From positions 259-64,258 of the forward strand of contig JBDTNH010000004.1 in NCBI GenBank assembly GCA_039933845.1: a stretch of 64,000 nt of DNA, given 5' to 3'. The notes below the pieces were generated by a model that did no database searches, was not told where the DNA came from, and worked only from the letters and a program-made list of their open reading frames with translations. This stretch comes from Gemmatimonadota bacterium. GTDB lineage: Bacteria; Gemmatimonadota; Gemmatimonadetes; Gemmatimonadales; GWC2-71-9. Position numbers and translations under genes: made by a program. This document shows, piece by piece, positions 1 to 64,000 of this stretch; position 1 is the stretch's first letter; each line of letters opens with the position of its first letter.

Positions 1-219
1 GTGGTTGGCCAGGGGGTCGGTCCGGCGTCGGACGTGGCTGAGGACGTGGAACGGAAGACCGTCGGTCGGCTCACGTCGCTCGCCAGGATCGGGAGTCATT
101 GGATGGCTCTGGCCCGGGTGCGCCGCGAAGTCGAGAGCGGCGAGGCGGTGCGCGTGGGAGAGCAGGAGGCCTCGGTGCGGGACTTGCCGCTCACCGAGGC
201 GATGATCGCCGGATGGTGA
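1..219 (+). CDS. possible 3' end of an unidentified CDS entering from upstream of the window
   Basis: The frame is open from base 1 to TGA at 217-219 and third codon positions are mostly G/C. No recognisable motif, so support is weak. Confidence 0.25.
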   Translation: MVGQGVGPASDVAEDVERKTVGRLTSLARIGSHWMALARVRREVESGEAVRVGEQEASVRDLPLTEAMIAGW

Positions 220-282
220 ATGCACGAACGCCCCGTTCAGAGCATGAACGAGGCGTCGCGGTGCATCGAACAACCGACCGGA

Positions 283-510
283 TTACATCGAGTGCGACGT
301 ATCCTTCGTCATGTCCTTCATCTTGTCGATCGCGCTGTCGGCCATCTTGCCGGCGCTGTCCATCATCGCACCGGCGCTGTCGACCATCTGCCCAGGCGTC
401 ATCTCCGTGGTCGGAGCCACCGCGCTGCTGTCCACCACATCGGCCTCCGGCGCCTTCTCTGCACACGCTGCCACGGCCAGCACGGCCGCAACCATCAGGA
501 ACTTCCGCAT
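283..510 (-). CDS. small secreted lipoprotein, function unknown
   Basis: Internal ATG at 510 of ORF 283..585, preceded by GGGAGAGG. N-terminus MRKFLMVAAVLAVAAC is a signal peptide with a lipobox Cys. Confidence 0.55.
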   Translation of the reverse strand: MRKFLMVAAVLAVAACAEKAPEADVVDSSAVAPTTEMTPGQMVDSAGAMMDSAGKMADSAIDKMKDMTKDTSHSM

Positions 511-734
511 CGCCTCTCCCTTGGTATTGATTGACTGTGGTGACCGTGGCCCGTGCCGCAGGTCGGCCAGAAACGCCCGATACACCGACCACCAAGTTAC
601 GCCATGTCAAATGCCTGTCAAGCGTGTAACATCTTTCTGATGAATCACTTCCGCCGATTTGAGGCGAAGACAACCCGAAGATCGGGTCGCCACGACGCGG
701 TTCGATTCGCAACACATCCCTGTCCGGAGACCCG

Positions 735-2174
735 ATGAACGATCGCCCCGCCACCCTCGGAGCCCTGCGAAGGTCCCCATGGGCCGACCCCCAGCTGCTC
801 GGCCGATCGGTACGCGGCGAGCTCCGAACCAACCTCCTCGTGCGGCTCCGCGCCGGGCTGCCCCTCTTCCCAGGGATCGTCGGCTATGACGACTCCGTTC
901 TCCCCGAGATCGTCAACGCCCTCCTGGCGCGCCACGACTTCATCCTGCTCGGCACCCGCGGCCAGGCCAAGTCGCGGATTCTCCGCGGCCTCACCGGCTT
1001 CCTCGACGAGGTCATCCCGGTGGTAGCCGGGAGCGAGGTCCACGACGATCCGTTCAACCCGATCTCCAGGGCCGCCCGAGACCTCATCGCGCAGGCAGGC
1101 GACGACACCCCGATCGGATGGCTCCACCGTGAGGAACGGTTTGTCGAGAAGTTGGCGACGCCTGACGTCACCATCGCCGACATGATCGGCGACGTCGATC
1201 CGATCAAGGCGGCGCGGGGAGGGCACAACCTTGGTGACGAGCTCACCATGCACTACGGCCTGTTGCCTCGGGCCAATCGGGGGATCTTCGCGATCAACGA
1301 GCTCCCGGATCTGGCCGGCAAGATCCAGGTCGGTCTGTTCAACGTCCTCGAGGAGGGCGATGTCCAGATCAAGGGGTACCCGATCCGCCTGCCGCTGGAT
1401 GTCTTGATGGTGTTCACCGCCAACCCGGAGGACTACACGGCGCGGGGCAAGATCATCACACCACTCAAGGATCGGATCGGCTCCGAGATCCGGACCCATG
1501 CCCCGCGTGCCGTCGAGGAGGGCATGGCGATCACGCAGCAGGAGGCGTGGCTCGTTCGCGATGCGACGGAGATCGTGATCCCCGATTTCATGAGCGAACT
1601 GATCGAGCGCATCGCCTTCGAGGCTCGGCGCGACAAGCGCGTCGACCAGCGTGCCGGCGTCAGCCAGCGACTGCCCATCACGCTGACCGAACTCGCGGTG
1701 AGCAATGCCGAGCAACGTGGCCTGCTGCGTCCGGCGGCGGGGGTGCCAGTGCTTCGGATCGGCGACATCTACGCCGCGCTGCCGGCAGTGACCGGCAAGA
1801 TTGAACTGGAGTACGAGGGGGAATTGCAGGGCGCCCATGTCGTGGCGGGCGATCTCGTCAGGCGCGCGGCGCTTGGCGTCGTGGGCGATCGGATCGCGGA
1901 AGGTGATCTTGACGGGACGGTCACCTGGTTCGACGATGGCGCGGCGCTCAAGGTGGGCGACCAGGAGTCGGTGGCGGCGAGTGCGGCTCTGTTCCGGACG
2001 GTGCCTGGGCTGGTCGAGGCGATCGCGAAGGGCGAGCTCGCAGTTCCCGATGTCGACGCGATGCTGGTAGCCGCCGCGGAGGTGGTGCTCGAGGCGCTCG
2101 TGGCCGGTCAGCGGATCTCGCGATCAGAGGAGCGCGGCTGGCAGAAGATGCGACGGCGACCGTCGTCGTCGTAG
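735..2174 (+). CDS. AAA+ ATPase, Mg-chelatase ChlI-like / MoxR-related
   Basis: Walker A-like LLGTRGQAKS, Walker B-like GIFAINELPD, and TANPEDYTARGKIITPLKDR region. 479 aa. Antisense ORF 645..1838 is its shadow. Confidence 0.8.
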   Translation: MNDRPATLGALRRSPWADPQLLGRSVRGELRTNLLVRLRAGLPLFPGIVGYDDSVLPEIVNALLARHDFILLGTRGQAKSRILRGLTGFLDEVIPVVAGSEVHDDPFNPISRAARDLIAQAGDDTPIGWLHREERFVEKLATPDVTIADMIGDVDPIKAARGGHNLGDELTMHYGLLPRANRGIFAINELPDLAGKIQVGLFNVLEEGDVQIKGYPIRLPLDVLMVFTANPEDYTARGKIITPLKDRIGSEIRTHAPRAVEEGMAITQQEAWLVRDATEIVIPDFMSELIERIAFEARRDKRVDQRAGVSQRLPITLTELAVSNAEQRGLLRPAAGVPVLRIGDIYAALPAVTGKIELEYEGELQGAHVVAGDLVRRAALGVVGDRIAEGDLDGTVTWFDDGAALKVGDQESVAASAALFRTVPGLVEAIAKGELAVPDVDAMLVAAAEVVLEALVAGQRISRSEERGWQKMRRRPSSS

Positions 2175-2233
2175 CCCGTACACGCCGCGGGATATCCGCG
2201 CATTCACCCGACTCCGCGCCGTTCCTTCGGATC

Positions 2234-2253
2234 CCGCGGCGTGACCGCCGCGG
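2234..2253. terminator. GC-rich hairpin between convergent genes (candidate bidirectional terminator)
   Basis: Perfect 8-bp stem CCGCGGCG/CGCCGCGG with 4-nt loop TGAC, abutting the stop of the minus-strand gene at 2254. No U-tract. Confidence 0.3.
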
Positions 2254-2874
2254 CTAAGACTGTCCCCCCCCCACCGCCGCCACCACCAACTCGGCGCTCC
2301 GCTCCAATCCCAGCCAGGCGGTATTGAGCGTCAGGTGATAGTTCCGGGCGTCCTCCCAGGCGCGGTTGTACCACTGGCGATGGTACCGGGCACGATTCGC
2401 ATCGACCACCTTGACCTGTTTTCGTGCCTCCTCGACACTGACACCCAGCCGTTCAGCGACGACCTGAACGCGGTGATCATGGGGCGCGACCAGCCGCACG
2501 TGCAGCGCGTCGCTCCGTCGTCCCAGCACGGCCACCGCGGCACGTCCGACCATCACCGCATTGCCTTCCGTGCAGGCGTCCGCGACGACCTGCTCCGTCA
2601 GCTTGACCAGTCGTGCCTCTTCGGCCTCGGGAACCGCGAGCGGTTCGGGGCCGAGGAGTTCGGGTGTGGCGAGCGCGAGTGCCCGTGAGAGTCGTTCGAT
2701 GAACGACGGGCCGCGTTCCTCCCGGCGTGCCACGTCGGCCGGCGACATCCCGGCGAGCTCAGCCACGGACTCGACCACCTGATTGTCGACCAGGCGCCAG
2801 CGCAGGGTCTCCGCCACGAGTCGCGCGACCGAGGCACCACCCGCACCGTACTCACGTGAGATCGTGATGAACAT
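2254..2874 (-). CDS. cytidylate kinase-like family protein
   Basis: N-terminus MFITISREYGAGGASVARLVAE is typical of the cytidylate-kinase-like family. 206 aa. Confidence 0.7.
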   Translation of the reverse strand: MFITISREYGAGGASVARLVAETLRWRLVDNQVVESVAELAGMSPADVARREERGPSFIERLSRALALATPELLGPEPLAVPEAEEARLVKLTEQVVADACTEGNAVMVGRAAVAVLGRRSDALHVRLVAPHDHRVQVVAERLGVSVEEARKQVKVVDANRARYHRQWYNRAWEDARNYHLTLNTAWLGLERSAELVVAAVGGGQS

Positions 2875-4125
2875 TCATGCCTCCGCGGGAACGAGGAGCC
2901 GACGACGGAGGGCCAAGACGCCGAGCAGCGAGAGGGTGCCGCTGACGGCGATGGCACGGGGGGCCCCGAAGTGTTCGGCGATGTAGCCGGCCTGGAAGGC
3001 ACCGATCGGCGCGAGTCCCAGCACCACGAACGAATACACCGCCATCACCCGTCCGCGCATCTCGGGCGATGCCTCGAGCTGCAGCGACGTCGCGGTCGAG
3101 ATGCCGGTAGTGGCCATCGCGGCCCCGGCCACGGCGAGGCAAAGCATGGCCGTGTTGAGCCCGCTGAGGGTCGCGAGCACGATCGTGGCGAGTGAGAGGA
3201 CCACCGCGCCGATCGAGGCCATGCGGCTCCGGCGGACGCGGCGCCCGACCCCACCCACGATAATGGCCCCGAGTGCCGCACCGACCCCGATCGCCGAGGT
3301 GAGCGCACCATACCCTGAGGCACCGGTACCGAGCACATCACGGGCGTAGACGGGCAAGATCGGAATGAACGAGATCGCAAAGACCGAGACCAGCACCATC
3401 TGGAGCGCCAGCGCGGCGAGGGTTGGCCGGGCGGCGATGAACTGCATGCCAGAGAAAATCGAGGGCCGGCCAAATCGGGAGCGGATCTCACTCCGGTGCT
3501 CGATCCGCTTGAGCCCAATGAGGACGGCGATGTAGCTGACGGCATTGACCAGAAAGCAGACACCCGGGCCCGCGATGGCGAGGATCACGCCAGCGATCGC
3601 CGGGCCCATTACGCGGGCAAGATTGTAGATCGTCGAGTTGAATGCGGCCGCGCTCACGAGGTCCTCGGGTGGCACCAGTTCGACCAGGTAGGATTGTCGA
3701 GCGGGCACCTCGAATGCGGTGGCGAGACCGAACGCGAGTGCCAGGCCCCAGATCCATGCGATCGTCACCTGCCCACTGAGTGTCAGGTACGCGAGCACGG
3801 CAGCCTCGACCAGCATGAGCGACTGGAGCGTCATGATGAAGCGTCGCTTGTCGACCCGATCGGCGACCACGCCGCCGTAGAGCGTGAAGAGCAGGATCGG
3901 CAACGTATTGAGGGTGGTGACCAAGCCGACATCGAACGGCGAGCCGGTCATCTGGAGCACGAGCCAGCCGAGCGCGATCGTCTGCATCCAGGTCCCGACC
4001 ATCGAGATCGTCTGGCCGGTCGCGAATCGCCGGAAATCCGGGTGTCGGAGGGCGCGGAGTGGACCATCGAACGTGGCCGCGCGGAACTGCGCGGTGACGT
4101 GGGCGAGGCGTGGGTGGCTGGTCAC
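2875..4125 (-). CDS. MFS transporter (EntS / MFS_3-like)
   Basis: 416 aa and hydrophobic throughout with multiple helices. MFS loop motif GGVVADRVDKRR. Confidence 0.8.
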   Translation of the reverse strand: MTSHPRLAHVTAQFRAATFDGPLRALRHPDFRRFATGQTISMVGTWMQTIALGWLVLQMTGSPFDVGLVTTLNTLPILLFTLYGGVVADRVDKRRFIMTLQSLMLVEAAVLAYLTLSGQVTIAWIWGLALAFGLATAFEVPARQSYLVELVPPEDLVSAAAFNSTIYNLARVMGPAIAGVILAIAGPGVCFLVNAVSYIAVLIGLKRIEHRSEIRSRFGRPSIFSGMQFIAARPTLAALALQMVLVSVFAISFIPILPVYARDVLGTGASGYGALTSAIGVGAALGAIIVGGVGRRVRRSRMASIGAVVLSLATIVLATLSGLNTAMLCLAVAGAAMATTGISTATSLQLEASPEMRGRVMAVYSFVVLGLAPIGAFQAGYIAEHFGAPRAIAVSGTLSLLGVLALRRRLLVPAEA

Positions 4126-4193
4126 GGTTCAAGGATAAGCGGACCAAACCGTGGCTTGACAGCCACGGCTCGGCGGCGCGTCTAGATTCCATC

Positions 4194-5480
4194 ATGCGCT
4201 ACACCACGTGGTCCCGCTACGCGGCCGGACTGGCCGACCAGCTCAATCTCCAATCGCTGCTCGATCAGCTCGGTGACTTCCTGCTCCAATCCGGCTTCAA
4301 CGACATGCCGGCGTGGTTCGGCGCTGAGCCCGGTGACCCCAATGAGGGCCGTTCCCTCGACGACCTGCGCGGTGCCATCCTCAATGCGTTGATGGAATCG
4401 GGGCAACTCACGCCCGAGATGCTGCGATTTCTCCGGAACGGCACAACCGGTGATGCCGAACGCGACGAGGCAATCAAGCAGGAGATCGCCCAACTCCTCG
4501 ATCAGATCGTGGCACGCCTCATGGCGGAGGGGTACCTCGGCATGAAGGGACCAGGCGGCCAGAGCATCCCCGCCGACCAACTTCCCGGCGGCATGGAGCG
4601 CGCCGCGGCCCAAACGGTCCACTTCGATCTGCGTGAGAAAGGCGCCGACTTTCTCGGCTACAAGACCCTTCGCGATTTGCTGGGCGCGATCGGCAAGTCT
4701 GGGTTCGGCGCGCACGAGACCCCGCACCTGGCGAGCAGCATCGAAAGCGACGGCGGTTCACGGCCCTGGGAGTTCGGCGATGTGCCCAACCTCGATGTCC
4801 CGGCCACGCTGCTCAACGCCATCGGGAAGCACGGCATCGGCACACCGATCCCGCTCGACTACTCCGACCTGATGATCACCCAAAGCGAGTATCGCTCATC
4901 CGCGGCGACGGTGATCATGCTCGACTGCTCGCACTCGATGATCCTCTATGGTGAGGATCGGTTTACGCCTGCCAAGAAAGTGGCACTCGCCCTCACCCAC
5001 CTGATCCGCACCCAATTCCCGGGCGACACCGTGCGCGTGGTGCTCTTTCACGATGGCGCAGAGGAAGTGCCGGTGGGCGCGCTCGGGAACGTGCAAGTCG
5101 GCCCGTACCACACGAACACCGCCAGTGGGATTGCCCTGGCGCGACGCATTCTCGCGGGGCAGCGGAAGGAGATGAAGCAGATCATCATGATCACCGACGG
5201 CAAGCCGACCGCGCTGACATTGCCCGATGGTCAGGTCTACATCAATTCCGGTGGCTTCGATCCGCGCATCCTGCGCGAGACGCTGGCCGAGGTGGGGGCG
5301 TGCCGCCGGAGCAACATCGTGATCAACACCTTCATGCTGGCGCGCGAACGGCTGCTGGTCGAGTTCGTGATGGAGGTGTCGCGCATCTGCCGCGGCAAGG
5401 CGTACTTCGCCTCGCCCATGTCGCTCGGCCAGTTCATCCTGATGGACTTCCTGAAGGGGAAGACACGGCGCGTGGCCTGA
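4194..5480 (+). CDS. VWA domain-containing protein (CoxE-like)
   Basis: MIDAS DxSxS motif in [10 protein letters not shown], and MITDGKPT. Start placed at ATG 4194 because the upstream part of ORF 4110..5480 overlaps the divergent MFS start. Confidence 0.8.
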
Positions 5481-5481
5481 C

Positions 5482-7152
5482 CTAGCTCACCTTCCCCAGT
5501 TTGAGCGCTTTCATGAGTCGCGCATCGTAGCCATATGGATCCTCCGCAAATCGGACCGTGCCGTCGCCATCGACGGTGGCCGTCGCGTACCAGAGCACCA
5601 CCGGCACCTTGTGCTTGAGCCCGGCGGTCACCGGCTTGGCACCTGCCATCGACTCCTGGATCTTGTCGGAGGTCCACTTGGGTTGGTCGTCGAGCAGCCA
5701 GGCGGCGAGCCGCGCCGGCTCGTCGACCCGCACGCAACCATGCGAAAACGCACGTCGATCACGGCCGAAGAGCGATCTGGCCGGTGAGTCGTGCAGGTAG
5801 ATGTCGTCCTTGTTGGGGAACAGGAACTTGACCCGTCCAAGGGAGTTGAGCGGCCCCGGCCGCTGACGCAGGAACAGCTTGCCTGCCCGCACCGCCTCAA
5901 GCCGCTCAGGCGTCGGCGGTAAGGGCGTCGCGTCGTCGGAATGGTTGGGGATGATCTCGTACTGATTGCTCGCCAGATAGGTCGAGTCCGCGAGAGCCGG
6001 ATCGACCAGCTCGCGCGCCGCCAGTGTAGCGGGGATCTGCCAATACGGTCGGAAAATCAGGTAGGAGATCGAGTCGGCAAAGACCGGGGTGGCATGCCGT
6101 CCCTTTTCACCGATCACCACGCGCATCCCGAAGGCAGGCTCCGCGTGCGCGTGCTCGTAGGCGGCCAACTCATAGAACGGCAGATTGACCACGACCGCCC
6201 GCGAGTCGCCCATCTCGGGGAACCAGCGGAGTCGCTCCATGGCGAGCTCGAGCTGGGTGACCCGATCGGCGAGACCCACATTGAGGGCGGCGATTGTCCC
6301 CCCCCCAATCACGCCGTCGGGGTTGAGGCCGTGTCGCGCCTGGAACCGCTGCACCGCGGCCACGGTCAGGGAGTCATAGACGCCGAGGGAATCCAGATCA
6401 CCATCGAGATCCCCAAGGCCGCGGAGCCGCGCGCGCAACGCGGGCAGTCCCGCCCACGTGGAATCGCCCATTTCGACCTTGCCGGATCGACCCACCGCCG
6501 GCACGGCCGGCAGCGCGCCAGCACTGGCCCTGGCTCGATACGTGGCGAGTGCGTCCACCAGGAGGCGGTACTCGGGATAGTCGGGCACCACCGAGGCGAC
6601 GGCGGCGCTGAGACCGCCGGTACGGCGTACGCTGTCGACCAGCGCGGCGTAGTCGAGCTCACGTCGGGATGCGTCGACGCGGTAGTCCTGGCTGCGCGGA
6701 TCGACGCGCCCCGCACCGAGTGCCCGCAGGAACCGGAGTGCACTCCGTGTCGCACCGACATCGAGTGCCGCCAGCGTCGACGGCGTCCCGGCACTGTCGA
6801 TCAGCTGGCGCTGCGCCGTCAACGAGGTCGCGTCGTAATCCTCGGGGTCGAGCCCGTGTCGCCCGGCATCCCGAAGCGTCGCCAGCAGCGAGTCGAGCAC
6901 CGGACGTGCTGTCGTGTTGTTGAACCAGACGAGGTGGTCCGTCTCGTTGGCATAGAGGTCGCGCACCGCTCGGGCCTCGGACGGCAGACCGGATTCGGGA
7001 GGTACCAGGGCCAGGACCGCGGCGTCGACCGCCTGCGTGACCTCGATCGAGGCCGGTTTCTCGGGGGCCTCGAGCGCCGCACGTGCCGCACGCGAGCTAT
7101 CCCCCCCCTTCGAACATCCGACGAGGCAGAGCATGGCGAGCGCACGCCGCAT
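5482..7152 (-). CDS. L,D-transpeptidase family lipoprotein (YcbB-like)
   Basis: YkuD catalytic motif AFSHGCVRV, peptidoglycan-binding repeat VQRFQARHGLNPDGVIG, and LVGC lipobox. The ATG at 7152 shares one base with the upstream TGA. Confidence 0.85.
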   Translation of the reverse strand: MRRALAMLCLVGCSKGGDSSRAARAALEAPEKPASIEVTQAVDAAVLALVPPESGLPSEARAVRDLYANETDHLVWFNNTTARPVLDSLLATLRDAGRHGLDPEDYDATSLTAQRQLIDSAGTPSTLAALDVGATRSALRFLRALGAGRVDPRSQDYRVDASRRELDYAALVDSVRRTGGLSAAVASVVPDYPEYRLLVDALATYRARASAGALPAVPAVGRSGKVEMGDSTWAGLPALRARLRGLGDLDGDLDSLGVYDSLTVAAVQRFQARHGLNPDGVIGGGTIAALNVGLADRVTQLELAMERLRWFPEMGDSRAVVVNLPFYELAAYEHAHAEPAFGMRVVIGEKGRHATPVFADSISYLIFRPYWQIPATLAARELVDPALADSTYLASNQYEIIPNHSDDATPLPPTPERLEAVRAGKLFLRQRPGPLNSLGRVKFLFPNKDDIYLHDSPARSLFGRDRRAFSHGCVRVDEPARLAAWLLDDQPKWTSDKIQESMAGAKPVTAGLKHKVPVVLWYATATVDGDGTVRFAEDPYGYDARLMKALKLGKVS

Positions 7153-8579
7153 CAACGGAACCGGATCGTCTTGACCTTGCGGCCGCGCGGGATCATGGTG
7201 CCCGGATCGACACTGTTGATCAGCGCGAGTTCGGCCGCCGTCGCGGCGCCACCGCTTGCGCTCGCCAGACGATCGACGGTCTGCGCCGTTGGCAGGGTGA
7301 GCACGTGGATCTCGCGCACGCGCTGAAAGACCTGATTGGCCGCCGTGGGACCGAACGACCCCAGGACTCGAACGATCGTGCCACCGTGAGTGCCCGCTCC
7401 GGCCGCCGTGGTGAGGCCGAGCACGCGATACACGCTGCCACGATACTCGACAAAGGCCACCTGACCACGAAGTTGCTGCTGATCCTGCGTCGTCGCCGCG
7501 AACGCGATCGTCGCTGCCGGGAGCCCATTGACCGGCGTCATGTTGCTTCCCTGCACCTGGACCCCACCCTGACGCGCGAAGCTGTCAGCGGCCTGCCGTG
7601 CGGTGGCAAACGGTACCTGGGAGATTTCCACCTGTGCCTGTCCGTTCGGCTCGACCAGCACGACACGGCTCGCCTGATTCACGCCCTGCCACCCGTCGGG
7701 AAGCATGAACTGGAATCGCAACTCCGGATGCAGGAACCAGCCATTCGCGAAGTAGCCCTGACGCGGGTCGTCCCCGAAGACCAGCCCCTCGGTATGGTCG
7801 AGGTAGCGATCGCGATCCACTTCGAGTCCGACGTAGCTCGAGATGGTGTCGGCCCAGCGGGTCGTGGCCGCCACGCGGTCACCCGGATCGGGGTGGGTGG
7901 AGAGGAAGCCCGGCACCCGATTGCTCGAGGCGCTCTGCTCGCTCAGCCGCTGCAGGGTCATGAACGTCTTCGGCATCTCGCGCACGTCGTAGTGCTGCAT
8001 GAGCGAGTAGCGGTGGCCGAGTGCGTCGGCTTGGCGTTCGTCATCCCGACCGAACTTGAGGAAGAGGAGCCCGCCCCCCGCCTGCACAGCCTGCCCGACC
8101 CCGCTGTTGGCGATCTCGGGGGCGGCGATCGCGCCGGCAATGAGCCCCACATTGAAGAGTTGTTGCTTCGAGAGCTGGGAGACCGAATGCTTCGCCGTCA
8201 CGTGTCCGATCTCGTGGCCCATCACCCCCGCGAGCTCTGCCTCGGAGTTGAGGTACGCCATGATCCCCCGTGTGATGAAGATGAACCCGCCGGGGGCCGC
8301 GAACGCGTTGACCGCCGGGTCATCGACAACATGGAACTCCCATGGCAGCTCCGGTCGCTCGGAGGCCGCAGCCATTCGTTGACCGATTTCACTCACGTAC
8401 CGATTGAGCGCCACATCGGAATAGAAGCCGGTCTCCTGCTGCGTGCCGGCCAGCAGGGACTGCCCCATGGCAATCTCCTGCGACTCGCTCACGAGCGACA
8501 GCTCGCGACGGCCGCTGACCGGGTTGGTGGCACAGGACAGGATCCCCACCAGGAAACTCGCAATCATCGGGTAGCGCAT
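7152..8579 (-). CDS. M48 family zinc metalloprotease lipoprotein
   Basis: HExxH in VMGHEIGHVTAKH. N-terminal MRYPMIASFLVGILSC lipobox. Confidence 0.85.
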   Translation of the reverse strand: MRYPMIASFLVGILSCATNPVSGRRELSLVSESQEIAMGQSLLAGTQQETGFYSDVALNRYVSEIGQRMAAASERPELPWEFHVVDDPAVNAFAAPGGFIFITRGIMAYLNSEAELAGVMGHEIGHVTAKHSVSQLSKQQLFNVGLIAGAIAAPEIANSGVGQAVQAGGGLLFLKFGRDDERQADALGHRYSLMQHYDVREMPKTFMTLQRLSEQSASSNRVPGFLSTHPDPGDRVAATTRWADTISSYVGLEVDRDRYLDHTEGLVFGDDPRQGYFANGWFLHPELRFQFMLPDGWQGVNQASRVVLVEPNGQAQVEISQVPFATARQAADSFARQGGVQVQGSNMTPVNGLPAATIAFAATTQDQQQLRGQVAFVEYRGSVYRVLGLTTAAGAGTHGGTIVRVLGSFGPTAANQVFQRVREIHVLTLPTAQTVDRLASASGGAATAAELALINSVDPGTMIPRGRKVKTIRFR

Positions 8580-8602
8580 TGGCCTCTCCTTGAGTCTCGT
8601 CT

Positions 8603-9934
8603 ATGATACCGCGCGTGAGCAATCTGCCGCTACCGCCTGAGGGGGACGCGTACCCTCCCCGTCACCGCACTGCCTGGACCGGCTGGACCCCAGCGCACGG
8701 CGTGCCGTTTGCCGCTTCGCTCTCCAACGCCGACCCGCGCGTCGCCTTCATCCTCCAGCTCGGGCGTGCCCTACATACGTCGGGCTATTCGGCCCCCCGA
8801 CTCGAGGAGGCGCTGATCCTGACCAGCGATCGCCTCGGCATCATCGGCCAGTTCTTCTCGACGCCGACCTCGATCATGGCCTCGTTCGGGCCCCAGGACG
8901 ACCAGCGCACCTTCATGATCCGGGTCGAACCGGGAGACTCAGACCTTGGGAAGCTGGCCCGAGTCGACAGCATCGCCCGGAACGTCCTGAGCGGCCAGAT
9001 GACACCCGCCGAGGGCAGCGCGGCCATCGACCGCTTGGATCAGGCTCCACCGCTCTACGGCCGGGTGTTGACCACTCTCGCCTTCGGGCTCGCCTCGGGC
9101 AGCGCAGCGCGCTTCCTCGGCGGCGGGCTCTGGGAGATGGGGGTGGGACTGGTGATCGGCCTCCTGACCGGCCTGCTCGCTCGTCGTGCAGGCGGCCACC
9201 CCGCCCTCGGCCGGATCTTCGAGCCGGTGGCCGCCTTCAACGCATCGGCCATTGCCGCCCTCCTCGCCGTGGCCGGTGCCCCGGTGTCGGTCTTTCTCGC
9301 CACCCTCGCCGGCGTGATCATCCTGATCCCGGGTCTCACGATCACCACGGCGATCACCGAGCTCTCGACCCGGCATCTGGCCTCGGGTACCGCCCGGCTC
9401 ATGGGCGCGTTCGTGCTGCTGATGGGAATCGTCTTCGGGATCGCGTTCGGAACCAAGTTCGTGACACTCACCTTCGGGGCCATCCCGGATATCGCACCCG
9501 TCGCACTACCCGATTGGACGCTCGTGGCGTCGCTGATCCTCACACCGCTCGCGTTCGTGGTGCTCCTCAAGGCCGAGTGGCGCGACGCGCCGTGGATCGT
9601 TCTGGCCGGCGGCGTGGCGTTCGTGGGGGCGCGACTCGGAGCCGAGCTCCTCGGTCCCGAGCTCGGCGCATTCGGTGGAGCGCTCCTCACCGGAATGGGG
9701 AGTCAGTGGTACGCACGGTTCACCAATCGACCGTCGCAGATCACCTTGGTGCCGGGGCTGCTGCTGCTCGTCCCCGGCAGCATCGGACTGCGATCACTCA
9801 CCGGCATGCTGAACACCGCCGGTGTGCTACCCGGCATCGAAGGAGTATTCCGGATGGGACTGATCGCGGTGTCGCTCGCGGCGGGGATCCTGATCGCACG
9901 CGTGGTCTCGCCGCAGCGGCCACTGCTGGAGTAG
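8603..9934 (+). CDS. threonine/serine exporter family protein (ThrE-like, fused two-domain form)
   Basis: 443 aa. A soluble-looking N-terminal part is followed by about 10 hydrophobic helices, resembling the ThrE/YjjP-YjjB family. Confidence 0.65.
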   Translation: MIPRVSNLPLPPEGDAYPPRHRTAWTGWTPAHGVPFAASLSNADPRVAFILQLGRALHTSGYSAPRLEEALILTSDRLGIIGQFFSTPTSIMASFGPQDDQRTFMIRVEPGDSDLGKLARVDSIARNVLSGQMTPAEGSAAIDRLDQAPPLYGRVLTTLAFGLASGSAARFLGGGLWEMGVGLVIGLLTGLLARRAGGHPALGRIFEPVAAFNASAIAALLAVAGAPVSVFLATLAGVIILIPGLTITTAITELSTRHLASGTARLMGAFVLLMGIVFGIAFGTKFVTLTFGAIPDIAPVALPDWTLVASLILTPLAFVVLLKAEWRDAPWIVLAGGVAFVGARLGAELLGPELGAFGGALLTGMGSQWYARFTNRPSQITLVPGLLLLVPGSIGLRSLTGMLNTAGVLPGIEGVFRMGLIAVSLAAGILIARVVSPQRPLLE

Positions 9935-10006
9935 GGCGAGAGCTGCCGAGCCGCGGCCATCAGGGCGCGGTTTGGTCCATGACGAACGGAATCGCTGCCT
10001 CTCGCC

Positions 10007-10948
10007 TTAGGAAGGATCCGCCCGCCGATACGCCTCGATCACCGCACGCTCCCCGTCAACGCCTTTCTGCGAATTGCCGTGCTCCATCCCGATGATGCCC
10101 GTGTAACCCTTCGTGTGAAGATGCTCGAACACCTTCGCAAAATTGATCTCGCCGGTCCCGGGCTCCAGCCGACCGGGATTGTCGCCGACCTGGACGTAGG
10201 CGACCTCCGACCACGCCGCGTCGAAATTCGGGATCAGGTTCCCCTCGGTGATCTGTTGGTGGTAGATGTCGAAGAGGATCTTGCACGAGGGCGAGTCGAC
10301 AGCGCGACAGATCTGGTACGCCTGCGGGATCCGCTTGAGGAAGAGACTCGGATGGTCCCGCCGATTGAGCGCTTCGATCACCATGACCAATCCGTGCGGC
10401 TCGAGCAGGGCCGACGCGGCCCGGAGAATCTCCACGGCGCGCGCGGTCTGATACTCCGGTTCGAGCCGCGGTGCCTCGGTGCCCAGCACCACCGTCATCC
10501 ACGTCGCCCTGACACGCTTGGCCACCTCGATCGAGGCGCGCGTATCGGCGAGGAATGATTCGCGGAATTCGTCGGTACCTTCGGCGAAGGTCGTGGTCCA
10601 CGCCGTCTCGGGATTGAGGACGAACACGCCCATTCGCATGCCGAGTCGCGACATGGCAGCGCTGATCCGCTCCTGGTCGGTGACACTCCGCCCCCGCATG
10701 CCGTTGTCCTCCATCGAGCGGAATCCCTGATCGTGCATGTACTCGAGTTGCGCGACCACGTCGTCACCGGCCGAATTCCGGAACATCCCGAAGTGGGGCG
10801 CATAGTCCATCGTGAATGGGGCACCGGACGCTCGAGCGCCCCACCCCGCCCTCGCCCCCTCGGCGAGCGGCGGGGTCTTCGTGCGAGATGCCGCGCCGAC
10901 ACCTGCCACCACGCTACCCACACTGGCCACGAAATCTCGGCGCTCCAT
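10007..10948 (-). CDS. TAT-exported sugar phosphate isomerase/epimerase (xylose isomerase-like TIM barrel)
   Basis: MERRDFVASVGSVVAG twin-arginine-type leader from ATG 10948. Hydroxypyruvate-isomerase-like TIM barrel sequence. One nt after the upstream stop. Confidence 0.75.
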   Translation of the reverse strand: MERRDFVASVGSVVAGVGAASRTKTPPLAEGARAGWGARASGAPFTMDYAPHFGMFRNSAGDDVVAQLEYMHDQGFRSMEDNGMRGRSVTDQERISAAMSRLGMRMGVFVLNPETAWTTTFAEGTDEFRESFLADTRASIEVAKRVRATWMTVVLGTEAPRLEPEYQTARAVEILRAASALLEPHGLVMVIEALNRRDHPSLFLKRIPQAYQICRAVDSPSCKILFDIYHQQITEGNLIPNFDAAWSEVAYVQVGDNPGRLEPGTGEINFAKVFEHLHTKGYTGIIGMEHGNSQKGVDGERAVIEAYRRADPS

Positions 10949-10949
10949 C

Positions 10950-12242
10950 CTACCAGCCCTCGGTAAAGCCACGATCCAGGCGCGTCTCGCCCGGCGTCGG
11001 GACCGGCGGGACGGCCTGCGGACCGAGTGCGAACGATTCGGGGAGGATCGCGAGGTTGGCGCCGATCAGTTCATCCCACGCCACGACCTGACCGGTGTAG
11101 CAGGACTCGCGTCCCATGATCGCAGTGAGCGTACTCTCGGCGATGCGGCGCCCCTCGTTGAGCGGCTTGCCATTACGGATGCTCACCACAAGATCACGAT
11201 GTTCCTCAACGTACGGATCGATGTCGAGCTTGGCGTGCTTCCAGGTGGTGGCACCCGCGATGGTGTCGTAGGCGTTGCTGGTGCCGCGTGTCCCCATGAA
11301 GTGCTCGCCGACCCGACTCGCCGTGCCGTCTTGCTGTCGGCACATCGACGAGACGCGCCGACCATCGGCATACTCGAACTCGATGGCAAAGTGATCGAAG
11401 ATCTGGCCGTACAGGGGATCGGTGCGGGTCTGACGGCCACCCATGCCGAGGGCCCGGATCGGGTGAGCACCCATGACCCAGTTGGCCACGTCGATGTTGT
11501 GGACATGCTGCTCGACAATGTGATCGCCCGACGCCCACGTGTAGTAGAGCCAATTCCGGAGCTGGTACTCGGTGTCACTCCAGTCCGGCTGCCGCTGATG
11601 ACTCCAGAGGCCACCCTGGTTCCAGTACACCTGGCCGGTGATGACATCACCGATCGCTCCGTCGTGCAGTCGGCGGATGGTCTCGACGTAGCGCGGGTCA
11701 TGCCGGCGCTGCGTTCCCGCCACGAGCGCAAGTCCCTTCGTGGCCGCCTGATCGGCGGCGGCGATCACCTGCAACGCGGTGCGCACATCGACCGCGACCG
11801 GCTTCTCCATGAAGACGTGCTTGCCCGCGGCGATCGATGCCGTCAGGTGCTCAGCCCGGAACGCCGGCGGTGTCGCAAGAATGACGAGATCGACGTCGGT
11901 GGCGAGCACCTGTCGGAACGCATCGAAGCCGGTGAAGCAGTGATCGTCGGTGACCTTGTACTTCGAGGCGAAATCGGCATTGTCGTTCGCCACCTTGGCG
12001 AAGTTGGCCCGCGCAGCGGCGAGATGGTCGGGGAAGAGATCGCCGATCGCCACCAGCGAGACATTCTCGCTCGCGGTCAGGGCGTTCTGGACCGCACCGG
12101 TGCCACGGCCGCCACAGCCGATCACCCCGATCCGGATCGGATCGGCATCGGGGCGTCCGATGCCGAAGGCACGTCGAGGAAGCGCGGCGGCCGCCAAGGC
12201 GGCACCACTGGCGGCGACGAAGTTTCTGCGCGTTGTGCTCAC
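10950..12242 (-). CDS. TAT-exported Gfo/Idh/MocA family oxidoreductase
   Basis: GTG at 12242 gives VSTTRRNFVAASGAALAAAAL (twin-arginine leader). Rossmann motif IGVIGCGGRG. GTGA overlap with the upstream stop at 12239-12241. Confidence 0.85.
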   Translation of the reverse strand: MSTTRRNFVAASGAALAAAALPRRAFGIGRPDADPIRIGVIGCGGRGTGAVQNALTASENVSLVAIGDLFPDHLAAARANFAKVANDNADFASKYKVTDDHCFTGFDAFRQVLATDVDLVILATPPAFRAEHLTASIAAGKHVFMEKPVAVDVRTALQVIAAADQAATKGLALVAGTQRRHDPRYVETIRRLHDGAIGDVITGQVYWNQGGLWSHQRQPDWSDTEYQLRNWLYYTWASGDHIVEQHVHNIDVANWVMGAHPIRALGMGGRQTRTDPLYGQIFDHFAIEFEYADGRRVSSMCRQQDGTASRVGEHFMGTRGTSNAYDTIAGATTWKHAKLDIDPYVEEHRDLVVSIRNGKPLNEGRRIAESTLTAIMGRESCYTGQVVAWDELIGANLAILPESFALGPQAVPPVPTPGETRLDRGFTEGW

Positions 12243-13015
12243 GGAATCCTCACAAGTCGAATGCCGGCGAAGGGACCATCGGAGAGCCACCAGCGGCTCT
12301 TGGGAATTTGTGGGTCGGTCTTGTTCCACGACGGCTGCTGGGTGGCGCGGGTTCGGGCACTCACGGAGTCGCGGCGATCGAGGAAGGTGCCGCCGCGTAT
12401 CCGCCCTGATCCATCGGAGCTCGTCACCCACTCACCCGCGTTGCCGAATAGATCGTATAGCCCGAGCGCATCGGGGGCCAGTGCCGCCACCGGATGGGTG
12501 GTACCCTCCGCGACGTCGGCTGCCCAGGCCACCGTGGCCGGGACCGTGCCGCGAGGGACGGACAGCTCGGCGGCCCGCTGCCACTGCGCTTCGGTCGGCA
12601 CCGCATACGTGTGCCCGGTCTTCCCGCTCAACCAGGCCGCGAAATCGACCACTGCACGATGGGTCAGCGAGATCGCGGGATAGCCCCGATGTCCATAGCC
12701 ACGATCGGGCGCCCCATACGGCTTGGAGGGTCGCGTCGTCGCGTCGATCGAGGCCCGATCCGCGCGAGGGATATCGAATCGCAGGTAGAAAATGTCGTAC
12801 AGTTCCCACGGCACCTCGGTTCGGCCGATCCAGAACGCGGGCACCAGGACCGACGTGCCGGTGCCCGGGTCGATCGTTCGACCTGCCGGGATCCGGACCA
12901 GTTCCCAACGCACTCGCTGCCCAGGCAACGAGTCGCTGATGGCGGGACTCGACGTCTGGGACGAGAGGGGCATGGCGACACAGGTGAGTGCGACCGCCCA
13001 ATGAGATAGGTTCAT
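12239..13015 (-). CDS. secreted formylglycine-generating-enzyme (FGE/SUMF1) domain protein
   Basis: GLYDLFGNAGEWV and RGGTF motifs of the FGE-sulfatase fold. Signal peptide MNLSHWAVALTCVAMPLSS from ATG 13015. Confidence 0.8.
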   Translation of the reverse strand: MNLSHWAVALTCVAMPLSSQTSSPAISDSLPGQRVRWELVRIPAGRTIDPGTGTSVLVPAFWIGRTEVPWELYDIFYLRFDIPRADRASIDATTRPSKPYGAPDRGYGHRGYPAISLTHRAVVDFAAWLSGKTGHTYAVPTEAQWQRAAELSVPRGTVPATVAWAADVAEGTTHPVAALAPDALGLYDLFGNAGEWVTSSDGSGRIRGGTFLDRRDSVSARTRATQQPSWNKTDPQIPKSRWWLSDGPFAGIRLVRIP

Positions 13016-13018
13016 GGA

Positions 13019-13975
13019 ATGCACAGGTTGAAGTGGGCGCACGTCGCGCTCGGACTGGCCGGCCTCCTCCACAACTTGCACCCGTCGACCCTGTCGGGAC
13101 AGGGGGGGCACGCCTCGTTGCAGGAATTCCGCGAGGTGCATCTGGGCATGGAATTCCGGATCGTCCTCGACACCACGGCGGGCGGCGATGCCGGCCGGTT
13201 GGCGAGAATGGTCTTCGACCGGGTCGATTCACTCGACCTCGTGTTCAGCGACTGGCGACCCCAGAGCGAGCTGTCGAGGCTCGGCCACGCACTTCCTTGG
13301 GTCTGGCACCCGATCTCGAACGATTTGGCCGCCGTGCTCGCCTTGGCCTTCGATGTTGCTGAGCGGACCAACGGTCGATTCGACCCCACGGTCGGTCCCC
13401 TCACCCAGCTCTGGCGACTCGAGCGGTCGACCGGTGTATCGCCAAGCGATAGCGCCCGCGACGACGCGCGCGCGCGGGTCGGGTGGACGCATGTCGATCT
13501 CGACGCGGCCCGCCATCGGATCCGGTTTGACCTGTCGGGGATGCAGCTCGACTTGGGTGGGATCGCCAAGGGATGGATCCTCGAACAGGCCGCGGTTGTG
13601 CTGCGCGCACATGGCCATCCGCGGTTTCTGATCGAAGCGGGAGGCGACATGGTACTGGGTGAGGCACCGCAGGGAAGCCGTGGGTGGCAGATTCGAGTCG
13701 TGCGTGAACAGGGCGACACTGTGCTGCCACTCCACAATGTCGCCGTCTCGACGTCCGGGCCATCGGCACAATCGATTCCCGCGCCCGACGGAGCCAGCGC
13801 GTCGCACGTGATCGATCTGGCCAGTGGTCGCGGCAGCGAATCCGCGCTCCAGGTGAGCGTGATCGGTCCGGATGCCGCGATGACCGATGCCGTGGCCACC
13901 GCACTGACGCTTATGCCACGAAGCGCCTGGACGCGCCTGCTCACGCATTACGGGGTGGCGCTGCTCAGCCCCTGA
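13019..13975 (+). CDS. apbE: FAD:protein FMN transferase
   Basis: ApbE motifs DPTVGPL and LDLGGIAKGW. Hydrophobic N-terminus. Confidence 0.85.
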   Translation: MHRLKWAHVALGLAGLLHNLHPSTLSGQGGHASLQEFREVHLGMEFRIVLDTTAGGDAGRLARMVFDRVDSLDLVFSDWRPQSELSRLGHALPWVWHPISNDLAAVLALAFDVAERTNGRFDPTVGPLTQLWRLERSTGVSPSDSARDDARARVGWTHVDLDAARHRIRFDLSGMQLDLGGIAKGWILEQAAVVLRAHGHPRFLIEAGGDMVLGEAPQGSRGWQIRVVREQGDTVLPLHNVAVSTSGPSAQSIPAPDGASASHVIDLASGRGSESALQVSVIGPDAAMTDAVATALTLMPRSAWTRLLTHYGVALLSP

Positions 13976-13976
13976 C

Positions 13977-15713
13977 TCAGCGCTGACCCTCGTCGATTCG
14001 GCCGAGCTCGCCAACCACCACCAACTCGGTGTCGCCCGCGAGATCGAGCCAGAAACCCGGTGCTTGCACTCCGATCGACGTCCACGTCGTACCGTCCAAC
14101 CGGTACACTTGCCGAAAATCGCCGACGATGTAGTACGAAGAACCCACGCGTCGGATGCCGCGAATGTCGTTGAGGGTCGGCGAGTATTGCGGTGTCCAGC
14201 CGGTGCCCTCCCCGCGGATGATCGTGCCGAGGTCGCCGACGAACCACACGTCGCGCTCGCCCGAGACCAGGATGCCGCGGAGATTCTGCTCCGTGCTGAC
14301 CGACAGATTGGCGAGCTTCGTGCCGTCCCACACCATTGCCGTACCGCTGTCGCCGACAACATAGAGGCGATCCCAGCGTTCGCCGGCCACCCGACGAAGG
14401 AATTGGGTGGTGCCACTGGCGATCGATCGCCAACTCCCGTTTTCACGCGCCAGCACCGTGCCACTGCGCCCGACCGCCAGGGCGTGCGTCCCGTCGTACC
14501 AGACCGAGCGCAGGAACGCGCCGGTCGCGAAAATTTCGCGAGTCCATGCACCGCCCTGCTGGTGCATGATGGTTCCGCTGTCGCCCACGGCGATCCGATC
14601 GCTCGCCGAGGGACCCGCCACCGCGTAGAGCGAGGCCGGCGTCGGGATGTAGACCGGAATCCACCCCCCCCCCTGCCGCTCGTACGCCAATCCCCCCGTT
14701 CCGACCGCGAGCGCTGGACCGCTCGCGGGAACGTGAACGCCGTAGAGGGAGCCCCCCGCCAGGGCGGTTCCCCAGCCAGCCGCCTCGTCGAGAATCGTGC
14801 CGGCCCAACCCACGGCGGTGCGATGCCCCGCAGGACCGGTGACCGCGCGGAGGTTCTCGCGGGCGCCGCGCACCTCCGCCTGTTGCCACGTGAAGCCGTC
14901 ACCTTCGAGCAACGTGCCTCCATCGCCCAAGACCGTGAACCGTCCCGGTGACGCCACGGTCACATCGAAGAGATTGAGTGGGGTCGGAGAAACGACCTGC
15001 TGCCAGGTGTCGCCGTCGCGGACAATGATCGTCCCGCCGCTCCCGACGGCGACCATCCGGCCGCCCGGCGCGGCAGCCACAGCGAACAGGGTCCGCATCG
15101 TGGGCGAGGACTGTCCGACCCACGTGACGCCGCTGTCCCGGCTCTCGAGGATCGTCCCGTTCTGGCCGACGGCGATCAGGTCGTCCAACGCCCGACCCGC
15201 GACTCCCCAGATCTCCTCGGTCGTGCCCGTCGTCGCGGGCACCCACCCGGCTGCTGTCCGCCGAAGGATGGTGCCGCCGACCCCATGGACCCAGGCGTCG
15301 GTTGCTGAGAGCCCCCAGATGCCCAGCAGGATATTCCCGCCGCTCGCCACGTTCAGCGGGTGCCACAACCCCTCGGCGTCACGCTCGAGCAGATCGGTGC
15401 CGACGGTAGCGAGGAGCTCTCCCACTTCCCCTCCCCAAATGCCGGTGACCAGTCCACCGCCCGGGAGTGGCTCGCTGTGCCAGACCCCTCCGGTCCGCGT
15501 CAGGACCGCCCCGGCGCTTGACCCAACCCAGGGTGTCCCGGACTGATCCGTGTACGCCGCCAGCAGCGAGGCGTCCGTGAGACCCTGGACCACCGTCGAC
15601 AACGCCATGAAGGGTGGCGTCGGGGGGGGCGGTGGGGGAGGGAGGACACCATCAGTCGGGTGGCACGCCCCCAGCAGGATGCACACGGACAGCAGCCGGT
15701 GAGCGTTCGACAT
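13977..15713 (-). CDS. BNR/Ycf48-like beta-propeller lipoprotein
   Basis: Many repeats of the type G..GTIL...DGG.TW. LLGAC lipobox when started at ATG 15713. Confidence 0.65.
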   Translation of the reverse strand: MSNAHRLLSVCILLGACHPTDGVLPPPPPPPTPPFMALSTVVQGLTDASLLAAYTDQSGTPWVGSSAGAVLTRTGGVWHSEPLPGGGLVTGIWGGEVGELLATVGTDLLERDAEGLWHPLNVASGGNILLGIWGLSATDAWVHGVGGTILRRTAAGWVPATTGTTEEIWGVAGRALDDLIAVGQNGTILESRDSGVTWVGQSSPTMRTLFAVAAAPGGRMVAVGSGGTIIVRDGDTWQQVVSPTPLNLFDVTVASPGRFTVLGDGGTLLEGDGFTWQQAEVRGARENLRAVTGPAGHRTAVGWAGTILDEAAGWGTALAGGSLYGVHVPASGPALAVGTGGLAYERQGGGWIPVYIPTPASLYAVAGPSASDRIAVGDSGTIMHQQGGAWTREIFATGAFLRSVWYDGTHALAVGRSGTVLARENGSWRSIASGTTQFLRRVAGERWDRLYVVGDSGTAMVWDGTKLANLSVSTEQNLRGILVSGERDVWFVGDLGTIIRGEGTGWTPQYSPTLNDIRGIRRVGSSYYIVGDFRQVYRLDGTTWTSIGVQAPGFWLDLAGDTELVVVGELGRIDEGQR

Positions 15714-15782
15714 GCGGGTTAGCGGGGCAATGCGCACACGGGCTCCGGGGGCGGGAGAATACCTGTCAGGCGGCGAGGGTCG

Positions 15783-16937
15783 TCAGGGTCGGGTTGCAAC
15801 CGATTCGTCTCCGGCATGTCGGATCAGCACGAGGATATCGGCGCGTTGCTGCCGATAGAGGAACGCCCCGCCGATCGCGGCGAGGATGAGGAGAGCGAGT
15901 CGGGCGGTCGTGGCACCTCCGACGAGGGGTCCACCCAGCACCCAGGTCACGAGAACGGCGAGGGCCGTTCCCGATGCCCATCCGCGCGCTTCACGCCCCC
16001 GTTGCTCGGCGAGCGCGAATCCGAGTGTGGCATAGCCAACCACGACCTCCACCAAGGCGAGGGTGTCAGCCTGTGTCGCGTCGCCGCCGCCATGCCATGA
16101 CAAAGACCCGAGGCTCGGCGGAGTCGTCACGAACCAGGGCAACAGCAAGGCCAGGACGACCAAGACGGCCGACGGCTCGACCCGTCGTTCGGTCCGCGTC
16201 CGCCGTCCCCACCATCGATCGCCGCCGAAGAGACTGACGGCGAGGATACCGACCGCCAGGCTCCCCCACCCCGGACGGATGATCAGCAGCGGGAGCAGCG
16301 CCACCACCGCCCAGGCGAGCCCCACCCGTGCGAGCCGTGGGCCGCGGGGCGCCTTGCCACCAACCGCTCCGCTCCGACCTGCGGCGGCCAAGGCCGCCCC
16401 GGCTCCGGCCGAGACCGCCAGCGTGAGCGAGACTCGATCCGTGACGAACAGCCCCTCGATCGCCAAGAGCCAGGCCAGCGGAACGAGCATCCAGGCGAGC
16501 GCCACGAGTGGGAGATCGAGGAAGAACCGCGAGACCAGAACACCCCCTTCGCCGATGCGACGGCGAACATGCACCGAGGCGAGGGCACCAAGCCCGCCGC
16601 CCAGCCCATTCGAGAGGATGTCGGTGACCGCGCTGTAGCGACCAGGCAGCATCATCTGAGCGGTCTCGATCGCAAGGGACGCCAGCAGTCCGACCACCGT
16701 GATGCCGATAACGGTCCACTTGCCGCCCCCGACCCGCTCGAGGAGAAAGCCCAGCGGCAGAAACAAGACGATGTTGAGCAGGACATCGCGAGGCTCGGTT
16801 GTCGCGAGACTCTCCCAGCGGGCGGTCCGTATCAGGTCTGTCGAGAACGTGAACGGCGCCAGCACGATGGCCGCCACCACAAGTCCCATCCAACTGAGCA
16901 GGAGCCAGCCGGATCGGCGACCGGCGAGATCAGCCAT
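15783..16937 (-). CDS. VanZ-like integral membrane protein
   Basis: N-terminal VanZ-type segment VLLNIVLFLPLGFLLE followed by further hydrophobic helices. 384 aa. Confidence 0.6.
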   Translation of the reverse strand: MADLAGRRSGWLLLSWMGLVVAAIVLAPFTFSTDLIRTARWESLATTEPRDVLLNIVLFLPLGFLLERVGGGKWTVIGITVVGLLASLAIETAQMMLPGRYSAVTDILSNGLGGGLGALASVHVRRRIGEGGVLVSRFFLDLPLVALAWMLVPLAWLLAIEGLFVTDRVSLTLAVSAGAGAALAAAGRSGAVGGKAPRGPRLARVGLAWAVVALLPLLIIRPGWGSLAVGILAVSLFGGDRWWGRRTRTERRVEPSAVLVVLALLLPWFVTTPPSLGSLSWHGGGDATQADTLALVEVVVGYATLGFALAEQRGREARGWASGTALAVLVTWVLGGPLVGGATTARLALLILAAIGGAFLYRQQRADILVLIRHAGDESVATRP

Positions 16938-16965
16938 TGCTAAGATGATGGCATTGTGATATCAT
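16937..16965 (+). promoter_or_regulatory. candidate sigma70-type promoter for the SPFH gene
   Basis: TTGCTA (16937-16942), a 17-nt spacer, then TATCAT (16960-16965) with a TG at the extended -10 position. Lies in an AT-richer divergent intergenic region 30 nt upstream of ATG 16996. Confidence 0.35.
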
Positions 16966-16995
16966 TTCGATGTCACTTTCAACGGGGATCCGATC

Positions 16996-17865
16996 ATGAT
17001 TCGTGAAGTCACTCGCAAGGCAACCAACGGAGTCTTTGCCCTTCTCGTCCTGCTCCTCGTGGCGGTCCTTTCGGTCGCGGTGCTTGTCAGCGGGGTCAGC
17101 GAGGAGAATGCCATCAAAGGGGTCCTTGGCATCCTTTTGGGCCTCGTTACCCTGATCGGCCTGACCGGGCTGTTCGCGATCCAACCGAACAACGCGAAGG
17201 CCTTGACGCTCTTCGGCAAGTACAAGGGCTCGGTCCGCGAGCCTGGGCTCTGGTGGATCAATCCCTTCATGGCGAAGCAGCTGGTCTCACTGCGCGTCCG
17301 TAACTTCGAGACCGCCAAGCTCAAGGTCAACGACCTCGATTCCAACCCGGTCGAGATTGGGGCCGTCGTGGTCTGGCAGGTCTTCGACAGCGCCGAGGCG
17401 CTCTTCGAGGTGGACAACTACGAGGACTACGTGCGGGTGCAGAGTGAATCCGCGGTGCGGTCGCTGGCGACGCAGTATCCCTACGACGCCCACACCCCCG
17501 ACGTGGTCTCGCTGAGCCACAATGCCGCCGACATCTCGGAGCAACTCGCACACGAGGTCCAGGACCGGCTGCAGAAGGCGGGGATCAAGGTACTCGAGGC
17601 ACGGATCACGCACCTGGCCTATGCACCCGAGATCGCCCAAGCCATGCTCCGGCGTCAGCAGGCGAGCGCCATCATCGCGGCGCGCGAGAAGATTGTCGAG
17701 GGTGCCGTCTCGATGGTCGCCATGGCCCTCGCGCAAATCGAGCGCGATGGGATCGTGGTCCTTGATGACGAACGCAAGGCCTCGATGGTGTCGAACCTGC
17801 TCGTGACCCTCTGCACTGACCAACCGATGCACCCGGTGATCAACACCGGCACACTCCACCACTGA
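16996..17865 (+). CDS. SPFH/Band 7 domain membrane protein
   Basis: Two N-terminal hydrophobic helices followed by a stomatin/prohibitin-like core. 289 aa. Confidence 0.85.
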   Translation: MIREVTRKATNGVFALLVLLLVAVLSVAVLVSGVSEENAIKGVLGILLGLVTLIGLTGLFAIQPNNAKALTLFGKYKGSVREPGLWWINPFMAKQLVSLRVRNFETAKLKVNDLDSNPVEIGAVVVWQVFDSAEALFEVDNYEDYVRVQSESAVRSLATQYPYDAHTPDVVSLSHNAADISEQLAHEVQDRLQKAGIKVLEARITHLAYAPEIAQAMLRRQQASAIIAAREKIVEGAVSMVAMALAQIERDGIVVLDDERKASMVSNLLVTLCTDQPMHPVINTGTLHH

Positions 17866-17868
17866 ATC

Positions 17869-18042
17869 GTGGCCGAACGCAAGGCGGTCCTCGTCCGGCT
17901 CGATCCGGCGCTGCATGCAGCACTCCAGCGCTGGGCCGCCGACGAGTTGCGCTCGTTCAACGCACAGGTGGAATTCGTCCTGACACGAGCACTCAAGGAG
18001 CACGGGCGGGCGCCGCGGCCTCGAACTGAGAATGAACGGTGA
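17869..18042 (+). CDS. small ribbon-helix-helix (Arc/MetJ-like) protein
   Basis: GTG 3 nt after the SPFH stop. 57 aa: VAERKAVLVRLDPALHAALQRWAADELRSFNAQVEFVLTRALKEHG..., a beta-strand/helix/helix pattern as in Arc-family proteins. Shorter than any ORF listed in the track. High GC3. Confidence 0.5.
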   Translation: MAERKAVLVRLDPALHAALQRWAADELRSFNAQVEFVLTRALKEHGRAPRPRTENER

Positions 18043-18119
18043 CCGTTCCAACACGCAACACCGCGGGACTGGCAGACCACAGTAATTCTGGCTAGTCTCC
18101 GCATACCCTCAACAAGCGA

Positions 18120-18824
18120 GTGTTCTTGGTGCACAAGGCCCATTCCCTCTTGCTCCTCCCGCTTGCCGCCGCGTTTATGGCCTGCGGTTCCAAGAGCACA
18201 GGTCCCGGTGACAGCAACGGCGAGTTCGTGGTTCGCGGATCGGGTTCCGTGACGGCCTCGTCGCTGTCGCAACTCAACGTGGACCCCAGCGTCTTCTCCG
18301 TGGCGTTCTTCGAAATCCGATTGTCGTCGAACACGGATTGCTCAGGTCCGTATGTCTCGGTCTTGACGGCGAGTCCCGCGCGTCGGCTCGACATGAAGAC
18401 CAACCCGGAAATTGTCCGGGTCGCGGGCCTCCCCGACGGAACCTATCCCTGCCTGGCCATGCGGATCAGCGACTTGCTGCAGTTCGTACCGGCGACAACC
18501 GAGGGCGTGTGCATCGGCGGCACCAGTTACACACACGACACGTACCGTGTCGGTAACGAGAGCGTCGCTTTCAAGGATATCAACGGCGCCCCGATCACGG
18601 CCCATGGCACCGACGCGGCGCCGGCAGAAGATCCCGTCTGGGCCTTCGCCTCGACGAATCCCTCGGCAGTGGAGGCTCGGGGCTACAGTCAGAATCAAAT
18701 CATCACACTCAGCGCATCGCTCCATGTCCCGGGATCGACCACGTTCTATTGGGACGCCACGAACGCGCTGCAATCGACCGGGTCCGAGTGCGACATCGTG
18801 GCCGGAAATGTCGGGTTCCGCTGA
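18120..18824 (+). CDS. lipoprotein, function unknown
   Basis: N-terminus ...LLLLPLAAAFMACGSK (lipobox). 234 aa. Confidence 0.6.
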   Translation: MFLVHKAHSLLLLPLAAAFMACGSKSTGPGDSNGEFVVRGSGSVTASSLSQLNVDPSVFSVAFFEIRLSSNTDCSGPYVSVLTASPARRLDMKTNPEIVRVAGLPDGTYPCLAMRISDLLQFVPATTEGVCIGGTSYTHDTYRVGNESVAFKDINGAPITAHGTDAAPAEDPVWAFASTNPSAVEARGYSQNQIITLSASLHVPGSTTFYWDATNALQSTGSECDIVAGNVGFR

Positions 18825-18917
18825 AGCTGAAGGACGGTGGCCGCTGAACGCGCAACGCTGAAGGTTCAACGTGTCATCCCTGCGCGTTGAGCCTTCACCG
18901 GCGTCCAGCATTGCTCG

Positions 18918-19346
18918 TCAGGCGTCGCGAGTCGTCCCTTGCGACACCTCGGGCTGGTCCGTGTCATCATGCCCCTGCAGGCGGGCCAGGCGGGCCAGCT
19001 CCTCGTAGTCACGGTGGATCGCCTCGAGATCTTCCTGCTCGAGTTCCTCGAGATCGAGCAGCCGGTTGTGCGCGCCCTTGGTCGCCCGAATCAGCTCGTC
19101 CAGCTTGACCTGGACCGCCTCCGCATCGCGATTCTGGGTGTTCTGGATGAGGAAGACCATCAGGAACGTCACAACGGTCGTACCGGTGTTGATCACCAGT
19201 TGCCACGTGTCGCTCCAATGAAAGAGCGGACCGGTGACGGCCCAGACGACGATAACCAGCAGGGCGAGGACAAACGTCGCGGGTCGGCCGGACGCCCGAG
19301 ACGTCCACTTCGCAAAGGCACGGAAACGGGATGGGGCAGCTGGCAT
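18918..19346 (-). CDS. low-affinity iron permease family protein
   Basis: VINTGTTVVTFLMVFLIQNTQNRD segment typical of this family. Start at ATG 19346 (MPAAPSRF). Confidence 0.7.
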   Translation of the reverse strand: MPAAPSRFRAFAKWTSRASGRPATFVLALLVIVVWAVTGPLFHWSDTWQLVINTGTTVVTFLMVFLIQNTQNRDAEAVQVKLDELIRATKGAHNRLLDLEELEQEDLEAIHRDYEELARLARLQGHDDTDQPEVSQGTTRDA

Positions 19347-19366
19347 CGGATTTACCCCCACAAAAC

Positions 19367-19401
19367 GATGAAGGATGAAGGATGAGCGATGGAGGATCAA
19401 C
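19367..19401 (+). repeat. heptamer tandem repeat (GATGAAG-like, 5 units)
   Basis: gatgaag gatgaag gatgagc gatggag gatcaac. Overlaps the stop of gene 19397..20065 and lies upstream of the iron permease start. Confidence 0.7.
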
Positions 19402-20065
19402 GTTCCACGAATGCCTCAAGATCCTGGACCGTCGCATCGACCGGCAGCATGCCATGGACTGTGCCCGGCACGCCGATAAAGCAGATTTCCCCGAGTCCGG
19501 CACCGCCGGCCCCGAGTGCCGCGGAGGGGCTGCGGACTGCCGCTCGTACCGAGGCCGCGGGGAGGTCGGCGGCCGCCAACCAGCGGCTGATGGCATCCGA
19601 ACGGGGAAGCCCGGTCGGCCCGCTGCCACCCACCTCGACCCGCGGATCCTGTGAGAGCCCGAGCCCGGAGAGCAGCTCCGGTACGGAACTCGGGTCACCC
19701 CCAAAGAGCAGCAGAACTGGGAGGCCGGACTTGAGGACCCGGTCCCACGCCGACTCGGCCTTTGGTGCCGCCCGCAACAATCCCGACGAGGCGAACCCCT
19801 CCCACTCCCGCCGAATCCTGAGCTCGAGCTCCGGCACGCGCTCGAGCACATCGTGCCGCCCATGGCCCTCGAGCAGGGTCCGGAGGGCCCAATCGACCGA
19901 CGCACCTGTCACCTGCTCCACCGCTCCCGGGCGGAGCACGAGTCCTTCGCCGGCCAGGATCTCCGCGTACGTGCGTACCATCAGGCCCCGGTCGTCAACC
20001 AAAGGGCCGACCACCTCAATCACCAGACCGCCGGTCTTCCCGCTATTTTCGGTCGTGCGGCTCAC
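19397..20065 (-). CDS. HAD-fold-like protein lacking the canonical DxD nucleophile motif
   Basis: Length and layout resemble HAD phosphatases, but motif I reads VIEVVGPLVDD instead of DxDGTL. GTG start. Confidence 0.45.
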   Translation of the reverse strand: MSRTTENSGKTGGLVIEVVGPLVDDRGLMVRTYAEILAGEGLVLRPGAVEQVTGASVDWALRTLLEGHGRHDVLERVPELELRIRREWEGFASSGLLRAAPKAESAWDRVLKSGLPVLLLFGGDPSSVPELLSGLGLSQDPRVEVGGSGPTGLPRSDAISRWLAAADLPAASVRAAVRSPSAALGAGGAGLGEICFIGVPGTVHGMLPVDATVQDLEAFVER

Positions 20066-20092
20066 TGTCCACCTCTATGGGGGTCTCGTTTC

Positions 20093-20563
20093 ATGTCACG
20101 CATCAGCCAGTCCTTCCTCGTCCTGCCCCTCGCCCTCGTCCTCTCGGTCGCCTGTAGCGACAAGGCTGCCGATGACGCGGGGAAACAGGATTCCGCGAAC
20201 GTCGCCGTGATCGATGTCCCGGCCTCGCCACGGGTCGTCTCGATCGACATTGGCCGCGCCCTCGATGAGAACAAGCGCATCATGGGTGGTGGCGTCGAGC
20301 GATTCCCGCACGGTGACACATTGTATGTGGCGATCGGCGCGTCACACGTCCCGACCGGCACGCCAATCTCGGTACGGTTGTTGAGCGGTGACAAGGTACT
20401 CGAGACCGTGGATATCACGGCGACCGAGCCGGCGGCCGATGGGACGGCACAGATGACGGCCACGCTGCCCGCCGCGGCGTCGATCAGCGCAGGACTCTAT
20501 CGCATCGAGGTGCTCCTGGACGGGATCTCCCAGGGCATCCGGGAAATCACCGTCGACGGGTGA
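20093..20563 (+). CDS. lipoprotein, function unknown
   Basis: ATG 20093. MSRISQSFLVLPLALVLSVACSDK (lipobox). Confidence 0.6.
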   Translation: MSRISQSFLVLPLALVLSVACSDKAADDAGKQDSANVAVIDVPASPRVVSIDIGRALDENKRIMGGGVERFPHGDTLYVAIGASHVPTGTPISVRLLSGDKVLETVDITATEPAADGTAQMTATLPAAASISAGLYRIEVLLDGISQGIREITVDG

Positions 20564-20573
20564 ATCGGTACTC

Positions 20574-20610
20574 GTCGCAGTCGGAGCCGACTCAGGTACC
20601 CGACTGCGAC
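20574..20610. terminator. 11-bp perfect hairpin between convergent genes (candidate bidirectional terminator)
   Basis: GTCGCAGTCGG (20574-20584) pairs with CCGACTGCGAC (20600-20610) across a 15-nt loop. The 3' arm and loop overlap the last codons and stop of the MgtC gene. Confidence 0.4.
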
Positions 20611-21068
20611 GACCCGTTGCCGTTGCCAAGGAACCGCCGCTCGAAACGACGGCCACCAATCAGGACCGCCAGTGCGATTGCCGTCGCCACGCTGGCCTGC
20701 ATGTAGAGCCCCACTCCGCACGCGACCCCGATCCCGGCGACCAGCCAGATCGCCGCCGCGGTGGTCAACCCCTCGACATTGCCGTCCTGTCGGTGGTTCA
20801 TGATCACTCCCGCACCGAGAAATCCGACCCCGGTCAGTACACCCTGGATCACGCGGGACATCGGGTTCGGATCCGGGCTGCCGTTGGCGAGAATCACCAC
20901 CGGTGCGAACGCCCCACCGAGGGCCACCAACGCCAACGTCTTGAGCCCGGCAGGCTTGCGCCGCCACTCACGATCGGCGCCGATGATCGCACCGATCACG
21001 GTTGCGGCCCCGAGTCGCCAGAGTACATCGATCAGGCCCACGTGTCCTCCTCCATGGCGGGTGTGCAC
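20592..21068 (-). CDS. MgtC/SapB family membrane protein
   Basis: DREWRRKPAGLKTLALVALGGA motif. 158 aa and hydrophobic. Confidence 0.8.
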   Translation of the reverse strand: MHTRHGGGHVGLIDVLWRLGAATVIGAIIGADREWRRKPAGLKTLALVALGGAFAPVVILANGSPDPNPMSRVIQGVLTGVGFLGAGVIMNHRQDGNVEGLTTAAAIWLVAGIGVACGVGLYMQASVATAIALAVLIGGRRFERRFLGNGNGSSQSGT

Positions 21069-21179
21069 CGGAAGGGAGTCGCGCCTCGCCAGAACGGCAA
21101 GGGCAGCCTGCGACCCGCTCTGAATTCAGTGTTCACCCGGCGGTGGCGGCAGCACCCCGATCACCCGTAGAATGGCATC

Positions 21180-22226
21180 ATGACCACACCAGCACTCCCG
21201 TCCAGACGGACAATGCTTCAGGCAGTGACCGACCGAGATCCCTCGTGGGACGGAGTGTTCGTTGTGGCGATCACCACGACGGGCATCGCGTGTCGCCCGA
21301 CCTGCCCGTCCCGTCCCGCGCGTCCCGAGCATCGCCGATTCTATCCGACCCTCGACGCGGCGATCGAGGCCGGATTTCGTGCTTGCCTCCGCTGCCGACC
21401 GGAGGTCGCCTCGACCACCCCGGCGCTGTGGGAGCGCGCGGTTGCGCTGGCGGATCGGATGGCACCGGACCGGCCGGACGATGACGCCTTGCGAGCAGAC
21501 GGACTCGACCCCGTCCAGCTCCGCCGCCTCGGCCGACGTCTGCACGGCATGACCTTTCACGCGTGGCTCCGCGCTCGACGGATCGCCACCGCCCAGCGTC
21601 GCCTTCACCATGGCGAGGAGCTCGATCACGTGATTCTCACCTCCGGTTACTCATCTCACAGCGGATTTCGCGATGCGTTTGCGCACGTGATGGGGAAGTC
21701 TCCCGGTCGAGGGCGCGTGAACGAGCCGATCGCCATGCGCACGATCGATTCTCCGGTTGGTCCCCTGGTCACCGCCGCCGTCGACGAGGGCATCTGCCTG
21801 CTCGAGTTCGCGGACGAAGCGCGCGTCGCGCGCCAGGCAACTCAACTCGGCCGGTGGTTCTCGGGCCCCATCATCCCGGGCAACCATCCGCACCTCGAGA
21901 CACTCGCCACCGAACTCGAGGCCTACTTCGGCGGGTTGCTCGTGAGGTTCACCGTCCCGACGGCCCTGCGCGGTACACCATTCGAGCTGCAAACCTGGCA
22001 GGCCCTCACCACGATCCCGCATGGCGAGACCCGGAGCTATCTCGACATGGCACGACTGATCGGCAATCCCGGCGCTGTCCGCGCCGTCGGCAGTGCCAAC
22101 GGCCGCAACCGAATCGCCATCGTGATCCCCTGCCACCGGGTGGTCAACGCCGACGGCAAGCTCGGCGGCTACGGCGGCGGACTCTGGCGCAAGCGACGCC
22201 TTCTGGAACTGGAAAGCGAGAAATGA
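21180..22226 (+). CDS. ada: bifunctional Ada: methylphosphotriester-DNA methyltransferase / AraC-type regulator / O6-methylguanine-DNA methyltransferase
   Basis: N-terminal Cys cluster (ACRPTCPSRPA ... CLRCRP), AraC HTH (SGYSSHSGFRDAF), and C-terminal MGMT active site IPCHRVV. Confidence 0.85.
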   Translation: MTTPALPSRRTMLQAVTDRDPSWDGVFVVAITTTGIACRPTCPSRPARPEHRRFYPTLDAAIEAGFRACLRCRPEVASTTPALWERAVALADRMAPDRPDDDALRADGLDPVQLRRLGRRLHGMTFHAWLRARRIATAQRRLHHGEELDHVILTSGYSSHSGFRDAFAHVMGKSPGRGRVNEPIAMRTIDSPVGPLVTAAVDEGICLLEFADEARVARQATQLGRWFSGPIIPGNHPHLETLATELEAYFGGLLVRFTVPTALRGTPFELQTWQALTTIPHGETRSYLDMARLIGNPGAVRAVGSANGRNRIAIVIPCHRVVNADGKLGGYGGGLWRKRRLLELESEK

Positions 22227-22288
22227 GAAACGAGAAGCGAGAAACGAGAAGCGAGAAGCGAGAAACGAGAAGCGAGAAACGAGAAGCG
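22216..22288 (+). repeat. heptamer tandem array (GCGAGAA/ACGAGAA, 10 units)
   Basis: Strict 7-nt periodicity read directly. The array begins inside the last codons of ada, whose TGA lies at 22224-22226. Confidence 0.9.
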
Positions 22289-22351
22289 TGCTGCGTAAAG
22301 TGTGAAGCATGACATGCGATACCGTCGGAATGCGCTCCCGGTTCGGCGACC

Positions 22352-22441
22352 CTCGTTTCGCCTGTCTCGTGTCTCGTGTCTCGTGTCTCGCCTCTCGCTT
22401 CTCGCTTCTCGCTTCTCGCTTCTCGCTTCTCGTTTCTCGCG
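22352..22441 (-). repeat. heptamer tandem array, inverted copy of the 22216 array (about 13 units)
   Basis: The plus strand reads ctcgttt/ctcgtgt/ctcgctt with a 7-nt period. Its reverse complement is GCGAGAA-type. It abuts the stop (22442-22444) of the minus-strand TauE gene. Confidence 0.9.
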
Positions 22442-23164
22442 TCATGCCCAGATCAGCTTGATACCCGCCATCAGCAGGACCACCGCCAGCGTGGCGCGAA
22501 TCGCGGCGCTTGGCAGCCGCTTGGCCCCCAGGTGGGAACCGATCGTGCCGCCCAGCACGACGGCGATACTCCACGGCAGCAGTTGAGGGGGCCAGTCCCT
22601 GACCGTCCCGAGTTGACCGAGCAGCCCTGCGGCCGAATTGGCGAGGATGAAGACCACGGAGGTGGCGGCGGTGGTCCGCAGCGTGGCCCAGCCGAGCAGC
22701 AACAACAGCGGACTCAGGAAGATCCCCCCCCCAACGCCCGTGAGGCCGGCCAGGAATCCAAGCCCGGCACCGGTGGTCAGGGCGATGCCGCGCGGTGGTG
22801 CCCCGCGCGCCGTGTCCGGTGCCCGCAGCCGCACAAGGAATCGTAGCGCCGAGGCGATCAGCACGACGCCGATGATGACGCGATAGACGGTGACCGGCAG
22901 GGCGAGCCGACCGCCGAGGTACGCCATCGGCACCGACGTGACCAGGAACGGCCAGAGCAGCGGCCAATCGAGATGTCCGGCACGCAAAAAGGTGCGGGTG
23001 CCGATGCTGGCCACGATCAGGTTGAGAGTGAGCGCCACCGGTCGCATGACGCCGGGTGTCATGCCGAGGAGTGCCATGATGGCGAGGTACCCTGACGCGC
23101 CGGCGTGTCCGACCGAGGAATAGAGGAGCGAGGCGACGAAGATGGCGAGAGTGCCGAACAGCAC
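22442..23164 (-). CDS. sulfite exporter TauE/SafE family protein
   Basis: 240 aa and hydrophobic with about 8 helices. Glycine-rich GLTGVGGGIF segment typical of the family. Confidence 0.8.
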   Translation of the reverse strand: MLFGTLAIFVASLLYSSVGHAGASGYLAIMALLGMTPGVMRPVALTLNLIVASIGTRTFLRAGHLDWPLLWPFLVTSVPMAYLGGRLALPVTVYRVIIGVVLIASALRFLVRLRAPDTARGAPPRGIALTTGAGLGFLAGLTGVGGGIFLSPLLLLLGWATLRTTAATSVVFILANSAAGLLGQLGTVRDWPPQLLPWSIAVVLGGTIGSHLGAKRLPSAAIRATLAVVLLMAGIKLIWA

Positions 23165-23185
23165 GCGGGTTCCGGAGCCTGGCGA

Positions 23186-23575
23186 CTATGCCGTGCGGAG
23201 CGCGGCCGTGGCGGTCATCTCAACGCGGCATCCCTCTCGCAGCACGGCGCCACCCACGATGGCGCGAGCCGGTCGGTGCGCGCCAAAATGCCGGACGCAG
23301 GCCGCGTTGACACCAGGCCAATCCTCGCGTGTGAGGACATGCACCTGCAGGTGCAGCACGAGGTCGAGGTCACTGCCTGCGGCACGCAGGATGGCCTCGA
23401 GATTCTGGAGGGTGCGATCGGCCTGTGCCTCCGTGGTCACGCCCACCACCTCGCCGGTGTCGGGGTCGATCGCGAGTTGTCCCGCGACGTACACCAATCC
23501 GGCGTGCACGACCGCTTGACTGTAGTGACCCAAAGGCGCCGGAGCGCGATCGGTGTGAATGGTCCGGAGCATCAT
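23186..23575 (-). CDS. ridA: RidA family protein (YjgF/L-PSP)
   Basis: APAPLGHYSQAVVHAGLVYVAGQLAIDP. 129 aa. 4-nt overlap with the upstream gene. Confidence 0.85.
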   Translation of the reverse strand: MMLRTIHTDRAPAPLGHYSQAVVHAGLVYVAGQLAIDPDTGEVVGVTTEAQADRTLQNLEAILRAAGSDLDLVLHLQVHVLTREDWPGVNAACVRHFGAHRPARAIVGGAVLREGCRVEMTATAALRTA

Positions 23576-24699
23576 CGCCGCGATGCCGCGATCAGGGCAC
23601 GCACCCGGTCGATCGGCAACGCCTCGGCGGTGCGACCGCGGTAGCTGACTGACGTGGCGCGCAGGAGGGAATTGTAGATCGCCTCCTCGGTCGCCTCGAT
23701 CGTAGCGAGGAAGACTGGCGAGATCGCGTCGTCTGCGATCACACTGTCCGAGCGGATCGTCACGTCACGCGGTCGGCGCACCGACGTCGCCGTGGAGAAC
23801 GCGATCACGAAGTCGCCCGACCCATTGGAGGCATCCGAGCCCGTGCGTCCCAGGCCGAGCATCGCTCGTGCGGCGACACGCTCGAGTTGACGTGCGGTGA
23901 GCGGAGCGTCGGTCGCGACCACGATCATCACGGAGCCGTCACCCCGCTCGCTCGGGAGCGCGCTTCGGTACGAGTAGCGGCCCAGTGCCTTGCCGACCGG
24001 CACACCGTCCATCTGCAAGACGCCGCCGAAGTTGGTCTGCACCAGCACGCCGACCGTCCATCCCCCGAGGGAACTGGGTAGGCGACGGCTTGACGTCCCG
24101 ATGCCGCCCTTCCAACCGAAGGCCTGCGTGCCCCGCCCTGCCCCGACACTGCCTTCGGCGACCGGACCATCGGTCGCGTCTTCGAGCGCCCGACGGACAT
24201 CCTCCGGTCGGACGGGCCGCTGGCGAATGTCACTGAGACCGCCATCGTTCGTCTCGCCCACCACGGGATTGATCGACCTGATCGCATCCATCCCAGGTTG
24301 ATCGAGCAACCACGCCACCATCGCGTCGGCGGCCCGCCAGACGCAGAGGGTGCACGTCAGGAGTATCGGCGTCTCCAGCTCACCCAGCTCGTTGACCTGA
24401 GTGCTGCCCACGAGTTTGCCAAAGGCATTCCCGATGTGCACCGCGGCCGGCACGCGATCCAGGAAGACGTTGCCGCCATGGGGCAGGATCGCGGTGACCC
24501 CGGAGTTGATACTGTCACCAGCGGTGATCGTCACCTGGCCGACACGAACACCGCCGACATCGGTGATCGCATTGAGCGGACCGGTCGGCAGGACCCCTGG
24601 ACGCAATCCGAGGTCGCGAGCTCGCGGACGATCGGCTTGACCGTGTGCTGGGACAGCAACAATGGCGAGCAGGAACAGGGTGACGGCGCGACGCCTCAT
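23572..24699 (-). CDS. P1/S58 family peptidase (DmpA-like aminopeptidase), secreted
   Basis: Start at ATG 24699 (MRRRAVTLFLLAIVAVPAHG signal). GPLNAITDVGGVRVG and GVTAILP motifs. The upstream 166 codons of ORF 23572..25197 overlap other genes and are rejected. Confidence 0.8.
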   Translation of the reverse strand: MRRRAVTLFLLAIVAVPAHGQADRPRARDLGLRPGVLPTGPLNAITDVGGVRVGQVTITAGDSINSGVTAILPHGGNVFLDRVPAAVHIGNAFGKLVGSTQVNELGELETPILLTCTLCVWRAADAMVAWLLDQPGMDAIRSINPVVGETNDGGLSDIRQRPVRPEDVRRALEDATDGPVAEGSVGAGRGTQAFGWKGGIGTSSRRLPSSLGGWTVGVLVQTNFGGVLQMDGVPVGKALGRYSYRSALPSERGDGSVMIVVATDAPLTARQLERVAARAMLGLGRTGSDASNGSGDFVIAFSTATSVRRPRDVTIRSDSVIADDAISPVFLATIEATEEAIYNSLLRATSVSYRGRTAEALPIDRVRALIAASRR

Positions 24700-25034
24700 C
24701 GTGCCGAGCTCGGCCCGGCACCCACCAACACGCCGACGCCGACCAATGCCGATGCGGCGAGCAGGATCCCGACGTGTTGCCCCGTCATCACCGCCAGCGG
24801 CGATGCCAGACCCAGACCAACCAGCCCGCCAATCGAGCCGCCCTTGAGCCGGTTGGGATCGAACCAACCTCGGCGACTGGCGAAGTGGAGGGCGGCCAGC
24901 AAGGTGAGTGTGCCCCCGACCATCGCGCCGAGCATCGTGGTCCGTCGCCCGAGCGGACGACCCGCGAGGACACCCGCCAGCGCGCCGAGTCCGGTGAGGA
25001 TTGAGGTGACAATGATCAGTCGCAGGTATCGCAT
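24696..25034 (-). CDS. small integral membrane protein
   Basis: ATG 25034 (MRYLRLIIVTSILTGLGALAGVLAG). Glycine-zipper-like hydrophobic helices. ATGA overlap with the downstream gene. Confidence 0.5.
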   Translation of the reverse strand: MRYLRLIIVTSILTGLGALAGVLAGRPLGRRTTMLGAMVGGTLTLLAALHFASRRGWFDPNRLKGGSIGGLVGLGLASPLAVMTGQHVGILLAASALVGVGVLVGAGPSSAR

Positions 25035-25087
25035 GACGCCCCACGGGAGAGAAGGCCTGCGCGGTGGGTCGCACGAACGCGACCGAG

Positions 25088-25501
25088 CTAGCCGGACACC
25101 GAAATCTGGCGATGCCCGCCGCCGAGGGCAAAAAGCGGCGCACCGATAATTCCGGCCCCCCAGACCCAATCCGGATAATGCCCTGCGGCGAGTTCACGGA
25201 ACACGATCACCGCGAGGACAATGGCGAACAGCCAGACGGTACTGCTCTCGTGACTCCACTTCCAGGCGAGCAGGCCGCCAAAATAGCCCGCGACGAACCA
25301 ACCACCGAGGAGCAGGAGCATGGAGAGCAGCGGTGCCTCTCCTGCTTCGAGCGCCGTTTTGATCGCGGCGGGGTTGTCGATCGCGACACCGATCGGTGCC
25401 GGCCTGAGCCCTGCTTCGGCCAAGCCGATCAGGTGAATGAACACGATCGCGAACACTATCGCGCCAGCGAGTGCGAAGACTCGGCGCGTGGTCGATGACA
25501 T
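25088..25501 (-). CDS. integral membrane protein, function unknown
   Basis: ATG 25501 (MSSTTRRVFALAGAIVFAIVFIHLIG). Four hydrophobic segments. Confidence 0.5.
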   Translation of the reverse strand: MSSTTRRVFALAGAIVFAIVFIHLIGLAEAGLRPAPIGVAIDNPAAIKTALEAGEAPLLSMLLLLGGWFVAGYFGGLLAWKWSHESSTVWLFAIVLAVIVFRELAAGHYPDWVWGAGIIGAPLFALGGGHRQISVSG

Positions 25502-25575
25502 GTCGCCATCCCGGTTGGCGTGAATCCGCACGACGGTCGGTTGAAGCGAACCCGCTATCAGTCTCGGTTGATGCC

Positions 25576-26433
25576 TCAGCGTCCTGCAAAGGTATCGCAG
25601 ACCGAGGGCTCGCCGGCCTCAAATCCGCGCCGGAACCAACGCATCCGATCCTCGGAGGTTCCGTGGGTAAAGCTCTCCGGCTGGACGCGCCCGGTCGCCT
25701 CCCGCTGCAGGCGGTCGTCGCCGACCGCGGCGGCGGCCCCGAGGCCCTCTTCAATGTCACCCTGCTCGAGCCGACCGTCGCGTGCCGCGCGTGCACCCCA
25801 GACCCCAGCAAAGCAGTCGGCCTGGAGCTCCAGTCGCACGGAGAGTTGATTCGCCATGTCGGGCCGCTGCTGTTGGGCCTTGCTCACCTCGTCACTGGTC
25901 CCGAGGAGCTTCTGCACGTGGTGACCGATCTCGTGGGCAAGCACATAGGCCTCCGCGAAATCGCCCGGCGCACCGAACCGGGTCGCCAACTCGCGGTAGA
26001 ACCCGAGGTCGATATATACGTTCTCGTCTCCCGGACAGTAGAACGGACCGGTCGACGATGCTGCGCGGCCACATGCCGAGGCAACAGCGTCGCGGAAGAG
26101 AACCAGCTTGGCGGGTCGGTACGGACTTCCCTGGGCGGGCAAGAGTTCCTGCCACATCGCCTGGGCATCATCGAGCACGAACGAGATGAACTCGACTTCC
26201 TTTTCTTCGGCTGGGTCATTCACCGGCGCCGCGGCTTCGGTCGGCGCCGCCCCGCCACCGAGCTGCTCGGCGGCACCGAGGAGAGCCAGCGGATTCTGCT
26301 TGGTGACGAGTGCGAATACGACCACCAGAATGATCCCACCCAGTCCAAGGCCGCCGGCCCCGCCCGGAATGCGTCCTCGAGCACCCCGCCGGTCCTCGAG
26401 ATTGGTCGATCGACCCGAATTGCTCCACCGCAT
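25576..26433 (-). CDS. YpfJ-like neutral zinc metallopeptidase
   Basis: N-terminus MRWSNSGRSTNLEDRRG, a TM helix, and HExxH in LAHEIGHHVQ. Confidence 0.8.
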   Translation of the reverse strand: MRWSNSGRSTNLEDRRGARGRIPGGAGGLGLGGIILVVVFALVTKQNPLALLGAAEQLGGGAAPTEAAAPVNDPAEEKEVEFISFVLDDAQAMWQELLPAQGSPYRPAKLVLFRDAVASACGRAASSTGPFYCPGDENVYIDLGFYRELATRFGAPGDFAEAYVLAHEIGHHVQKLLGTSDEVSKAQQQRPDMANQLSVRLELQADCFAGVWGARAARDGRLEQGDIEEGLGAAAAVGDDRLQREATGRVQPESFTHGTSEDRMRWFRRGFEAGEPSVCDTFAGR

Positions 26434-26505
26434 GGCTCACCCCCGTTGTGGGCCTCCGACCCCGATGCGGGGCCGGTCAAACTCAATATAGGACGCGATC
26501 CGCGG

Positions 26506-27219
26506 CTAGCGTGGCACCGTGAAGAGTCGTGACCAGCGCACCGCGGAGAGAAATGGCAGCGGCTTGTAGCTCGAGGGGTCCCAACTGTAGTAGATCAAGA
26601 CTGGCGTCCCTCGGACATTCTTGCGTGGAACCAAGCCCCAGAACCGGGAGTCTCGCGATTGATCCCGATTGTCGCCCATCATCCACAGTGAATCCTTGGG
26701 AATCACCAACGGTCCCCAATCGTGAATGTCGGGCATATACCCGTCGGGATTCGGGCCGACATACAGTGGCAGTTGTCGCTGCCGCATGCCGAGTCGGGTG
26801 GACTCCCCGGCGAGTCCGCCCGGATCGGTGCCTTGGGCCCACGGCTCAACGAGAGCGACCCCATTGCGATACAGGGAGCCGGAGCGCATTTCGACCGTGT
26901 CGCCCGGCGTGCCAATCAGGCGCTTGACGAGCATCGAGTCCTCAATCGGCGAGAGGAAAACCACGATGTCGTCTCGGCGCGGCTCACGAATCGGGGGAGT
27001 CCGCACGTCAACGAGGGGGATCTTCGCCCCATAGAGAAACTTGTTGACGAACAGCACGTCGCCGACCATGAGGGTCCGTTCCATGCTGGGCGATGGAATC
27101 CGGTAGGCTTGCACCACGAACGTCGTGAGCAACACCCACGCGACCACGGTCCAGACGATGGCCTTGAGCCACTCGACGAGCTTCGATTGCGGCGTCTTCG
27201 GCTTGACTGCTTCTGGCAT
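26506..27219 (-). CDS. lepB: signal peptidase I
   Basis: Catalytic Ser box IPSPSMERTL, Lys box, and GDNRDQSRDSRFWG. Confidence 0.9.
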   Translation of the reverse strand: MPEAVKPKTPQSKLVEWLKAIVWTVVAWVLLTTFVVQAYRIPSPSMERTLMVGDVLFVNKFLYGAKIPLVDVRTPPIREPRRDDIVVFLSPIEDSMLVKRLIGTPGDTVEMRSGSLYRNGVALVEPWAQGTDPGGLAGESTRLGMRQRQLPLYVGPNPDGYMPDIHDWGPLVIPKDSLWMMGDNRDQSRDSRFWGLVPRKNVRGTPVLIYYSWDPSSYKPLPFLSAVRWSRLFTVPR

Positions 27220-27345
27220 GCAACGGGCTCCACATCAATCGGTTCGGCTGGTGGCAAGGGCGCACACCACGACCGGCAATATGCGCCCTCAGGTTCGAGG
27301 CGGTAGGGGCAGCTCACCTCAGGGCCCACCCGCCGACGGCGGACC

Positions 27346-28008
27346 TCAGAAGGTCCAGGTCGCGACTCGCCCAGGCCCGAAGCGCAGCCGCGCAAGGCCC
27401 CCGAAGCGGTACGTGGGGTTCCCATTGGCCTCGCGGCGCAGCCGCCACGCCAGACGCTCCACGCCGGGCCCACGGTAGTCCGGAACCAACCGGAGGGTCT
27501 GGTTCGGAAACAGGACGACCCATCCCTCACCCTCGGGGATCACATCGGCGCCTGCCGAGCGCAGGAGCGGCTCCAGCCGTCGGAGTATGTGGTCGCTGAG
27601 TGCGATGGTCGCGGATTCGAGGTAGTACATGAGCGGTGGTTCACCGGCCGCAGCATCGAAGTCCGGGGTCGGCGGGGCCGCGACTATCTCGACCACCGGC
27701 GCGAGCGAGTCAGCCGCGAGGTGCGCCGCGAGAGCGCTGCCGTCGACCGGGACCACTCCAAGCATCACGTCGCCCACGCGCCGACCGTGGGCCGTGTCCT
27801 CCGGGGTAAGGATCAGGCAAGTCAGCCGACCGCACAGCCGAACCTGAGCGTTGCCGGCGAGGTATCCCGCTCCGAAGCCGACCGGCAGGAATTCGGACGC
27901 CCGAATGTCCGCCCAGGTCGGCGCATCGACCACTAGGGTGACGCGGGTGAGCGCCACCGGAGGATGGGTCGGACCGGCGACAGCAAGGAGGAGGGCGAGC
28001 AAGGTCAC
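27346..28008 (-). CDS. secreted hypothetical protein
   Basis: Signal-like MTLLALLLAVAG and coding-type GC3. No recognised motif. Confidence 0.5.
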   Translation of the reverse strand: MTLLALLLAVAGPTHPPVALTRVTLVVDAPTWADIRASEFLPVGFGAGYLAGNAQVRLCGRLTCLILTPEDTAHGRRVGDVMLGVVPVDGSALAAHLAADSLAPVVEIVAAPPTPDFDAAAGEPPLMYYLESATIALSDHILRRLEPLLRSAGADVIPEGEGWVVLFPNQTLRLVPDYRGPGVERLAWRLRREANGNPTYRFGGLARLRFGPGRVATWTF

Positions 28009-28158
28009 GGGGACGACTCAGTTCCGATTCAAGTTCATGGTTGGGACCGTTGGCCGGTGGTGAAGATCCCCACCGCCGTTACACCAGTGGACGAGTCGGG
28101 TACGGCGAACAGCACGCGAGGCACCCCCCACAAACCTCCCACGCGGTCGCCGCCGGAA

Positions 28159-28536
28159 CTAGTCGGCTTCCAGCCCTGGGGCGAGGTACCGATCCAGCGC
28201 CGTCGCCAATCGCTCGAGGCGCGCAATGTCCAGCGCCGTGTCGAGCGGCAGGCGTTCGCCCGCAACAGCCCACTCGATATCGAGCCACCGCGAAATCACC
28301 GACCCACCGGTCGTCCGGGCCGCCTCGATCCAGAGCGCGCGCTCCTTCGGTTCCCAGATCAAGCGGAGCGCGAGATCGCCCTTGAGGTACTCGGCAGAGG
28401 CGGCGCCTTCGATATCATCGGCGTACTCACGCGCCGAGACGACGAACCGATGCGCCTCGAACCGTGGGCCGAGGTAAATCGACGCCCGTGTGAATGGCTC
28501 GGACTCGACGGGGACCCGCGGCGCATCCGCCGTCAC
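28159..28536 (-). CDS. hypothetical protein
   Basis: GTG at 28536 forms a GTGA overlap with the upstream stop. The track ORF extends to 28584, which would overlap the upstream gene by 52 nt. Confidence 0.4.
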   Translation of the reverse strand: MTADAPRVPVESEPFTRASIYLGPRFEAHRFVVSAREYADDIEGAASAEYLKGDLALRLIWEPKERALWIEAARTTGGSVISRWLDIEWAVAGERLPLDTALDIARLERLATALDRYLAPGLEAD

Positions 28537-29102
28537 GACGGTTCCTGAAATCGCCGCATCCAGCGCTCGACTTCGTGAGCCCATGACTTGAGGAACTTTC
28601 GCGTCGATTCATCGACCAGGTGCAACTCGGCATCGAACTTGTCCTGCGCATTGCCAACAAGCACTTGGGGCGACGGCATGGTGGGCGCATTGAGCTGGGC
28701 CAGCGTCTGGCGCATCATCGCCTGCGCACGATAGGTGCCGATCGGACCATTCGACGCACCGAGGATTGCGGTCGGTACACCGAACAACCCATGCGGCATC
28801 GGACCGCGCGAGAGCCAGTCAATGGTGTTCTTGATCCCACCTGGCATGCCGTGATTGTATTCGGGACTGGCGATCACCAAACCGTCTGATGCCCGGATCG
28901 CGCGTTGCAACTCCTTGGCCTGCGTGGGGATGCCATTGGCGTCCTCGTCGTCCGCGTCGTACACCGGCAAGCCACGCCATTCGAGGGGCGTGAGCGTCAC
29001 ACGGTCCGAAAAGACTTCAGGCAGGAAGCGCAGCAACGCCGCATTGTAGGATGCGGTTCGCAGCGAACCACACAGAGTGACCAGAGACAAAGAATCCGTC
29101 AT
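28533..29102 (-). CDS. NADPH-dependent FMN reductase family oxidoreductase
   Basis: LCGSLRTASYNAALLR and SPEYNHGMPGGIKN motifs. Confidence 0.8.
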   Translation of the reverse strand: MTDSLSLVTLCGSLRTASYNAALLRFLPEVFSDRVTLTPLEWRGLPVYDADDEDANGIPTQAKELQRAIRASDGLVIASPEYNHGMPGGIKNTIDWLSRGPMPHGLFGVPTAILGASNGPIGTYRAQAMMRQTLAQLNAPTMPSPQVLVGNAQDKFDAELHLVDESTRKFLKSWAHEVERWMRRFQEPS

Positions 29103-30037
29103 GAACGTCGCTCCGACGCCGCGCCACGCGCGACGTCCGGGATGGGTGAGAGTCGTGCCTCGATCTCCGTGCGTTGTGACTCGAAGCGCGGCGGCAGGAT
29201 CAAGCGGCGGCCGAGTTCCTCGAGCGGGTCATCGATCGTGAACCCAGGCCCTTTTGTGGCGAGCTCATACAAGATGCCGCTCGGCTCGCGGAAGTAGATC
29301 GATTGAAAGTAGTGACGATCGATCACCGGCGTCGATGCGACCCCGTGATCACCAAGATGCGCCAGCCAGGCCGCGTGTTCGGATCGTTCCGTCGCCCACG
29401 CCACGTGGTGGACCGTGCCGCCACCTGGCCGGCCACGCTGCGCGGGCGGCGCCTCGAAGCTGATCCGGCCGCCTCGAGTCACACCACGCACCTCCCAGGA
29501 CTCCGCCTCGCCGTCCCGACTGGCATTGAGCACCGTCTCGAGCAACTGGCGACTCCCCGGGATATCGTTGCCATAGGCCACCACATGATCGAAGCCACGC
29601 AGATCGTGCTCGGGTGGGATCTCCGGATGCCGCCCACTCAGCACCGGGTCGGTGGTCTGATCGACCACCAGCGCGAGTCCCAAGCCTTCGGGGTCCGCGA
29701 AGTCGATGCGTCCGGGCAGACGAGCAACCTCGACGCTTTCGTCCGCGAGACGCTTCGCCCAGAAGTCGAGCGATTCCTCGGAAGCCACTCGCATCGCGAT
29801 CCGGTGGACCATCCCCGCTCCGGCGCGCCCGGGCAATGCGCCGGGGTACTCGAAGAAGGTCAGGTCGGCGCCGGGCGAGCCGTCGTAGTCGGCATAGAAG
29901 AGGTGGTAGACATGCGGGTCGTCCTGATTCACCGTCTTCGCGACGAGACGCATTCCGAGGACTCGAGTGTAGAAGTCGAGATTTCTCGCGGCATTGCCGG
30001 TAATGCAGGAGATGTGGTGGATGCCATCGAGGTGCAT
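29099..30037 (-). CDS. ring-cleaving dioxygenase (VOC/glyoxalase superfamily, MhqO-like)
   Basis: GIHHISCITGNAARNLDFYTRVLGMRLVAKTVNQDDPHVYHLFYAD. Duplicated VOC modules. 312 aa. Confidence 0.85.
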   Translation of the reverse strand: MHLDGIHHISCITGNAARNLDFYTRVLGMRLVAKTVNQDDPHVYHLFYADYDGSPGADLTFFEYPGALPGRAGAGMVHRIAMRVASEESLDFWAKRLADESVEVARLPGRIDFADPEGLGLALVVDQTTDPVLSGRHPEIPPEHDLRGFDHVVAYGNDIPGSRQLLETVLNASRDGEAESWEVRGVTRGGRISFEAPPAQRGRPGGGTVHHVAWATERSEHAAWLAHLGDHGVASTPVIDRHYFQSIYFREPSGILYELATKGPGFTIDDPLEELGRRLILPPRFESQRTEIEARLSPIPDVARGAASERRS

Positions 30038-30101
30038 GATGTGGTGGGCTCACGGAAGTGGGGACAGCCGACCGGGGGTCGGACGCCAGTGCCAGTCTGG
30101 A

Positions 30102-30626
30102 TCACGTAGTCAAAACGACTGGTCGCTTCGCGATGTTCCCCAGTTCGTGTGACTCGCCTGGCCGCTCGGGATCAAGATCGAGCGCCGCCGCCAGACTTCG
30201 CAGTCGCTGGACCAGTTCCAGGCGATCCGCAGTGGGCAACGCCGCGAGGGTGTCCTCGAGTCGGGCGTCGGCACTGTCGGGGGCATTCAGGAGACAGGCG
30301 CGACCCCGATCGGTGAGCAGGAGACGCCACCGCCGCTGATCCGTGGCGTCTCGCATGCGGCTCACGAGCTCCTTCTGGAGCAAGCGGTTGGCGACGACCG
30401 ATGCCGAGCTGGCATCGGTCGCGGTGAACTCGGCCAGCTCGCCGATGGTGGCGCCCGGATGCACCGCGAGCTGACGCAGCGCAAAAAGCTGTGCGCCGGT
30501 CAGCCCGGTGGTTCGTTCGGCAAGGCGGTCACGTCGCCGCACCGCTTGCAACAATCGACGCCAGGCGGCCATCGCCGCCTGACTGCCGAGTGCCACTGGT
30601 CGCGGCTTAGAGAGTCGCGCGGCCAT
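30102..30626 (-). CDS. MarR family transcriptional regulator
   Basis: Winged-helix region LTGAQLFALRQLAVHPGATIGELAEF. The start could instead be ATG 30572, because 30626 overlaps the upstream gene by 20 nt. Confidence 0.8.
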   Translation of the reverse strand: MAARLSKPRPVALGSQAAMAAWRRLLQAVRRRDRLAERTTGLTGAQLFALRQLAVHPGATIGELAEFTATDASSASVVANRLLQKELVSRMRDATDQRRWRLLLTDRGRACLLNAPDSADARLEDTLAALPTADRLELVQRLRSLAAALDLDPERPGESHELGNIAKRPVVLTT

Positions 30627-31092
30627 GCTTCAAGTCGCTGAAGGTGTCGTGCACAGCCTGGACCTGATTGGCCTGGACCTTGAGCACGCTCATCACGGCA
30701 GGAGGTAGCTGCTTCTTGAGTGCGTCTGCGTACGCCTCCTTCATGCTATCCTCGGCGCGCTCGATCTCGTTGATGAGGGCCTTGTCCCCGTTCGGACTGA
30801 AGGCCTCACGCACATGCATCCAGGTGCGGTTCAAGCTACCGGAGATACTGAGATCCTTGTCAGGCGTCCCGCCGGCGGCGCGGACCAAGGGCTCGATCGC
30901 CCGTGCCGCGGTCTCCCGCTCCATGCGTGCACCGTTCATGATCGTCTTGAGCTTGGCCGATGCCGCCAGCTCAGAGGCCTTGGCAAAACCCTCAGCCGAA
31001 TCACGGTTCAACTGAAGCATATCGTTCAACAGCTCCACATGGGCGCTGGAAATGCCGGTGGTGGTCGGGCTGGTCTTGATAGTGGTGTTCAT
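30607..31092 (-). CDS. PA2169/DUF2383-like four-helix-bundle (ferritin-like) protein
   Basis: 161 aa and helical. LNDMLQLNRDSAEGFAKASE resembles that family. Confidence 0.6.
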   Translation of the reverse strand: MNTTIKTSPTTTGISSAHVELLNDMLQLNRDSAEGFAKASELAASAKLKTIMNGARMERETAARAIEPLVRAAGGTPDKDLSISGSLNRTWMHVREAFSPNGDKALINEIERAEDSMKEAYADALKKQLPPAVMSVLKVQANQVQAVHDTFSDLKHGRATL

Positions 31093-31209
31093 TGGGTCTC
31101 CTTCGATGGAATTGGCGATCGGGGGCGCTCACGCCCCAATTGAATTGAGCCGATCGGAAGTCGGGGCCCTCAGAGGGATCAGAGGATATTTCATTTGGCT
31201 CCCACACGT

Positions 31210-31238
31210 AATATATTGGACCCCACGTAAAAATGCAA
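31210..31238 (-). promoter_or_regulatory. candidate sigma70-type promoter with flanking TTACGTG direct repeats
   Basis: Minus strand reads TTGCAT (31238-31233), a 17-nt spacer, then TATATT (31215-31210). TTACGTGGGG and TTACGTGTGGG flank the -10 element. Lies about 110 nt upstream of the PA2169-like start. Confidence 0.35.
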
Positions 31239-31339
31239 GCCCAGAGCCACAATCCGGCTCGCTCCTGGGGACGCGAATCCCCGTCATCCGCGTGTGAGCG
31301 AGGATGGCGGGGATTGAGGGCGGGGTATCGCCGCCCGAA

Positions 31340-31412
31340 TTGCCCCTCCAGGGATCGAACCTGGACTCTTCTGATCCAGAATCAGACGTGTTGCCAGTTA
31401 CACCAAGGGGCA
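31340..31412 (-). tRNA. tRNA-Gln (anticodon CUG)
   Basis: Folded by hand: acceptor TGCCCCT/AGGGGCA (U1-A72), D stem GTGT/ACAC, anticodon stem TCTGA/TCAGA with loop TTCTGGA, T arm CCAGG-TTCGATC-CCTGG, discriminator A. No encoded CCA. Confidence 0.9.
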
Positions 31413-31468
31413 TCGAGATACGTTGGACGGGCGAAACTAGCAGGTCCTTGCGGCGCACGCAATCGCAC

Positions 31469-33001
31469 CTACGCCGCCCGCGACCCGCTTTCCGGCATTC
31501 GTGGCGTTGCGACCGATGCATTGGGCAACGCCCTGAACCAGCCCGTCAGCGCCTCGGTGGCTGCTGCGCAGAGGTGGCCGTTCGCCACCAGCGTCCTGAG
31601 TCGGGCCACCGTCTCCTCGAGGCCGAGTCCAGCGCGATAGGGTCGGTCGGCCATCATGGCCTCGGTGCAGTCGGCCACGGCCAGGATCCGTGCCGCCGTG
31701 CCCAACTCCTCACCCCGCAATCCGAGATGATATCCCGAGCCATCGAGTCGCTCGTGGTGCGCGGCCGCGGTGGCGGCGAAGGTACGGAATCGACTGACCT
31801 GGGAGAGGATTTCGAAGCTGTACCTCGTGTGCTGCTGCATTAGCTGGAGCTCGACCGGGTCGAGAGCGGCCGGTTTGTCGAGAATCCGGTTGCTGACGCC
31901 AAGCTTGCCAATATCGTGAAGCAGCGCTGCCCGGCGAATGGTCCGGATCTCCGCGTGCGGGAGCCCCATCTCTGCGGCGGTCCGGCTCGACAGAACAGCG
32001 ACGTTCTGGGAGTGGGTCGAGGTGAACGGGCTCTTGGCGTCGATGACCTTCGCGAATCCCTCGGCGATCTGGTCGAGCTGACGCTCGTCGGCATGGATCA
32101 GGCGGTCTCGTGGCTCGACATCGGCCAAGGCCGCCAAGCTGTTCGCCCCTTGCAACTCCCCCCAGAAGGCTGCATCAAACTCGAACGCCCCAAGCGCCTC
32201 GACCAGGACCGGATCGAACCAGCGGCCCTGACGCGCTCGCGCCATCTCGTAGGCGGTCCGGACATCGAATGACCGGGCGAAGACTTCCACCGTTTGTGAC
32301 AATCCGGCGATCCGGGCAAGGATCGGCGTGGCGCTACCGACGAGCCCCGCCGGCATGCCATTGCCATCCCAGTGTTCGTCAAGCCCCCGGATGGCCGCGG
32401 CACTCCCGACCGGCAGCCCGAGCATGGCAGCGATGTCGGCGCCGCGCTCGCAGCGGGTGGCGATCATCTCGCGGCCGATTTCCTTGGCGCGTGTGCCCAG
32501 CATGAGCGCATGCCATGCGCGAGCCAGGCGGGAGCCCCCGGGCAGCGAGTGCCGGTAGGCGTACCGCGCGGCCTCGCTGGTCGCGGTCCAATCAGTGAGC
32601 TTGTGGGCGTGCTTGAGGAGGTGGTCATCGGAGCCGAAGAGCCCGGCGAGCCTGGAGGCGTTACTCGAACAACCAAGATCCTTCAGCAAGAGCCCGTAGA
32701 AGAGCTCGCTCCGTGCCTGTTCGTCGAGCCCCAACTCAGCCGCCAAGCGCATCCCGATCAGGGTGGTCCGCACGGAATGCCCAGCCGGCTGACCTTCGGT
32801 CAGGTCGAGCGCATACGACAGTGCACCGACCACGCTGGCCAGCCGCGCCACCGTCTCGTCTTCTGCCCGCAAGACGCCCTCACCCGTCCTCTCTGGCGCG
32901 GGGAACAGGACCGCAGCAGGACGCGACCGGTCCAAAGGGCGAAAGGCGCCAGGTTGGGCCACACCCTGCGATTGATTGAAGATGGGTCGATGCATGACCA
33001 T
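31469..33001 (-). CDS. HD-GYP-type phosphohydrolase domain protein (tandem HD modules, first degenerate)
   Basis: C-terminal LLHDIGKLGV ... HHERLDGSGYH. The N-terminal module has KD in place of HD (LLLKDLGCS). Start at ATG 33001 or 32995, because the longer ORF runs into tRNA-Ala. Confidence 0.8.
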   Translation of the reverse strand: MVMHRPIFNQSQGVAQPGAFRPLDRSRPAAVLFPAPERTGEGVLRAEDETVARLASVVGALSYALDLTEGQPAGHSVRTTLIGMRLAAELGLDEQARSELFYGLLLKDLGCSSNASRLAGLFGSDDHLLKHAHKLTDWTATSEAARYAYRHSLPGGSRLARAWHALMLGTRAKEIGREMIATRCERGADIAAMLGLPVGSAAAIRGLDEHWDGNGMPAGLVGSATPILARIAGLSQTVEVFARSFDVRTAYEMARARQGRWFDPVLVEALGAFEFDAAFWGELQGANSLAALADVEPRDRLIHADERQLDQIAEGFAKVIDAKSPFTSTHSQNVAVLSSRTAAEMGLPHAEIRTIRRAALLHDIGKLGVSNRILDKPAALDPVELQLMQQHTRYSFEILSQVSRFRTFAATAAAHHERLDGSGYHLGLRGEELGTAARILAVADCTEAMMADRPYRAGLGLEETVARLRTLVANGHLCAAATEALTGWFRALPNASVATPRMPESGSRAA

Positions 33002-33048
33002 GGGAACTGGCAAAAAAGATGCCCGCGTCCGGAGGACACGGGCATCCA

Positions 33049-33121
33049 TGGAGCTGAGGGGGATCGAACCCCTGACCTCTGCAATGCGAATGCAGCGCTC
33101 TCCCAGCTGAGCTACAGCCCC
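33049..33121 (-). tRNA. tRNA-Ala (anticodon CGC)
   Basis: GGGGCTG-TA-GCTC-AGCTGGGA-GAGC-G-CTGCA-TTCGCAT-TGCAG-AGGTC-AGGGG-TTCGATC-CCCCT-CAGCTCC-A. G3:U70 identity pair present. No encoded CCA. Confidence 0.92.
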
Positions 33122-33171
33122 CCATGGGCCGGACAAGTTAGGGCACACGCCCCAAGAGCGGCAAGGCCGGC

Positions 33172-33205
33172 CTGCTCGCCTTCTCGCTTACTCGCTTTCT
33201 CGCTT
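33172..33205 (-). repeat. short GCGAG-core tandem repeat (about 4 units) directly after the rnz stop
   Basis: Minus strand reads TGA-AAGCGAGA-AAGCGAGT-AAGCGAGA-AGGCGAGC. It has the same core as the 22216 arrays. Confidence 0.6.
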
Positions 33206-34120
33206 TCAGTCCGCGTACGGCACCTCGATCACCATCCCATCCTTGGCGATTCGAGTGGCAGGGAACAGTTGGCGAGCTTCGTCAAGGAGCTCGGGCGCTT
33301 CCCGGGAGTAGCGGGCAGAGATATGCGTCAGCACCAGCTCGCGTACGCCGGCATCCCGGGCAACCTCGGCGGACTGGCGAGCCGTGCTGTGTCGGGTTTC
33401 GCGTGCCCGGACGCCTTCCTCTTCACCAAAGGTCGCCTCGTGCACCAACAGGTCCGCGCCGGTCGCGAGGACCCGGACCGCCGCGCATGGTGCGGTGTCG
33501 CCACTCATGACCACGCGTCGCCCACGTCGAGCTGGGCCGACCAATTCTTCCGGCCGAACGACGCGACCGCTCTCGACCGTGACGGATTCACCCCGGTGGA
33601 TCCGGCCCCACATCGGTCCCTCGGGAACCCCCAGGCTGCGCGCAAGGTCAGGGTCGAACCGCCCGAGTCGCGGCTTCTCGACGAGCGCGTAGCAGAGCGC
33701 GTGTCCCTTGTGCGCCGCCTCGCCAACCTCGATCAGGTGATCGCCGCGGTCGAGCACATCGCCGGGCCGAATCTCCTGGATCTCGACCGGAAACTTCGGC
33801 CGCTCCATGCCGAGATCAAGCAGGGGGCGCAGCTGCCGCTCCGCATCCGGTGGGCCATACAGCGTGAGCGGCGCCGAGCGGTCCTGCAAGCCCATCGTGC
33901 GCAGGAGCCCCGGGAGCCCGAGGGTGTGATCCGCGTGGTAATGTGTAAAGAAGAGCTCGGCCATCGTGAAGCCGACGGCGTAGCGCATCATCTGTCGCTG
34001 AGTGCCTTCCCCGCAATCGAAGAGCACCGGCACACCCTCGCGTTCGAGCATCATCGCCGTGACGTTGCGCTCGACCGAGGGAACCGCTGCTCCGGTCCCG
34101 AGGAAGGTGAGGCGAATCAT
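33206..34120 (-). CDS. rnz: ribonuclease Z
   Basis: [14 protein letters not shown] and metallo-beta-lactamase motif HYHADH. 304 aa. Confidence 0.9.
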
Positions 34121-34677
34121 CGCTGACTGTTGTGGACGAGACGGAGGAACTCCTCCCGCGTCTTGGCATCGTCACGGAAGCTGCCACGCATGGCCGAGGT
34201 GATCGTCCGACTCCCCTGCTTCTCCACCCCCCGCATCATCATGCAGAAGTGCGAGGCCTCGAGCACCACGCCCACGCCGAGCGGCGCAAGCGCCCCGACA
34301 AGTGCGTCGGCGATCTGATCGGTCATCCGCTCCTGCACCTGCAAGCGCCGGGCGAAGACATCGACGACCCGGGCGGTCTTGGACAGCCCCACGATCCGTC
34401 CGTCGGGGATGTAGGCGACATGTGCCACCCCGAAGAACGGCAGCATGTGATGCTCACACAACGAGTAGAACTCGATGTCGCGCACCACCACCATGTTCTC
34501 GTGCGACTCCTCGAACAACGCATCGCCGATGACTTGCTGGGCATCCATCGCATACCCACGTGTGAGATAGGCGAGCGCCTTCTCGACCCGTTCGGGGGTC
34601 CGCACGAGTCCTTCCCGCGCGGGATCCTCTCCGAGGGCGGCAAGGATGTGGCGCACCTGCTCCTGAATTTCGATCAC
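34117..34677 (-). CDS. folE: GTP cyclohydrolase I
   Basis: [14 protein letters not shown] and [24 protein letters not shown] start at 34677, just downstream of the MlaD stop. The 458-aa track ORF is an artefactual extension. Confidence 0.9.
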
Positions 34678-34688
34678 ACCGGCTCCGT

Positions 34689-35570
34689 TCAGAAAATCTT
34701 GACAGTGATCCCGACCTTCTCGGGATGCTTGGCGAGTGAATCGATCAGGGCGCTGGTCGCGTTCAGCGTCCGGGTCAACTCCGCATACAGCGTGGTGTCG
34801 GCCATCAGCTTGCCGAGTGTCCCCTCGCCGCGTGTGACACGGCCGAGGAGGGTGTCCATTCGGGCGGTGAGGCCAGCGAGTCGGTCGCTGGCGTTGCCGG
34901 CCTGCTTGAGCGTCGTGTCGACCCGCGCGGTGAGTGTCGCGGCATCGATGGCGGCCATGGTGGAATCCAGGCGAGCGGCCGTGACTTGCAACTGACGCAT
35001 CGTGGCGCCGACTTCGGCCGTGGGACCATTCCGCGCATCGGCGAGATAGGCCGTCAACCGCTGCGTGCTCGCGAGGGTCTTCCGGAGATCCGAGATCATC
35101 GCGGTGTCCAACATCTGATTGAGCGACGCCAGGGTGGTGGAGGCTTGCTCTGCCAGCTTGCCACCGATATCCATCAACCCGCTGGCGGTGGTGCCCTCGA
35201 TCACTTGATCCGGGCCGAGCGGCGCCCCATTGCCCGGATCGAAATCGATGGCCATGTCCCCGAGGAGACCAACCCCGACGAGCGCTGCGGTGGCCTCCGT
35301 CGTCGGCGTGACGAGCTCGTCGTCGTAGGTGATTTCCACCAGGACGCGCCCGGGACGTTCGAGGCGGATCGATTCGACCCGACCGATCACCGCGCCGGAC
35401 ACGTTCACCGGTGAGCCCTCCTTGAGCGTCTGCACGTCGGCGTAGGCGATCGCGACGCGAGGTGCATTGCCGATCGCGCTGCCCTTGAGCCACATGCCGC
35501 CGACAATGAAGGCCGTGACGCCGAGGACCACGAGCAGACCGACTGTCGCTTCCTTGTGGTATGAATGCAT
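34689..35570 (-). CDS. mlaD: MCE/MlaD family substrate-binding protein
   Basis: N-terminal TM helix followed by an MCE domain ([23 protein letters not shown]). ATG at 35570. Confidence 0.8.
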
Positions 35571-35580
35571 GACTACCCCG

Positions 35581-36327
35581 TCAGATGGAGGCGCGATCGA
35601 AATCGCGCTCGAGAAATGCACGGACGCGCGGATCTTCCGATTCGCGAAAGTATGCGGGTGTTCCCTCGGCGATCACCTTGCCCTCCGTCAGCAGCGCCAC
35701 GCGATGCGCGGTCCGGAAGGCGCCGCGCACGTCATGTGTCACCATCACGCCGGTGACCCCGAGATCCTCGTTCATGCGCCGCACCAGCCCGTCGATGATA
35801 TCCGAGTTGACCGGGTCGAGACCGGACGTTGGCTCGTCGTACAGCACGTACTTCGGCTTCCCGGCGATCGCGCGCGCGATGCCGACGCGCTTGCGCATGC
35901 CACCCGAGAGTTCCGAGGGCATCTTGTCGAGCGTCTCGATCGGCAAGTTCACCAGGCGCAGGCACTCCTCGGCACGGTCTCGTGCGAAGGCCTTGTCACC
36001 GAACTCATCGGGATCGGTGAGCCCCATCCGGATGTTCTCGAACACATCGTCCGAGTCGAAGAGGGCGCCGTTCTGGAAGACGTAGCCGATGGTCCGGCGC
36101 AATGTGGCCAGCGCCTTGCGGCTGAGTCCCGGCACCGACGCGCCATCGACGATGATGTCGCCCCGGTCGGGACGGATCAGGCCGATGATGTGCTTGAGCA
36201 ACACGCTCTTGCCCGTGCCGGACGGCCCGAGCAGCGCCAGCGTCTCGCCTTCCTGGACATCGAGGCTGACACCATCGAGGACCATTTGCGCGCCGAAACT
36301 CTTGGCGACATCCCGGACCTCGATCAA
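35581..36327 (-). CDS. mlaF: ABC transporter ATP-binding protein (MlaF-like)
   Basis: Walker A GPSGTGKS, signature LSGGMRKRV, Walker B YDEPTSGLD. TTG at 36327 forms a TTGA overlap with the permease stop. Confidence 0.85.
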   Translation of the reverse strand: MIEVRDVAKSFGAQMVLDGVSLDVQEGETLALLGPSGTGKSVLLKHIIGLIRPDRGDIIVDGASVPGLSRKALATLRRTIGYVFQNGALFDSDDVFENIRMGLTDPDEFGDKAFARDRAEECLRLVNLPIETLDKMPSELSGGMRKRVGIARAIAGKPKYVLYDEPTSGLDPVNSDIIDGLVRRMNEDLGVTGVMVTHDVRGAFRTAHRVALLTEGKVIAEGTPAYFRESEDPRVRAFLERDFDRASI

Positions 36328-37112
36328 TGGGTCAGCAAGAGCTGCGCGAGCAGCAGGTCGAGGAGCAGGATCACCACGGACGTGGTGACGACCGCGCCCG
36401 TGGTCGAGCGACCGACGCCTTCGGCGCCCTGCTGCGTGGTGTAGCCCCGGTAGCAGGAGATGAAGCCGATCGCGCCGGCGAAGCAGATCGCCTTGATGAG
36501 CGAGTACCACGCATCGAATGGCCGCCAGAAAATCCGCGCCCCGTAGGCGAAGTCCTGATCGGTGATCGGCAGTGCCGACTTCGCGGCGATCCACCCGGAG
36601 GCGACCGCGGTGATATCCGCGAAGATCACGAGCACGGGGATCACCACCAGGCATGCCAGCACCCGCGGGACGAGCAGATGGCTCGAGGGCGACCGGCCCA
36701 GCGATTCGAGCGCATCGATCTGTTCGGTGACCCGCATCGTCCCGAGCTCCGCGGCGTACCGTGCACCGATCCGTCCGGCGAGGATCAACCCCACCAGAAC
36801 GGGCCCCAGTTCGAGCACGATCGATTCGGTCACCAGGGAGCCAACCACGTAGATCGGGACGTTGCCGGAGAATTGGTAGCCGGCCTGGAGTGCGGTGACA
36901 CCCCCCGCGAAGGCAGCGATGAGGAGCACAATGAAGAGCGATCCCGTCCCGATGTTGTGCGCTTCCTCGATGGTCCGTGGCAACCACACGCGCACCTCGG
37001 TGAGCCCACGCGCCATTTCGGCGATCAGCCCTGCGAAGCGTCCCACGGCGGCGAACGCGTCGAGCGTGAGCCGGCCGGTGCGATGCTGGAGTTGCCTCAC
37101 GAGGCTGCTCAT
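36324..37112 (-). CDS. mlaE: MlaE family ABC transporter permease
   Basis: 262 aa. Typical MlaE hydrophobic profile and the conserved GAEGVG region. Confidence 0.85.
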   Translation of the reverse strand: MSSLVRQLQHRTGRLTLDAFAAVGRFAGLIAEMARGLTEVRVWLPRTIEEAHNIGTGSLFIVLLIAAFAGGVTALQAGYQFSGNVPIYVVGSLVTESIVLELGPVLVGLILAGRIGARYAAELGTMRVTEQIDALESLGRSPSSHLLVPRVLACLVVIPVLVIFADITAVASGWIAAKSALPITDQDFAYGARIFWRPFDAWYSLIKAICFAGAIGFISCYRGYTTQQGAEGVGRSTTGAVVTTSVVILLLDLLLAQLLLTH

Positions 37113-37163
37113 CGCCGCCTCATTCCTCGACCTGACCTCATCGCTCCCCTATCTTCGTCCCTC

Positions 37164-37889
37164 GTGAGCACCCCACCCAGCCTCGATCCTGCGAGCCAGC
37201 GGCGGCGATTCAAACGGCGACTCCTGAAATGGTTCCGTACCCATGGCCGTGACCTGCCGTGGCGTCGGACGCGCGATCCCTACCGAGTCCTCGTCTCCGA
37301 GATCATGCTCCAACAGACCCAGGTCTCCCGGGTCGAAGGATACTGGCATGACTTCCTTCGGCGCTTCCCCACCCTCGAGGCCCTGGCCCAAGCACGGCCG
37401 CGGTCGGTCCGCGAGGCGTGGTCTGGCCTCGGCTACTATCGCCGTGCCACAAATCTGCACCGTCTAGCCCGTGACGTCGTCCGCGAGCAGGGTGGCACAC
37501 TCCCCGACGATATTGACGCCCTCCGCGCCCTTCCGGGTATCGGCCCCTACACCGCCGGTGCGGTGGCCTCGTTCGCGTTCGAACGGAACGCCCCGGCGAT
37601 CGACACGAACGTGGGCCGCGTCCTCCGCCGCGTCTTCCATCCCCGAACGAAGGACAATGCCACCGGACGGCGTCGACTCGAGGCGACCGCCCGTGCCCTG
37701 GTGCCGCGCCCCGGCGCCGACGCGTGGATCACCAACCAGGCCCTGATGGAACTCGGCGCGCTCGTCTGCACCGCCCGAATCATGCGCTGTGACCGGTGTC
37801 CGGTGCGTCCTGCCTGTCGGACCGGCGCTCAAGCCGTGACGCCGGCAATCACCTCGACCGCCCGCGCGAGATCACGCGGAAGCACATAG
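37164..37889 (+). CDS. mutY: MutY-type adenine DNA glycosylase, catalytic domain only
   Basis: LPWRRTRDPYRVLVSEIMLQQTQV, GLGYYRRA, HhH GIGPYTA, and Fe-S loop CTARIMRCDRCPVRPAC. GTG start at 37164. Only 241 aa. Confidence 0.75.
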   Translation: MSTPPSLDPASQRRRFKRRLLKWFRTHGRDLPWRRTRDPYRVLVSEIMLQQTQVSRVEGYWHDFLRRFPTLEALAQARPRSVREAWSGLGYYRRATNLHRLARDVVREQGGTLPDDIDALRALPGIGPYTAGAVASFAFERNAPAIDTNVGRVLRRVFHPRTKDNATGRRRLEATARALVPRPGADAWITNQALMELGALVCTARIMRCDRCPVRPACRTGAQAVTPAITSTARARSRGST

Positions 37890-39073
37890 AGGTGCGTGCT
37901 CAATCGCAGGTACTCGTATCCGAACTCCGAGATCCGCCGGGTCCGGAATCCTGCCTCGCCGAGTACCCCCTGGAGGCGGTCGGCCCCGACACCGTCCTTC
38001 GTGAACGACACCATCGCACTCCGAAGTTCCTCAGTGCGTGGGGAGACCAGGCGGACACCCTTCACCTCCCGGAGCATCCCGTCCAGCGTGGTCGAGAGAC
38101 TCCGCGCTCGAGCCTCGATCGCGCGCCGCCCGATCGCATCCTGAAACTGCACCGCCGCGGCGAGTCCAGCGACCAGTGATTCGTTCGAGGTGCCGACATG
38201 CTCGAACCGCCGATAATCATCACGCGCCCAGTCGCCCGAGGCGATCAATGGCCAGGTCGACTCCAGACGGTCAGGGCGCGTGATGAGGAGGCCCGTTCCC
38301 TTGGGCGCCAACAGCCACTTGTGGGGCGAGGTCGCGTAGTAATCGGCATCGATCGCCGCGAGGTCGAGCGCGAGCATTCCGGGTGGATGCGCACCATCGA
38401 TCACCGAGATGATGCCGCGCTCACGGGCAGTCCGGACCAGGCGCGCCACGGGCTGGATCATCCCGGTCGTGAAGAGGATATGCGAGATCAGCATCACCCG
38501 CGTGCGTGGGCCGATCGCACGCACCCAGGCGTCGTGCAATTCGTCGGCGTCGCCCGGGTCGAGCGGTGGGTCGAAGGTGCGAACCGTCGTGCCGCGGCGT
38601 GCCGCGAGCAGGTCCCAGGCACAATGCCCCCCGATGTGCTCGTGCGATGTCATCAGGACCTCGTCGCCCTCGGCCAGGGTCAGTCCGTGCGCCACCAAGT
38701 TGACGGCCTCGGTCGTGTTGCGCACGATGGCAACGGAACCCGGCCACGCGCCGAGGAACCGCTCGAGCGCCACGTGCAAGGCCTCGAGATCGGGATGCTC
38801 CTGTCGCGTGATCCGCTCGAAGGCGCGCAGATGATGAATCGTCGCCTCGAGGACCGGGATCGGGCAGGCGCCGTAGGTGCCGGTGTTGAGATGGGTGCCG
38901 GCGATCACGAACTGATGCTGCAGTGACTCCCAGTCCGGGTCACCGTGACCACGGTTAAAAGTCGCTGGCCGATCCGCGGGATGCCGGCCGTGATCCACCG
39001 CCGCGGCCAGGCCCTGGAACCCAGGCAGCATCGCGCCCAGAGCGAGCAACTCGCGTCGCGTGAGCAGCGTCAC
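37829..39073 (-). CDS. TAT-signal aminotransferase class V-fold PLP-dependent enzyme
   Basis: MTLLTRRELLALGAMLPGFQGLAAA leader. Class V fold with SPHKWLLAPKG (PLP lysine region). Confidence 0.8.
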   Translation of the reverse strand: MTLLTRRELLALGAMLPGFQGLAAAVDHGRHPADRPATFNRGHGDPDWESLQHQFVIAGTHLNTGTYGACPIPVLEATIHHLRAFERITRQEHPDLEALHVALERFLGAWPGSVAIVRNTTEAVNLVAHGLTLAEGDEVLMTSHEHIGGHCAWDLLAARRGTTVRTFDPPLDPGDADELHDAWVRAIGPRTRVMLISHILFTTGMIQPVARLVRTARERGIISVIDGAHPPGMLALDLAAIDADYYATSPHKWLLAPKGTGLLITRPDRLESTWPLIASGDWARDDYRRFEHVGTSNESLVAGLAAAVQFQDAIGRRAIEARARSLSTTLDGMLREVKGVRLVSPRTEELRSAMVSFTKDGVGADRLQGVLGEAGFRTRRISEFGYEYLRLSTHLYVLPRDLARAVEVIAGVTA

Positions 39074-39522
39074 CGGTAAAGCGCGCCGGCACCGAGCGCC
39101 AGCAGCGCGAGGAGCGCCCCGATGAGCGTCATGCGGCCGAGCCGGATTCGACCGGCGTCAAACGCGGGCGCGGTGTCGCCGGTTGGGTCGAGTCGGGCAA
39201 GACGCGCGGCCGCCGGCATCGCCCCCAGCAGGGTCACCAGGGCCGCCAGCACCCCGAGTGCCTGCATGGACCCCAGCCACGCCCCGACCCGTGTCGACAT
39301 CACCCCGTACATCTGGAACGTGAGCATCAATCCCGAGGCCACGCTGAGCAGGGCCCCGGGCCCCACCAGGATGCGATACAGTGCCGACTGCACCTCTGCG
39401 ACCCCCCCCCAGTGACGACGATCGACGTGTGCGTATGCCCCGGCGGCCACCACGACACTGGCCATCCCGCCGATCCAGACCGTGAAGGCAAGCAGATGGA
39501 TGAATCGCCACACGTGCGTCAT
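39070..39522 (-). CDS. integral membrane protein (four helices), function unknown
   Basis: MTHVWRFIHLLAFTVWIGGMASV.... 4-nt overlaps on both sides. Confidence 0.55.
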   Translation of the reverse strand: MTHVWRFIHLLAFTVWIGGMASVVVAAGAYAHVDRRHWGGVAEVQSALYRILVGPGALLSVASGLMLTFQMYGVMSTRVGAWLGSMQALGVLAALVTLLGAMPAAARLARLDPTGDTAPAFDAGRIRLGRMTLIGALLALLALGAGALYR

Positions 39523-39941
39523 GAGTGACCCCGCACCGAGAGCAGATCGTCCACCGGCTGCCGCTCCCGGTCGCTGGGATCGACCGCGAGCCAGAACCCC
39601 ACATCGGGCTCCCCCAGCTGCCAGGACAGCATGATCGGCTGCCCGTCGCGTTCGCTGGGAAAATCGACGAGTCCGACTTCGAAGTCGCGCAGACGGCAGC
39701 CGACCTGGTCAAGCTCGCCGACACACGCGTCGAGCTGCTCGGCGAGGGACGCTGCCTCGCGCCGGGCCGCGACGGCGGCCTCCGACTCTTCCCCCCCCTT
39801 TGTACTGCCGACCTGCAGCAGGTCGAACCGATGCACGGCTGCGCGCCAGGCGCGCTTGAGCGCGACGACATCGGTCACGATCCGTGAGACCAGCGGCAGG
39901 GTCCGGACCGCGGCCTCCGGTGTGAATGGCTTGGTCATCAC
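39519..39941 (-). CDS. conserved hypothetical protein (DUF2203-like)
   Basis: MMTKPFTPEAAVRTLPLVSRIV... and DFEVGLVDFP resemble DUF2203. Family assignment is from memory only. Confidence 0.5.
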   Translation of the reverse strand: MMTKPFTPEAAVRTLPLVSRIVTDVVALKRAWRAAVHRFDLLQVGSTKGGEESEAAVAARREAASLAEQLDACVGELDQVGCRLRDFEVGLVDFPSERDGQPIMLSWQLGEPDVGFWLAVDPSDRERQPVDDLLSVRGHS

Positions 39942-40762
39942 AACTCCTCGAGTGCAGTGCGCATGGCGCGTTCACCCGCGCGACCGTACTCCGCGATCCG
40001 GTCGAGGGCGAAGGTGGCACCCCGATCGCTCACCGGGCGCACCCAGAGGAGCGGGGGGAGGGTCGGCTTGAGATTCCACTGTTCACGCAGCAATTGGGTC
40101 GTCCCGGCCATCAACCAGCCCTGGGCACGGTCGGAGGCGGCCAGGAGCGGGGGAGGGCGATGCACCGGTTCCCCGGTTTCGTCAAAGCCCGGTCCGACAT
40201 CGATGGCGATCACGAGGTCGACCTCCAGATGCTCGGCGAGGCCGAGCGGGAGCGGATACCGGATGCCGCCGTCGAGGAATGCACGACCGTTCACCATGAC
40301 CGGCGCAAACCAGGGTGGCAGCGCGCACGAGGCCGACAGCACATCGAGAATCGGGGCATCCTCACCACCGGTGCCGAACGCCACGCTCCGACCGCGCTCG
40401 GCCTCCACCGCGGTGATCGTGCAGGGCGTGCGCAGATCCGCAAATCGGCGTGGCGTGATCAGGCGTTCAATTGCGCCCCGAAACACGGAATTGCGGAAGA
40501 TCGACCGGGCCCAGATGGTGCGGAAGGGGAAGAGGGTGACGCGGCTGATCACCTCCCGGGGACTGAGCTTGCCGAAACCGGTGAGCAGCGCCGCAGGATC
40601 GGCCCCACCCGCGAGCGCCACCGCGACCACGGATCCCATCGACGTCCCGATCCAGTGCACTGGCGTGATCCCGGCCTCGGCCAGCGCCACGGCGGCGCCG
40701 AGATGGGCAGCGGCTTTCGCACCGCCCCCCCCCAACACGACCGCCACGCGAGGGCCACTCAT
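39938..40762 (-). CDS. patatin-like phospholipase
   Basis: Oxyanion GGGGAKAAAH, nucleophile elbow GTSMG, and catalytic Asp in FLDGG. Confidence 0.85.
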   Translation of the reverse strand: MSGPRVAVVLGGGGAKAAAHLGAAVALAEAGITPVHWIGTSMGSVVAVALAGGADPAALLTGFGKLSPREVISRVTLFPFRTIWARSIFRNSVFRGAIERLITPRRFADLRTPCTITAVEAERGRSVAFGTGGEDAPILDVLSASCALPPWFAPVMVNGRAFLDGGIRYPLPLGLAEHLEVDLVIAIDVGPGFDETGEPVHRPPPLLAASDRAQGWLMAGTTQLLREQWNLKPTLPPLLWVRPVSDRGATFALDRIAEYGRAGERAMRTALEEL

Positions 40763-41202
40763 CGGGTGGCATGCTCCGTACGATAGCGCTCGGCCGCAGC
40801 ATACCGTTCCTGCTCCGCCGCCGTCTCCGGCACGAGGCGCGGCACGCGCTTCGGTCGGCCGTAGTCGTCGATCGCCACGAACACGACCCGGGCCGTGTGG
40901 GTCTGGCGCCGCTCACCGGTGCTCGGCTGTTCCGCGAAGACCTCGACCGTGATGTCCATCGAGGAGTTGCCGACATACTCGACCTGCGCCAGGCAGGTGA
41001 CCAGCGCCCCCATCGGAATGCGCTCCCGGAAGTCGACCCGATGGATCGATGCCGTCACGGCCTTCCCCCCCGCGTGGCGGATCGCGGCGATCGCCGCGGC
41101 CTGATCCACCATCGCCATGATGTTCCCGCCGAAGAGGTCGCCGAGAATATTGGCCATGTGGGGCATCACGAGCGTCGAGATCTCGCCTCGAGAGTGGGAC
41201 AT
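40759..41202 (-). CDS. acyl-CoA thioesterase (hotdog fold, YciA-like)
   Basis: LVMPHMANILGDLFGGNIMAMVDQAAA. ATG at 41202. Confidence 0.8.
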   Translation of the reverse strand: MSHSRGEISTLVMPHMANILGDLFGGNIMAMVDQAAAIAAIRHAGGKAVTASIHRVDFRERIPMGALVTCLAQVEYVGNSSMDITVEVFAEQPSTGERRQTHTARVVFVAIDDYGRPKRVPRLVPETAAEQERYAAAERYRTEHATR

Positions 41203-41297
41203 CGGTCGGGATTCGGGCACGCAGCAGTCCTCGTCGGGGTTGGTGCAGGGTCGATCCCGGGTCACCGAGCGTCAAGCCAGGAAACCCGTTCCTCTGG

Positions 41298-43094
41298 TCA
41301 GTAATCTACCGGGCGCAAATAGTATTCCCCGATCGCCGTGCCGCTCACCATGGCCGTGCTGGGCAGCCGGCGCTTCCAGTGGGTCGAGTCCAGTCGCCGA
41401 CGCACGATCGCCACCTCATCGGTCGTGTAGCCGGCGGTGGCCAAGGCATCCTCGCCGAAGCCCCGCAGGATGAGGTCCAGAATGCCGTCCGCGACCTGGT
41501 AGGTCGTCCCGAAATCAGCTTCGTCGGTTTGATCCGCCACCAGGTCGGCGGTCGCCGGCTTGTCAACGATCGCTGCCGGTACCCCGACGTGGCGAGCCAG
41601 CGCCCAGACCTGCGTCTTGAAGAGATCACCGATCGGGTTGATGGGAGGTGAGTCGTCAGCGTGCCAGGTGAAGTACCCGAGCAGTCGCTCACTCTTGTTG
41701 CCGGTGCCGAGCGGCAGGGCCTGGAGTCCGGCCGAGAGGTCGAACAGCGTGGTCATCCTGAGACGAGCCATCACATTGCCGAGCCGAGCTGGGGAGAGCG
41801 TTTCGGCGGTTGCGGCCGCATAGCCATCGACCGCGGCCGTGATATCGATGGTACGCTCCTCGATACCGAGCGCCTCAGTGACGATGCGGGCATGATCGAG
41901 CGACGCCACGCTCGAGGACCGATACGGCATGCGAACCGCGATCACCCGGTCGGGCCCCAGCGCCTCGGCCGCGAGCCAGGCGACCAGAGCCGAGTCCACG
42001 CCGCCCGAGAGCCCGAGTATGACGCGATCAAATCCCCGACGGCGCCCCACCTCATCGCGGAGGAACTCCACCAGCCAGGTCCGCGCCAGGACCGGATCGA
42101 TGGCCAATCGCTCGGTGGCCGTGGGCACGCTGACCACCCCGGTGAAGGCTGGGGAATCACCGTTTCGATCTGGGCCGAGCGAAGGCTCTTCGCCGAGCGA
42201 CACGGCGCGTTGGCGCGCCCGACCGAGTGCCTCGATCAATTGGGGGAGCCGGAGTTCCAAATCAGCCAGCAACGGGGAATCGGCCCGAACCCGCGACACC
42301 GCCTCCAAGTCGATGGTGTGACGAATCACGGCGTCCTCGAACAACGGACCTCGGGCCAGGACCTCTCCGTCCGGGCCCGTGAGGAGCGAGCCGCCCGGAA
42401 ACCCCTTGCCGCCCTCGAATCCCACCAGTTGGGACATCGCGACGAACACCCCATGCTCGCCGGCGATGTCGCGCGCGAGCCGATCCCATCTGGCGATCGA
42501 GCCGGGCTGCCCCGGGTGCACCGGATCCGGGGCGAGCCCGCGTGCCGGACTCGCCGCAAGTACCGCGATCAGCTGTGCGCCGTCGACGGCGGCAATGGTC
42601 GCCGCCAGCGAATGCCAGGCGTCCTCGCAGATCAGCATCGCCACCCGGCCGAATCGGGTCTCGAACGCCCGGATATCCGAGCCGGCCTCGACGAACCGTT
42701 CCTCATCGAAGACGCCATAGGTCGGCAGGAACAACTTGCGGTGCACGTGACGAATGCCGGCATCCCCCCCCCCGAGCGTGGCCCACATCGCGGAATTGTG
42801 GAGCCGGCCGTTCCAACGCTCGTAGAACCCGAGGACGATATCAATCGGGGCGGTTGCTGCGGACGAGTGACGACGGCGCAGTGCCTCGAACAGCGACTCG
42901 GCCGTGACCGCGTGCTCACGAACGCCGCCCTCGAGGAAGTACCCGGTCGTGGCCGTTTCGGGGAGGATGAGGAGCTCAGGTCGTGCTGAGCCGTGACCAA
43001 GCGAGTGCAGGAGCCCGCCGATCCGATCCAGATTCTCGCTCGGGCGACCCTTGCTGGGGCGGAACTGGCAGAGGGCGATAGGGACCGGACGCAT
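41298..43094 (-). CDS. nadE: glutamine-dependent NAD+ synthetase
   Basis: N-terminal CN-hydrolase domain (ICEDAWH) and C-terminal PP-loop GLSGGVDSA. ATG at 43094. Confidence 0.9.
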   Translation of the reverse strand: MRPVPIALCQFRPSKGRPSENLDRIGGLLHSLGHGSARPELLILPETATTGYFLEGGVREHAVTAESLFEALRRRHSSAATAPIDIVLGFYERWNGRLHNSAMWATLGGGDAGIRHVHRKLFLPTYGVFDEERFVEAGSDIRAFETRFGRVAMLICEDAWHSLAATIAAVDGAQLIAVLAASPARGLAPDPVHPGQPGSIARWDRLARDIAGEHGVFVAMSQLVGFEGGKGFPGGSLLTGPDGEVLARGPLFEDAVIRHTIDLEAVSRVRADSPLLADLELRLPQLIEALGRARQRAVSLGEEPSLGPDRNGDSPAFTGVVSVPTATERLAIDPVLARTWLVEFLRDEVGRRRGFDRVILGLSGGVDSALVAWLAAEALGPDRVIAVRMPYRSSSVASLDHARIVTEALGIEERTIDITAAVDGYAAATAETLSPARLGNVMARLRMTTLFDLSAGLQALPLGTGNKSERLLGYFTWHADDSPPINPIGDLFKTQVWALARHVGVPAAIVDKPATADLVADQTDEADFGTTYQVADGILDLILRGFGEDALATAGYTTDEVAIVRRRLDSTHWKRRLPSTAMVSGTAIGEYYLRPVDY

Positions 43095-43154
43095 GTCACA
43101 ATCTACCCGCGTCGATTCGTATATTCCCTGCTTCTCGACCATCAGGAGCGTGCC

Positions 43155-43616
43155 ATGACCCTACTCGACTCGATCGCCGATGCCCCCAATGCCAGTCAGC
43201 CGCTGCCTTGGCTTCTCACCTGTGGCCAGCCCACGGTTGAGCAGTTCACCAGGGCCGTGGAGGCCGGCGTGACCCTCGTGATCGACCTCCGGGATCCGAT
43301 GGAAGCGCGCCCCTTCGATGAGCCAGATACCCTCAAGGGACTGGGTGCGACATACCTCAACGTGCCGGTGACCTCCGGGGCGCTCGACGACACCTCGCTC
43401 GAACAGATCCTCGAGGCGATCCGTGCCCACCCAAACGCGCCGACGATGGTCCACTGCGCGAGCGCCAACCGCGTCGGCGGCGCGCTGATCCCCTTCTTCA
43501 TGCTCGATCAGGGAATGGACGAGCCTGCGGCGATTGACGCCGCGATGAAGGTCGGGCTACGAAGTGCCGAACTGATGGAGTGGGGCCTCGCCTATGCACG
43601 AGCGCGCCGCCCCTAG
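43155..43616 (+). CDS. DUF442/phosphatase-like (beta-lactamase hydrolase-like N-domain type) protein
   Basis: HCASANR active-site-like loop. AGGAG 6 nt upstream of ATG 43155. Confidence 0.6.
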   Translation: MTLLDSIADAPNASQPLPWLLTCGQPTVEQFTRAVEAGVTLVIDLRDPMEARPFDEPDTLKGLGATYLNVPVTSGALDDTSLEQILEAIRAHPNAPTMVHCASANRVGGALIPFFMLDQGMDEPAAIDAAMKVGLRSAELMEWGLAYARARRP

Positions 43617-43656
43617 TTCGGGACGGCGCGCCTGTACGTGATCAGCGGAACTTGCC

Positions 43657-45114
43657 CTACCGACTGCTGGGGCCTCGGCTCCGAGACCGCGTCGGACCGC
43701 TACTCGCCGGAGGCGGAGGTGGCGACGACCGACTGGTGCTTGGCGGCGGGCTGCTCGGTCGGGGGGCCGGTTCTGGCGAGCTCTGCCGGGGGGGCGGGCT
43801 ACTTTCCCGAGGCGGCGAACTCTGGCGTGACGGAGGCGATGCCTCGCGGCGGGGCGGCGGGCTCGAGACCGGACGCATGCCCGCACTCGCTTCGCGAGTG
43901 GTCGCTTCCTCCCGAGGCATACTCCGCGACGAGGTGGGCGGACGGTACACGGGCCGCTCCTCCCCGCGTTCCTGGACCAGCGGGGTCGGAGCGGGGAGCG
44001 TCGACCGAGTCCCGACGGCGCTTTCCGACGTCGGGCGGCGGCTCCGCGAGCGCTCGGTCTGGGTCGGAGCCGGCGGTGGTGCCGACGACCGGCTTGGCGG
44101 AGTCGCAGTCGACGGCGGCCGATTTTCCGTGGCCGGTGGGGGCGATCCGCCACGGCTCCGCGTCGTCACCGTCCTGCCACCCACCGAGGTGGATGTCGGG
44201 CGAGGCATTGGATCGCTCAACCGACGCCCGATTCCCGTCGCCGGCGCAAGTCCGCCCTGTGGGACCCGCGCACGAGTCCCATAGATCGGGTTGGGTACCA
44301 CGGGTCGTAGCGGCGTGTTGATCACCGTGATCGGACGATAGGGCGTCCCGTAATAGGGGTCCCACCCATACCACCCGTTCCATCCTCCGCCATACCCAGA
44401 GCCCCAACCCGAGTAGCCGTAGCGGTTCCGTCCATACTGAGAGCCATACCACGGGTCGTACCAGGGGTCGTTCCAGCGGCTGCCAATCGAGATCGACCAG
44501 CCCGGCGAACGCCATCCGCAGGCCAGGCAAGTATCGAAGTAGGGGTCACCCCATCCGGCATCCGCGACGACCACCGGCTGCGTACTCTCATATCCCGGAC
44601 CCCAGACTCGGTAGCCGAGAACGTCGTAGTCGAAATTGCCACGGTCCGTCATCCGGTCGACGATGTCGAGGAGCTGCGACTCGACATCACCGGCTGGATC
44701 GGCCAGCCGAAGGCGTTCATAGTCCCAGCGCACACCGTTGCCGGTGGCGTAGCCCGCAAAGGAGAATCGCTCGCGCGAGAGGACAGAGAGAATGATCCCG
44801 GTCCCACCACGATCGTCCGCGAGGAATGTCGCATCGTCGTGCTGTCCACGAAGGGCATACCGCCGTCCGCCCCGGACCGACGTGTCGAGGTCGGGGTCGA
44901 CCGGAAAAAGGACCCGTACATAGCCGTCGCCATCGACGCGGAAGACGAGCAAGTAGCCATCGTCGTCTGGAGCGACTTCGACCTTGACCCGGTCACCTGG
45001 GCGATAGTCGCCACCATTGAGGGAAAGGCGAACCTGATCATTGGCTGGCACGCCAACGACCCCGGCCGATACACCGGCCGAGGTCGCGGCAAGCAAGGCG
45101 AGTAACGCGTACAT
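43657..45114 (-). CDS. secreted DUF4384-like protein with a W/Y/G-rich segment and a Pro/Ser/Arg-rich tail
   Basis: Signal peptide, GDRVKVEVAPDDDGYLLVFRVDGDGYVRVLFP (DUF4384-type), then low-complexity regions. Confidence 0.65.
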   Translation of the reverse strand: MYALLALLAATSAGVSAGVVGVPANDQVRLSLNGGDYRPGDRVKVEVAPDDDGYLLVFRVDGDGYVRVLFPVDPDLDTSVRGGRRYALRGQHDDATFLADDRGGTGIILSVLSRERFSFAGYATGNGVRWDYERLRLADPAGDVESQLLDIVDRMTDRGNFDYDVLGYRVWGPGYESTQPVVVADAGWGDPYFDTCLACGWRSPGWSISIGSRWNDPWYDPWYGSQYGRNRYGYSGWGSGYGGGWNGWYGWDPYYGTPYRPITVINTPLRPVVPNPIYGTRARVPQGGLAPATGIGRRLSDPMPRPTSTSVGGRTVTTRSRGGSPPPATENRPPSTATPPSRSSAPPPAPTQTERSRSRRPTSESAVGTRSTLPAPTPLVQERGEERPVYRPPTSSRSMPREEATTREASAGMRPVSSPPPRREASPPSRQSSPPRESSPPPRQSSPEPAPRPSSPPPSTSRSSPPPPPASSGPTRSRSRGPSSR

Positions 45115-45275
45115 GGTTCCTCCTGCACTTTGTGACGGACCGGCACCTTCAGGGACAGCCTCCTACATATACCAGATTCATGCCAGACTTAAGTTATTTA
45201 ATGGCAACAACTTGAGAAAGACGGCACAACGAATATGTCCGATTGCTCGGTGAAGTTGACGATTCCCCGACACCC

Positions 45276-45704
45276 TCAAGCCCTGGAGGTATCCCGGCCG
45301 CCGTTCCAGCGATGCCAGTACATGCGCAGTTCGGTGATCCGATGACCGTCGGTCTCGGCGAACAGCGCTCCCCGGGCGTCGACCCACTGCCCCGACTTTC
45401 GGCGCCGGAAGACCAGGCGAAATTCGGTGCTGAACCAGAGGTCCCCGGCGGTGAAGATCTCGCCCACGGTGAACCGCGGTTCAGACTGGCTGTACGGGAT
45501 ATCAGCCGCCCAACTCCGCATGGCGGCAATGCCCCTGATCGGCTCAGAGAATGGCGTCTCGAGAAACGTGCACTCCTCGGCGAACACTTCCATCATGGTG
45601 TCGATTCTGGCCTTGCTCCAGCTGCGAGCGAGGGTTTCCGCGAGCGCGCGCGCGCGCAGAGTGAACGGGAGCTCGAGCTCCGAGTTGTCGTCGTCCGTGC
45701 TCAT
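45276..45704 (-). CDS. NTF2/SnoaL-like fold protein
   Basis: About 140 aa, and its ATG overlaps the kinase stop (ATGA). The fold assignment is weak. Confidence 0.5.
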   Translation of the reverse strand: MSTDDDNSELELPFTLRARALAETLARSWSKARIDTMMEVFAEECTFLETPFSEPIRGIAAMRSWAADIPYSQSEPRFTVGEIFTAGDLWFSTEFRLVFRRRKSGQWVDARGALFAETDGHRITELRMYWHRWNGGRDTSRA

Positions 45705-48613
45705 GGTTTCCGCCCGCTCAGGGTATCCTCGATGGGGCGCTCGCCGCTCAAGCGGGTGATGGCCTCGCGGACTGCGTCGGCCACCGGTTGGTAGGCTGAG
45801 TCTGGGTGATCCCAAAGGCTCAGGAATCGCTGATAATGGACCCGTGCGGAATCGGCTTGCCCGGCGGCCTCAAAGATCGAGCCCAGGGCTCGCTCGCGGG
45901 CAGTAAAGAGTTCCAGCGAGTTGGGGAACCCCCATCGTAGGCGAGTAAGGGCGGCGGTGCGGTGGCTCGGGATTCTTGCCTCAAGCAGCGCGTACCGAAT
46001 CTGGAAGGGCGCGGTGAAGGTGGCGAACCCGAGTGAGCTGCCGATCAATTGGATCCCGCTGTCTGCCAAGACCAGCGCGCGGGCGGTGTCCCCCTTGGCC
46101 GCCGCCGCGAGCCCGATGATCCCGACCAGAGTGCCACGAATGGGCCGCTGCAGGGTGTCCGGGTTGCCGAGCAGGACTCGGGCAATCGCCTCGGCCTCGT
46201 CCGGCCTGCCCATTTCGACTGCCAGGAGGGCGCGCCACGTGCCCAGGTACGAATTCGGATTCCGGGCATTTGCGATGGCGAATCCCGAGTCAATTTGCGC
46301 GAGTCGGCGTGCGGTCTCGAATCCGGAGAGCATCGGCAGCAGGGGGATGTAGCCGGCCGCTTCTCCGAGGCCTGCTCCCTCGCGCTGAATGTATGCGCGC
46401 GCGCTATCGATTCGGGCCGTCGAGGCGGAGATCAGCCCCACGATGAGGTCCATCTGCGGGCCGAAGGCCTGTCCATCCATGGTGCGTGCGAGGCCGCGCA
46501 GGAGCTGGATGAGGCGGGTGCCGCTGATGGAATCAGCGGTGAGCTTCGAGGTCAAGGTAGCAAAGGCCATCCCACTGCCGATGGCGTCACCAAACATCGC
46601 CGCGATCGCGCTGTCGGACCCCGCCATCGCCTGACGGACCAGGCGGACTCGCTCCAGCTCCGCCGTGGCATTCGCAGCCCGGAAGACCGACTCGTATCGC
46701 CCGATCAGCCCGGTGTCGTGCTGAATGATGGCGAGTTCGAGCGGGTGGATCGCCGCCTGGGTCAGCGTCGAATCGATCCCGAGGACGCGGTCGAATGGGG
46801 CGCGGAGTTGGTCGGGCGGCAGCGGCCGATAGGACCGCCCGTGAAACTGCGCTTCACCGAGGAGATACCAGCCGTCGGCATCATCGGGATGCGCGCGAGT
46901 GTAGGAGGCGGCAGAGTCTATCGCCGAATTCTCGGCACGATTGAACAAGTCCGACGCGTAGAGCAGTGACCGGAGTCGAGGCGGAAGCGAATCCGAGTAC
47001 CTGACCGCATTGGCGGAGGCGGCGCGGGCGATCGGGCCTTGGTACGCTCCCTTCCATCCCAAGGTATTGGCGAGCTTGTACCAGGCCAGCGCGAAGGTGG
47101 AGTCCTCGCGCACCGATTCCTCGAAGGCAGATTGTGCACTGTCCCATTCGCCGCGGCGGTGATACCGCTCCCCTTGCAGGTACGCCCGGATGGCCGGGAC
47201 CGAGTGCGAACGGATGCCCGACGCGTTGGCCGACGGCAGCGGCTCCCGGGAACGCCAGATGTCGCGAAGCAGCGAGAGCGCCAATGTGTTGGAGAGCGTC
47301 AGCACCGAATCGGCGGGACCGTCGACCGACGCGCGTGAAAGTTCCTTGCCATTCAGGTCATAGAGCTGGGCGCTGAGGCGGGCGGTTCCACCGGTGGTGA
47401 TCACGCTTCCCATCAGGACCGAGGCCGCCTTCGTGCTCCGTGCCACCGCGAGCGCATCCTGGAGATCACCAGCGCCCCCATCCACCTGGCGGTGCCACTC
47501 CCGGATCACGCTGCGCGGCTCGATCGTCTCGATGTCGCCGACCCCGCTCAGGGAGCCCGCGAGCAGGTCAACCATTCCCTCGCCGATTCCCTCGAGACCT
47601 GGGCCCGTCGTGGCGAACGGGACGATCGCAATCGATTCTGCCCCCGAGATGACCGTGCGCGGGGGACCGGCAAAGAATACTCCCCAGATCACGGCAGCGG
47701 CCGTCACGGCGACGGGCAGGATGATGGCAAGTCGCTTCCACCGGCGGCTTTCACGCGTGGCCGCGGCGACGCCTGAGCTCTCCTGCGTCACCGCACGCGC
47801 GAAATCGGTGATGTTCGCGAACCGGTCTTCCGGATCGGTCGACATCGCGCGCTTGGTCGCGTTATCCACCTCGGCCGGGATGCCATCAACCACGCTCGAG
47901 AGCAGCGGTCGCGGCGCGGTGAGGATCGCCGTCAGCATGGCCTGCATCGTGGGGCCGGCAAACGCCTGCCGTCCGGTGACCAGCTCGAAGAAGACGCACG
48001 CGAGCGCATATTGGTCGCTCCGAGCATCGACCTCGTCGGCGGTCGCCTGTTCGGGGCTCATGTAGGCCGGGGTCCCGATCGCCATGCCCGAGCCGGTGAG
48101 GTTGCTCTCGGAGCGAGACGCGTCGACGGCTCGTGCGATCCCGAAATCGGCGACCACGGCATGACCGCCGGAGAGCATGATGTTCTCCGGCTTGATGTCC
48201 CGGTGCACGATACCATGGGCGTGGGCGTGCGCCAGTCCACTGGCTGCTTCCTGGATGATCACGGCGGCTCGCGGCAGCGCGATCCTGCCCTCGCGCTGCA
48301 TCAGGTCACGCAGCGATTCGCCCTCGATGAAGGGCATGACATAATAGAGGATGCCGTTGGCAGATCCCGAATCGTAGACGGGGACGATGTGTGGGTGCTG
48401 GAGCTTCGCGGCGAGCTCAATCTCGCGAAGAAAGCGTTCCCCACCGAGGGACGCGGCGAGCTCAGGGCGGAGCACCTTGATGGCGACTTGGCGATGGTGC
48501 TTCAAGTCTTCGGCGAGATACACGGTCGCCATGCCGCCTTGGCCGACCTGACGGTCGAGCGCATACTGGTCCTTCAGTGCATCGGCGAGTCGCTCCAGCA
48601 TCCTGTCGGTCAT
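45701..48613 (-). CDS. membrane Ser/Thr protein kinase with a large TPR-like C-terminal region
   Basis: GQGGMATVY, VAIKVL, HRDIKPENIM, DFGIAR, YMSPEQ. One TM helix (LAIILPVAVTAAAVIWGVFFA). About 640 aa of helical repeats. Confidence 0.9.
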   Translation of the reverse strand: MTDRMLERLADALKDQYALDRQVGQGGMATVYLAEDLKHHRQVAIKVLRPELAASLGGERFLREIELAAKLQHPHIVPVYDSGSANGILYYVMPFIEGESLRDLMQREGRIALPRAAVIIQEAASGLAHAHAHGIVHRDIKPENIMLSGGHAVVADFGIARAVDASRSESNLTGSGMAIGTPAYMSPEQATADEVDARSDQYALACVFFELVTGRQAFAGPTMQAMLTAILTAPRPLLSSVVDGIPAEVDNATKRAMSTDPEDRFANITDFARAVTQESSGVAAATRESRRWKRLAIILPVAVTAAAVIWGVFFAGPPRTVISGAESIAIVPFATTGPGLEGIGEGMVDLLAGSLSGVGDIETIEPRSVIREWHRQVDGGAGDLQDALAVARSTKAASVLMGSVITTGGTARLSAQLYDLNGKELSRASVDGPADSVLTLSNTLALSLLRDIWRSREPLPSANASGIRSHSVPAIRAYLQGERYHRRGEWDSAQSAFEESVREDSTFALAWYKLANTLGWKGAYQGPIARAASANAVRYSDSLPPRLRSLLYASDLFNRAENSAIDSAASYTRAHPDDADGWYLLGEAQFHGRSYRPLPPDQLRAPFDRVLGIDSTLTQAAIHPLELAIIQHDTGLIGRYESVFRAANATAELERVRLVRQAMAGSDSAIAAMFGDAIGSGMAFATLTSKLTADSISGTRLIQLLRGLARTMDGQAFGPQMDLIVGLISASTARIDSARAYIQREGAGLGEAAGYIPLLPMLSGFETARRLAQIDSGFAIANARNPNSYLGTWRALLAVEMGRPDEAEAIARVLLGNPDTLQRPIRGTLVGIIGLAAAAKGDTARALVLADSGIQLIGSSLGFATFTAPFQIRYALLEARIPSHRTAALTRLRWGFPNSLELFTARERALGSIFEAAGQADSARVHYQRFLSLWDHPDSAYQPVADAVREAITRLSGERPIEDTLSGRKP

Positions 48614-48721
48614 GGGCCGCCCGTCGAGAGGAGGATTGTTGGAATCTAGTGGGCTGGCACGGGGATGAGGAGCCGATAAGTTTCCTGTGGACCCCGTCCT
48701 TCATGAACCAGAGGCACGACC

Positions 48722-49858
48722 GTGGCCAGTGCATTTCGTGTGACCGACATCCGCGTTGGCCATTCTGCCGATGGCTCGCACGAACTCAGCGCAGATCTCG
48801 GCGGGGAACGTGTCTGGTTCCGCGTCCCCGAGGACCGCGCGCTCGACTTCCGCGGTGATGCGCTCGCGGTGGCTGGCCTGTTGCCCGCGATGCTGCGGGG
48901 GACAGCGCTGGAAGTCGATGCTGAGGCCCCCATTTGTCCAATCCTCCTCGGAAACCTTCACGCCCTCCAACATGTCTTTCAGCTGTGGGGACCCGCCTTT
49001 GGTCTGGTCCTCAAGGTCATCCCGATCCGCGTTGCGACGTCCCCCGCTCCGCCCGGGCGGGAGATCGGCGCGTTCTTCTCGGGCGGGGTGGATGGCACCC
49101 ATACCCTGCTTGAAGCTCCCGAGCCCCCAGAGGTCGCCGCGATGGTGCGAGGGGTGGATTTCCAGCTCGACAATCCCGTGTACGACGAGAGCCTGGCTCG
49201 AAACCGGGCGTGGCTCGCACCCCGCGGCATCGCATTGATCCCTATGAGCAGTAATCTTCGCTGGGTTGCGCGATCCCATGGACTCGGCTGGGGCGCCTAC
49301 TTCGGAGCAGGGCTCGCGGCCTTCGCGCACGTATACGGATTTCGCAAGACCTGGATCGCTGGCGGCCACAGTTGGAAACATCTGCTGGTGGAAGGGTCGC
49401 ATCCGTGCACGGACCATCTGTGGTCAAGCGAGACCCGCACCATCCAGCATCACGGGCGCGACAGCTTGCGCTGGGAGAAGCTCGAGCGAATTGCCAAGGA
49501 ACCGGGGGCGCTTGAAATCCTTCGGGTCTGCTGGCAAGACAACGGGTTTAATTGCGGCAAGTGCGAGAAGTGCCTCCGGACGATGGTGACACTCAGATTG
49601 CTCGGCCTCACATCGGCGAACTTTCCGCCGCTCGATGACCTGCGGCTTGTCGCGCGATTCAAACCGGCCGATGAGAGCGAGGCGATCTTCATCGAGGAAG
49701 CGATCGCGCTCGGGATTCAACGTCGTGACGCAGCTGTTGTAGGGGCTCTACAGTCCTCGCTTCGACGATACCGACTGCGCGGACTTGCCCGTGATGCCGA
49801 CACTCTCCTGCTGGGAGGCCTCCTCAACCGAGCACGCAATTCACTGAAACGGGGGTAG
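48722..49858 (+). CDS. QueC/ExsB-like PP-loop superfamily protein, paralog 1 (uncharacterised)
   Basis: FFSGGVDG at 49079-49096 and Cys cluster CWQDNGFNCGKCEKC at 49529-49573. Aligns over its full length with the two following ORFs. GTG start with AGAGG upstream. Confidence 0.7.
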   Translation: MASAFRVTDIRVGHSADGSHELSADLGGERVWFRVPEDRALDFRGDALAVAGLLPAMLRGTALEVDAEAPICPILLGNLHALQHVFQLWGPAFGLVLKVIPIRVATSPAPPGREIGAFFSGGVDGTHTLLEAPEPPEVAAMVRGVDFQLDNPVYDESLARNRAWLAPRGIALIPMSSNLRWVARSHGLGWGAYFGAGLAAFAHVYGFRKTWIAGGHSWKHLLVEGSHPCTDHLWSSETRTIQHHGRDSLRWEKLERIAKEPGALEILRVCWQDNGFNCGKCEKCLRTMVTLRLLGLTSANFPPLDDLRLVARFKPADESEAIFIEEAIALGIQRRDAAVVGALQSSLRRYRLRGLARDADTLLLGGLLNRARNSLKRG

Positions 49859-49859
49859 G

Positions 49860-51029
49860 ATGACCAGTCGAACCACGCCGTACCGCCTCCAGAAGTTCGT
49901 GGTGACCGAAGGGCCGAAAGGTCACCGCGTCAGCGCGGCGCTCGACGGGAGCGAAGTCTGGTTCGAGAGCGAGGGATTTGGGGCACCACACGAAGCAGGA
50001 AACGCCTTCCTCTCCGTCGCGCTCCTTGCCGCGATGGCGGAGGGTCGTGATCTCGACATGTCCGACTTGCCACCGGTCTCCCCGAAGCTCCTCGACGCCG
50101 TGCCCACCGTGCAGGCGATCTGGACCCAATGGAATCCGCGCCTGTCGGCCATCGAGGTCCGCGCCAACCGATCCCAGCACGCCGAACCAGGCACGGGCGA
50201 GAGCCTCTTCTTCTCAGGCGGCATTGACGCGACGCACAGCGCGCTTGAGGGAACGCCGGGGCGGCAACTTGTTTTTGTTTCAGGCTTTGACCACGCGGTC
50301 GACCGCGAAATCGTTCCGACCACCACCGCCCGACTCGCGCGACTCGCTCAGCAGCTCGGATCGTCCCTGACCATGGTCGAGAGCAATTGGGTCGAGTGGC
50401 GACGTGATCGCCGGCTCTCGGGTGCGCTGATGCACGGAGGTTGCCTGACTGCTGTGGCCCACCTGCTCGGCCACGGCCACATCACGATCTCTTCGTCGAA
50501 CTCGTTCAAGCGCCTGACACCGTGGGGTACGCATCCTCTGGTGGATCCGCTCTGGTCTTCGGAACGCACCACGATCCACCACTGGGGCAATGACTGCAGC
50601 CGAGCGGAAAAGATCGCGCGTGTTGTCCGAGAGCCGGCGCTTCACGCCGATCTCTGGGTCTGCCACGAGCGCCAGATTGGCAACTGTGGTCACTGCGCCA
50701 AGTGCGCGCGGACCCGCTTGGCGTTCCATCTGCTGGGGAGTGAACTGCCGACCGAGGGGGGCACGACGCTCAGCGACCCTGTAACGGCGTACCTGCCACA
50801 CCTCAAGAGCGGTTCCGAACACGTCTACATCGAGGAAATGCAGGTGCTGGCGCGCGCCGCGGGGCATGATCAGGCGCTCCACCTGCTCGAGCGCGGAGCG
50901 CGACGGCTCGCGCGACGCCACCTGCTGCGCGACCTCCGAAATGCCGCCTTCACCGGTTCCGCACAACGCCGCATGGCGACGACCGATCTGCAGCCCTGGG
51001 GCTACGGCCCCGCGCCGAGGTCACTGTGA
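49860..51029 (+). CDS. QueC/ExsB-like PP-loop superfamily protein, paralog 2 (uncharacterised)
   Basis: FFSGGIDA (SGGIDA at 50214-50231) and CHERQIGNCGHCAKC. ATG lies 1 nt after the paralog 1 stop. Confidence 0.7.
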   Translation: MTSRTTPYRLQKFVVTEGPKGHRVSAALDGSEVWFESEGFGAPHEAGNAFLSVALLAAMAEGRDLDMSDLPPVSPKLLDAVPTVQAIWTQWNPRLSAIEVRANRSQHAEPGTGESLFFSGGIDATHSALEGTPGRQLVFVSGFDHAVDREIVPTTTARLARLAQQLGSSLTMVESNWVEWRRDRRLSGALMHGGCLTAVAHLLGHGHITISSSNSFKRLTPWGTHPLVDPLWSSERTTIHHWGNDCSRAEKIARVVREPALHADLWVCHERQIGNCGHCAKCARTRLAFHLLGSELPTEGGTTLSDPVTAYLPHLKSGSEHVYIEEMQVLARAAGHDQALHLLERGARRLARRHLLRDLRNAAFTGSAQRRMATTDLQPWGYGPAPRSL

Positions 51030-52147
51030 CGCTTCGAATCACGGAGCCCCGACGGACGCCGCGCGCGGACGGACTCGTCCGGCACTCGGCCCAGGTGGAT
51101 GGCCAGGAGCTCTGGTTCGACGTACCATCCGACCGCTCGGGAGAGCTCCGCGGCGAGGCGTTCCTGGCCTGCGTGATCATTCCAGCCATGGCCAGGAATT
51201 CTGCCGTCGAGGTCGATCCGGCGCTCCCGATTTGCCCCGACTTCCTCGCCGGATTGCTGGCGTACATGCAAGTGGTCCGCTTCTGGTCCGACGAAATTGG
51301 GCACCGGCTCTGCCCGGTCCCGATCCGCGCCGAGACCGAGCCTCCCTCCCCGGGCATCGGCACGCTGTCCTTCTTCTCGGGTGGGGTCGACGGGCTCTAC
51401 ACCCTGCTCGAAGAACGACCCCGGATCACCGAAACGGTGTTCTGCCACGGGGTCGATTTCCAACTCGGCAGTGCGCTCGCCGCCCAAGCCACGAGCCGAA
51501 ACCGCGCGTGGCTGGCCGATCACGACCTCCCGCTGCTCGAGATGGCATCCAATGCGCGCTTCGTCGGCCACCACCTTGGCATCGGATGGAATGCGCACAA
51601 TGGTGCCTGCCTTGCCGGCTACGGTCATGCCCTCGGGGCTCGGGAGATCTTGATCGCGTCGGGCCACGCCTGGAGCGACTTTCTGGGGGGGGGAACTCAC
51701 GTACTCAGCGACCCGCTGTTGTCCTCGGCCGCGACACGCGTTCACCATCACGGATTCGGCCCGATGCGATGGCAGAAGCTCCTCCGGGTCCTCGCCGAAC
51801 CTGGGGTGGACGAGCTGCTTCGGGTCTGCTGGCAGGACAAGGACTACAACTGTGGCGAATGTGAAAAGTGCCGCCGCACCATGCTGGACCTGCACCTCCT
51901 GGGGGTGACGTCACCCGCCTTCCCCTCGACGGCGCGCCTGACGGATGTCATCCCAAGTCGAGTGCACGACTGGGAGTCCGCCTGCTACATGCGTCAGACG
52001 CTCTGCCTCGCCCAGCACGTCGGGCGCCGCGACGCAGAAGCGGTGGTGCAGTCCCGTCTCCGAGACTGGGACCGACGCCAATGGCTGCGTCGAGCCGACA
52101 CGGCCTTCCTCGGCGGCGCCCTCCGCCGGTTGAAGCAACGTCGTTAA
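51026..52147 (+). CDS. QueC/ExsB-like PP-loop superfamily protein, paralog 3 (uncharacterised)
   Basis: FFSGGVDG (SGGVDG at 51377-51394) and CWQDKDYNCGECEKC. GTGA overlap with the paralog 2 stop. Confidence 0.7.
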   Translation: MTLRITEPRRTPRADGLVRHSAQVDGQELWFDVPSDRSGELRGEAFLACVIIPAMARNSAVEVDPALPICPDFLAGLLAYMQVVRFWSDEIGHRLCPVPIRAETEPPSPGIGTLSFFSGGVDGLYTLLEERPRITETVFCHGVDFQLGSALAAQATSRNRAWLADHDLPLLEMASNARFVGHHLGIGWNAHNGACLAGYGHALGAREILIASGHAWSDFLGGGTHVLSDPLLSSAATRVHHHGFGPMRWQKLLRVLAEPGVDELLRVCWQDKDYNCGECEKCRRTMLDLHLLGVTSPAFPSTARLTDVIPSRVHDWESACYMRQTLCLAQHVGRRDAEAVVQSRLRDWDRRQWLRRADTAFLGGALRRLKQRR

Positions 52148-52184
52148 CGGTTGTTGGACGGTGCCGCTCAAGGCGCCAGCAGCC

Positions 52185-53573
52185 TCACCCGAACCACGCC
52201 TGTCCCTCCTGCACCAACAACCAGGCGTTGAGCACCGCGATGATCAGTGCCACCGTCCAGGCGAAGAACTTCGTGACGGGTTGGTTCGCAAAACTCCCCA
52301 TCTTGGCCTTGGACGAGGTGAACAGCACCAACGGGATCACGGCGAAGGAGAGCTGAAGGGAGAGAATCACCTGGCTCAGGATCAGAAGCGAGCCCGTCCC
52401 TCGTTCGCCGTACATCGCCGTCACGATCACGGCCGGAATGATGGCGATCAACCGGGTGATGAGTCGACGGAGCCAGGGCGGCAACCGGATGTCGAGGAAG
52501 CCTTCCATGACAATCTGCCCCGCGAGCGTGCCGGTGATGGTGGAGTTCTGTCCCGACGCCAGCAGCGCCACCGCGAAGAGCACACTCGCGAACACACTGC
52601 CGAGCAGGGGAGTCAGCAGGGCGTGGGCATCATGAATGTCGGCCACCGACTCGTAGCCGGTGCCGTGAAAGGTCGCCGCCGAGAGGATCAGGATCGCCGC
52701 ATTGATCAGGAAGGCGAAGCAGAGTGCCAGGGTGGAGTCGATGGTCGCCCACCGAAGAGTCTCGCGCTTGTCGGTGTCCTCGCTGCCGATGTAGCGCACC
52801 TGCACAATCGCCGAGTGCAGGTACAGGTTGTGTGGCATCACCGTGGCACCAAGAATCCCGAGCGCGATGTACAACATCAACGGGTTGGTCACGATCTGGG
52901 TGGTCGGGACGAGTCCCTGCATCAGCGGAGCGATCTCGGGACGCGCCAACACCATCTCCACGGCGAACGCCCCGCCAATCACGGCGATCATCGCGATGAC
53001 GAATGCCTCGAGGTAGCGGAACCCCTTCGCCTGCAGCAGCAGGATGAGCAACACATCCGCCGCGGTGAGCAGCACGCCGTAGAGCAGCGGAATCCCGAAG
53101 AGCAGGTTCAGCGCAATCGCCGAGCCGATCACCTCGGCGAGATCACACGCCGCGATCGCGATTTCGCACAGGATCCAGAGAACGAAGGACACCGGACGGG
53201 AGTAGTGGTCACGACATGCTTGGGCCAAGTCGCGCCCGGTCACAACGCCAAGCTTGACCGCCAGTGCCTGGAGCAGCATCGCCATCAGGTTCGAGATCAG
53301 GATCACGCTGAGCAGGGTGTACCCGAACTGCGCCCCTCCCGCAATATCCGTTGCCCAATTGCCGGGGTCCATGTAGCCGACGGCGACCATGTAGCCGGGG
53401 CCCGCAAAAGCGAGCAACTTGCGCCACCATGGCCCACCCCGCGGAATCACGACCGAGCGGAACGCTTCGGGAAGCGATGGATGCCGGCGCGGGTGGCGCC
53501 ATCCGGCATCGGAGACGCCGTCAATCGACCCTGGGACCGAGGCGGTTCGGGGAGAGGCTTCTGGAGTGCTCAC
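52185..53573 (-). CDS. mntH: Nramp family divalent metal (Mn2+/Fe2+) transporter
   Basis: [20 protein letters not shown] (DPGN motif). About 11 helices. 462 aa. Confidence 0.9.
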
Positions 53574-54253
53574 GCCGGCTCCCCCACGACACAGAGGACC
53601 AAAGTCGCGAGATCATGCCCGATCACTTGGTGGCTCGTCCCTCGGCGCAGTGCGATGGGGCCATCAAATGGCTGTCGTGACACCACCGTGATGGTGGTCC
53701 CCGGGATGAGACCCTCACTGGCCAGCCATCGCAGCCGATCACCATCGGCGGTGTCGACACGGGCAATCCGGACCACGGTCCCATTCGCAACGACGGTGAG
53801 TGGTGTCGTCTCCCTGGGAGTCAACGAACCATCGACGCCGGGAATCGGATCGCCGTGCGGATCGAAAGCGGGGTTGCCGAGCGCCTCGGCGAGACGTTCA
53901 ACGAGGTCATCGCTCACGGCATGCTCGAGACGCTCGGCCTCCGCGTGCACCGTGTCCCACGTGTAGCCGAGGCGCGCCACGAGGTAGGTCTCGATGAGTC
54001 GGTGGCGCCGAAGCACACGGAGCGCCTCGCGCCTCCCGCTCCGGGTCAAGGTCGCACCGCGGTATGGCTCGTGGACCACGAGTCCCTGTTCGGCCAGCCG
54101 TTTGAGCATCCCGCTCACTGAGGGTGCGGCCAGCGCGAGCGTCTCGGCCACCGCGTTCGTGGATGCCGGTTCGCCACCTTCAGAAAGGTGGTAGATCGCC
54201 TTGAGATAGTCCTCGACCGACCGGGTCAATTCAGGGCGCGGCTTTTTAGTCAT
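53570..54253 (-). CDS. mntR: DtxR/MntR family metal-dependent transcriptional regulator
   Basis: N-terminal w[16 protein letters not shown], dimerisation domain, and FeoA-like C-terminus. 4-nt overlap with mntH. Confidence 0.8.
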
Positions 54254-54283
54254 GCCTAAAGATTTATGGTGGACGTGCGAATG

Positions 54284-54868
54284 TCAATCCGCCCTGTCTG
54301 CTACCTCTTTCCACCGCGCCACCACCGGCGTCACGATCCGCTCGGTCAGGCCCCACAGCAGGCCATGCACGAGTTGGTATCCCGCCACACGGCGCACGGT
54401 GCCGGCGATCTCGATTGACGCTGGGCGTCGAGCGTTTTCCGTGGCGAGGCTCTCGAGCGTCACCCAGTGGTACCCGGCAACCTCCCCATTGATCTGGAGG
54501 TTCGCCTCACGATCCAGCACAAAGAGGAACGGACGGACCAGCAGAGGAGGGAGGGAGGGTGTCGTGGGCGCCAGGTCGTCGAGTTGAATCGGCCGACTCA
54601 CAGTTCGCAGATCCAATCCGACCTCTTCGGCGGTTTCGCGAATGGCGGTGGTGAGCAGGCCATCGTCTCCTGGCTCGCGGCGACCACCAGGACAGGCGAG
54701 ATGTCCGGACCAAGGGTCACCCTGCCGTTCGGCCCGAACAATGAGCAGGAGCCGGTCGGGACCGGGGGCAAGGACAATCGCGACGGCGGCTTCGCGGCGC
54801 GTGGGGTCGACCACCTCACGCGGCTGGTGACGCGACAATGCGTCGTGGAGATCTGGCAGTCGGCTCAT
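54284..54868 (-). CDS. NUDIX hydrolase, CoA pyrophosphatase-like
   Basis: Nudix box GGRREPGDDGLLTTAIRETAEEVGL, preceded by LLIVRAERQGDPWSGHLACPGG. ATGA overlap with the upstream gene. Confidence 0.75.
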   Translation of the reverse strand: MSRLPDLHDALSRHQPREVVDPTRREAAVAIVLAPGPDRLLLIVRAERQGDPWSGHLACPGGRREPGDDGLLTTAIRETAEEVGLDLRTVSRPIQLDDLAPTTPSLPPLLVRPFLFVLDREANLQINGEVAGYHWVTLESLATENARRPASIEIAGTVRRVAGYQLVHGLLWGLTERIVTPVVARWKEVADRAD

Positions 54869-55707
54869 GGGCTGAGGTGTCGTCCGAAAAACGACTTCGT
54901 CGAGGCGAAGAGCCGATCGAGCGCCGGGGTACTCCCCGCCCATGGGTGGATCGCGCCGTAGGTGTGCCCAGCCCCCTCGATCGCCAGGAAGGCGTGGTGC
55001 GCGGAGTCGCCGGCTGCGCCGAGTGCCTCGGCCTCGCGGAAGGAGACGGTCTCGTCCTGCGTGCCGTGTATCTGCAACCATGGCCGTCCCAGGCTCGAGG
55101 CGGCACCGGGGATGTCCAGCCGCCCGGCCTCATGCTCGAGACAGTCAGCTGCCACCTCGTAGTCGAGCGGGAGGCGAATGCCGAGGCGGGCATGTGGCAC
55201 CTCGATGCTACCCACCTCCTGCCATGCGGCCAGTTGCGCCTCGGTGTGACGCCGTGCCTGACCGATCGCCGACCAGGTGACCACCGCACCGACCTGTGGG
55301 CACTCGGCGGCCAGGAGGATGGCCAGCCCCCCCCCTCGTGAATGCCCCAGCACGCCAAGTGCCTTCGGGGGCAGCACGCCGAGCTCACCATGGCCGAGGG
55401 CCGCGAGCACGTGGTGCAGATCATCAAGCTCACGTGTGTAGGTGTTGCGCCGAAACCGCTCGGGCCGCGAAAATTCGCCCCCGGCGTCAACGCCCGACCC
55501 GCTCACGCTTGCGGTGACCGACACGAACCCGGCCCGCGCCAGTTGCTCGGCGAAGACGGGCAGGAAGGCGTAGTCCTTGAACCCCTTGAATCCATGGATC
55601 AGGAGCACCGCCGGTTGCTCGACATGGCGCGAACCGGCGCGGACGTCGATGAGGATCTCGCCGAGGGCGCCGTTGATCGAATGCTGGGTGAGTGTCGGAG
55701 TGGCCAT
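54865..55707 (-). CDS. alpha/beta hydrolase
   Basis: LLIHGFKG and nucleophile elbow GHSRGG. ATG 55707 is preferred over GTG 55716, which lies inside a repeat. Confidence 0.8.
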   Translation of the reverse strand: MATPTLTQHSINGALGEILIDVRAGSRHVEQPAVLLIHGFKGFKDYAFLPVFAEQLARAGFVSVTASVSGSGVDAGGEFSRPERFRRNTYTRELDDLHHVLAALGHGELGVLPPKALGVLGHSRGGGLAILLAAECPQVGAVVTWSAIGQARRHTEAQLAAWQEVGSIEVPHARLGIRLPLDYEVAADCLEHEAGRLDIPGAASSLGRPWLQIHGTQDETVSFREAEALGAAGDSAHHAFLAIEGAGHTYGAIHPWAGSTPALDRLFASTKSFFGRHLSP

Positions 55708-55714
55708 GATGAAC

Positions 55715-55749
55715 ACGAGAAGCGAGAATCGAGGAACGAGGAGCGAACA
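55715..55749 (+). repeat. heptamer tandem repeat (ACGAGAA/GCGAGAA-type, 5 units)
   Basis: acgagaa gcgagaa tcgagga acgagga gcgaaca, in the divergent intergenic region. Confidence 0.6.
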
Positions 55750-55800
55750 GGTACGGGAATCTACCCCGCCGTGGTCGCGACCTCATGGTCATGGCCAATT

Positions 55801-55825
55801 CGCTTTCTCGCCTTCTCGCTTTCAG
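55801..55825 (-). repeat. inverted partner of the 55715 repeat (about 3 units)
   Basis: The plus strand reads cgctttctcgccttctcgctttcag. Its reverse complement is GCGAGAA-type. Confidence 0.55.
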
Positions 55826-55858
55826 ATTACAGTGCACACCGGCCAAGGAGAGGGTGAC

Positions 55859-56413
55859 GTGCATTCGCTACACTCGACACAGCTCGCCACCGGCAAGGCC
55901 ATCTTCGGCGCCCGGGACGTCATGGTCGCGGAATGGTCCGATTGGCTTACCCGCCGCCAGGCGGGCGGGCGGATGCCCGAGGCACTGGTCGACCGCAAGC
56001 TGCGGTTGGTCCTCGACGTGTTGATCGAGATGCTTGGCCCGCTCCGGCGCGAGGCCAACCTGATCTGGCCGCGGGTGATGGAGCAGTACGGTCGGATTGG
56101 TGCCTCGCGCGGGCTCGCCGCCGGCGAGGTGGTCGAGGAAATTCAGCAACTTCGCGTCCTCCTGATTCGTCATGTCGGCGACACGATCGCCGCAATGCGT
56201 CCGCGTCGCTCGGTGGCCGTCTTCTTGCGCCTCAATGCCATCGTCGATCGCGGGATTGCCGAGGCGGTGGTCGGGTATACCGATGTCCTCGTGGCGTCGC
56301 TGCTCCCATCTGACCAGGATTCGATGTCGGTGATGTCCGAGTCGACCGAAGCGCTCGAGGCGCTGCTGGACGAGTTCGACATCGAGCTCGCCCGCGTCAC
56401 TGCCGGCCGCTGA
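55859..56413 (+). CDS. hypothetical helical protein (possibly RsbRD-N-like sensor domain)
   Basis: GTG at 55859 preceded by AAGGAGAGG. 184 aa. The family call is tentative. Confidence 0.5.
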   Translation: MHSLHSTQLATGKAIFGARDVMVAEWSDWLTRRQAGGRMPEALVDRKLRLVLDVLIEMLGPLRREANLIWPRVMEQYGRIGASRGLAAGEVVEEIQQLRVLLIRHVGDTIAAMRPRRSVAVFLRLNAIVDRGIAEAVVGYTDVLVASLLPSDQDSMSVMSESTEALEALLDEFDIELARVTAGR

Positions 56414-56418
56414 CGCAC

Positions 56419-57549
56419 ATGCCAGTGGATTCCAGCGCCCTGCTTGGCGCGATCTGGGGACTGCCGCTCGTGGCCCTTGTCCCGTTGGCACGTCGGCGAC
56501 CAGACGTTGCCATGCAACCGAGCGAGCGCGATCGTTCAGTCAGCGTCATCATTCCGGCCAGGAACGAGTCCGCCACGATCGGCAACCTCCTCGATTCGAT
56601 CTTGGCGTCGACACATCGCTCGTTCGAGGTCATCGTGGTGGATGATCGCTCCGACGACGATACCGCCCAGCAGGTGCGCCACCTGACCAGCGCGAACCGA
56701 CGGCTCCGCCTCGTGTCGGGCGCGGCACTCCCTCAGGGATGGTTTGGGAAACCCTGGGCATGCCAGCAAGGCGCCGCGGTCGCGACCGGTGAGTTCCTGC
56801 TCTTCACCGATGCCGACACCACACACCAGCCCGAGCTGCTTGCGCACGCGCTCGGTGGATTGCTCGCGGAGGAGGCCGACCTGCTTACGCTCACGAGTCA
56901 GCAGCGCTGCCAAACATTCTGGGAGCGCCTCGTGATGCCGCAGATCTGGCTGCTGCTGGGCGTGCGCTACGTCCCGGAACGGATCAATCGTGCCACACGA
57001 CCGGACCAGGTGGTTGCCAATGGGCAGTTCATCCTGATCCGCCGTTCCGCCTATGACGCCCTCGGTGGCCACGACGCCGTGCGTGGTGAGGTGGTCGAGG
57101 ATCTCGCGCTCGCCCAGCGTGCCTTTGCCGCCGGTCGCCGCGTGCGCATGATGCACGGCGAACGATTGCTCGCCACACGCATGTACCGCTCACTGGGCGC
57201 GATGATCGAAGGATGGTCGAAGAATCTGTATGTCGGATCGCGGCAGTCGATGGGTGGGCATCCCTTGCTCACACCGCTCGCGCCGTTCGCCGTGATGGCA
57301 GCCTTCGCCTTCTGGCTGGTGCCCCTGGCGCTCCTGATGCTGGGCCTCTTGCCCCACGCGATGCTGGTGGCCATCGGCTGCTCGCTCCTCTTCTGGACCC
57401 TGATCGCGTTCGGCATGGAGATTCCCATCCAATATGCGATCGGCTATCCCCTCGGTGCGCTCATGGCGCTCGGCATCATGGTGCGCTCCTCCCTGCGCGG
57501 CCGACGACATATCGTGTGGAAGGGCCGTCGGTATGCGAGCAACGTCTGA
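56419..57549 (+). CDS. membrane-anchored family 2 glycosyltransferase (CrtQ/CruC/HpnB-like architecture)
   Basis: VSVIIPARNE, VVDDRSDDDT, FTDADT (DxD). N-terminal and C-terminal TM helices. Confidence 0.85.
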   Translation: MPVDSSALLGAIWGLPLVALVPLARRRPDVAMQPSERDRSVSVIIPARNESATIGNLLDSILASTHRSFEVIVVDDRSDDDTAQQVRHLTSANRRLRLVSGAALPQGWFGKPWACQQGAAVATGEFLLFTDADTTHQPELLAHALGGLLAEEADLLTLTSQQRCQTFWERLVMPQIWLLLGVRYVPERINRATRPDQVVANGQFILIRRSAYDALGGHDAVRGEVVEDLALAQRAFAAGRRVRMMHGERLLATRMYRSLGAMIEGWSKNLYVGSRQSMGGHPLLTPLAPFAVMAAFAFWLVPLALLMLGLLPHAMLVAIGCSLLFWTLIAFGMEIPIQYAIGYPLGALMALGIMVRSSLRGRRHIVWKGRRYASNV

Positions 57550-57564
57550 GCACGGCTCACTGGC

Positions 57565-58320
57565 ATGATCCTGTTGCTGGTTGCCGTTGCGGTGCCACAG
57601 GACACCCTGCACTTCGATTTCACGGTGCAGACCGTGCGATCGGTCGTGTCCGCCGAAGCCGGGCGCCCGCCCGCGTTCGACAGCCTCGCTCTGGCAGGCC
57701 GATTGACGGTCGTGCTGTCGGACACGATCGGTGGACGTGTGGCCCATGTCAGGATTGACAGTGTGGCTTCCGACCGCCGGACCGCGACGAGGGGTCCACA
57801 GCTTGGGGGCAGCCGCTACAGCGCGGTGCTCCGGTACGGTGAGCGCCCATCAACGGTTACCCCGGTTGGCAGCTCCCTCGCGGCCATGCAGGGCTTACCC
57901 GTGGTGGCGGCGCTCTTCCCCACCATCCAACCGGGCGTCGCCATCAATGACCGCTGGGTCGATACCACCGAGGTCGAGCATGTGGTGGCAGGCGTCCGCT
58001 CGCACGGCACACGAGTCACTTCGTGGTTCGTGATCGATCGCCGCGACGATGCGCTTCTGGTGTCGGGGACGTTCGCCGACTATGCCGCCGCAATTCTCGA
58101 CCCCAGCAATACCATCACCCTGACTCAGCACGGCACCGTCCACACCGTGGTGAGGCCGGGCTCACCCGCTGATGTTGCCGAGGTGACCGACTCGGCCGAC
58201 GTGGCACTCACGCTCAGCGGAACGGTGCTGCGCATTCGTCAACTCACCCAGATCCGGCTGGTGCGGCGCGGATTCATCGCGCCCGGTGGGCCGACCTTGC
58301 GGCGACGCGTACCCAACTGA
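57565..58320 (+). CDS. hypothetical protein, probably secreted
   Basis: Hydrophobic N-terminus MILLLVAVAV, beta-rich sequence, no motif. Confidence 0.5.
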   Translation: MILLLVAVAVPQDTLHFDFTVQTVRSVVSAEAGRPPAFDSLALAGRLTVVLSDTIGGRVAHVRIDSVASDRRTATRGPQLGGSRYSAVLRYGERPSTVTPVGSSLAAMQGLPVVAALFPTIQPGVAINDRWVDTTEVEHVVAGVRSHGTRVTSWFVIDRRDDALLVSGTFADYAAAILDPSNTITLTQHGTVHTVVRPGSPADVAEVTDSADVALTLSGTVLRIRQLTQIRLVRRGFIAPGGPTLRRRVPN

Positions 58321-58700
58321 AGCAGGATGGTGTTCGACCGTGAGGGCGTCGTCGACAGACTCCGCGGGTGCAGTGCCCGGCCACGTTACCCGCAACCGCG
58401 CGAGACATTTTTCGCCTGATCGGCGCCGCTTTACTTTCGGTACCGAGCGTGGCGTCCGTCCCGCCCGACCCCGACACGCCGCTCTGGCAAGTCGGCATGC
58501 TGGGCAGCTTGCCCTGCTGGTGGACTCCCCGTGACCCACGCTCCGCCCGGAAGCGTGCCCATCGTCTAGCTCGCAGCGGTCACCTCGGCCTGATCCTCAG
58601 TGGCGAGACCTCGGGCCAACACGAGCTGATCGTGACGATTCGGCCCTGCCTGCCGTTCCGCGTCGTCCCACCACTCCACCAATCGCTCGGCCTCACTCGG

Positions 58701-61277
58701 ATGAGTCACGCGGCGCCAACCGGGTCCCGCCTGGGCGATGCCATCGCCTTCGCGAAGGCGCTCGATCTTGATGCCCAGGGACGGGAAACATTCCAACGCC
58801 TGCGTGGGGTCATGGCCGTGGCTGCGCCGGATCTGCGAGGGTCCACCGAGCCTGCCGATCGACAAACCTGGCTCCTGCTCCAGGTCACGCGACTGCTCTT
58901 CCTCCGATTCGTCGAATCGGAGGGATGGCTCGATGGCTCGGTCACTTTCCTGCGCGATGCCGTGGATCAGGTCCTGACCTCCTGCAAGGACCCCGGCCGC
59001 GAGTTGCTCGAGCCGCTGTTTTTCGGAACGCTCAACCGTCCTCGCGATCGGCGGAATACTCGATCGCGGCAATTCGGCACGATCCCATTCCTCAATGGTG
59101 GTCTCTTCGAACCACATGCCCTCGAACGGGCGCACGCGTGGCGACTCCCTCGTGATCGCTGGCGTGAGTTGCTGGATGCCGTGATCAACTCGACCGAAGT
59201 GTCGCTCGACCTCGATGCCCATCCGGACACGATCTCTCCCGAGATGCTGGGTCGGATCCTCGAGGGACTGATGGACCCCGAGGAACGCTCCCGTGCCGGC
59301 GTGTTCTACACACCACCCGCGCTGGTCGAGGTCGTCGTCCGTGAAGCGGTGGCATGTCACATGGCCGCACGCCTCGGTCGCTCGGAGAGTCAGATCCACG
59401 ACGCGCTCGACGCTCCCGACCCGGATTTGGTCATGCACCTTCGGAGACTTCGCGTCCTGGATCCGGCGGTCGGGTCGGGCGCCTTCCTCGTCGGGGCACT
59501 CCACCTACTGCGACGAGGTGCCGGCAGTTCGACGGCGCTCACGCGTCGCCTGATCACCAGCAACCTGCATGGCATCGATCGCAATCCGACCGCGGTCCGC
59601 GTCACGGAGCTGCGTCTGTGGCTCGAGCTCCTGCGCACGATGCGAGGCACTCGGGCCGATGCCGTCGACCCCCTCCCCAACCTCGATGCGGCGATACGAG
59701 CTGGAGATGCGCTGATCGACCCGCTCGAGGGTCGCCGGATTCCCTCGCACCTGATCGCGACACTCCAGCGGGCACGGCACCAGGTTGAGGCCGCTCATGG
59801 CAGCGCACACCACGCGGCACAGCGTCGGCTCGTTGTCGCGGAGCGCGCCGCGATCGATGCGGCACTCGGAGAGGAACTCGCCCGACTCACCGCGCAGCGC
59901 AGCGAGGCACTCGACGCCGGGAGCGCCGCCACACTCTTTCCGGATGCCGCCGCACCGGTCGCGGCGCCAGTCGATCTCGACCAGGCCATCACACGTGTCA
60001 CGCAAGAGCGCGAGGCTCTCGCGCGTGATGATCGCGCCGCCACCTTTGCCATCGAGAGTGCCTGGCCCGACGTGCTCGCCGATGGTGGCTTCGACCTCGT
60101 GATTGGCAATCCCCCGTGGGTGCGTTCGGAACGACTCCCCCCCTTGATGCGTGGTCGGCTCGCCGCGCGGTATCGGTGGTGGCATACCACGGGCACGGGA
60201 TGGCCACACCCACCGGATCTCGCCGTGGCCTTCGTCGAGCGTGCGTTTCGCTTGATTCGTCCGGGTGGGACGTTCGGACTCCTTGTCCCGGGGAAACTCG
60301 CCACAACCGCGTATGCCTCGGTCGCTCGAGCGGCATTGGTGCGCGAGGCCACGATCCACACGGTCGCCGATCTCGCCGACGATCCGCGGGCGGCGTTCGA
60401 CGCGACGACGTACCCGTTGGCACTGGTGGCCAGTCGCACACCGCCGGTCACGGAGCATCTCATCCGACGGAGCCTCGACCGCGGCGCAAGCGTCGTCCCG
60501 CAGTCCGCATGGCGAGGGGTGCGGTCGTGGGTCGGTACGGACGGCACCAGTACGGGACTGCTGCGTCGGCTCGCCTCGGACCATCCAACGGTGGCAACAA
60601 CCCACACCCCGAGCATCGGCGTCAAGACCGGAGCCAATGCGATCTTTTTGGATCCACCCGACGACCTTGACGCCTGGACAAGACCAGCGATTCGCGGCCG
60701 CGACATCGGGATCCACGGACTCACGGTGCGTCACCGGATCCTCTGGCCGATCGATCCCTCAGGTACCCCTTGCCGGGTGCTTTCTTCCGCAGTGCAACGC
60801 TACCTCGCCCCATTCGAGGCGCGCCTGCGGCACCGTGCCGATCAGGTCAGGGGGCCATGGTGGCAGATCTTCCGGATCGGGCCGGCTGCATCACGGTGGC
60901 GAGTGATCTGGCCAGACATTGCCACGGGACTCCGCGCGATCTCGCTCGAGAGCCCCGAGCCCGTCCCGCTCAACAGTTGCTATGTCGTGCCGTGCCTTTC
61001 GCGCGAACGGATGCTCCGTCTCGCGGCCTGGTTGTCCGTCTCGTGGATCAGGGCACTCGCCCGGATGGGCGCCGAGCGCGCTGCCGGTGGCCACCACCGC
61101 TTCGGTGCACGCGTCGTTGCCGGCCTTCCCTGTCCGGAGGCGGTCTGGAACGATCGTTGTTTCGACCCAACCAGTGATGCCACGGCGGCCAGGCGCGACG
61201 AACGCGCCGCGGAGCTACTCGGATTGGACCAGGATCACCGTGTCGCGCTCGCTGCACTCGCGCCGTCTCGTCGCTGA
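58701..61277 (+). CDS. PglX/Eco57I-like gamma-class N6-adenine DNA methyltransferase
   Basis: FLNGGLFEP, FYTPP, motif I VLDPAVGSGAFL (59454-59489), motif IV NPPW (60108-60119), and TaqI-C-type TRD signature IGVKTGANAIF. The frame is open upstream to 58368. Confidence 0.85.
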   Translation: MSHAAPTGSRLGDAIAFAKALDLDAQGRETFQRLRGVMAVAAPDLRGSTEPADRQTWLLLQVTRLLFLRFVESEGWLDGSVTFLRDAVDQVLTSCKDPGRELLEPLFFGTLNRPRDRRNTRSRQFGTIPFLNGGLFEPHALERAHAWRLPRDRWRELLDAVINSTEVSLDLDAHPDTISPEMLGRILEGLMDPEERSRAGVFYTPPALVEVVVREAVACHMAARLGRSESQIHDALDAPDPDLVMHLRRLRVLDPAVGSGAFLVGALHLLRRGAGSSTALTRRLITSNLHGIDRNPTAVRVTELRLWLELLRTMRGTRADAVDPLPNLDAAIRAGDALIDPLEGRRIPSHLIATLQRARHQVEAAHGSAHHAAQRRLVVAERAAIDAALGEELARLTAQRSEALDAGSAATLFPDAAAPVAAPVDLDQAITRVTQEREALARDDRAATFAIESAWPDVLADGGFDLVIGNPPWVRSERLPPLMRGRLAARYRWWHTTGTGWPHPPDLAVAFVERAFRLIRPGGTFGLLVPGKLATTAYASVARAALVREATIHTVADLADDPRAAFDATTYPLALVASRTPPVTEHLIRRSLDRGASVVPQSAWRGVRSWVGTDGTSTGLLRRLASDHPTVATTHTPSIGVKTGANAIFLDPPDDLDAWTRPAIRGRDIGIHGLTVRHRILWPIDPSGTPCRVLSSAVQRYLAPFEARLRHRADQVRGPWWQIFRIGPAASRWRVIWPDIATGLRAISLESPEPVPLNSCYVVPCLSRERMLRLAAWLSVSWIRALARMGAERAAGGHHRFGARVVAGLPCPEAVWNDRCFDPTSDATAARRDERAAELLGLDQDHRVALAALAPSRR

Positions 61278-63267
61278 GGCGCTCGACACCCTGCGAGGCC
61301 TACCGCGCGCCGGGAGCGCCCGCGTACCCGGACCGGTGCCACCCCTTTTCCCTGCCGCGCTCTCACCGGACCAGCTCGAACTGGCAGCGCGCGTGGTGGC
61401 GGCCCTTGACGGATGGCGTGCAGTCGTGCTCGCGGCACCAGTTGGCAGCGGCAAGACCTGGATCGCACTCCACGCCGCGGCAGTGCGCGGCGGCGCGATT
61501 GCCGTGATCGGACCCGCGGCGCTCCGGCAGCAGTGGTTCCGCACCGCGGACAGACTCGCGATCCGCATCACGTATACTTCGCTAGCGCAGGTCAGTCGGG
61601 GTCATCTCCCGCCACACTCCCGGATGGTCCTGATCGATGAAGCGCATCGGCTCCGGAATCCGGGAACGCGTCGTGTCCAGCACCTGGCTCCATGGTTGAT
61701 CGGCTGCGAGACGATTTTCATCACGGGCACACCGATCGTGAATGGACCACGCGACCTGATCGGTCTCCTCCGCCTCTCCCTGGCCGACGACTGTCTCCGC
61801 CTGGATGGTGTCAGGTCACTCGAGGCACTCCTTGCCGCACCCATCCCTCCCCCAGCACTCGCACGATTGGTCGTGCGAGGAGCACCGCAGAGGTCGCGAG
61901 TGCCGATCATCCGACGCGAGCTCGCGCCGCTCCCCGCGGAAAATGCTCGTGGCAAGAGAGTCCTCGAGACACTTGCCACACTGGCGTTGGGCGAGTCAGC
62001 CGCCATCGCGCGGCTCGTGCGCGTCGTGCTTCTCGATGCCGCCGCCTCGAGCGATGCGGCATGGCACCTCGCGCTGGCGCGATATCGAACGCTGCTCCGT
62101 CACGCGCGTCAGGCCGGGAGACTCTCACGAGCAGCCATCCGAGCCTTCGTCGGGCCGTACCCGGATCAGGGCGTGATGTGGCAGCTCTTCCGGACATCGG
62201 ATCTCCCGAGCCTGCTCCCTGTCGACGACCTGACTGCGCTGGACGAGGCACTGGCCACGCCGCCCGACGACACGGCCTGGATCACTGCGGTGATCGCCGC
62301 CATCGCCGGGCTCGGCCCGACCCTCCTCTTCACCCGACATCTCGGGACACTCGACGTTGTGAGAAGGGCCGCGGGGCCCCGTGTGGCGTGGGTGTCCGGT
62401 GAGTCTGCCGGGATCGGCGAACACCGCCTACCACGCAGCGCGGTACTCGCGGCATTTGGTCCGGAGCGAACCATCTGGCAGGCTCGGCGCACCATTCCCG
62501 AGCTTCTGGTGCTCAGCGATGTTGGCGCCGAGGGCCTCGATCTGCAGGGCGCGCGCTGCGTGGTACACCTCGACCTCCCGTGGCATGACACCGGGATCAG
62601 GCAGCGAACCGGCCGTGCGGCACGCATCGGACAACGAGCGCCCCACGTGATGGAGATCCGCCGACTTCCACCGACCCCGATCGGCGAGGCACTCGGTATC
62701 GTGCGGATGGTCCAGCGAAAGGCCCAACGCGCACGGCTCTGGATGCGCGCCTTGGACCGCTCGCCCATTGTGATCGCGGCGCCGTCCGAGCTCGGTACCG
62801 GTTGCTGCGACATGTACGTGCGCGTGACGCTCGAGTGCGGTGCCCAGCACGGGGAGATTGCGCTGGGACGCGAGCACGGCGGTTCGCGGTGGCAGGTGCA
62901 GGAGCTGGGGATGGTCGAGGCACTGCAACGACGGGGAGCGCTGGTCCGGACGGATCCTGCCCGCTTCCCCCCTCCCCAGCTTGTGGAGGCGGTTCGGCGG
63001 TTCACCTCGCCGGTGTTTGTCTCCCGGCCGGAGCTGGTGGTGCGCTTGATGGCCGCTGCGGCCGATGCTGCAACGCGGCGGCGGGTCGATCTGGTGACTG
63101 GATTGGATCACCTGGTGCGGTGCACGTCCCGAGGTCATGGCATCGGGCTCGAGCGGCACCTTGCCAGTGCGACGGTCGACCACTTGCTCTCCACCGTCTC
63201 GCTGTTCGAGCGAGGGGCGCCGGACCAGATCCTGCGCTGGGTCTACCTCATCCCGACCCTATCCTGA
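61240..63267 (+). CDS. SNF2-family (DEAH) helicase with an unassigned C-terminal domain
   Basis: Walker A APVGSGKT (61435-61458), DEAH (61636-61647), TGTPIVN, SDVGAEGLDLQ, QRTGRAARIGQ. A GTG at 61240 overlaps the MTase 3' end by 38 nt, but the start is uncertain. Confidence 0.8.
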   Translation: MSRSLHSRRLVAEALDTLRGLPRAGSARVPGPVPPLFPAALSPDQLELAARVVAALDGWRAVVLAAPVGSGKTWIALHAAAVRGGAIAVIGPAALRQQWFRTADRLAIRITYTSLAQVSRGHLPPHSRMVLIDEAHRLRNPGTRRVQHLAPWLIGCETIFITGTPIVNGPRDLIGLLRLSLADDCLRLDGVRSLEALLAAPIPPPALARLVVRGAPQRSRVPIIRRELAPLPAENARGKRVLETLATLALGESAAIARLVRVVLLDAAASSDAAWHLALARYRTLLRHARQAGRLSRAAIRAFVGPYPDQGVMWQLFRTSDLPSLLPVDDLTALDEALATPPDDTAWITAVIAAIAGLGPTLLFTRHLGTLDVVRRAAGPRVAWVSGESAGIGEHRLPRSAVLAAFGPERTIWQARRTIPELLVLSDVGAEGLDLQGARCVVHLDLPWHDTGIRQRTGRAARIGQRAPHVMEIRRLPPTPIGEALGIVRMVQRKAQRARLWMRALDRSPIVIAAPSELGTGCCDMYVRVTLECGAQHGEIALGREHGGSRWQVQELGMVEALQRRGALVRTDPARFPPPQLVEAVRRFTSPVFVSRPELVVRLMAAAADAATRRRVDLVTGLDHLVRCTSRGHGIGLERHLASATVDHLLSTVSLFERGAPDQILRWVYLIPTLS

Positions 63268-63284
63268 CTCGACTAGGTTGTGGC

Positions 63285-63944
63285 ATGTCAACACCTCATC
63301 CTGTCCTGTTCGACCTCGACGGCACCCTCATCGACTCGATCGATCTGATCGTGGACAGTTACCTGCATGTCTTCCGGACGCATCAGTTGCCCGTGCTCTC
63401 CCGCGAGGAACTGATCGAGGGAATCGGCACACCGCTCTGGACCGTCTTCGGGGGCTTCACCGACGATCGTGCCGTGATCGATGGCTGGATCGTGACCTAC
63501 CGGGAGTACAACCTCGCGCATCACGACCAGCGTGTGGTGGCCTTCCCCGGGGTCACCGAAATGCTCCGGTCGATCCATGACGCGGGGCGCCCGCTCGGAC
63601 TCGTCACGAGCAAGAATCACGCGGGTGCCGAACGCGGACTTCGTCTGATCGGGGTCCGGGAGCTCTTTGCGGTGATCGTGGGCGCCGACGATGTGACCCA
63701 CCCCAAGCCGCATCCGGAGCCCGTCCAGCGCGCGCTCGGGCAACTCGATGCGGTGGCAACGAATGCGTGGTACATCGGTGATTCGCACCACGACATTGAT
63801 TGCGGCAACGCAGCCGGAGTCCGCACCATCGGCGTCACGTGGGGGCCCGTTTCGCGGGAGAGGTTGACCGCATCTGGGCCAACACACCTCATCGACACAC
63901 CCGACCAGCTGCTGGACCATCTGGGCGTGCCCCGCCGAGGGTAG
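63285..63944 (+). CDS. HAD family phosphatase (PGP/PpaX-like)
   Basis: Motif I LFDLDGTLIDS, motif II LVTSK, motif IV GDSHHDIDCG. Confidence 0.85.
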   Translation: MSTPHPVLFDLDGTLIDSIDLIVDSYLHVFRTHQLPVLSREELIEGIGTPLWTVFGGFTDDRAVIDGWIVTYREYNLAHHDQRVVAFPGVTEMLRSIHDAGRPLGLVTSKNHAGAERGLRLIGVRELFAVIVGADDVTHPKPHPEPVQRALGQLDAVATNAWYIGDSHHDIDCGNAAGVRTIGVTWGPVSRERLTASGPTHLIDTPDQLLDHLGVPRRG

Positions 63945-64000
63945 CGCGAGCGGCGGAGCTACTCGACGCCGCCACCATGCAGGGCGCGCAGTCGTCGCGC

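Follow-up and report, generated by a model that had tools for sequence, protein, structure and literature searches.

The window that we analyzed is a 64,000-nt stretch of a 2.7-Mb Gemmatimonadales MAG (G000) that is 90.6% coding, and it contains two converging genes, ada and tauE, whose entire intervening gap is occupied by a pair of inverted heptamer arrays (Table 1). By Pfam, the ada product has Ada_Zn_binding, HTH_18, Methyltransf_1N, and DNA_binding_1 domains, and it is predicted to join an Ada Zn-binding module to an AraC-type HTH and an O6-methylguanine-DNA methyltransferase. Alignment with ada orthologues reaches residue 334–336 of 337, and the final three codons and the stop of ada (..S-E-K-stop) are built from repeat units. 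The repeat unit is 6/7 purine, as an earlier note on this DNA had read directly from the sequence.

That note described ten plus-strand units starting in the last codons of ada, and this is what we observe. The units run from GCGAGAA at 22216–22222 through ATGAGAA at 22223–22229 and eight alternating ACGAGAA/GCGAGAA copies to 22285, and they end in a partial GCG at 22286–22288. The ada stop, TGA at 22224–22226, lies inside the second unit, ATGAGAA. On the minus strand, the opposing array has 12 clear units from 22440 back to 22357, in the order GCGAGAA, ACGAGAA, five GCGAGAA, GCGAGAG, GCGAGAC, and three ACGAGAC, followed by one or two degenerate units down to ~22343. The earlier count of inverted units holds, but the array had been said to end exactly at the TauE stop and it ends 1 nt short of it, since the stop is TCA at 22442–22444 on the plus strand (TGA on the minus strand) and base 22441 forms the gap. 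From the array positions, both convergent mRNAs are predicted to carry sense (RCGAGAA)n directly 3′ of their stops, as had been proposed.

Table 1. Features of the ada-TauE junction and other family members in the window
Feature	Position	Strand	Details and basis
ada	21213..22226	+	own gene call; Pfam PF02805, PF12833, PF02870, PF01035
Purine arm	22216-22288 (TRF 22212-22288)	+	~10.4 (RCGAGAA) units; sequence reading, TRF, pattern match
Spacer/loop, ~63 nt, unique	22289..22351	.	sequence reading, RNA folding, Rfam
Pyrimidine arm (purine-sense for TauE mRNA)	22352..22441	-	~12-13 units; sequence reading, TRF, pattern match
TauE/SafE-family sulfite exporter gene	22442..23164	-	gene call; Pfam PF01925
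Family member, 8-nt period variant (GAAAGCGA-like)	33175..33207	-	TRF, gene call
Short inverted pair, same family	55716..55823	.	purine arm 55716-55746, pyrimidine arm 55800-55823; TRF, pattern match

Both arms are detected by TRF, the second at 22364/22386–22440, and a two-unit pattern with at most one mismatch gives 16 matches in the 64-kb window, where 0.18 are expected from shuffles. The heptamer is thus iterated head to tail beyond chance in both arms, as in LSSRs (5–11 nt). Two other family members lie in the window. The array at 33175..33207 is purine-sense, right after the stop of a minus-strand gene (33206–34120) and upstream of a tRNA, and the pair at 55716..55823 is between divergent genes and is again purine-first; with this polarity, the pyrimidine version is expected in the 5′ leader of each gene.

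Folding of the inverted pair

The earlier note proposed that read-through RNA folds into a long imperfect stem, and folding of 22205–22450 bears this out for either strand, at −138.8 kcal/mol (z −10.7) for the plus strand and −142.5 kcal/mol (z −12.9) for the minus strand. In both folds, the ada-TauE arms pair over ~75 bp with few single mismatches. The 63-nt spacer has weak local structure by itself, belongs to no Rfam family, and does not match the palindromic core families of other copies. Rfam returned only sub-threshold matches, all to miRNA precursors of plants and animals; as these reflect generic long hairpins, we discarded them as meaningless. Throughout this genome, all 25 inverted pairs of the family fold to between −38 and −160 kcal/mol on both strands.

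The junction therefore offers the stable GC-rich stem-loop in nascent RNA that an intrinsic terminator has, but not its U-tract. A simple terminator scan of 21900–22800 found no canonical or terminator-like site, the pyrimidine arm (UUCUCGC) supplies 3 U per 7 nt and makes a poor U-tract, and coding sequence directly follows the complete hairpin.

The potential for H-DNA raised in the earlier note is not supported. A C or T at every seventh base breaks the homopurine tract, and there is no mirror symmetry, as reading GCGAGAA backwards gives AAGAGCG, a sequence that no rotation of GCGAGAA produces; this reversed control pattern gave 0 matches in tandem searches. Thus, what a classic intramolecular triplex requires is absent. 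G-quadruplexes are likewise impossible, since G is never followed by another G in GCGAGAA or ACGAGAA.

A genome-wide family with fixed orientation

The ada-TauE element is one copy of a genome-wide, slippage-prone heptanucleotide family, (RYGAGAA)n, of the long-SSR kind. Across the whole MAG there are ~147 RYGAGAA arrays at 122 loci (median 5.6 units, maximum 17), and 142 of the 147 lie outside CDSs even though the genome is so densely coding. TRF lists 193 period-7 rows in the MAG, where many unrelated heptamer units coexist.

The earlier note suggested looking for enrichment immediately 3′ of stop codons, and the arrays show it. Purine-sense arrays facing a stop are a median of 1 nt from it, with 69/79 within 12 nt, compared with a median of 73 nt and 9/77 for pyrimidine-sense arrays. 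Single arrays alone follow the same rule (41/45 purine-sense versus 9/44 pyrimidine-sense within 12 nt), as do other purine-rich heptamers of the MAG (14/17 versus 2/17). Upstream of starts, the medians are ~35 nt for pyrimidine-sense arrays and 104 nt for the opposite orientation. Arrays are carried by 10.7% of convergent junctions, 3.3% of tandem junctions, and 5.1% of divergent junctions. Where two arrays form a pair within 300 bp, the purine arm comes first in 25/25 cases and the reverse does not occur.

Pair spacers frequently contain terminator-like GC hairpins, and other palindromic families also occur inside them, although most spacers in G000, that of ada-TauE included, are unrelated to one another. 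A count of compact perfect stems gave 21 cases of a strong hairpin 3′ of a purine array against 4 of one lying 5′, a comparison to be read with caution because most 5′ flanks are coding sequence; flank MFE was not used as a test of hairpin side because GC-rich coding flanks fold well anyway. Along the direction of transcription, the family architecture is stop, purine array, hairpin or spacer, pyrimidine array, and then the next start or the opposing stop.

Stops adjoining sense arrays are TAG in 50%, TGA in 39%, and TAA in 11% of cases, compared with 24/70/6 for the genome, and these frequencies are near the 2:2:1 expected from T plus the array dinucleotides. TAG stops at array junctions are preceded by G in 27/35 cases versus 48% genome-wide. 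The TAG enrichment itself is explicable as T plus array purines.

Arrays in relatives and in distant phyla

Unit copy number, which the earlier note proposed to compare between strains, differs between species. G000 and G012 have flanks that are ~80% identical, and at 6/6 alignable orthologous junctions both carry arrays with different unit counts. More generally, related species keep array position while unit number and variants differ; more than 100 arrays retain their unit across several species with ~20% diverged flanks, and the 7-nt period and unit are strictly conserved over many arrays and species. The layout recurs at orthologous sites and in independent assemblies, among them isolate genomes as well as near-complete MAGs, and we therefore reject an assembly artefact.

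Three same-genus genomes, G010, G006, and G015, contain 19, 31, and 24 copies, respectively, of a compact element, stop-(GCGAGAA)3-5-hairpin-(TTCTCGC)3-5-stop. Its core is a GC-rich 38-nt hairpin with compensatory changes at three stem pairs, the copies are near-identical within each relative, and 31 of 44 classifiable copies are at convergent junctions. In tandem contexts, the sense and antisense RNAs of these cores are alike in stability (7/12), and no difference was seen for tandem contexts in G000 either (7/13). Strand-specific RNA selection, which would favor G.U on one strand where the other has C.A, is thus not visible in tandem contexts.

The family is patchy within the genus, occurring in 12/25 species. 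At the orthologous ada-TauE junction, G052 also has an inverted pair in its spacer, and the unit varies by species (AGAACGG, GCTGAAG, CAACGAC, and TTCGCGC). In three species the spacer is just 0–24 nt, which makes the element dispensable in them. All 41 genus members have MutS, and on this basis we reject loss of mismatch repair as the cause. Exact-protein look-ups for TauE and Ada in other strains and two metagenome scans with junction-flank patterns gave no match.

Beyond the phylum, in Vibrionaceae, Pseudoalteromonas, Planctomycetota, and others, GCGAGAA arrays occupy the exact slot that separates a stop codon from a canonical intrinsic terminator; the contig scan across bacteria was ascertained on the GCGAGAA unit itself. 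The Vibrio arrays are single and adjoin ordinary terminators. Literature searches for the GCGAGAA unit returned only primers and unrelated motifs, and among the papers searched we found none on these repeats in Gemmatimonadota or on (GCGAGAA)n in Vibrio.

Discussion

Comparison with known repeat systems

The earlier note was aware of no equivalent in this kind of genome, but one has been described elsewhere. The GGGAATC repeats of Xanthomonas have the same architecture (PMC4692102), and heptamer SSRs are common in bacteria, heptanucleotides being the commonest long SSR class in many of them according to Mrazek 2007 as cited in PMC4679880. In Xanthomonas there are 70–75 inverted "convergent" pairs (Rehm et al. 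2015, PMC4692102), and the repeats are on the coding strand at most 50 bp from, or overlapping, the stop and on the non-coding strand upstream of starts. Like Xanthomonas GGGAATC and Nostoc GGGGAYT (PMC4692102), the arrays here are dispersed 7-nt tandem repeats that are mostly intergenic, frequently form inverted pairs in convergent orientation (25 here, all purine-first), are rare between divergent genes, and keep their position but not their length between species. As in Xanthomonas, the purine- or G-rich strand is the coding strand near stops, and the opposite strand is close upstream of starts. Unlike those repeats, RCGAGAA has no G-runs and hence none of the G-quadruplexes that were the basis of the work of Rehm et al., who found transcript starts or stops to be more frequent at or close to G-quadruplex-capable repeats than at non-G4 control repeats (PMC4692102). 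The arrays here are also longer, and they are in Gemmatimonadota.

With LSSRs of 5–11 nt (Mrazek, Guo & Shah 2007, as cited in PMC4679880) and STRRs, the family shares a heptamer unit, many loci, an intergenic bias, patchiness among related species, and slippage as the presumed generator. STRRs are defined for heterocystous cyanobacteria and have other units, and the LSSR definition, as relayed in PMC4679880, does not include the strict stop-adjacent, oriented layout or the inverted pairs found here. The TAACTGA repeats of Beggiatoaceae (MacGregor 2015, PMC4679880) are also abundant intergenic heptamers with fixed orientation to genes and a unit present in distant phyla, but they are mainly upstream of starts, have stops in all frames, number 2–6 copies, and are hardly ever inverted.

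REP/BIME (REPIN) elements of enterobacteria and pseudomonads are, like the present family, extragenic palindromes that often follow stops and lie between convergent genes. Their RNA hairpins stabilize the mRNA that lies upstream and can influence both termination and translation. REPs differ in being fixed, imperfect 20–40-nt palindromes linked to RAYT, whereas the arms here are variable tandem heptamers with no RAYT association. Two further systems place inverted sequences 3′ of converging genes. Bidirectional intrinsic terminators, and the inverted DNA-uptake sequences of Neisseria and Haemophilus that sit in terminators, share with the present family an overrepresented short motif that occurs as an inverted pair and folds into a hairpin, A-rich on its upstream side and U-rich on its downstream side. 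Unlike either, the present elements lack a proper U-tract, have far longer stems, and iterate their motif in tandem.

A proposed two-way 3′-end hairpin and its rivals

The role that we consider likeliest, with confidence that is about even, is that of a two-way 3′-end hairpin, either a terminator or an RNA stabilizer, with arm lengths that shift by slippage. Polymerase arriving from either gene would transcribe a purine arm first and the complementary pyrimidine arm next, and the nascent RNA would then snap into the ~75-bp stem beginning 0–1 nt past each stop. Such a hairpin could mark and protect the 3′ ends of both transcripts by aiding polymerase stopping and/or by blocking 3′-to-5′ exonucleases after termination further downstream, in the manner of REP/BIME elements, and it may curb antisense read-through from one gene into the other. 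The unit counts of the two arms would change independently by replication slippage, and stem and 3′-UTR length would vary by lineage as a result. The inverted second arm probably came from palindrome extension or from the spread of a purine-first palindromic unit. Terminator or stabilizer action at the array pairs is what we infer from this layout and folding. Since arrays are at just ~11% of convergent junctions, this genome does not use them as its general terminators, and pairs between divergent genes such as 55716–55823 count against a 3′-end role, as an mRNA hairpin is unlikely there. The poor U-tract at ada-TauE, the like stabilities of sense and antisense RNA in tandem contexts, and the orthologous ada-TauE spacers of 0–24 nt also speak against it.

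A possible but less favored account is that the arrays are largely a non-functional by-product, arising and turning over by polymerase slippage in non-coding DNA. The orientation rules would then show what selection forbids, as purine-rich, Shine-Dalgarno-like tracts would not be tolerated just upstream of starts; purine arrays could fuse to gene ends, a T followed by two purines of the array being a stop codon, and inverted partners would come from template-switch extension of neighboring hairpins. This account fits the coexistence of many unrelated heptamers, the patchy distribution, the species-specific units and nearly absent spacers at the orthologous ada-TauE junction, the array-adjacent stop usage that is near 2:2:1 and far from that of the genome, and the lack of strand asymmetry in RNA stability. 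The presence of MutS in all species points to ordinary slippage and not to a repair defect, and a link between heptamer slippage and the polymerase footprint has been proposed in general (Mrazek 2007, as cited in PMC4679880). It accounts poorly for the retention of the unit in more than 100 arrays between diverged flanks, the retained positions, the strong enrichment at convergent junctions, and the recurrence of the stop-array-terminator layout in distant phyla, and pure slippage alone does not predict a polarity of 25:0.

That polarity could instead have been inherited from a founder if the family were a mobile or formerly mobile palindromic element (MITE- or REPIN-like) with heptamer-run terminal inverted repeats that inserted at gene ends and whose arms expanded later by slippage. 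We think this unlikely, although the 19–31 near-identical copies in each of the three relatives, with their fixed 38-nt core and 3–5 units per side, are what such an element would leave, and other palindromic families do occur inside spacers. The enriched, G-preceded TAG stops also recall the GTAG that adjoins REP hairpins. Against it, we recognized no target-site duplication at the junctions, fixed-length copies are found only in the relatives, the G000 spacers are mostly unrelated to one another, and the Vibrio arrays stand singly beside ordinary terminators. The distribution of Y1 transposase/RAYT (PF01797) does not follow that of the arrays, as G006 and G020 are array-rich without a match, the array-free G002, G013, G014, and G018 have matches, and G000 has a weak partial match only. 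Given this lack of correlation across the genus, we reject a RAYT-driven REP.

A structure at the DNA level (cruciform, R-loop-prone purine tract, or H-DNA) that absorbs supercoiling or slows polymerases at colliding transcription units seems improbable to us. Long inverted arms are a perfect candidate for cruciform extrusion, the arrays are enriched where genes converge and positive supercoils build up, purine-rich RNA forms stable hybrids on a pyrimidine template, and pairs between divergent genes pose no difficulty here. Yet the 63-nt loop disfavors extrusion, the interrupted and asymmetric tract makes H-DNA unlikely, and single arrays without a partner obey the same orientation rule. Very improbable is a periodic platform for a protein reading ~7 nt of ssRNA or ssDNA per domain (a cold-shock/OB-fold protein, ribosomal protein S1, or Rho on the C-rich, G-poor arm), for which the strict period and unit, the regularly spaced YC dimers of (UUCUCGC)n, and the binding of heptamers by CspB, which prefers T/C-rich sequence and places one protein on each unit (as cited in PMC4679880), can be adduced, but we identified no candidate protein, the arms would be double-stranded in pairs, and one genome has many different units.

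Meaning of the stop-adjacent arrays

In practical terms, arrays of this kind break short-read assemblies (17/147 are at contig ends), and, as the repeat is free of stop codons on both strands, they give rise to spurious long ORFs. With respect to biology, the rules themselves are known already from Xanthomonas GGGAATC (PMC4692102), and the RCGAGAA family adds to that kind. Since a unit incapable of G-quadruplex formation obeys these orientation rules, quadruplexes are not needed to explain them. The absolute 25:0 polarity, together with arrays that start one or two bases at most from the stop and often supply part of it, links the phenomenon to the direction in which genes are expressed.

The role of heptanucleotide repeats has been an open question since at least 2007. 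A bolder reading, about which we are doubtful, is that placement of purine-sense heptamers next to stops is a general cross-phylum rule that neutral slippage alone is insufficient to explain and that points to an unrecognized process at the end of translation and transcription. Such a process might involve a purine spacer, free of structure, by which the terminating ribosome is uncoupled from the folding of the terminator; other candidates would be a heptad-periodic RNA-binding factor and R-loop-driven expansion that begins at the point of ribosome release from the RNA. Bench tests of the question are feasible, as the identical unit is found between stop and terminator in Vibrionaceae that can be cultivated.

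The ada-TauE element

The earlier note placed two inverted heptamer arrays between the convergent ada and TauE genes, and reading the sequence, Tandem Repeats Finder (TRF), pattern counting and RNA folding all bear this out. TRF called both arrays, and the window contains 16 matches to the two-unit pattern, where shuffled sequence would give 0.18. The stop codon of ada is a TGA at 22224-22226, a C-to-T variant of the CGA in array unit 2, so the array provides ada's final three codons as well as its stop; a single base separates the TauE stop from the minus-strand array. When 22205-22450 is folded as RNA, the arms pair across ~75 bp, with energies of -138.8 kcal/mol for the plus strand (z -10.7) and -142.5 kcal/mol for the minus strand (z -12.9). 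A terminator scan of the locus found no proper U-tract at this hairpin. A proposed potential for H-DNA is unsupported, because the tract lacks mirror symmetry and carries a pyrimidine at each seventh base. Since the repeat has no stop codon in any frame of either strand, long spurious ORFs run across the arrays, and automatic annotation could call false genes there.

Coordinates of features (window positions, or Cn for contig n of the genome holding the window; Lnnn, numbered loci retrieved elsewhere)
Feature	Location	Strand	Description
ada	21213-22226	+	Pfam Ada_Zn_binding, HTH_18, Methyltransf_1N, DNA_binding_1
Purine arm	22216-22288	+	GCGAGAA ATGAGAA ACGAGAA GCGAGAA ACGAGAA GCGAGAA GCGAGAA ACGAGAA GCGAGAA ACGAGAA GCG
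Inverted array	22440 back to 22357	-	Twelve clear units, then one or two degenerate units
TauE-family gene	22442-23164	-	Pfam PF01925
Spurious ORFs	21563-22312, 22302-22586, 22376-22846	+	
Spurious ORF	21651-22967	-	
(GATGAAG)4.4	19367-19397		At a gene junction
Inverted pair	55716-55823		Between divergent genes
Palindromic family, ~110 nt	C45:15948-16062, C73:12205-12340, C69:8101-8214, C93:2155-2250, C6:161-274, C23:14120-14230		TGTCACGCTGAGCGAAGCG ... CGCTTCGCTCAGGGTGACA
Second family between inverted arms	C3:3010-3131, C55:3163-3275		TCATCCCGAGC ... GTGCAGATCCCTC ... GGGATGA
REP-like hairpin	C3:49004-49050, C3:50600-50644, C9:350-391, C107:7050-7099, C143:730-777		GCCGAGCCGCGGCCnTCAGGCCGCGGTTTGGTT; directly 3' of purine arrays
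TTAGG-headed hairpin	C136, C144, C11		TTAGGCGCGACCGTCAGGCCGCGC; related to the REP-like hairpin
Contig-end arrays (among others)	C13:1, C44:3, C83:7, C119:1, C122:7, C140:1, C163:2, C175:1, C194:1		
Stop-array-terminator loci	L012, L026, L040, L045, L053, L061, L077, L084, L089, L110		Vibrionaceae, Pseudoalteromonas, others

A polar family throughout the genome

The ada-TauE feature is genuine and far from random, and it belongs to a large family. The assembly (2.71 Mb, 198 contigs, 65.9% GC, with the window on contig C4) yields 193 period-7 TRF rows, among them AAGCGAG (108), AAACGAG (21) and AAGTGAG (9), together with unrelated heptamers such as AAGGATG, AACGCTC and AGAGGCG. RYGAGAA arrays number 147 at 122 loci and total 6.9 kb, with a median of 5.6 units and a maximum of 17. 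Judged against our own gene calls, which were based on codon usage and gave 2409 genes and a coding share of 90.6%, 142 of the 147 lie outside CDSs. A contig end falls within 60 nt of 17 of the 147 arrays, where ~1% would be expected, which indicates that the arrays break the assembly, that they are a main cause of the breaks in this MAG, and that our array count is an underestimate. The mutS gene is split across contigs C119 and C172.

Polarity is absolute: in all 25 pairs lying at most 300 bp apart, the purine arm comes first and the pyrimidine arm second. The enrichment 3' of stop codons that the earlier note proposed to look for genome-wide is present, since 69 of 79 arrays that read as purines in the facing gene's mRNA start within 12 nt of its stop (median 1 nt), versus 9 of 77 pyrimidine-sense arrays (median 73 nt). 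Single arrays standing alone behave likewise (41/45 versus 9/44), as do the other purine-rich heptamers of the genome, including GATGAAG and GTGAGAC (14/17 versus 2/17); GATGAAG itself forms 11 arrays. Distances to start codons are reversed, with medians of 35 nt for pyrimidine-sense and 104 nt for purine-sense arrays. Stops adjoining sense arrays are 50% TAG, 39% TGA and 11% TAA, as against 24%, 70% and 6% in the genome overall (chi-square p = 4e-8), and this mix is close to the 2:2:1 given by T plus two array purines, so many of these stops, like that of ada, appear to draw some of their bases from the repeat. By junction type, arrays are found at 10.7% of convergent junctions, compared with 3.3% of tandem and 5.1% of divergent ones.

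Compact GC-rich hairpins lie beside purine arrays on the 3' side in 21 cases and on the 5' side, where the flanks are mostly coding, in 4. Some of the 3' hairpins resemble terminators and others come from at least three palindromic repeat families; a ~110-nt palindromic family lies precisely between inverted heptamer arms. Read along transcription, the consensus is a stop followed by a purine array, a hairpin or spacer, a pyrimidine array and then the next gene.

Persistence and turnover in relatives

Within the genus, 12 of 25 species contain the three-unit pattern, which is absent from all 16 genomes of other genera in the order. Three species of the same genus, G010, G006 and G015, carry 19, 31 and 24 copies of a defined element (loci L115-L124 and L151-L210) that fills stop-to-stop gaps: a stop, (GCGAGAA)3-5, a 38-nt GC-rich hairpin core (consensus GCGTGGCCCAGCGGAGAGATCTTCCCGCCGAGCCACGC), (TTCTCGC)3-5 and the opposing gene's stop. 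Among 44 classifiable copies, 31 sit at convergent, 12 at tandem and 1 at divergent junctions. The core falls into two stem subfamilies with compensatory double changes at three positions (C-G/T-A, C-G/G-C and C-G/T-A); an A.C mismatch is conserved at pair 10-29. No Rfam family matches the element.

At the orthologous ada-TauE spacer, G052 has an inverted GCGAGAA pair, three species have other heptamers (G018 AGAACGG, G014 GCTGAAG, G051 CAACGAC), and in three species the spacer is just 0-24 nt. In the closest species, G012, the 581-nt spacer (L130, on its contig C12) retains remnants along with two REP-like hairpins, an apparent small additional gene on the minus strand and a (TTCGCGC)n array that adjoins the TauE stop. 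Along a 36-kb stretch syntenic with G012, with flanks ~80% identical, arrays occur in both species at 6 of 6 alignable junctions with differing unit counts (for example 13 versus 4, 10 versus 14, and 4+4 versus 10+7), and at one junction a full pair in one species corresponds to a lone array in the other. Arrays thus keep their positions but change in length, in unit variants and even in the identity of the unit.

The same unit in other phyla

Among the matches listed, exact (GCGAGAA)4 occurs across many phyla, in a search that used GCGAGAA alone and says nothing on its abundance relative to other heptamers. At 33 of 95 listed arrays, a sense ORF with a minimum of 100 codons has its end between -35 and +12 nt from the purine 5' end, mostly at -1 to +3, and the mirror arrangement occurs at 5 of 95. 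In Vibrio, Enterovibrio, Photobacterium and Pseudoalteromonas, the stop is followed by 6-19 perfect units, a short spacer and a canonical terminator made of a hairpin and a T-tract, and at these stop-array-terminator loci the first G of the array is often shared with the stop (TA+G). Each of the four Vibrionaceae genomes searched holds multiple such arrays.

Discussion

The reading that we favor, at about an even chance, is that in nascent RNA transcribed from either gene the two arms would base-pair, forming a putative long hairpin directly after each stop that may determine the 3' ends of the ada and TauE transcripts or shield them, and limit antisense read-through, with slippage altering arm length. 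We favor it because arrays are biased to 3' ends and convergent junctions, because the polarity gives an A-rich arm, a central hairpin and a U/C-rich arm both ways, because relatives carry a defined hairpin element, and because Vibrionaceae arrays occupy the slot between stop and terminator. Against it count the want of a proper U-tract at ada-TauE, the window's pair between divergent genes, RNA stability in tandem contexts that shows no asymmetry between strands, the fact that some species dispense with the element at the orthologous site, and the presence of arrays in only about one-tenth of convergent junctions.

Polymerase slippage has been proposed as the origin of long SSRs, of which heptanucleotide repeats are the most abundant in many bacteria, according to the summary in PMC4679880 of Mrazek et al. 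(2007). The main rival, which we consider somewhat unlikely, is that the arrays are a slippage by-product and take their form solely from what selection rules out. An origin as a mobile palindrome, compatible with both the hairpin role and the by-product, seems unlikely; neither a transposase partner nor a target-site duplication was found for it.

The placement rules are those of the Xanthomonas GGGAATC repeats (Rehm et al. 2015, PMC4692102), so the family represents an already known kind of element. Those repeats form 70-75 inverted "convergent" pairs, lie within 50 bp of the stop or overlap it when on the coding strand, lie shortly upstream of ORFs when on the non-coding strand, and are under-represented between divergent ORFs; two species share positions with differing lengths. 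Transcript starts and ends there fall more often at G4-capable repeats than at non-G4 control repeats. Unlike the GGGAATC repeats, whose G4 Rehm et al. stressed, the unit described here cannot form G-quadruplexes. Our literature search found no description of such repeats in Gemmatimonadota, nor of (GCGAGAA)n in Vibrio. The value of the family is threefold: the published orientation rules are extended to a non-quadruplex unit and a new phylum; polarity and the fusion of arrays with stop codons are absolute; and, because cultivable bacteria carry the identical unit in the same slot, the long-standing question of the role of heptamer repeats is open to simple experiment.

Follow-up and report, generated by a model that had tools for sequence, protein, structure and literature searches.

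Three adjacent genes in the window (the whole 64,000-nucleotide stretch of Gemmatimonadota DNA analysed here) encode members of the PP-loop ATP-pyrophosphatase (AANH) superfamily, and belong to three conserved orthogroups, A, B and C, of a large, undescribed family within this known superfamily. Tentatively, and with a confidence that falls a little short of even, we read A, B and C as subunits of a hetero-oligomeric adenylating ligase or amidotransferase, the substrate of which, in the wider family, is most likely an acidic glycan substituent. The family comprises 9,861 cluster representatives and occupies at least 593 loci in GTDB species genomes, of both bacteria and archaea; no family model was found in Pfam, NCBIfam or PADLOC, and no literature on the family was found. 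The features of the locus are as follows.

48722..49858, + strand: ORF1, GTG start, 378 aa, A-type paralog
49079..49096, + strand: PP-loop of ORF1, SGGVDG, residues 120-125
49529..49573, + strand: Cys cluster of ORF1, C270-x7-C278-x2-C281-x2-C284 (CWQDNGFNCGKCEKC), aligning to the QueC Zn motif
49856..49862, + strand: ORF1/ORF2 junction, TAG-g-ATG, with a 1-nt spacer
49860..51029, + strand: ORF2, ATG start, 389 aa, B-type paralog of a deeply divergent orthogroup, with a WVCH motif
50214..50231, + strand: PP-loop of ORF2, SGGIDA, residues 119-124
50661..50705, + strand: Cys cluster of ORF2, C268-x7-C276-x2-C279-x2-C282 (CHERQIGNCGHCAKC)
50985..51026, + strand: B-specific C-terminal tail of ORF2, DLQPWGYGPAPRSL, consensus DLxPWGxGPxPE, a candidate docking peptide
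51026..51029, + strand: ORF2/ORF3 junction, GTGA start/stop overlap, translational coupling
51026..52147, + strand: ORF3, GTG start, 373 aa, C-type paralog, sister group of A
51377..51394, + strand: PP-loop of ORF3, SGGVDG, residues 118-123
51827..51871, + strand: Cys cluster of ORF3, C268-x7-C276-x2-C279-x2-C282 (CWQDKDYNCGECEKC)

The three same-strand reading frames, both junctions and the shared motifs (FFSGG(V/I)D(G/A); DHLWSSE, DPLWSSE or DPLLSSA; VC-x7-C-x2-C-x2-C-xRT) are as the first-pass annotation had described them, and the end-to-end alignment that it reported was reproduced, with ORF2 and ORF3 showing 33% and 44% identity to ORF1, respectively. Each ORF scores 367–526 bits against the family HMM, so the paralogy at this locus lies far beyond chance. 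ORF1 consists of an N-terminal domain, the PP-loop core, the Cys cluster and a C-terminal helical domain, in this order. The N-terminal domain had been regarded as an unknown addition to the core, but it is integral to the family, which is very large, and DUF6395 proteins share it. ORF1 corresponds to the NCBI MAG protein ABI542_01255 and is identical to it except for the start codon; the NCBI version (P0001) is 372 aa long and starts 6 codons later, a difference that is immaterial.

Residues G122, D124, D231, R250 and K253, together with the four Cys, are invariant in 59 sequences, and all three window paralogs retain the SGGxD PP-loop and the C-x7-C-x2-C-x2-C cluster. The PP-loop consensus of the broad family is FFSGGVDS, and the clade of the window carries SGGxD(G/A) instead of the canonical SGGxDS. 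Among 107 members, [ST]GGxD[STGA] was recognized in 88 and the exact SGGxDS in 51, while 103 contain C(x6-10)CxxCxxC, in which the spacing is mostly 7 or 9 (8 in only 6).

The trio had also been described as a triplication. It does not consist of local copies; ORF1, ORF2 and ORF3 fall in the conserved orthogroups A, B and C, respectively (by a tree and, for ORF1, group HMMs), the gene order of which is permuted among loci. An A-type gene was found in the same array as a B-type gene in 13 of 13 independent loci. In 11 of 12 loci, a junction script detected either an overlap of 4 nt between the B stop and the following start or a start no more than 1 nt away, and the remaining one, L095, reads TGATG by eye, without a scored start. 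The B tail hardly varies among the 10 B-type sequences, A and C lack it, and it falls within that 10-residue block of the ORF2 model whose confidence is lowest (pLDDT 72). Elsewhere, one chain often unites two copies: of the best 150 representatives, 19 long proteins contain two full family copies, one half being degenerate in some. The triplet is also conserved outside this genome, at L004, L008, L012 and L091. Because of the obligate co-occurrence of B with A/C, the conserved translational coupling and these natural two-copy fusions, the earlier idea of a hetero-oligomer is strengthened, and on purely genomic grounds A, B and C probably form a multi-subunit complex.

A survey of neighbouring genes within ±5 kb of 80 GTDB loci found GT2 neighbours in 23, GT4 in 17, polysaccharide pyruvyl transferases (PS_pyruv_trans) in 16 and AsnB-like proteins in 6, at least one of these four in 45 of the 80, and the PS_pyruv_trans genes mostly lie directly adjacent to family genes. 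Pyruvyl transferase, GT2, a FemAB/CelD-type domain and GNAT are fusion partners of the family. In Azospirillum, a pyruvyl transferase and a family gene form an isolated pair, a Priestia plasmid locus contains a pyruvyl transferase, two family copies and a GT-D, and ATPgrasp_ST genes adjoin family genes in L001 and L003. The context of the wider family thus points to glycans and polysaccharide biosynthesis; in most other microbes, the family genes keep company with those for cell-surface sugar polymers, not with nucleic-acid or defence genes. The window triplet itself and its syntenic relatives (L012, L089 and L091) lie between Ser/Thr kinase and Nramp/DtxR genes; the sole glycan-type gene in the vicinity, a GT2, lies 4.3 kb downstream (likewise in L012), and no pyruvyl transferase is present near the triplet, so for these genes the glycan assignment is transferred from distant members.

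This situation leaves room for the view that the Gemmatimonadota A/B/C module has left glycan biosynthesis and ligates or amidates a soluble metabolite or peptide, for example a secondary metabolite or metallophore. We consider this unlikely. The clade of the triplet has no conserved glycan neighbour and lies at a syntenic site beside a Ser/Thr kinase gene and the genes of Nramp and a DtxR-type regulator; genes for a GNAT and a class-V aminotransferase are directly upstream of the family genes at L004, and a HAD hydrolase and an M20 peptidase are neighbours at L002 and L019. However, across the A/B/C loci no gene from outside the family is retained as a neighbour, and there is therefore no positive evidence for an alternative substrate; besides the GT2 of the window and L012, a GT4 adjoins the family genes at L011, and at L090 the gene of an AsnB-type amidotransferase shares an overlap with a B-A doublet.

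The AF2 model of ORF1 (pLDDT 96.7, pTM 0.93) places the PP-loop between strand 113-118 and helix 123-131, the ORF2 model (pLDDT 93.8, pTM 0.93) has the same order of secondary structures, and the predicted fold is that of a PP-loop ATP-pyrophosphatase core. In the Foldseek comparison that the first-pass annotation had proposed, made with both models, all plausible PDB matches were PP-loop enzymes (TtuA, MnmA, LarE, ThiI, YcfA and GMP synthetase), with probabilities of 0.5–0.97 but E ≥ 0.01 and over the core only; all PDB fold matches were above E 1e-3, and no entry matched the whole fold.

The best PDB neighbours of the Rossmann core are the [4Fe-4S] PP-loop sulfurtransferases TtuA (5b4f), LarE (8cp3/8cnz) and TtuI, which are Cys-rich as well. 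If the window proteins were of this type, a [4Fe-4S] cluster at the Cys cluster would give sulfide to an adenylated substrate, resulting in a thio-carboxylate or thio-sugar. The CxxCxxC pattern is able to bind Fe-S clusters, and in L016, L018 and L020 a DUF362 gene, whose products are often Fe-S-associated, lies between two family copies. Such a function is nevertheless quite unlikely, as the matches are weak and local (TM 0.17–0.35; E about 0.01 or higher for TtuA/LarE) and cover the shared Rossmann core only, the Cys differ in position and number, and no sulfur-carrier or cysteine-desulfurase partner is recurrent in the neighbourhoods. The spacing of the four Cys and their position after the last core strand align instead with the structural Zn site of QueC. 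In Fe-S PP-loop enzymes, the cluster Cys lie in the active site and one Fe is left free. Three Cys bind the cluster in the known enzymes (LarE; PMC13329287), which also counts against an Fe-S cluster here.

In the preferred reading, a hetero-oligomeric adenylating ligase or amidotransferase, each subunit would combine the family-specific N-terminal domain of about 110 aa, the PP-loop Rossmann-like core, a QueC-type four-Cys site, which probably binds Zn, and the C-terminal helical domain. The PP-loop would bind ATP, a carboxylate or carbonyl oxygen of the substrate would be adenylated with release of PPi, and ammonia or an amine would attack the acyl-AMP to give an amide-type product, a chemistry modelled on that of QueC, NASAT and AsnB. 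B may associate with A or C as its A-like partner, and the translational coupling would allow the A, B and C subunits to be made together. The acidic substituent of a cell-surface glycan, the most likely substrate in the wider family, could be a pyruvyl ketal or a uronic acid, for example. A more specific proposal, possible but rather less than probable, follows the MurA-then-MurC logic by analogy: as the hetero-oligomeric form of this ligase family, A/B/C would act with polysaccharide pyruvyl transferases and install an undescribed glycan decoration, such as amidation or aminoacylation of pyruvyl-ketal or uronic carboxylates, and the N-terminal domain and the B tail may serve in substrate recognition and subunit assembly. 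If the ligase reading is true, about 10,000 sequence clusters of never-characterised PP-loop ligases exist in bacteria and archaea.

Among the known systems, QueC is the one to which the first-pass annotation had likened the core. As judged from sequence comparisons, the resemblance is real at the motif level, not specific at the profile level. In QueC, SGGxDS precedes a C(x)8CxxCxxC zinc motif (PMC13329287). On both sides, the PP-loop opens the Rossmann-like core and a four-Cys C-x(n)-CGxCxxC site comes late, an aromatic residue follows the first Cys (Y189 in QueC; W or H in the family), a conserved Lys is found on the preceding helix (K165 and K253, respectively), and carboxylate adenylation followed by amide formation is the expected chemistry. 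Family residues 114-306 were collinear with QueC 2-215 in hhalign, which paired K253 with K165, W271 with Y189 and all four Cys; these counterparts of QueC residues lie in the C-terminal half of the core. The PP-loop and the later four-Cys site of the earlier assignment are real and conserved, the latter in the window proteins as a C(x)7CxxCxxC variant of the QueC motif. A specific likeness to QueC at the profile level found no support. The pairwise hhalign scores were 36.8 for an AsnB-like protein, 31.7 for QueC, 29.7 for TtcA, 28.5 for TilS and 27.1 for NadE, so QueC scores no better than other PP-loop proteins. None of the three window proteins matched Pfam QueC (PF06508) at E ≤ 1, no family member reached its gathering score, and the 6 of the 107 members that matched it at E ≤ 0.01 (8.2e-5 at best) did so in a way common to PP-loop proteins in general, since the NadE of the window also matches Pfam QueC at 2e-5. 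YxQxHxxE, VPxRN and YPDC, the catalytic and substrate-pocket motifs of QueC (PMC13329287), occur in 9 of 9 QueC sequences and in 0 of the 107 members, and QueC is missing from the top 50 PDB fold matches of the ORF1 and ORF2 models.

These results bear on the view that the trio are paralogs of QueC with 7-deazaguanine or some other nucleobase as their substrate, serving either a Dpd-like modification of DNA or tRNA or an anti-phage defence based on protein deazaguanylation of the QatC or Cap9 kind. The motif order agrees with this, the top BFVD structural neighbours are phage proteins annotated as QueC (best E 3.8e-5, probability 1.0, target-normalised TM 0.54), one UniRef homolog is named '7-cyano-7-deazaguanine synthase', and a type II RM-like methylase is encoded about 6 kb downstream. 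The genomic context argues otherwise: as noted before, TGT, QueD, QueE and Qat genes were not found, here among those flanking genes that were annotated between about 31.5 and 61.3 kb, and folE (GTP_cyclohydroI domain, ORF 34117-35493, - strand) lies about 14 kb upstream among unrelated genes. QatA/B/D, Cap10 with its CD-NTase, and DpdA/B were likewise found neither in the annotated flanks nor in related loci, the related loci inspected contain no que/tgt genes, PADLOC gave zero matches to the three proteins at E ≤ 1, and no such cluster is described in the 2026 QueC-family survey. So the nucleobase, nucleic-acid or defence role suggested earlier found no support, and we regard it as most improbable; the family context is polysaccharide biosynthesis. 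The family differs from QueC also in the Cys spacing (x7 or x9, against x8 in QueC), in the extra domains of about 110 aa (N-terminal) and about 90 aa (C-terminal, helical), in its tandem hetero-paralog arrays, and in lying beside glycan genes, not queD, queE, tgt or defence genes.

NASAT (WbuX, WbpG, PseA; PDB 8WEX) is a characterised PP-loop enzyme that modifies a sugar in LPS/capsule clusters. That A, B and C are amidotransferases of this type, turning a sugar N-acetyl into an acetamidino group with ammonia from a glutaminase partner, is very improbable. NCBIfam, which we take to include the WbuX/NASAT model TIGR03573, returned zero families at E ≤ 1 for the window proteins, 8WEX was not listed by the PDB profile search even at E ≤ 10 and lay outside the top 50 fold matches of both models, and no HisH/HisF-like WbuY/WbuZ partner was seen; neither sequence nor fold match to the family was detected. 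NASAT is similar in its size of about 400 aa, its PP-loop near residue 122, its Zn bound via four Cys and its dimeric state in the crystal (PMC10607449), but its tetracysteine motif is CxxC-Xn-[GN]xCxxC (PMC10607449), as opposed to C-x7-CxxCxxC in the family. In favour of a NASAT-like role, AsnB-type glutamine amidotransferases adjoin the family in 6 GTDB loci and in L090. The genes of the AsnB-type (WbpS-like) proteins of polysaccharide clusters often lie right beside those of the family; these proteins amidate carboxylates by means of a PP-loop synthetase domain, and such a protein gave the highest pairwise hhalign score, but they carry a glutaminase domain at the N-terminus and have no Cys cluster, and Pfam Asn_synthase was never reached by family members.

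The Pfam and NCBIfam searches placed the window proteins in no characterised family above threshold. Against DUF6395 (PF19932), on which no papers were found and whose proteins are uncharacterised, ORF1 scored 12.7 and ORF3 11.9 bits and ORF2 had no match; the Pfam cut-off is 25 bits, and the three are thus not members as Pfam defines them. However, a Priestia DUF6395 protein shares the N-terminal domain and PP-loop of the family (hhalign, family 32-192 against 28-182; probability 79%, E 1.6e-5), in 14 of the 107 members the segment with the Cys cluster gave a weak match to the DUF6395 model, and a DUF6395 gene is also located on the Priestia polysaccharide plasmid that carries family genes. 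By sequence profiles, the A/B/C family is nevertheless a remote relative of DUF6395.

Based on the coordinates, junctions and end-to-end alignment of the three reading frames at 48722-52147, the coupled same-strand paralogs described in the first-pass annotation were confirmed, together with their motifs. The genes are as follows.

48722-49858, + strand: ORF1 (A-type), GTG start, 378 aa
49860-51029, + strand: ORF2 (B-type), ATG start, 389 aa
51026-52147, + strand: ORF3 (C-type), GTG start, 373 aa

A one-base spacer (TAG-g-ATG) separates ORF1 from ORF2, and the stop of ORF2 and the start of ORF3 overlap in GTGA. ORF2 and ORF3 are 33% and 44% identical to ORF1, respectively, all three are alignable from end to end, and each contains FFSGG(V/I)D(G/A), D(H/P)L(W/L)SS and VC-x7-C-x2-C-x2-C-xRT. 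Because every family-invariant residue is retained in all three paralogs, none is an obvious pseudoenzyme, and the idea that one of them is such was rejected. The GC content is uniform (0.62-0.68), and thus gives no sign of recent horizontal transfer. A scan of 48.3-52.5 kb found no promoters or terminators, and an Rfam scan of the same interval gave no RNA match, neither a preQ1 nor any other riboswitch.

Several neighboring frames in the window were also inspected. The 601-aa ORF at 52161-53966 (+) is no gene but an open frame in the antisense shadow of Nramp (MntH; 52185-53573, -). In its called form, the SnoaL_2 ORF at 45276-45815 (-) runs about 115 nt into the 3' end of the Ser/Thr kinase gene (45701-48613, -), and its true start is therefore probably further downstream. 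A 969-aa protein encoded some 6 kb downstream from the triplet (58368-61277, +) has Eco57I, N6_Mtase and MmeI_Mtase domains and resembles a restriction-modification fusion of the IIG/IIL-like type.

In searches with the three window proteins, nothing significant was found in Pfam (only DUF6395, at an E-value of about 0.1-0.2), NCBIfam and PADLOC gave no match, and the best relevant match in PDB sequence and profile searches, which returned nothing significant, was the PP-loop of GMP synthase (E-value = 0.45). A word-indexed search yielded 126 relatives, nearly all 'hypothetical', which is an underestimate of the family size; pattern matching across GTDB species genomes located at least 593 loci in many bacterial phyla and in Bathyarchaeia, and when 1.84 billion cluster representatives were searched exhaustively with an HMM, 9,861 of them matched at E ≤ 1e-3, including 4,891 at E ≤ 1e-30. 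The inspected records annotate the family as 'hypothetical', save for fusion partners and one automatic UniRef name, 'QueC'. This is a large family without a name or a Pfam or NCBIfam model. We found no literature on it, on DUF6395 or on PP-loop proteins with pyruvyl transferase, and only phage genome papers on QueC-like proteins with polysaccharide.

The AlphaFold2 models of ORF1 (pLDDT 96.7, pTM 0.93) and ORF2 (pLDDT 93.8, pTM 0.93) share one order of elements: a small beta-sheet with two helices (residues ~1-110), a Rossmann-like core running from its first strand through the SGG loop into a helix, the Cys cluster, and a C-terminal helical domain. Neither model had a whole-fold match in the PDB at E ≤ 1e-3. 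The plausible local fold matches were all PP-loop ATP-pyrophosphatases (TtuA, MnmA/TrmU, LarE, ThiI, YcfA and GMP synthetase), and the best matches in a viral structure library were phage proteins annotated as QueC (E-value = 3.8e-5, probability 1.0, target-normalised TM 0.54) and as 'adenine alpha hydrolase', so that membership of the PP-loop superfamily is well supported by these predicted structures.

A tree of 221 sequences, with group-specific HMMs, resolved three old orthogroups: A (ORF1 type), its sister group C (ORF3 type), and the deeply divergent B (ORF2 type). They occur in permuted order in the window and at loci in other genomes (L-numbers).

Gene order in A/B/C arrays
A-B-C: window, L012
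B-C-A: L004, L008, L091
B-A: L009, L010, L011, L089, L090, L095, L096

A recent local triplication was rejected because of these old orthogroups and their permuted order. The three-copy arrays in L012, L004, L008 and L091 show that the triplet is conserved beyond this genome. In several relatives the syntenic site reads DUF4384, SnoaL, Ser/Thr kinase, module, Nramp and DtxR-type regulator, with a varying module composition; L089 and L091 share the DUF4384-SnoaL-kinase block in synteny.

All 13 independent B-carrying loci have an A-type gene in the same array as the B-type gene. Of the 12 loci scored, 11 have the B stop in a 4-nt overlap with the start of the following A- or C-type gene, or no more than 1 nt from it; for some loci the junction script returned alternative in-frame starts, and for L095 none, although TGATG is seen there by eye. 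B-type proteins have their own WVCH motif and a C-terminal tail, DLxPWGxGPxPE, that is almost invariant. In the ORF2 model this tail falls in the 10-residue block of lowest confidence (pLDDT 72), which fits a candidate role as a flexible docking peptide. At least two family copies are present in 16 of 80 GTDB loci, and among the best-scoring 150 representatives 19 long proteins contain two full family copies per chain, several of them with the PP-loop or the Cys cluster lost in one half. Taken together, co-occurrence, coupling, B-specific features, multi-copy loci and two-copy fusions support a putative hetero-oligomer of B with A (or C). Many PP-loop enzymes are homodimeric; with its obligate B + A(/C) arrangement, the module is a tractable example of how such usually homodimeric enzymes evolve into heteromers.

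Some arrays contain altered copies. The middle copy of L008 (3689-4804), a low-scoring, degenerate C-like copy, has no PP-loop, and the B copy of L012 (963-2123) carries SGGVHS, with His for Asp, and has CISC instead of CxKC; these changes suggest that some arrays may hold inactive subunits. In L091, an ORF of 140-152 aa with weak family similarity (6546-7004) lies between the C and A copies. It probably derives from a fourth copy that has decayed, and would then point to copy-number turnover at the syntenic site.

The core had been described as QueC-like in the first-pass annotation, and this description stands in part. When a family profile of 107 members was compared by hhalign with a QueC profile that was shallow (the E. 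coli QueC search gave only sequences at least 81% identical), family residues 114-306 were collinear with essentially the whole of QueC (2-215; pairwise E-value = 1.7e-4, probability 49%), pairing K253 with QueC K165, W271 with Y189, and the four Cys with the Zn motif. Because the Cys cluster thus aligns with the QueC Zn site, a role as an Fe-S sulfurtransferase is a possible but disfavoured alternative. However, the QueC score of the family profile (31.7) is no better than those of other PP-loop enzymes (AsnB-like 36.8, TtcA 29.7, TilS 28.5, NadE 27.1 and MnmA 26.6). Weak Pfam QueC matches, seen in six of the 107 members, are generic, since the window's own NadE reaches Pfam QueC at an E-value of 2e-5 via its PP-loop. 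That protein, a glutamine-dependent NAD+ synthetase (CN_hydrolase + NAD_synthase; 41298-43142, -), is a second PP-loop enzyme in the window. The experimentally defined QueC substrate motifs YxQxHxxE, VPxRN and YPDC (PMC13329287) occur in none of the 107 members, whereas all nine QueCs have them. A part in deazaguanine chemistry or defence is disfavoured by these missing motifs, by the lack of partner genes among the annotated flanking genes and in related loci, and by the PADLOC result, and nothing was found tying the family to nucleic acids or defence. The remark that folE stands apart was correct: the GTP cyclohydrolase I domain is in the ORF at 34117-35493 (-), with unrelated genes around it. 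As a caution, the motif pair of PP-loop and CxxCxxC is insufficient for a QueC-like label or for deazaguanine chemistry.

For the genomic context, all ORFs within ±5 kb of a family gene in the 80 GTDB loci were clustered, and the recurrent clusters were annotated. At least one glycan-type neighbor is present in 45 of the 80.

Recurrent neighbors of family genes (80 loci)
GT2 glycosyltransferase: 23
GT4 glycosyltransferase: 17
Polysaccharide pyruvyl transferase (PF04230): 16, in most cases immediately next to the family gene or overlapping it
ABC transporter: 10
AsnB-like amidotransferase: 6, four of them directly adjacent
Polysaccharide deacetylase: 5
NAD-dependent epimerase/dehydratase: 3

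Two family copies are fused to a pyruvyl transferase in proteins P0123 and P0127 and to GT2 in P0124, and single copies to a FemAB/CelD-type domain (P0262) and a GNAT acetyltransferase (P0114). Plasmid p4 of Azospirillum brasilense (L133; NZ_CP032348, 288898-291283) carries an isolated pair of a pyruvyl transferase and a 'hypothetical' family gene between unrelated flanks, a genetically tractable site for studying function. A Priestia megaterium plasmid (L134; NZ_CP109861) has UDP-glucose dehydrogenase, a glycosyltransferase, a pyruvyl transferase, two tandem family copies, a GT-D glycosyltransferase and GalU, with a separately annotated DUF6395 protein on the opposite strand. ATPgrasp_ST and Bac_transf are other direct neighbors. 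Between two family copies lie a DUF362 gene in L016 (8459-9955), L018 (8462-9928) and L020 (8675-9991) of Aminicenantes and Acidobacteriota (assigned by Pfam scan in L016 and L020, and by the same neighbor cluster in L018), and an alanine-dehydrogenase/PNT-type gene (AlaDh_PNT) in L030 (11588-12721) of Ignavibacteriota; both types may be additional pathway partners.

In bacteria and archaea, then, family members turn up repeatedly at surface-polysaccharide loci, with pyruvyl transferases as fusion partners or paired genes. These observations are most simply read as an adenylating, ATP-dependent ligase or amidotransferase whose substrate would be an acidic substituent on a surface glycan, the foremost candidates being pyruvyl ketals or uronic acids. 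In the A/B/C clade itself, no conserved glycan neighbor was found in the related loci inspected; the glycan-type genes there are a GT2 gene 4.3 kb downstream (window, L012), a GT4 gene adjoining L011 and an AsnB-like gene overlapping L090. For the window triplet, a shift of this clade to a non-glycan substrate is therefore a real alternative. Class-V aminotransferases are found 10 kb upstream of the triplet in the window (37829-39073, -) and directly upstream of the L004 triplet (5523-6800), and are only 30% identical, so that a conserved aminotransferase link was rejected.

If the glycan reading is true, it defines a large enzyme family currently invisible to annotation; elucidating the reaction would probably bring to light a new glycan modification and would help to annotate thousands of EPS, CPS and O-antigen clusters better. 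The novelty claimed at first holds in that the family is uncharacterised and has no whole-fold match, but was overstated, for members are found widely and there are precedents for the likely role, the decoration of glycans by adenylation chemistry. For enzymology and glycobiology the family makes a good target, without being a categorical surprise.

In short, the three proteins represent a new family within the PP-loop superfamily, as yet unnamed, which is set apart by its N-terminal domain and by an obligate arrangement of hetero-paralogs. NASAT (WbuX/WbpG, PDB 8WEX), a known glycan-modifying PP-loop enzyme that is dimeric in the crystal (PMC10607449), is similar to it in size and PP-loop position; its Cys pattern differs, and no match to it was found by sequence (NCBIfam, PDB profile) or among the top 50 fold hits of either model. 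A NASAT-like acetamidino role is possible in chemistry, but membership of that family fails. The DUF6395 proteins, which share the N-terminal domain and the PP-loop (probability 79%), are, by profile comparison, a remote sister group. On its PP-loop core the family has a C-terminal Lys-helix and Cys-cluster segment of the QueC type, whereas its substrate pocket is different; it is not a member of PF06508.

Follow-up and report, generated by a model that had tools for sequence, protein, structure and literature searches.

An apparently vertically inherited methylase and SNF2 gene pair, predicted to be nuclease-free, as a possible chromosomal DNA-marking system in Gemmatimonadota

The window analysed here is a 64,000-nt stretch of contig JBDTNH010000004.1 from a Gemmatimonadota bacterium (GCA_039933845.1). 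Near its 3' end lie two overlapping forward-strand genes, one for a putative N6-adenine DNA methyltransferase and one for a putative SNF2-family ATPase (Table 1). A preliminary description made from the sequence alone had located both open reading frames, and every motif quoted there was recovered in the sequence (coordinates in Table 1), but it had placed the methylase start at the ATG at 58701. The start codon is instead the GTG at 58368, 333 nt upstream, and an in-frame TGA (58341-58343) excludes any earlier start. Methylase homologues are about 970 amino acids long with a conserved N-terminus, and the 111 residues that had been missed are conserved (W51, L67, R69 and R111 were invariant in 16 sequences) and form a compact domain when modelled, so we assigned the methylase gene to the longer frame.

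Table 1. Features of the methylase-SNF2 locus, in coordinates of the 64,000-nt window
Feature	Position	Strand	Remarks
N6-adenine DNA methyltransferase gene	58368..61277	+	969 aa; Eco57I/MmeI/PglX-like, gamma class
Methylase N-terminal domain, residues 1-142	58368..58793	+	family-specific; at the position of the Type IIG/IIL nuclease; without catalytic residues
Methylase helical spacer, residues 131-300	58758..59267	+	Pfam DUF7814, MmeI_hel; carries the next three motifs
Motif RLLFLRFVESEGWL	58890-58931	+	methylase helical spacer
Motif FGTLNR	59022-59039	+	methylase helical spacer
Motif IPFLNGGLFEP	59082-59114	+	methylase helical spacer
Methylase motif I, DPAVGSGAF	59460..59486	+	SAM binding
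Methylase motif IV, NPPW	60108..60119	+	catalytic
TaqI-type target recognition domain, residues 691-900	60438..61067	+	GVKTGAN, RGRD, LNSCYV
Methylase 3'/helicase 5' overlap	61240..61277	+	38 nt; translational coupling
SNF2-family ATPase/translocase gene	61240..63267	+	675 aa; Pfam SNF2-rel_dom, Helicase_C
SNF2 motif APVGSGKT	61435-61458	+
SNF2 motif DEAH	61636-61647	+
SNF2 motif TGTPIVN	61723-61743	+
SNF2 motif QRTGRAARIGQ	62602-62634	+
SNF2 C-terminal domain, residues 465-675	62632..63264	+	family-specific; not a nuclease
PpaX-like HAD-family phosphatase gene	63285..63944	+	NCBIfam PpaX score 202 bits (cut-off 218)

The methylase exceeded the curated Pfam cut-offs for Eco57I (69.3 bits against 25.3, E = 5.5e-19), N6_Mtase (38.1 against 20.4) and DUF7814 (29.4 against 27), and also matched MmeI_hel. 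Motif I (residues 365-373) stands before motif IV (residues 581-584), which is the gamma-class order, and TaqI-type motifs lie towards the C-terminus; the assignment to the Eco57I/MmeI/PglX-like gamma-class methylases with a TaqI-type recognition domain of their own was thus borne out. Among 232 homologues, 130 columns were at least 97% identical, and D365, P366, A367, G369, S370, G371, A372 and F373 of motif I and N581, P582, P583 and W584 of motif IV were each conserved at 97% or more. The helical spacer aligned with residues 188-376 of MmeI (5hr4), with a mean pairwise identity of 0.64-0.71 within subfamilies, and residues 574-661, the catalytic region ahead of the recognition domain, aligned weakly with M.TaqI. 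Within-subfamily identity was 0.51-0.67 for the recognition domain, compared with 0.65-0.70 for the catalytic core, so the domain is not hypervariable, and the 232-sequence alignment gave no sign of recognition domain swapping. A published Gemmatirosa methylome names ATGCAC as a possible site type, tied there to no gene (PMC3974934).

NPPW-type motifs also occur in HemK/PrmC, the methylase gave a weak PrmC hit (E = 0.018) and one homologue is annotated as a release-factor methylase at its source, which would fit an enzyme acting on RNA or protein, such as an NPPY-type glutamine or rRNA methylase. We consider such a target highly improbable, given an architecture typical of DNA enzymes (MmeI-type helical spacer, Eco57I domain and TaqI-type GVKTGAN/RGRD domain) and a partner from a family of double-stranded-DNA translocases.

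The gene pair is predicted to carry no nuclease, judging from alignments and structural models of its two accessory domains. The absence of an N-terminal nuclease from the methylase had been claimed on the truncated protein, and the claim survived a re-test on the full-length one. The AlphaFold2 (AF2) model of the N-terminal domain is compact (pLDDT 89.9), with an alpha-beta-beta-beta-alpha-beta-beta-beta-alpha topology. Its only invariant residues are M1, P93 and R111, together with the ALDxDAxGR junction, before which no acidic residue or lysine is conserved. A Foldseek search of the model against solved structures gave nothing significant (best E = 0.23). Weak matches included PD-(D/E)xK proteins (Hjc resolvase and alkaline exonuclease, E = 0.4-0.5), which we did not count as evidence; a decayed nuclease would be a speculative reading of the domain. 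A profile of the domain drew only 25 hits among 1.84 billion representative proteins, the strongest being N-termini of methylase-length proteins or short fragments, and none of the hits linked it to MmeI-type nuclease domains.

The ATPase, also 675 amino acids long in its database copy, scored above the Pfam cut-offs for SNF2-rel_dom (35.6 bits against 24.9) and Helicase_C (41.8 against 23.5). It combines an SNF2 N-lobe with a Helicase_C C-lobe, and all of its motor motifs were invariant: across 16 sequences, G69, G71, K72, D133, E134, H136, T164, P165, E431-L435, Q455, R456, G458, R459, R462 and G464 did not vary. From these motifs and from motifs I and IV of the methylase, we predict that both enzymes are catalytically competent. 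The core begins at about residue 50, and homologues share an R-x-VAE-x-L peptide at the N-terminus. Against solved structures, the family profile matched RapA, ISWI, an Sso Rad54-like protein and LSH/DDM1. The C-terminal domain (AF2 model pLDDT 82.2) has only K494 and R614 as invariants in 31 sequences, joined by W551 in the smaller set of 16, and its model also yielded nothing significant with Foldseek against solved structures (best E = 0.89). Homologue alignments revealed no conserved D/E/K catalytic set in either accessory domain. The earlier observation that the helicase has no Res-type nuclease therefore holds, as its C-terminal domain shows neither conserved catalytic residues nor a structural match.

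The 38-nt overlap between the two genes, reported previously, can be read directly in the sequence: it runs from the helicase GTG at 61240 to the last base of the methylase TGA (61275-61277), and an AGGA stands five bases upstream of the GTG. Across related loci, the helicase frame was open ahead of the methylase stop in 61 out of 65, and most of these 61 offered candidate helicase start codons at short distances before that stop, from a few bases to a few tens (such as -4 and -38).

The pair is usually flanked by the same housekeeping genes. Neighbours recurring down to about 40% helicase identity encode Nramp, IdeR, a NUDIX protein, an alpha/beta hydrolase, a 184-aa protein, a GT2 glycosyltransferase and the HAD phosphatase, beyond which ArgR and the arginine operon follow in closer relatives. 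The HAD gene was on the same strand and no more than 2.5 kb downstream in 47 out of 59 loci, often within 100 nt, and in Gemmatimonas aurantiaca T-27 the HAD and helicase genes overlap by 4 nt at the helicase stop. The HAD gene is thus often retained downstream of the pair, but its membership of the methylase-SNF2 unit is uncertain. PADLOC gave no hit for the 184-aa protein, a 251-aa secreted-looking protein, the GT2 glycosyltransferase or two unknown upstream proteins; among these candidate third components, only the 184-aa protein was consistently adjacent. In agreement with the preliminary description, which had noted no BREX or DISARM partners, neither the window nor eight annotated related loci contained PglZ, BrxC, BrxL or DrmA/B/C.

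The two genes are conserved as a unit. Whenever a related locus had DNA upstream of the helicase gene, the methylase gene immediately preceded the helicase gene in the same orientation; Longimicrobiales, two Thermoanaerobaculia and the cultured type strain G. aurantiaca T-27 (AP009153, ~3,195,044-3,200,756) are among these cases. Distances between methylases tracked those between helicases (Mantel r = 0.914, n = 44) more closely than for any other gene pair tested; the pair correlated with flanking genes at r = 0.76-0.86, and the two flanking genes with each other at 0.65. From these comparisons of sequence and gene order, the pair seems to have descended vertically at a single chromosomal position across Gemmatimonadota. 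Plasmid and phage collections held no close relative (at best 29% identity or less over 53% or less of the protein), and no methylase-helicase fusion appeared among the homologue hits. The more remote SNF2 matches, in Myxococcota, Betaproteobacteria, Paludibacillus and Gemmataceae, proved to be members of another family, 922 aa long and without a methylase. A literature search on Gemmatimonadota SNF2-methyltransferases, or orphan Eco57I-type methylases with SNF2, returned nothing relevant.

Might the methylase act alone, like Dam or CcrM, with the SNF2 protein doing a separate job (RapA-like recycling of RNA polymerase, or repair) and the adjacency reflecting operon inertia? RapA was indeed the best solved-structure match of the helicase profile, for the C-lobe, and conservation without an obvious functional link is also seen in other neighbours, the HAD phosphatase among them. 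The pairing, however, outlives all other synteny in Thermoanaerobaculia, Longimicrobiales and several Gemmatimonadaceae, and it comes with the recurrent stop/start overlap and the tightest correlation of distances. The helicase also lacks the N-terminal domains of RapA and scored 24.4 bits against the NCBIfam RapA cut-off of 576, with 46 residues matched, and the methylase-less SNF2 relatives are the separate family noted above. Independent action is therefore unlikely.

Nor does the pair resemble a functionless remnant of a larger defence system that has lost its effector. The methylase frame was broken in three loci (L026, L047 and L081), as decay would predict, whereas hundreds of 90%-identity clusters retained full length and all catalytic motifs; we give this explanation very little credence. 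All three broken copies belong to a single set of metagenome-assembled genomes, with isolate names MFD..., and assembly error may be the cause.

We also scanned metagenomes starting from the 184-aa gene that lies upstream of the pair. Of the 17 loci that continued for 6.5 kb or more downstream, 13 had the methylase there. In the other four, the pair was missing and synteny was wholly broken (no GT2 and no HAD gene), so these loci tell nothing of genome-wide absence. Third-position GC of the pair was 0.73-0.75, slightly below that of most neighbours (mostly 0.76-0.83).

Taking these results together, we propose that the pair is a motor-assisted, nuclease-free chromosomal m6A system inherited vertically in Gemmatimonadota, a reading to which we assign a probability of roughly 45%. 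The apparent lack of a nuclease and the vertical inheritance at one chromosomal spot point to housekeeping DNA marking rather than to a mobile anti-phage system. The locus had been put forward as a self/non-self or epigenetic module, and its inheritance at a fixed housekeeping position favours the epigenetic half of that suggestion. Several observations weigh against our proposal: the best relatives of both proteins are defence components, BREX can defend without a recognised nuclease, the pair may not be universal in the phylum (4 out of 17 metagenome loci are pair-less) and third-position GC is slightly lowered. The pair likely descends from a DISARM/ARMADA/BREX-type SNF2 and methylase module that has been domesticated.

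Under our proposal, the methylase would recognise a specific, probably asymmetric site through its own TaqI-type domain and would use SAM to methylate adenine at N6, as homology suggests. The SNF2 ATPase, predicted to be made from the overlapping, translationally coupled frame, would form a complex with it; likely contacts are the N-terminal domain and C-terminal tail of the methylase and the N-terminal peptide and C-terminal domain of the helicase. Hydrolysing ATP, the motor could track along double-stranded DNA and either carry the methylase between sites or clear DNA-bound proteins, so that sites on a newly replicated, protein-coated chromosome would become fully methylated, much as DDM1/LSH remodellers open chromatin to DNA methyltransferases. 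A motor would help because one-strand marking of an asymmetric site leaves one daughter duplex for de novo methylation in each generation. As no nuclease or other effector was found, the output would be the methyl mark itself, serving chromosomal housekeeping such as regulation, replication or repair.

A minimal, non-degradative defence of the BREX or DISARM kind is a credible alternative, though less probable in our view. Here the methylase would mark the host, the methylase-SNF2 complex would engage its sites on incoming unmethylated DNA, the motor would block replication or strip replication proteins there without any nuclease, and the lineage would simply have kept the system for very long. 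BREX shows that methylase-based defence can work without a recognised nuclease, and the candidate nuclease of DISARM, DrmC, is dispensable. By PADLOC, NCBIfam and HMM comparison, the nearest relatives of our two proteins are defence components: DrmMI (1e-30), Type IIG enzymes, DrmD (7.5e-16), DpdE, PglX and BrxH. An SNF2 protein (DrmD/ArmA/BrxHII) with a PglX-like methylase (DrmMI/ArmB/PglXI) occurs as a common module in BREX type 3, class 1 DISARM and ARMADA, and anti-phage defence by ARMADA II depends on both of the homologous proteins, ArmA and ArmB (10.1101/2025.09.15.676423; PMC13463889). By contrast, the described systems pair the module with a YprA-type helicase (DrmAB/ArmC) or with PglZ/BrxC, none of which occurs in the window or the eight related loci. 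A fixed place in the chromosome, vertical descent throughout the order and divergence in step with the housekeeping neighbours are unlike defence islands, close relatives are missing from plasmids and phages, and no swapping of recognition domains was seen here, whereas armB is the variable gene in E. coli.

A more specific version of the DNA-marking reading, which we offer tentatively and hold less probable than the general one, is that the SNF2 motor is obligate for setting or keeping chromosomal methylation in Gemmatimonadota, making the pair a remodeller-coupled m6A system and a bacterial counterpart of DDM1/LSH derived from a domesticated DISARM/BREX-type module. To our knowledge, pairs of SNF2 and methylase genes have so far been known only within multi-gene anti-phage systems. 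The pair described here stands alone under purifying selection across Gemmatimonadota, an abundant and little-studied soil phylum, and thus presents the module isolated from any effector. It allows the contribution of an SNF2 motor to a DNA methylase to be studied cleanly and probably exemplifies the conversion of a defence module to a housekeeping epigenetic function, and its presence in cultured G. aurantiaca T-27 makes the question directly testable.

Among known systems, a Type III-like Mod/Res pair, one of the earlier suggestions, does not fit: that type has motif IV before motif I and a C-terminal nuclease in Res, whereas here motif I precedes motif IV and no nuclease was found, the ResIII Pfam hit in the helicase being a 41-residue stretch over the P-loop only. 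Type IIG/IIL enzymes (MmeI, Eco57I) likewise are single polypeptides with helical spacer, gamma methylase and TaqI-type recognition domain, and the layout is shared to the extent that an N-terminal domain occupies the place of the nuclease. Unlike in those restriction enzymes, this domain lacks PD-(D/E)xK residues in the alignment and gave no significant match in the Foldseek search described above, and an ATP-dependent motor partner is added. Type ISP enzymes (LlaGI, LlaBIII) also couple a gamma methylase, of the MmeI lineage and bearing a recognition domain, to an ATP-driven double-stranded-DNA translocase. They are single polypeptides running nuclease-motor-methylase-recognition domain, with an Mrr-type nuclease and a Type I-like rather than SNF2 motor; the pair consists of two polypeptides with an SNF2 motor and no nuclease.

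Like Dam in Gammaproteobacteria and CcrM in Alphaproteobacteria, the pair is vertical, chromosomal, nuclease-free and set among housekeeping genes. Those enzymes, however, are small, of the alpha or beta class, and act alone at palindromic sites, whereas here a 969-aa gamma-class enzyme would have an obligate ATPase partner. In its proposed logic, the coupling of DNA methylation to an SNF2 motor, the pair resembles eukaryotic DDM1/LSH and DNMT5 (an SNF2-methylase fusion); these differ in methylating cytosine and in having a nucleosomal substrate, and with no specific orthology the likeness is an analogy only.

The DrmMI plus DrmD likeness drawn earlier does name the closest known module, with the best PADLOC and NCBIfam matches, but no curated DISARM model was reached. 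The PADLOC DrmMI hit (104 bits) covered only parts of a 1347-position profile, and none of the curated DISARM, BREX, MADS or Dpd models was reached (NCBIfam 47-52 bits against cut-offs of 500-950). For DISARM_DrmD_b and DISARM_DrmD, the scores were 51.6 against 950 and 35.9 against 610, and the NCBIfam BREX PglX models gave 22-47 bits against 400-900; the scores of the pair amount to 5-10% of curated family cut-offs. The drmA (helicase), drmB (DUF1998) and drmC (PLD) genes of class 1 DISARM were absent from the window and from 10 kb around the pair in the eight related loci, and no PglZ or BrxC gene of BREX was among its neighbours. ARMADA (types I and II) is defined by a YprA-like DExH helicase, ArmC, with SNF2 and methylase, to which type II adds the GajB-like ArmD (10.1101/2025.09.15.676423); no further helicase gene was adjacent in any of the annotated loci. 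In class 1 DISARM, m6A completeness attributed to DrmMI was 84% with the full system versus 57% with the methylases alone (10.1101/2021.12.28.474362), a precedent for the cooperation that we propose. The pair shares with class 1 DISARM, ARMADA and BREX type 3 an SNF2/RapA-like ATPase beside a large gamma-class NPPW methylase with its own recognition domain. It differs from them in standing without a YprA-type helicase (DrmA/DrmB, ArmC), PLD nuclease, GajB-like helicase, PglZ or BrxC, in the family-specific domains of both proteins and in its housekeeping locus in place of a defence island; the order of methylase then helicase is also the reverse of that in class 1 DISARM and ARMADA II. Thus, the proposal of an undescribed two-gene type stands in part: the module of SNF2 and PglX-like methylase is already recognised, but this instance of it is unusual in standing alone.

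Two long open reading frames lie on the same strand in the region of the pair. The methylase frame is open from 58344, and its first available start is GTG 58368. We placed the start there because the homologues are about 970 aa long, because the 111 N-terminal residues it adds are conserved (W51, L67, R69 and R111 do not vary among 16 aligned sequences) and because the modelled N-terminal domain is compact. The helicase begins at GTG 61240, which lies 38 nt ahead of the last base of the methylase stop and has AGGA 5 bases to its 5' side; the resulting length agrees with that of a 99%-identical database copy (P0001) and with an R-x-VAE-x-L N-terminus kept in homologues. The two overlapping genes of the preliminary description and their 38-nt overlap were thus real, and all of the motifs it quoted were found at their exact coordinates. 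Its methylase start at ATG 58701 had to be moved, having missed the 111 conserved residues. Third-position GC of the two genes (58344-63267) was 0.73-0.75, against mostly 0.76-0.83 in most neighbours, and their overall GC was the same as or above that of neighbouring genes; weak codon bias from low expression or an Ala/Arg/Pro-rich composition could account for the lower values.

Coordinates of the pair, its modelled domains and selected neighbouring genes
Feature	Coordinates	Strand	Details
Ser/Thr kinase protein	45701-48700	-	999 aa; N-terminal kinase domain, then TPR repeats
Two adjoining ORFs	49860-51029, 51026-52147	+	389 and 373 aa; 4-nt overlap
184-aa protein	55859-56413	+	no family assignment
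Methylase gene	58368-61277	+	earliest start GTG 58368; TGA 61275-61277; 969 aa
Methylase N-terminal domain	58368-58793		model pLDDT 89.9, compact
SNF2 helicase gene	61240-63267	+	start GTG 61240; 675 aa
Helicase C-terminal domain	62632-63264		model pLDDT 82.2
PpaX-like HAD phosphatase	63285-63944 (15710-16369 in related locus L089)	+	NCBIfam PpaX 202 bits against a cut-off of 218

The methylase belongs to the Eco57I-type gamma methylases. It scored above the Pfam cut-offs for Eco57I, N6_Mtase and DUF7814, with sub-threshold matches to MmeI_Mtase and MmeI_hel, and carries motif I (DPAVGSGAF, residues 365-373) before motif IV (NPPW, 581-584), the gamma-class order. Its alignments to solved structures were weak ones, to MmeI (5hr4) over the helical spacer and methylase and to M.TaqI. 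That the enzyme acts on a substrate other than DNA is highly unlikely. An alignment of 232 full-length homologues, which fell into subfamilies of about 970 aa (window-like) and 1100 aa (Gemmatimonas), showed at least 97% identity in 130 columns; among these are the two catalytic motifs and many positions in the TaqI-type recognition domain. Mean identity in the recognition domain was 0.51 and 0.67 in the two subfamilies, compared with 0.65-0.70 in the catalytic core; judging by these values, the recognition domain is not hypervariable.

The helicase is a member of the SNF2 family, with matches above the Pfam cut-offs for SNF2-rel_dom and Helicase_C, and its family profile matched solved structures of RapA, ISWI, a Sulfolobus Rad54-like enzyme, LSH and DDM1. 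Helicase motifs I, II, III, V and VI are invariant. Catalytic motifs are intact in both proteins, which, from their conserved motifs and alignment columns, therefore look enzymatically competent and appear to be under purifying selection. Three related loci (L026, L047 and L081) have interrupted methylase or helicase frames. They derive from a single metagenome-assembled genome series (isolate names MFD...) and may reflect either assembly error or genuine pseudogenes. We regard it as very improbable that the pair is a decaying remnant. In a Gemmatimonas-like subfamily (related loci L045 and L088/L089 and further homologues), the methylase is about 1100 rather than 970 aa long and the helicase about 790-800 rather than 675 aa, and both partners appear to have grown together in this one lineage.

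We examined two candidate nuclease sites: the N-terminal domain of the methylase, which occupies the same place as the PD-(D/E)xK domain of Type IIG/IIL enzymes, and the 210-residue C-terminal domain of the helicase, which occupies that of the nuclease domain of Type III Res subunits. The two domains were modelled separately, using family alignments. Foldseek returned no significant match in solved structures for either the methylase domain (best E = 0.23) or the helicase domain (best E = 0.89), and the family alignments contained no conserved acidic or lysine set in either. Invariant features were instead M1, P93, R111 and an ALDxDAxGR junction in the methylase domain, and K494 and R614 (31 sequences) and W551 (a smaller set of 16) in the helicase domain. 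A profile of the N-terminal domain matched only 25 proteins in 1.84 billion representatives, and the strongest of these matches fell at the N-terminus of proteins of methylase length or of short fragments. Judging from the models, each domain may represent a new fold or a strongly diverged one. The earlier statement that the pair lacks a nuclease, made on a truncated methylase, therefore holds for the full-length methylase and helicase.

No nuclease or known effector accompanies the pair. On its 5' side lie genes for the Ser/Thr kinase, the two adjoining ORF products, an Nramp transporter, a DtxR/IdeR-type repressor, an alpha/beta hydrolase, the 184-aa protein, a GT2 glycosyltransferase and a secreted-looking protein of 251 aa. 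Further large ORFs that we tested across the window encoded ordinary housekeeping proteins (L,D-transpeptidase, NAD synthase, peptidases and others) or had no Pfam match, and the flanking genes gave zero matches to PADLOC models; the window therefore holds none of the BREX or DISARM partners that had been reported absent. Pfam, NCBIfam and PADLOC yielded no match for the 389- and 373-aa ORFs; at the corresponding end, two related loci (L001 and L002) carry a similar-sized gene without a Pfam match. The same three collections yielded none for the 184-aa protein, for which the mechanical ORF call (278 aa from TTG) is probably too long. Its conservation in Gemmatimonadales is high (94% to 48% identity across seven loci), and it lies directly 5' of the methylase, or of GT2 and the methylase, in most window-like loci, though not in G. 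aurantiaca.

In 47 out of 59 loci, the HAD phosphatase gene comes after the helicase in the same orientation, often within 100 nt. It overlaps the helicase stop by 4 nt in Gemmatimonas aurantiaca T-27 and is missing from the Thermoanaerobaculia and Longimicrobiales loci. It may reflect plain synteny or be a third member of the operon. The dam gene of E. coli lies in one operon with gph, which encodes a HAD phosphatase.

All named helicase homologues came from Gemmatimonadota. Six looked-up homologues, whose helicases ranged in identity from 72% to about 41%, gave seven annotated loci sharing one order: Nramp, IdeR, NUDIX and hydrolase genes, then the 184-aa protein (with GT2 in most), the methylase, the overlapping helicase and the HAD phosphatase. 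Nramp and IdeR lay beyond the end of one of the seven loci, and ArgR and an arginine operon followed the phosphatase in closer relatives. In a species-level scan (one genome per species; 80 loci), all Gemmatimonadota loci that included upstream DNA had the methylase immediately 5' of the helicase and in the same orientation, as did one Longimicrobiales and two Thermoanaerobaculia genomes; the pair is thus conserved as a unit. Distant SNF2 matches in Myxococcota, Betaproteobacteria and others were rejected as relatives, being members of a different, 922-aa family without a methylase. The phylum type strain, G. aurantiaca T-27, carries the pair (AP009153, about 3,195,044-3,200,756) with a methylase of 1105 aa, a helicase of 800 aa and an 8-nt overlap, and with IdeR, Nramp, NUDIX and peptidase S66 genes on its 5' side.

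The helicase frame opens ahead of the methylase stop in 61 out of 65 loci; in most of these, candidate helicase starts lie between a few and a few tens of bases 5' of that stop (for example, -4 and -38). Pairwise distances of methylase and helicase were closely correlated (Mantel r = 0.914, n = 44). Those of both proteins also tracked the flanking hydrolase and 184-aa genes (r = 0.76-0.86), above the value for these two flanking genes with each other (r = 0.65). In a metagenome scan that used the 184-aa gene as its anchor, 17 loci extended at least 6.5 kb downstream; 13 of these had the methylase on that side, and the other 4, having lost all synteny, were uninformative. Plasmid and phage collections held nothing nearer than 29% identity over 53% of the methylase. 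Together, the pairing, the overlap, the distance correlation, the tracking of flanking genes, the lack of a close plasmid or phage relative and the non-hypervariable recognition domain show, at the level of gene sequence, a co-inherited, co-evolving and translationally coupled unit of vertical descent at a housekeeping locus. Independent functions of the two proteins are improbable. A unit of this kind does not behave like a mobile defence island. Its genomic behaviour speaks against a minimal BREX- or DISARM-like defence that works without degrading DNA, and the defence ancestry of both proteins speaks for one; we rate this main rival as somewhat unlikely.

We tentatively favour, at a probability of roughly 45%, a motor-assisted, nuclease-free chromosomal m6A system. 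The methylase would read its own site and methylate adenine, and the co-translated SNF2 partner would bind it and spend ATP to travel along DNA or clear bound proteins, so that sites become fully marked after replication; the mark would serve a housekeeping purpose. The preliminary description, which had suggested a two-gene self/non-self or epigenetic module of a new type, is partly supported, its observation being real once the start is corrected. The methylome of Gemmatirosa kalamazoonensis KBS708 lists three m6A motifs, RGATCY, ATGCAC and CCAGN7TCA, and the paper gave no gene for ATGCAC (PMC3974934). ATGCAC is a short asymmetric site of the type that MmeI/PglX-like enzymes make. The presence of the pair in a cultured type strain makes it worth testing.

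A Swi2/Snf2 (RapA/BrxHII-like) helicase with a PglX-like methylase is a recognised module, common to class 1 DISARM (DrmD, DrmMI), ARMADA (ArmA, ArmB) and BREX type 3; ArmA and ArmB are each essential for defence (10.1101/2025.09.15.676423; PMC13463889). In Serratia DISARM, m6A completeness for DrmMI was 84% in the full system and 57% with the methylases alone (10.1101/2021.12.28.474362). The module in those systems always comes with a YprA-type helicase-nuclease or PglZ/BrxC, whereas the window pair stands alone, with reversed gene order, family-specific extra domains and vertical inheritance. Matches of both proteins to DISARM, BREX, Dpd, MADS and Type IIG models were partial and reached only a small fraction of the curated cut-offs (DrmD, 51.6 bits against 950; BREX PglX, 47 against 900), and the pair fell outside DISARM, BREX, ARMADA, Type IIG, Type ISP, Type III and RapA. 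We would class it as a stand-alone form of the SNF2-plus-PglX-like-methylase module that is new and probably domesticated.
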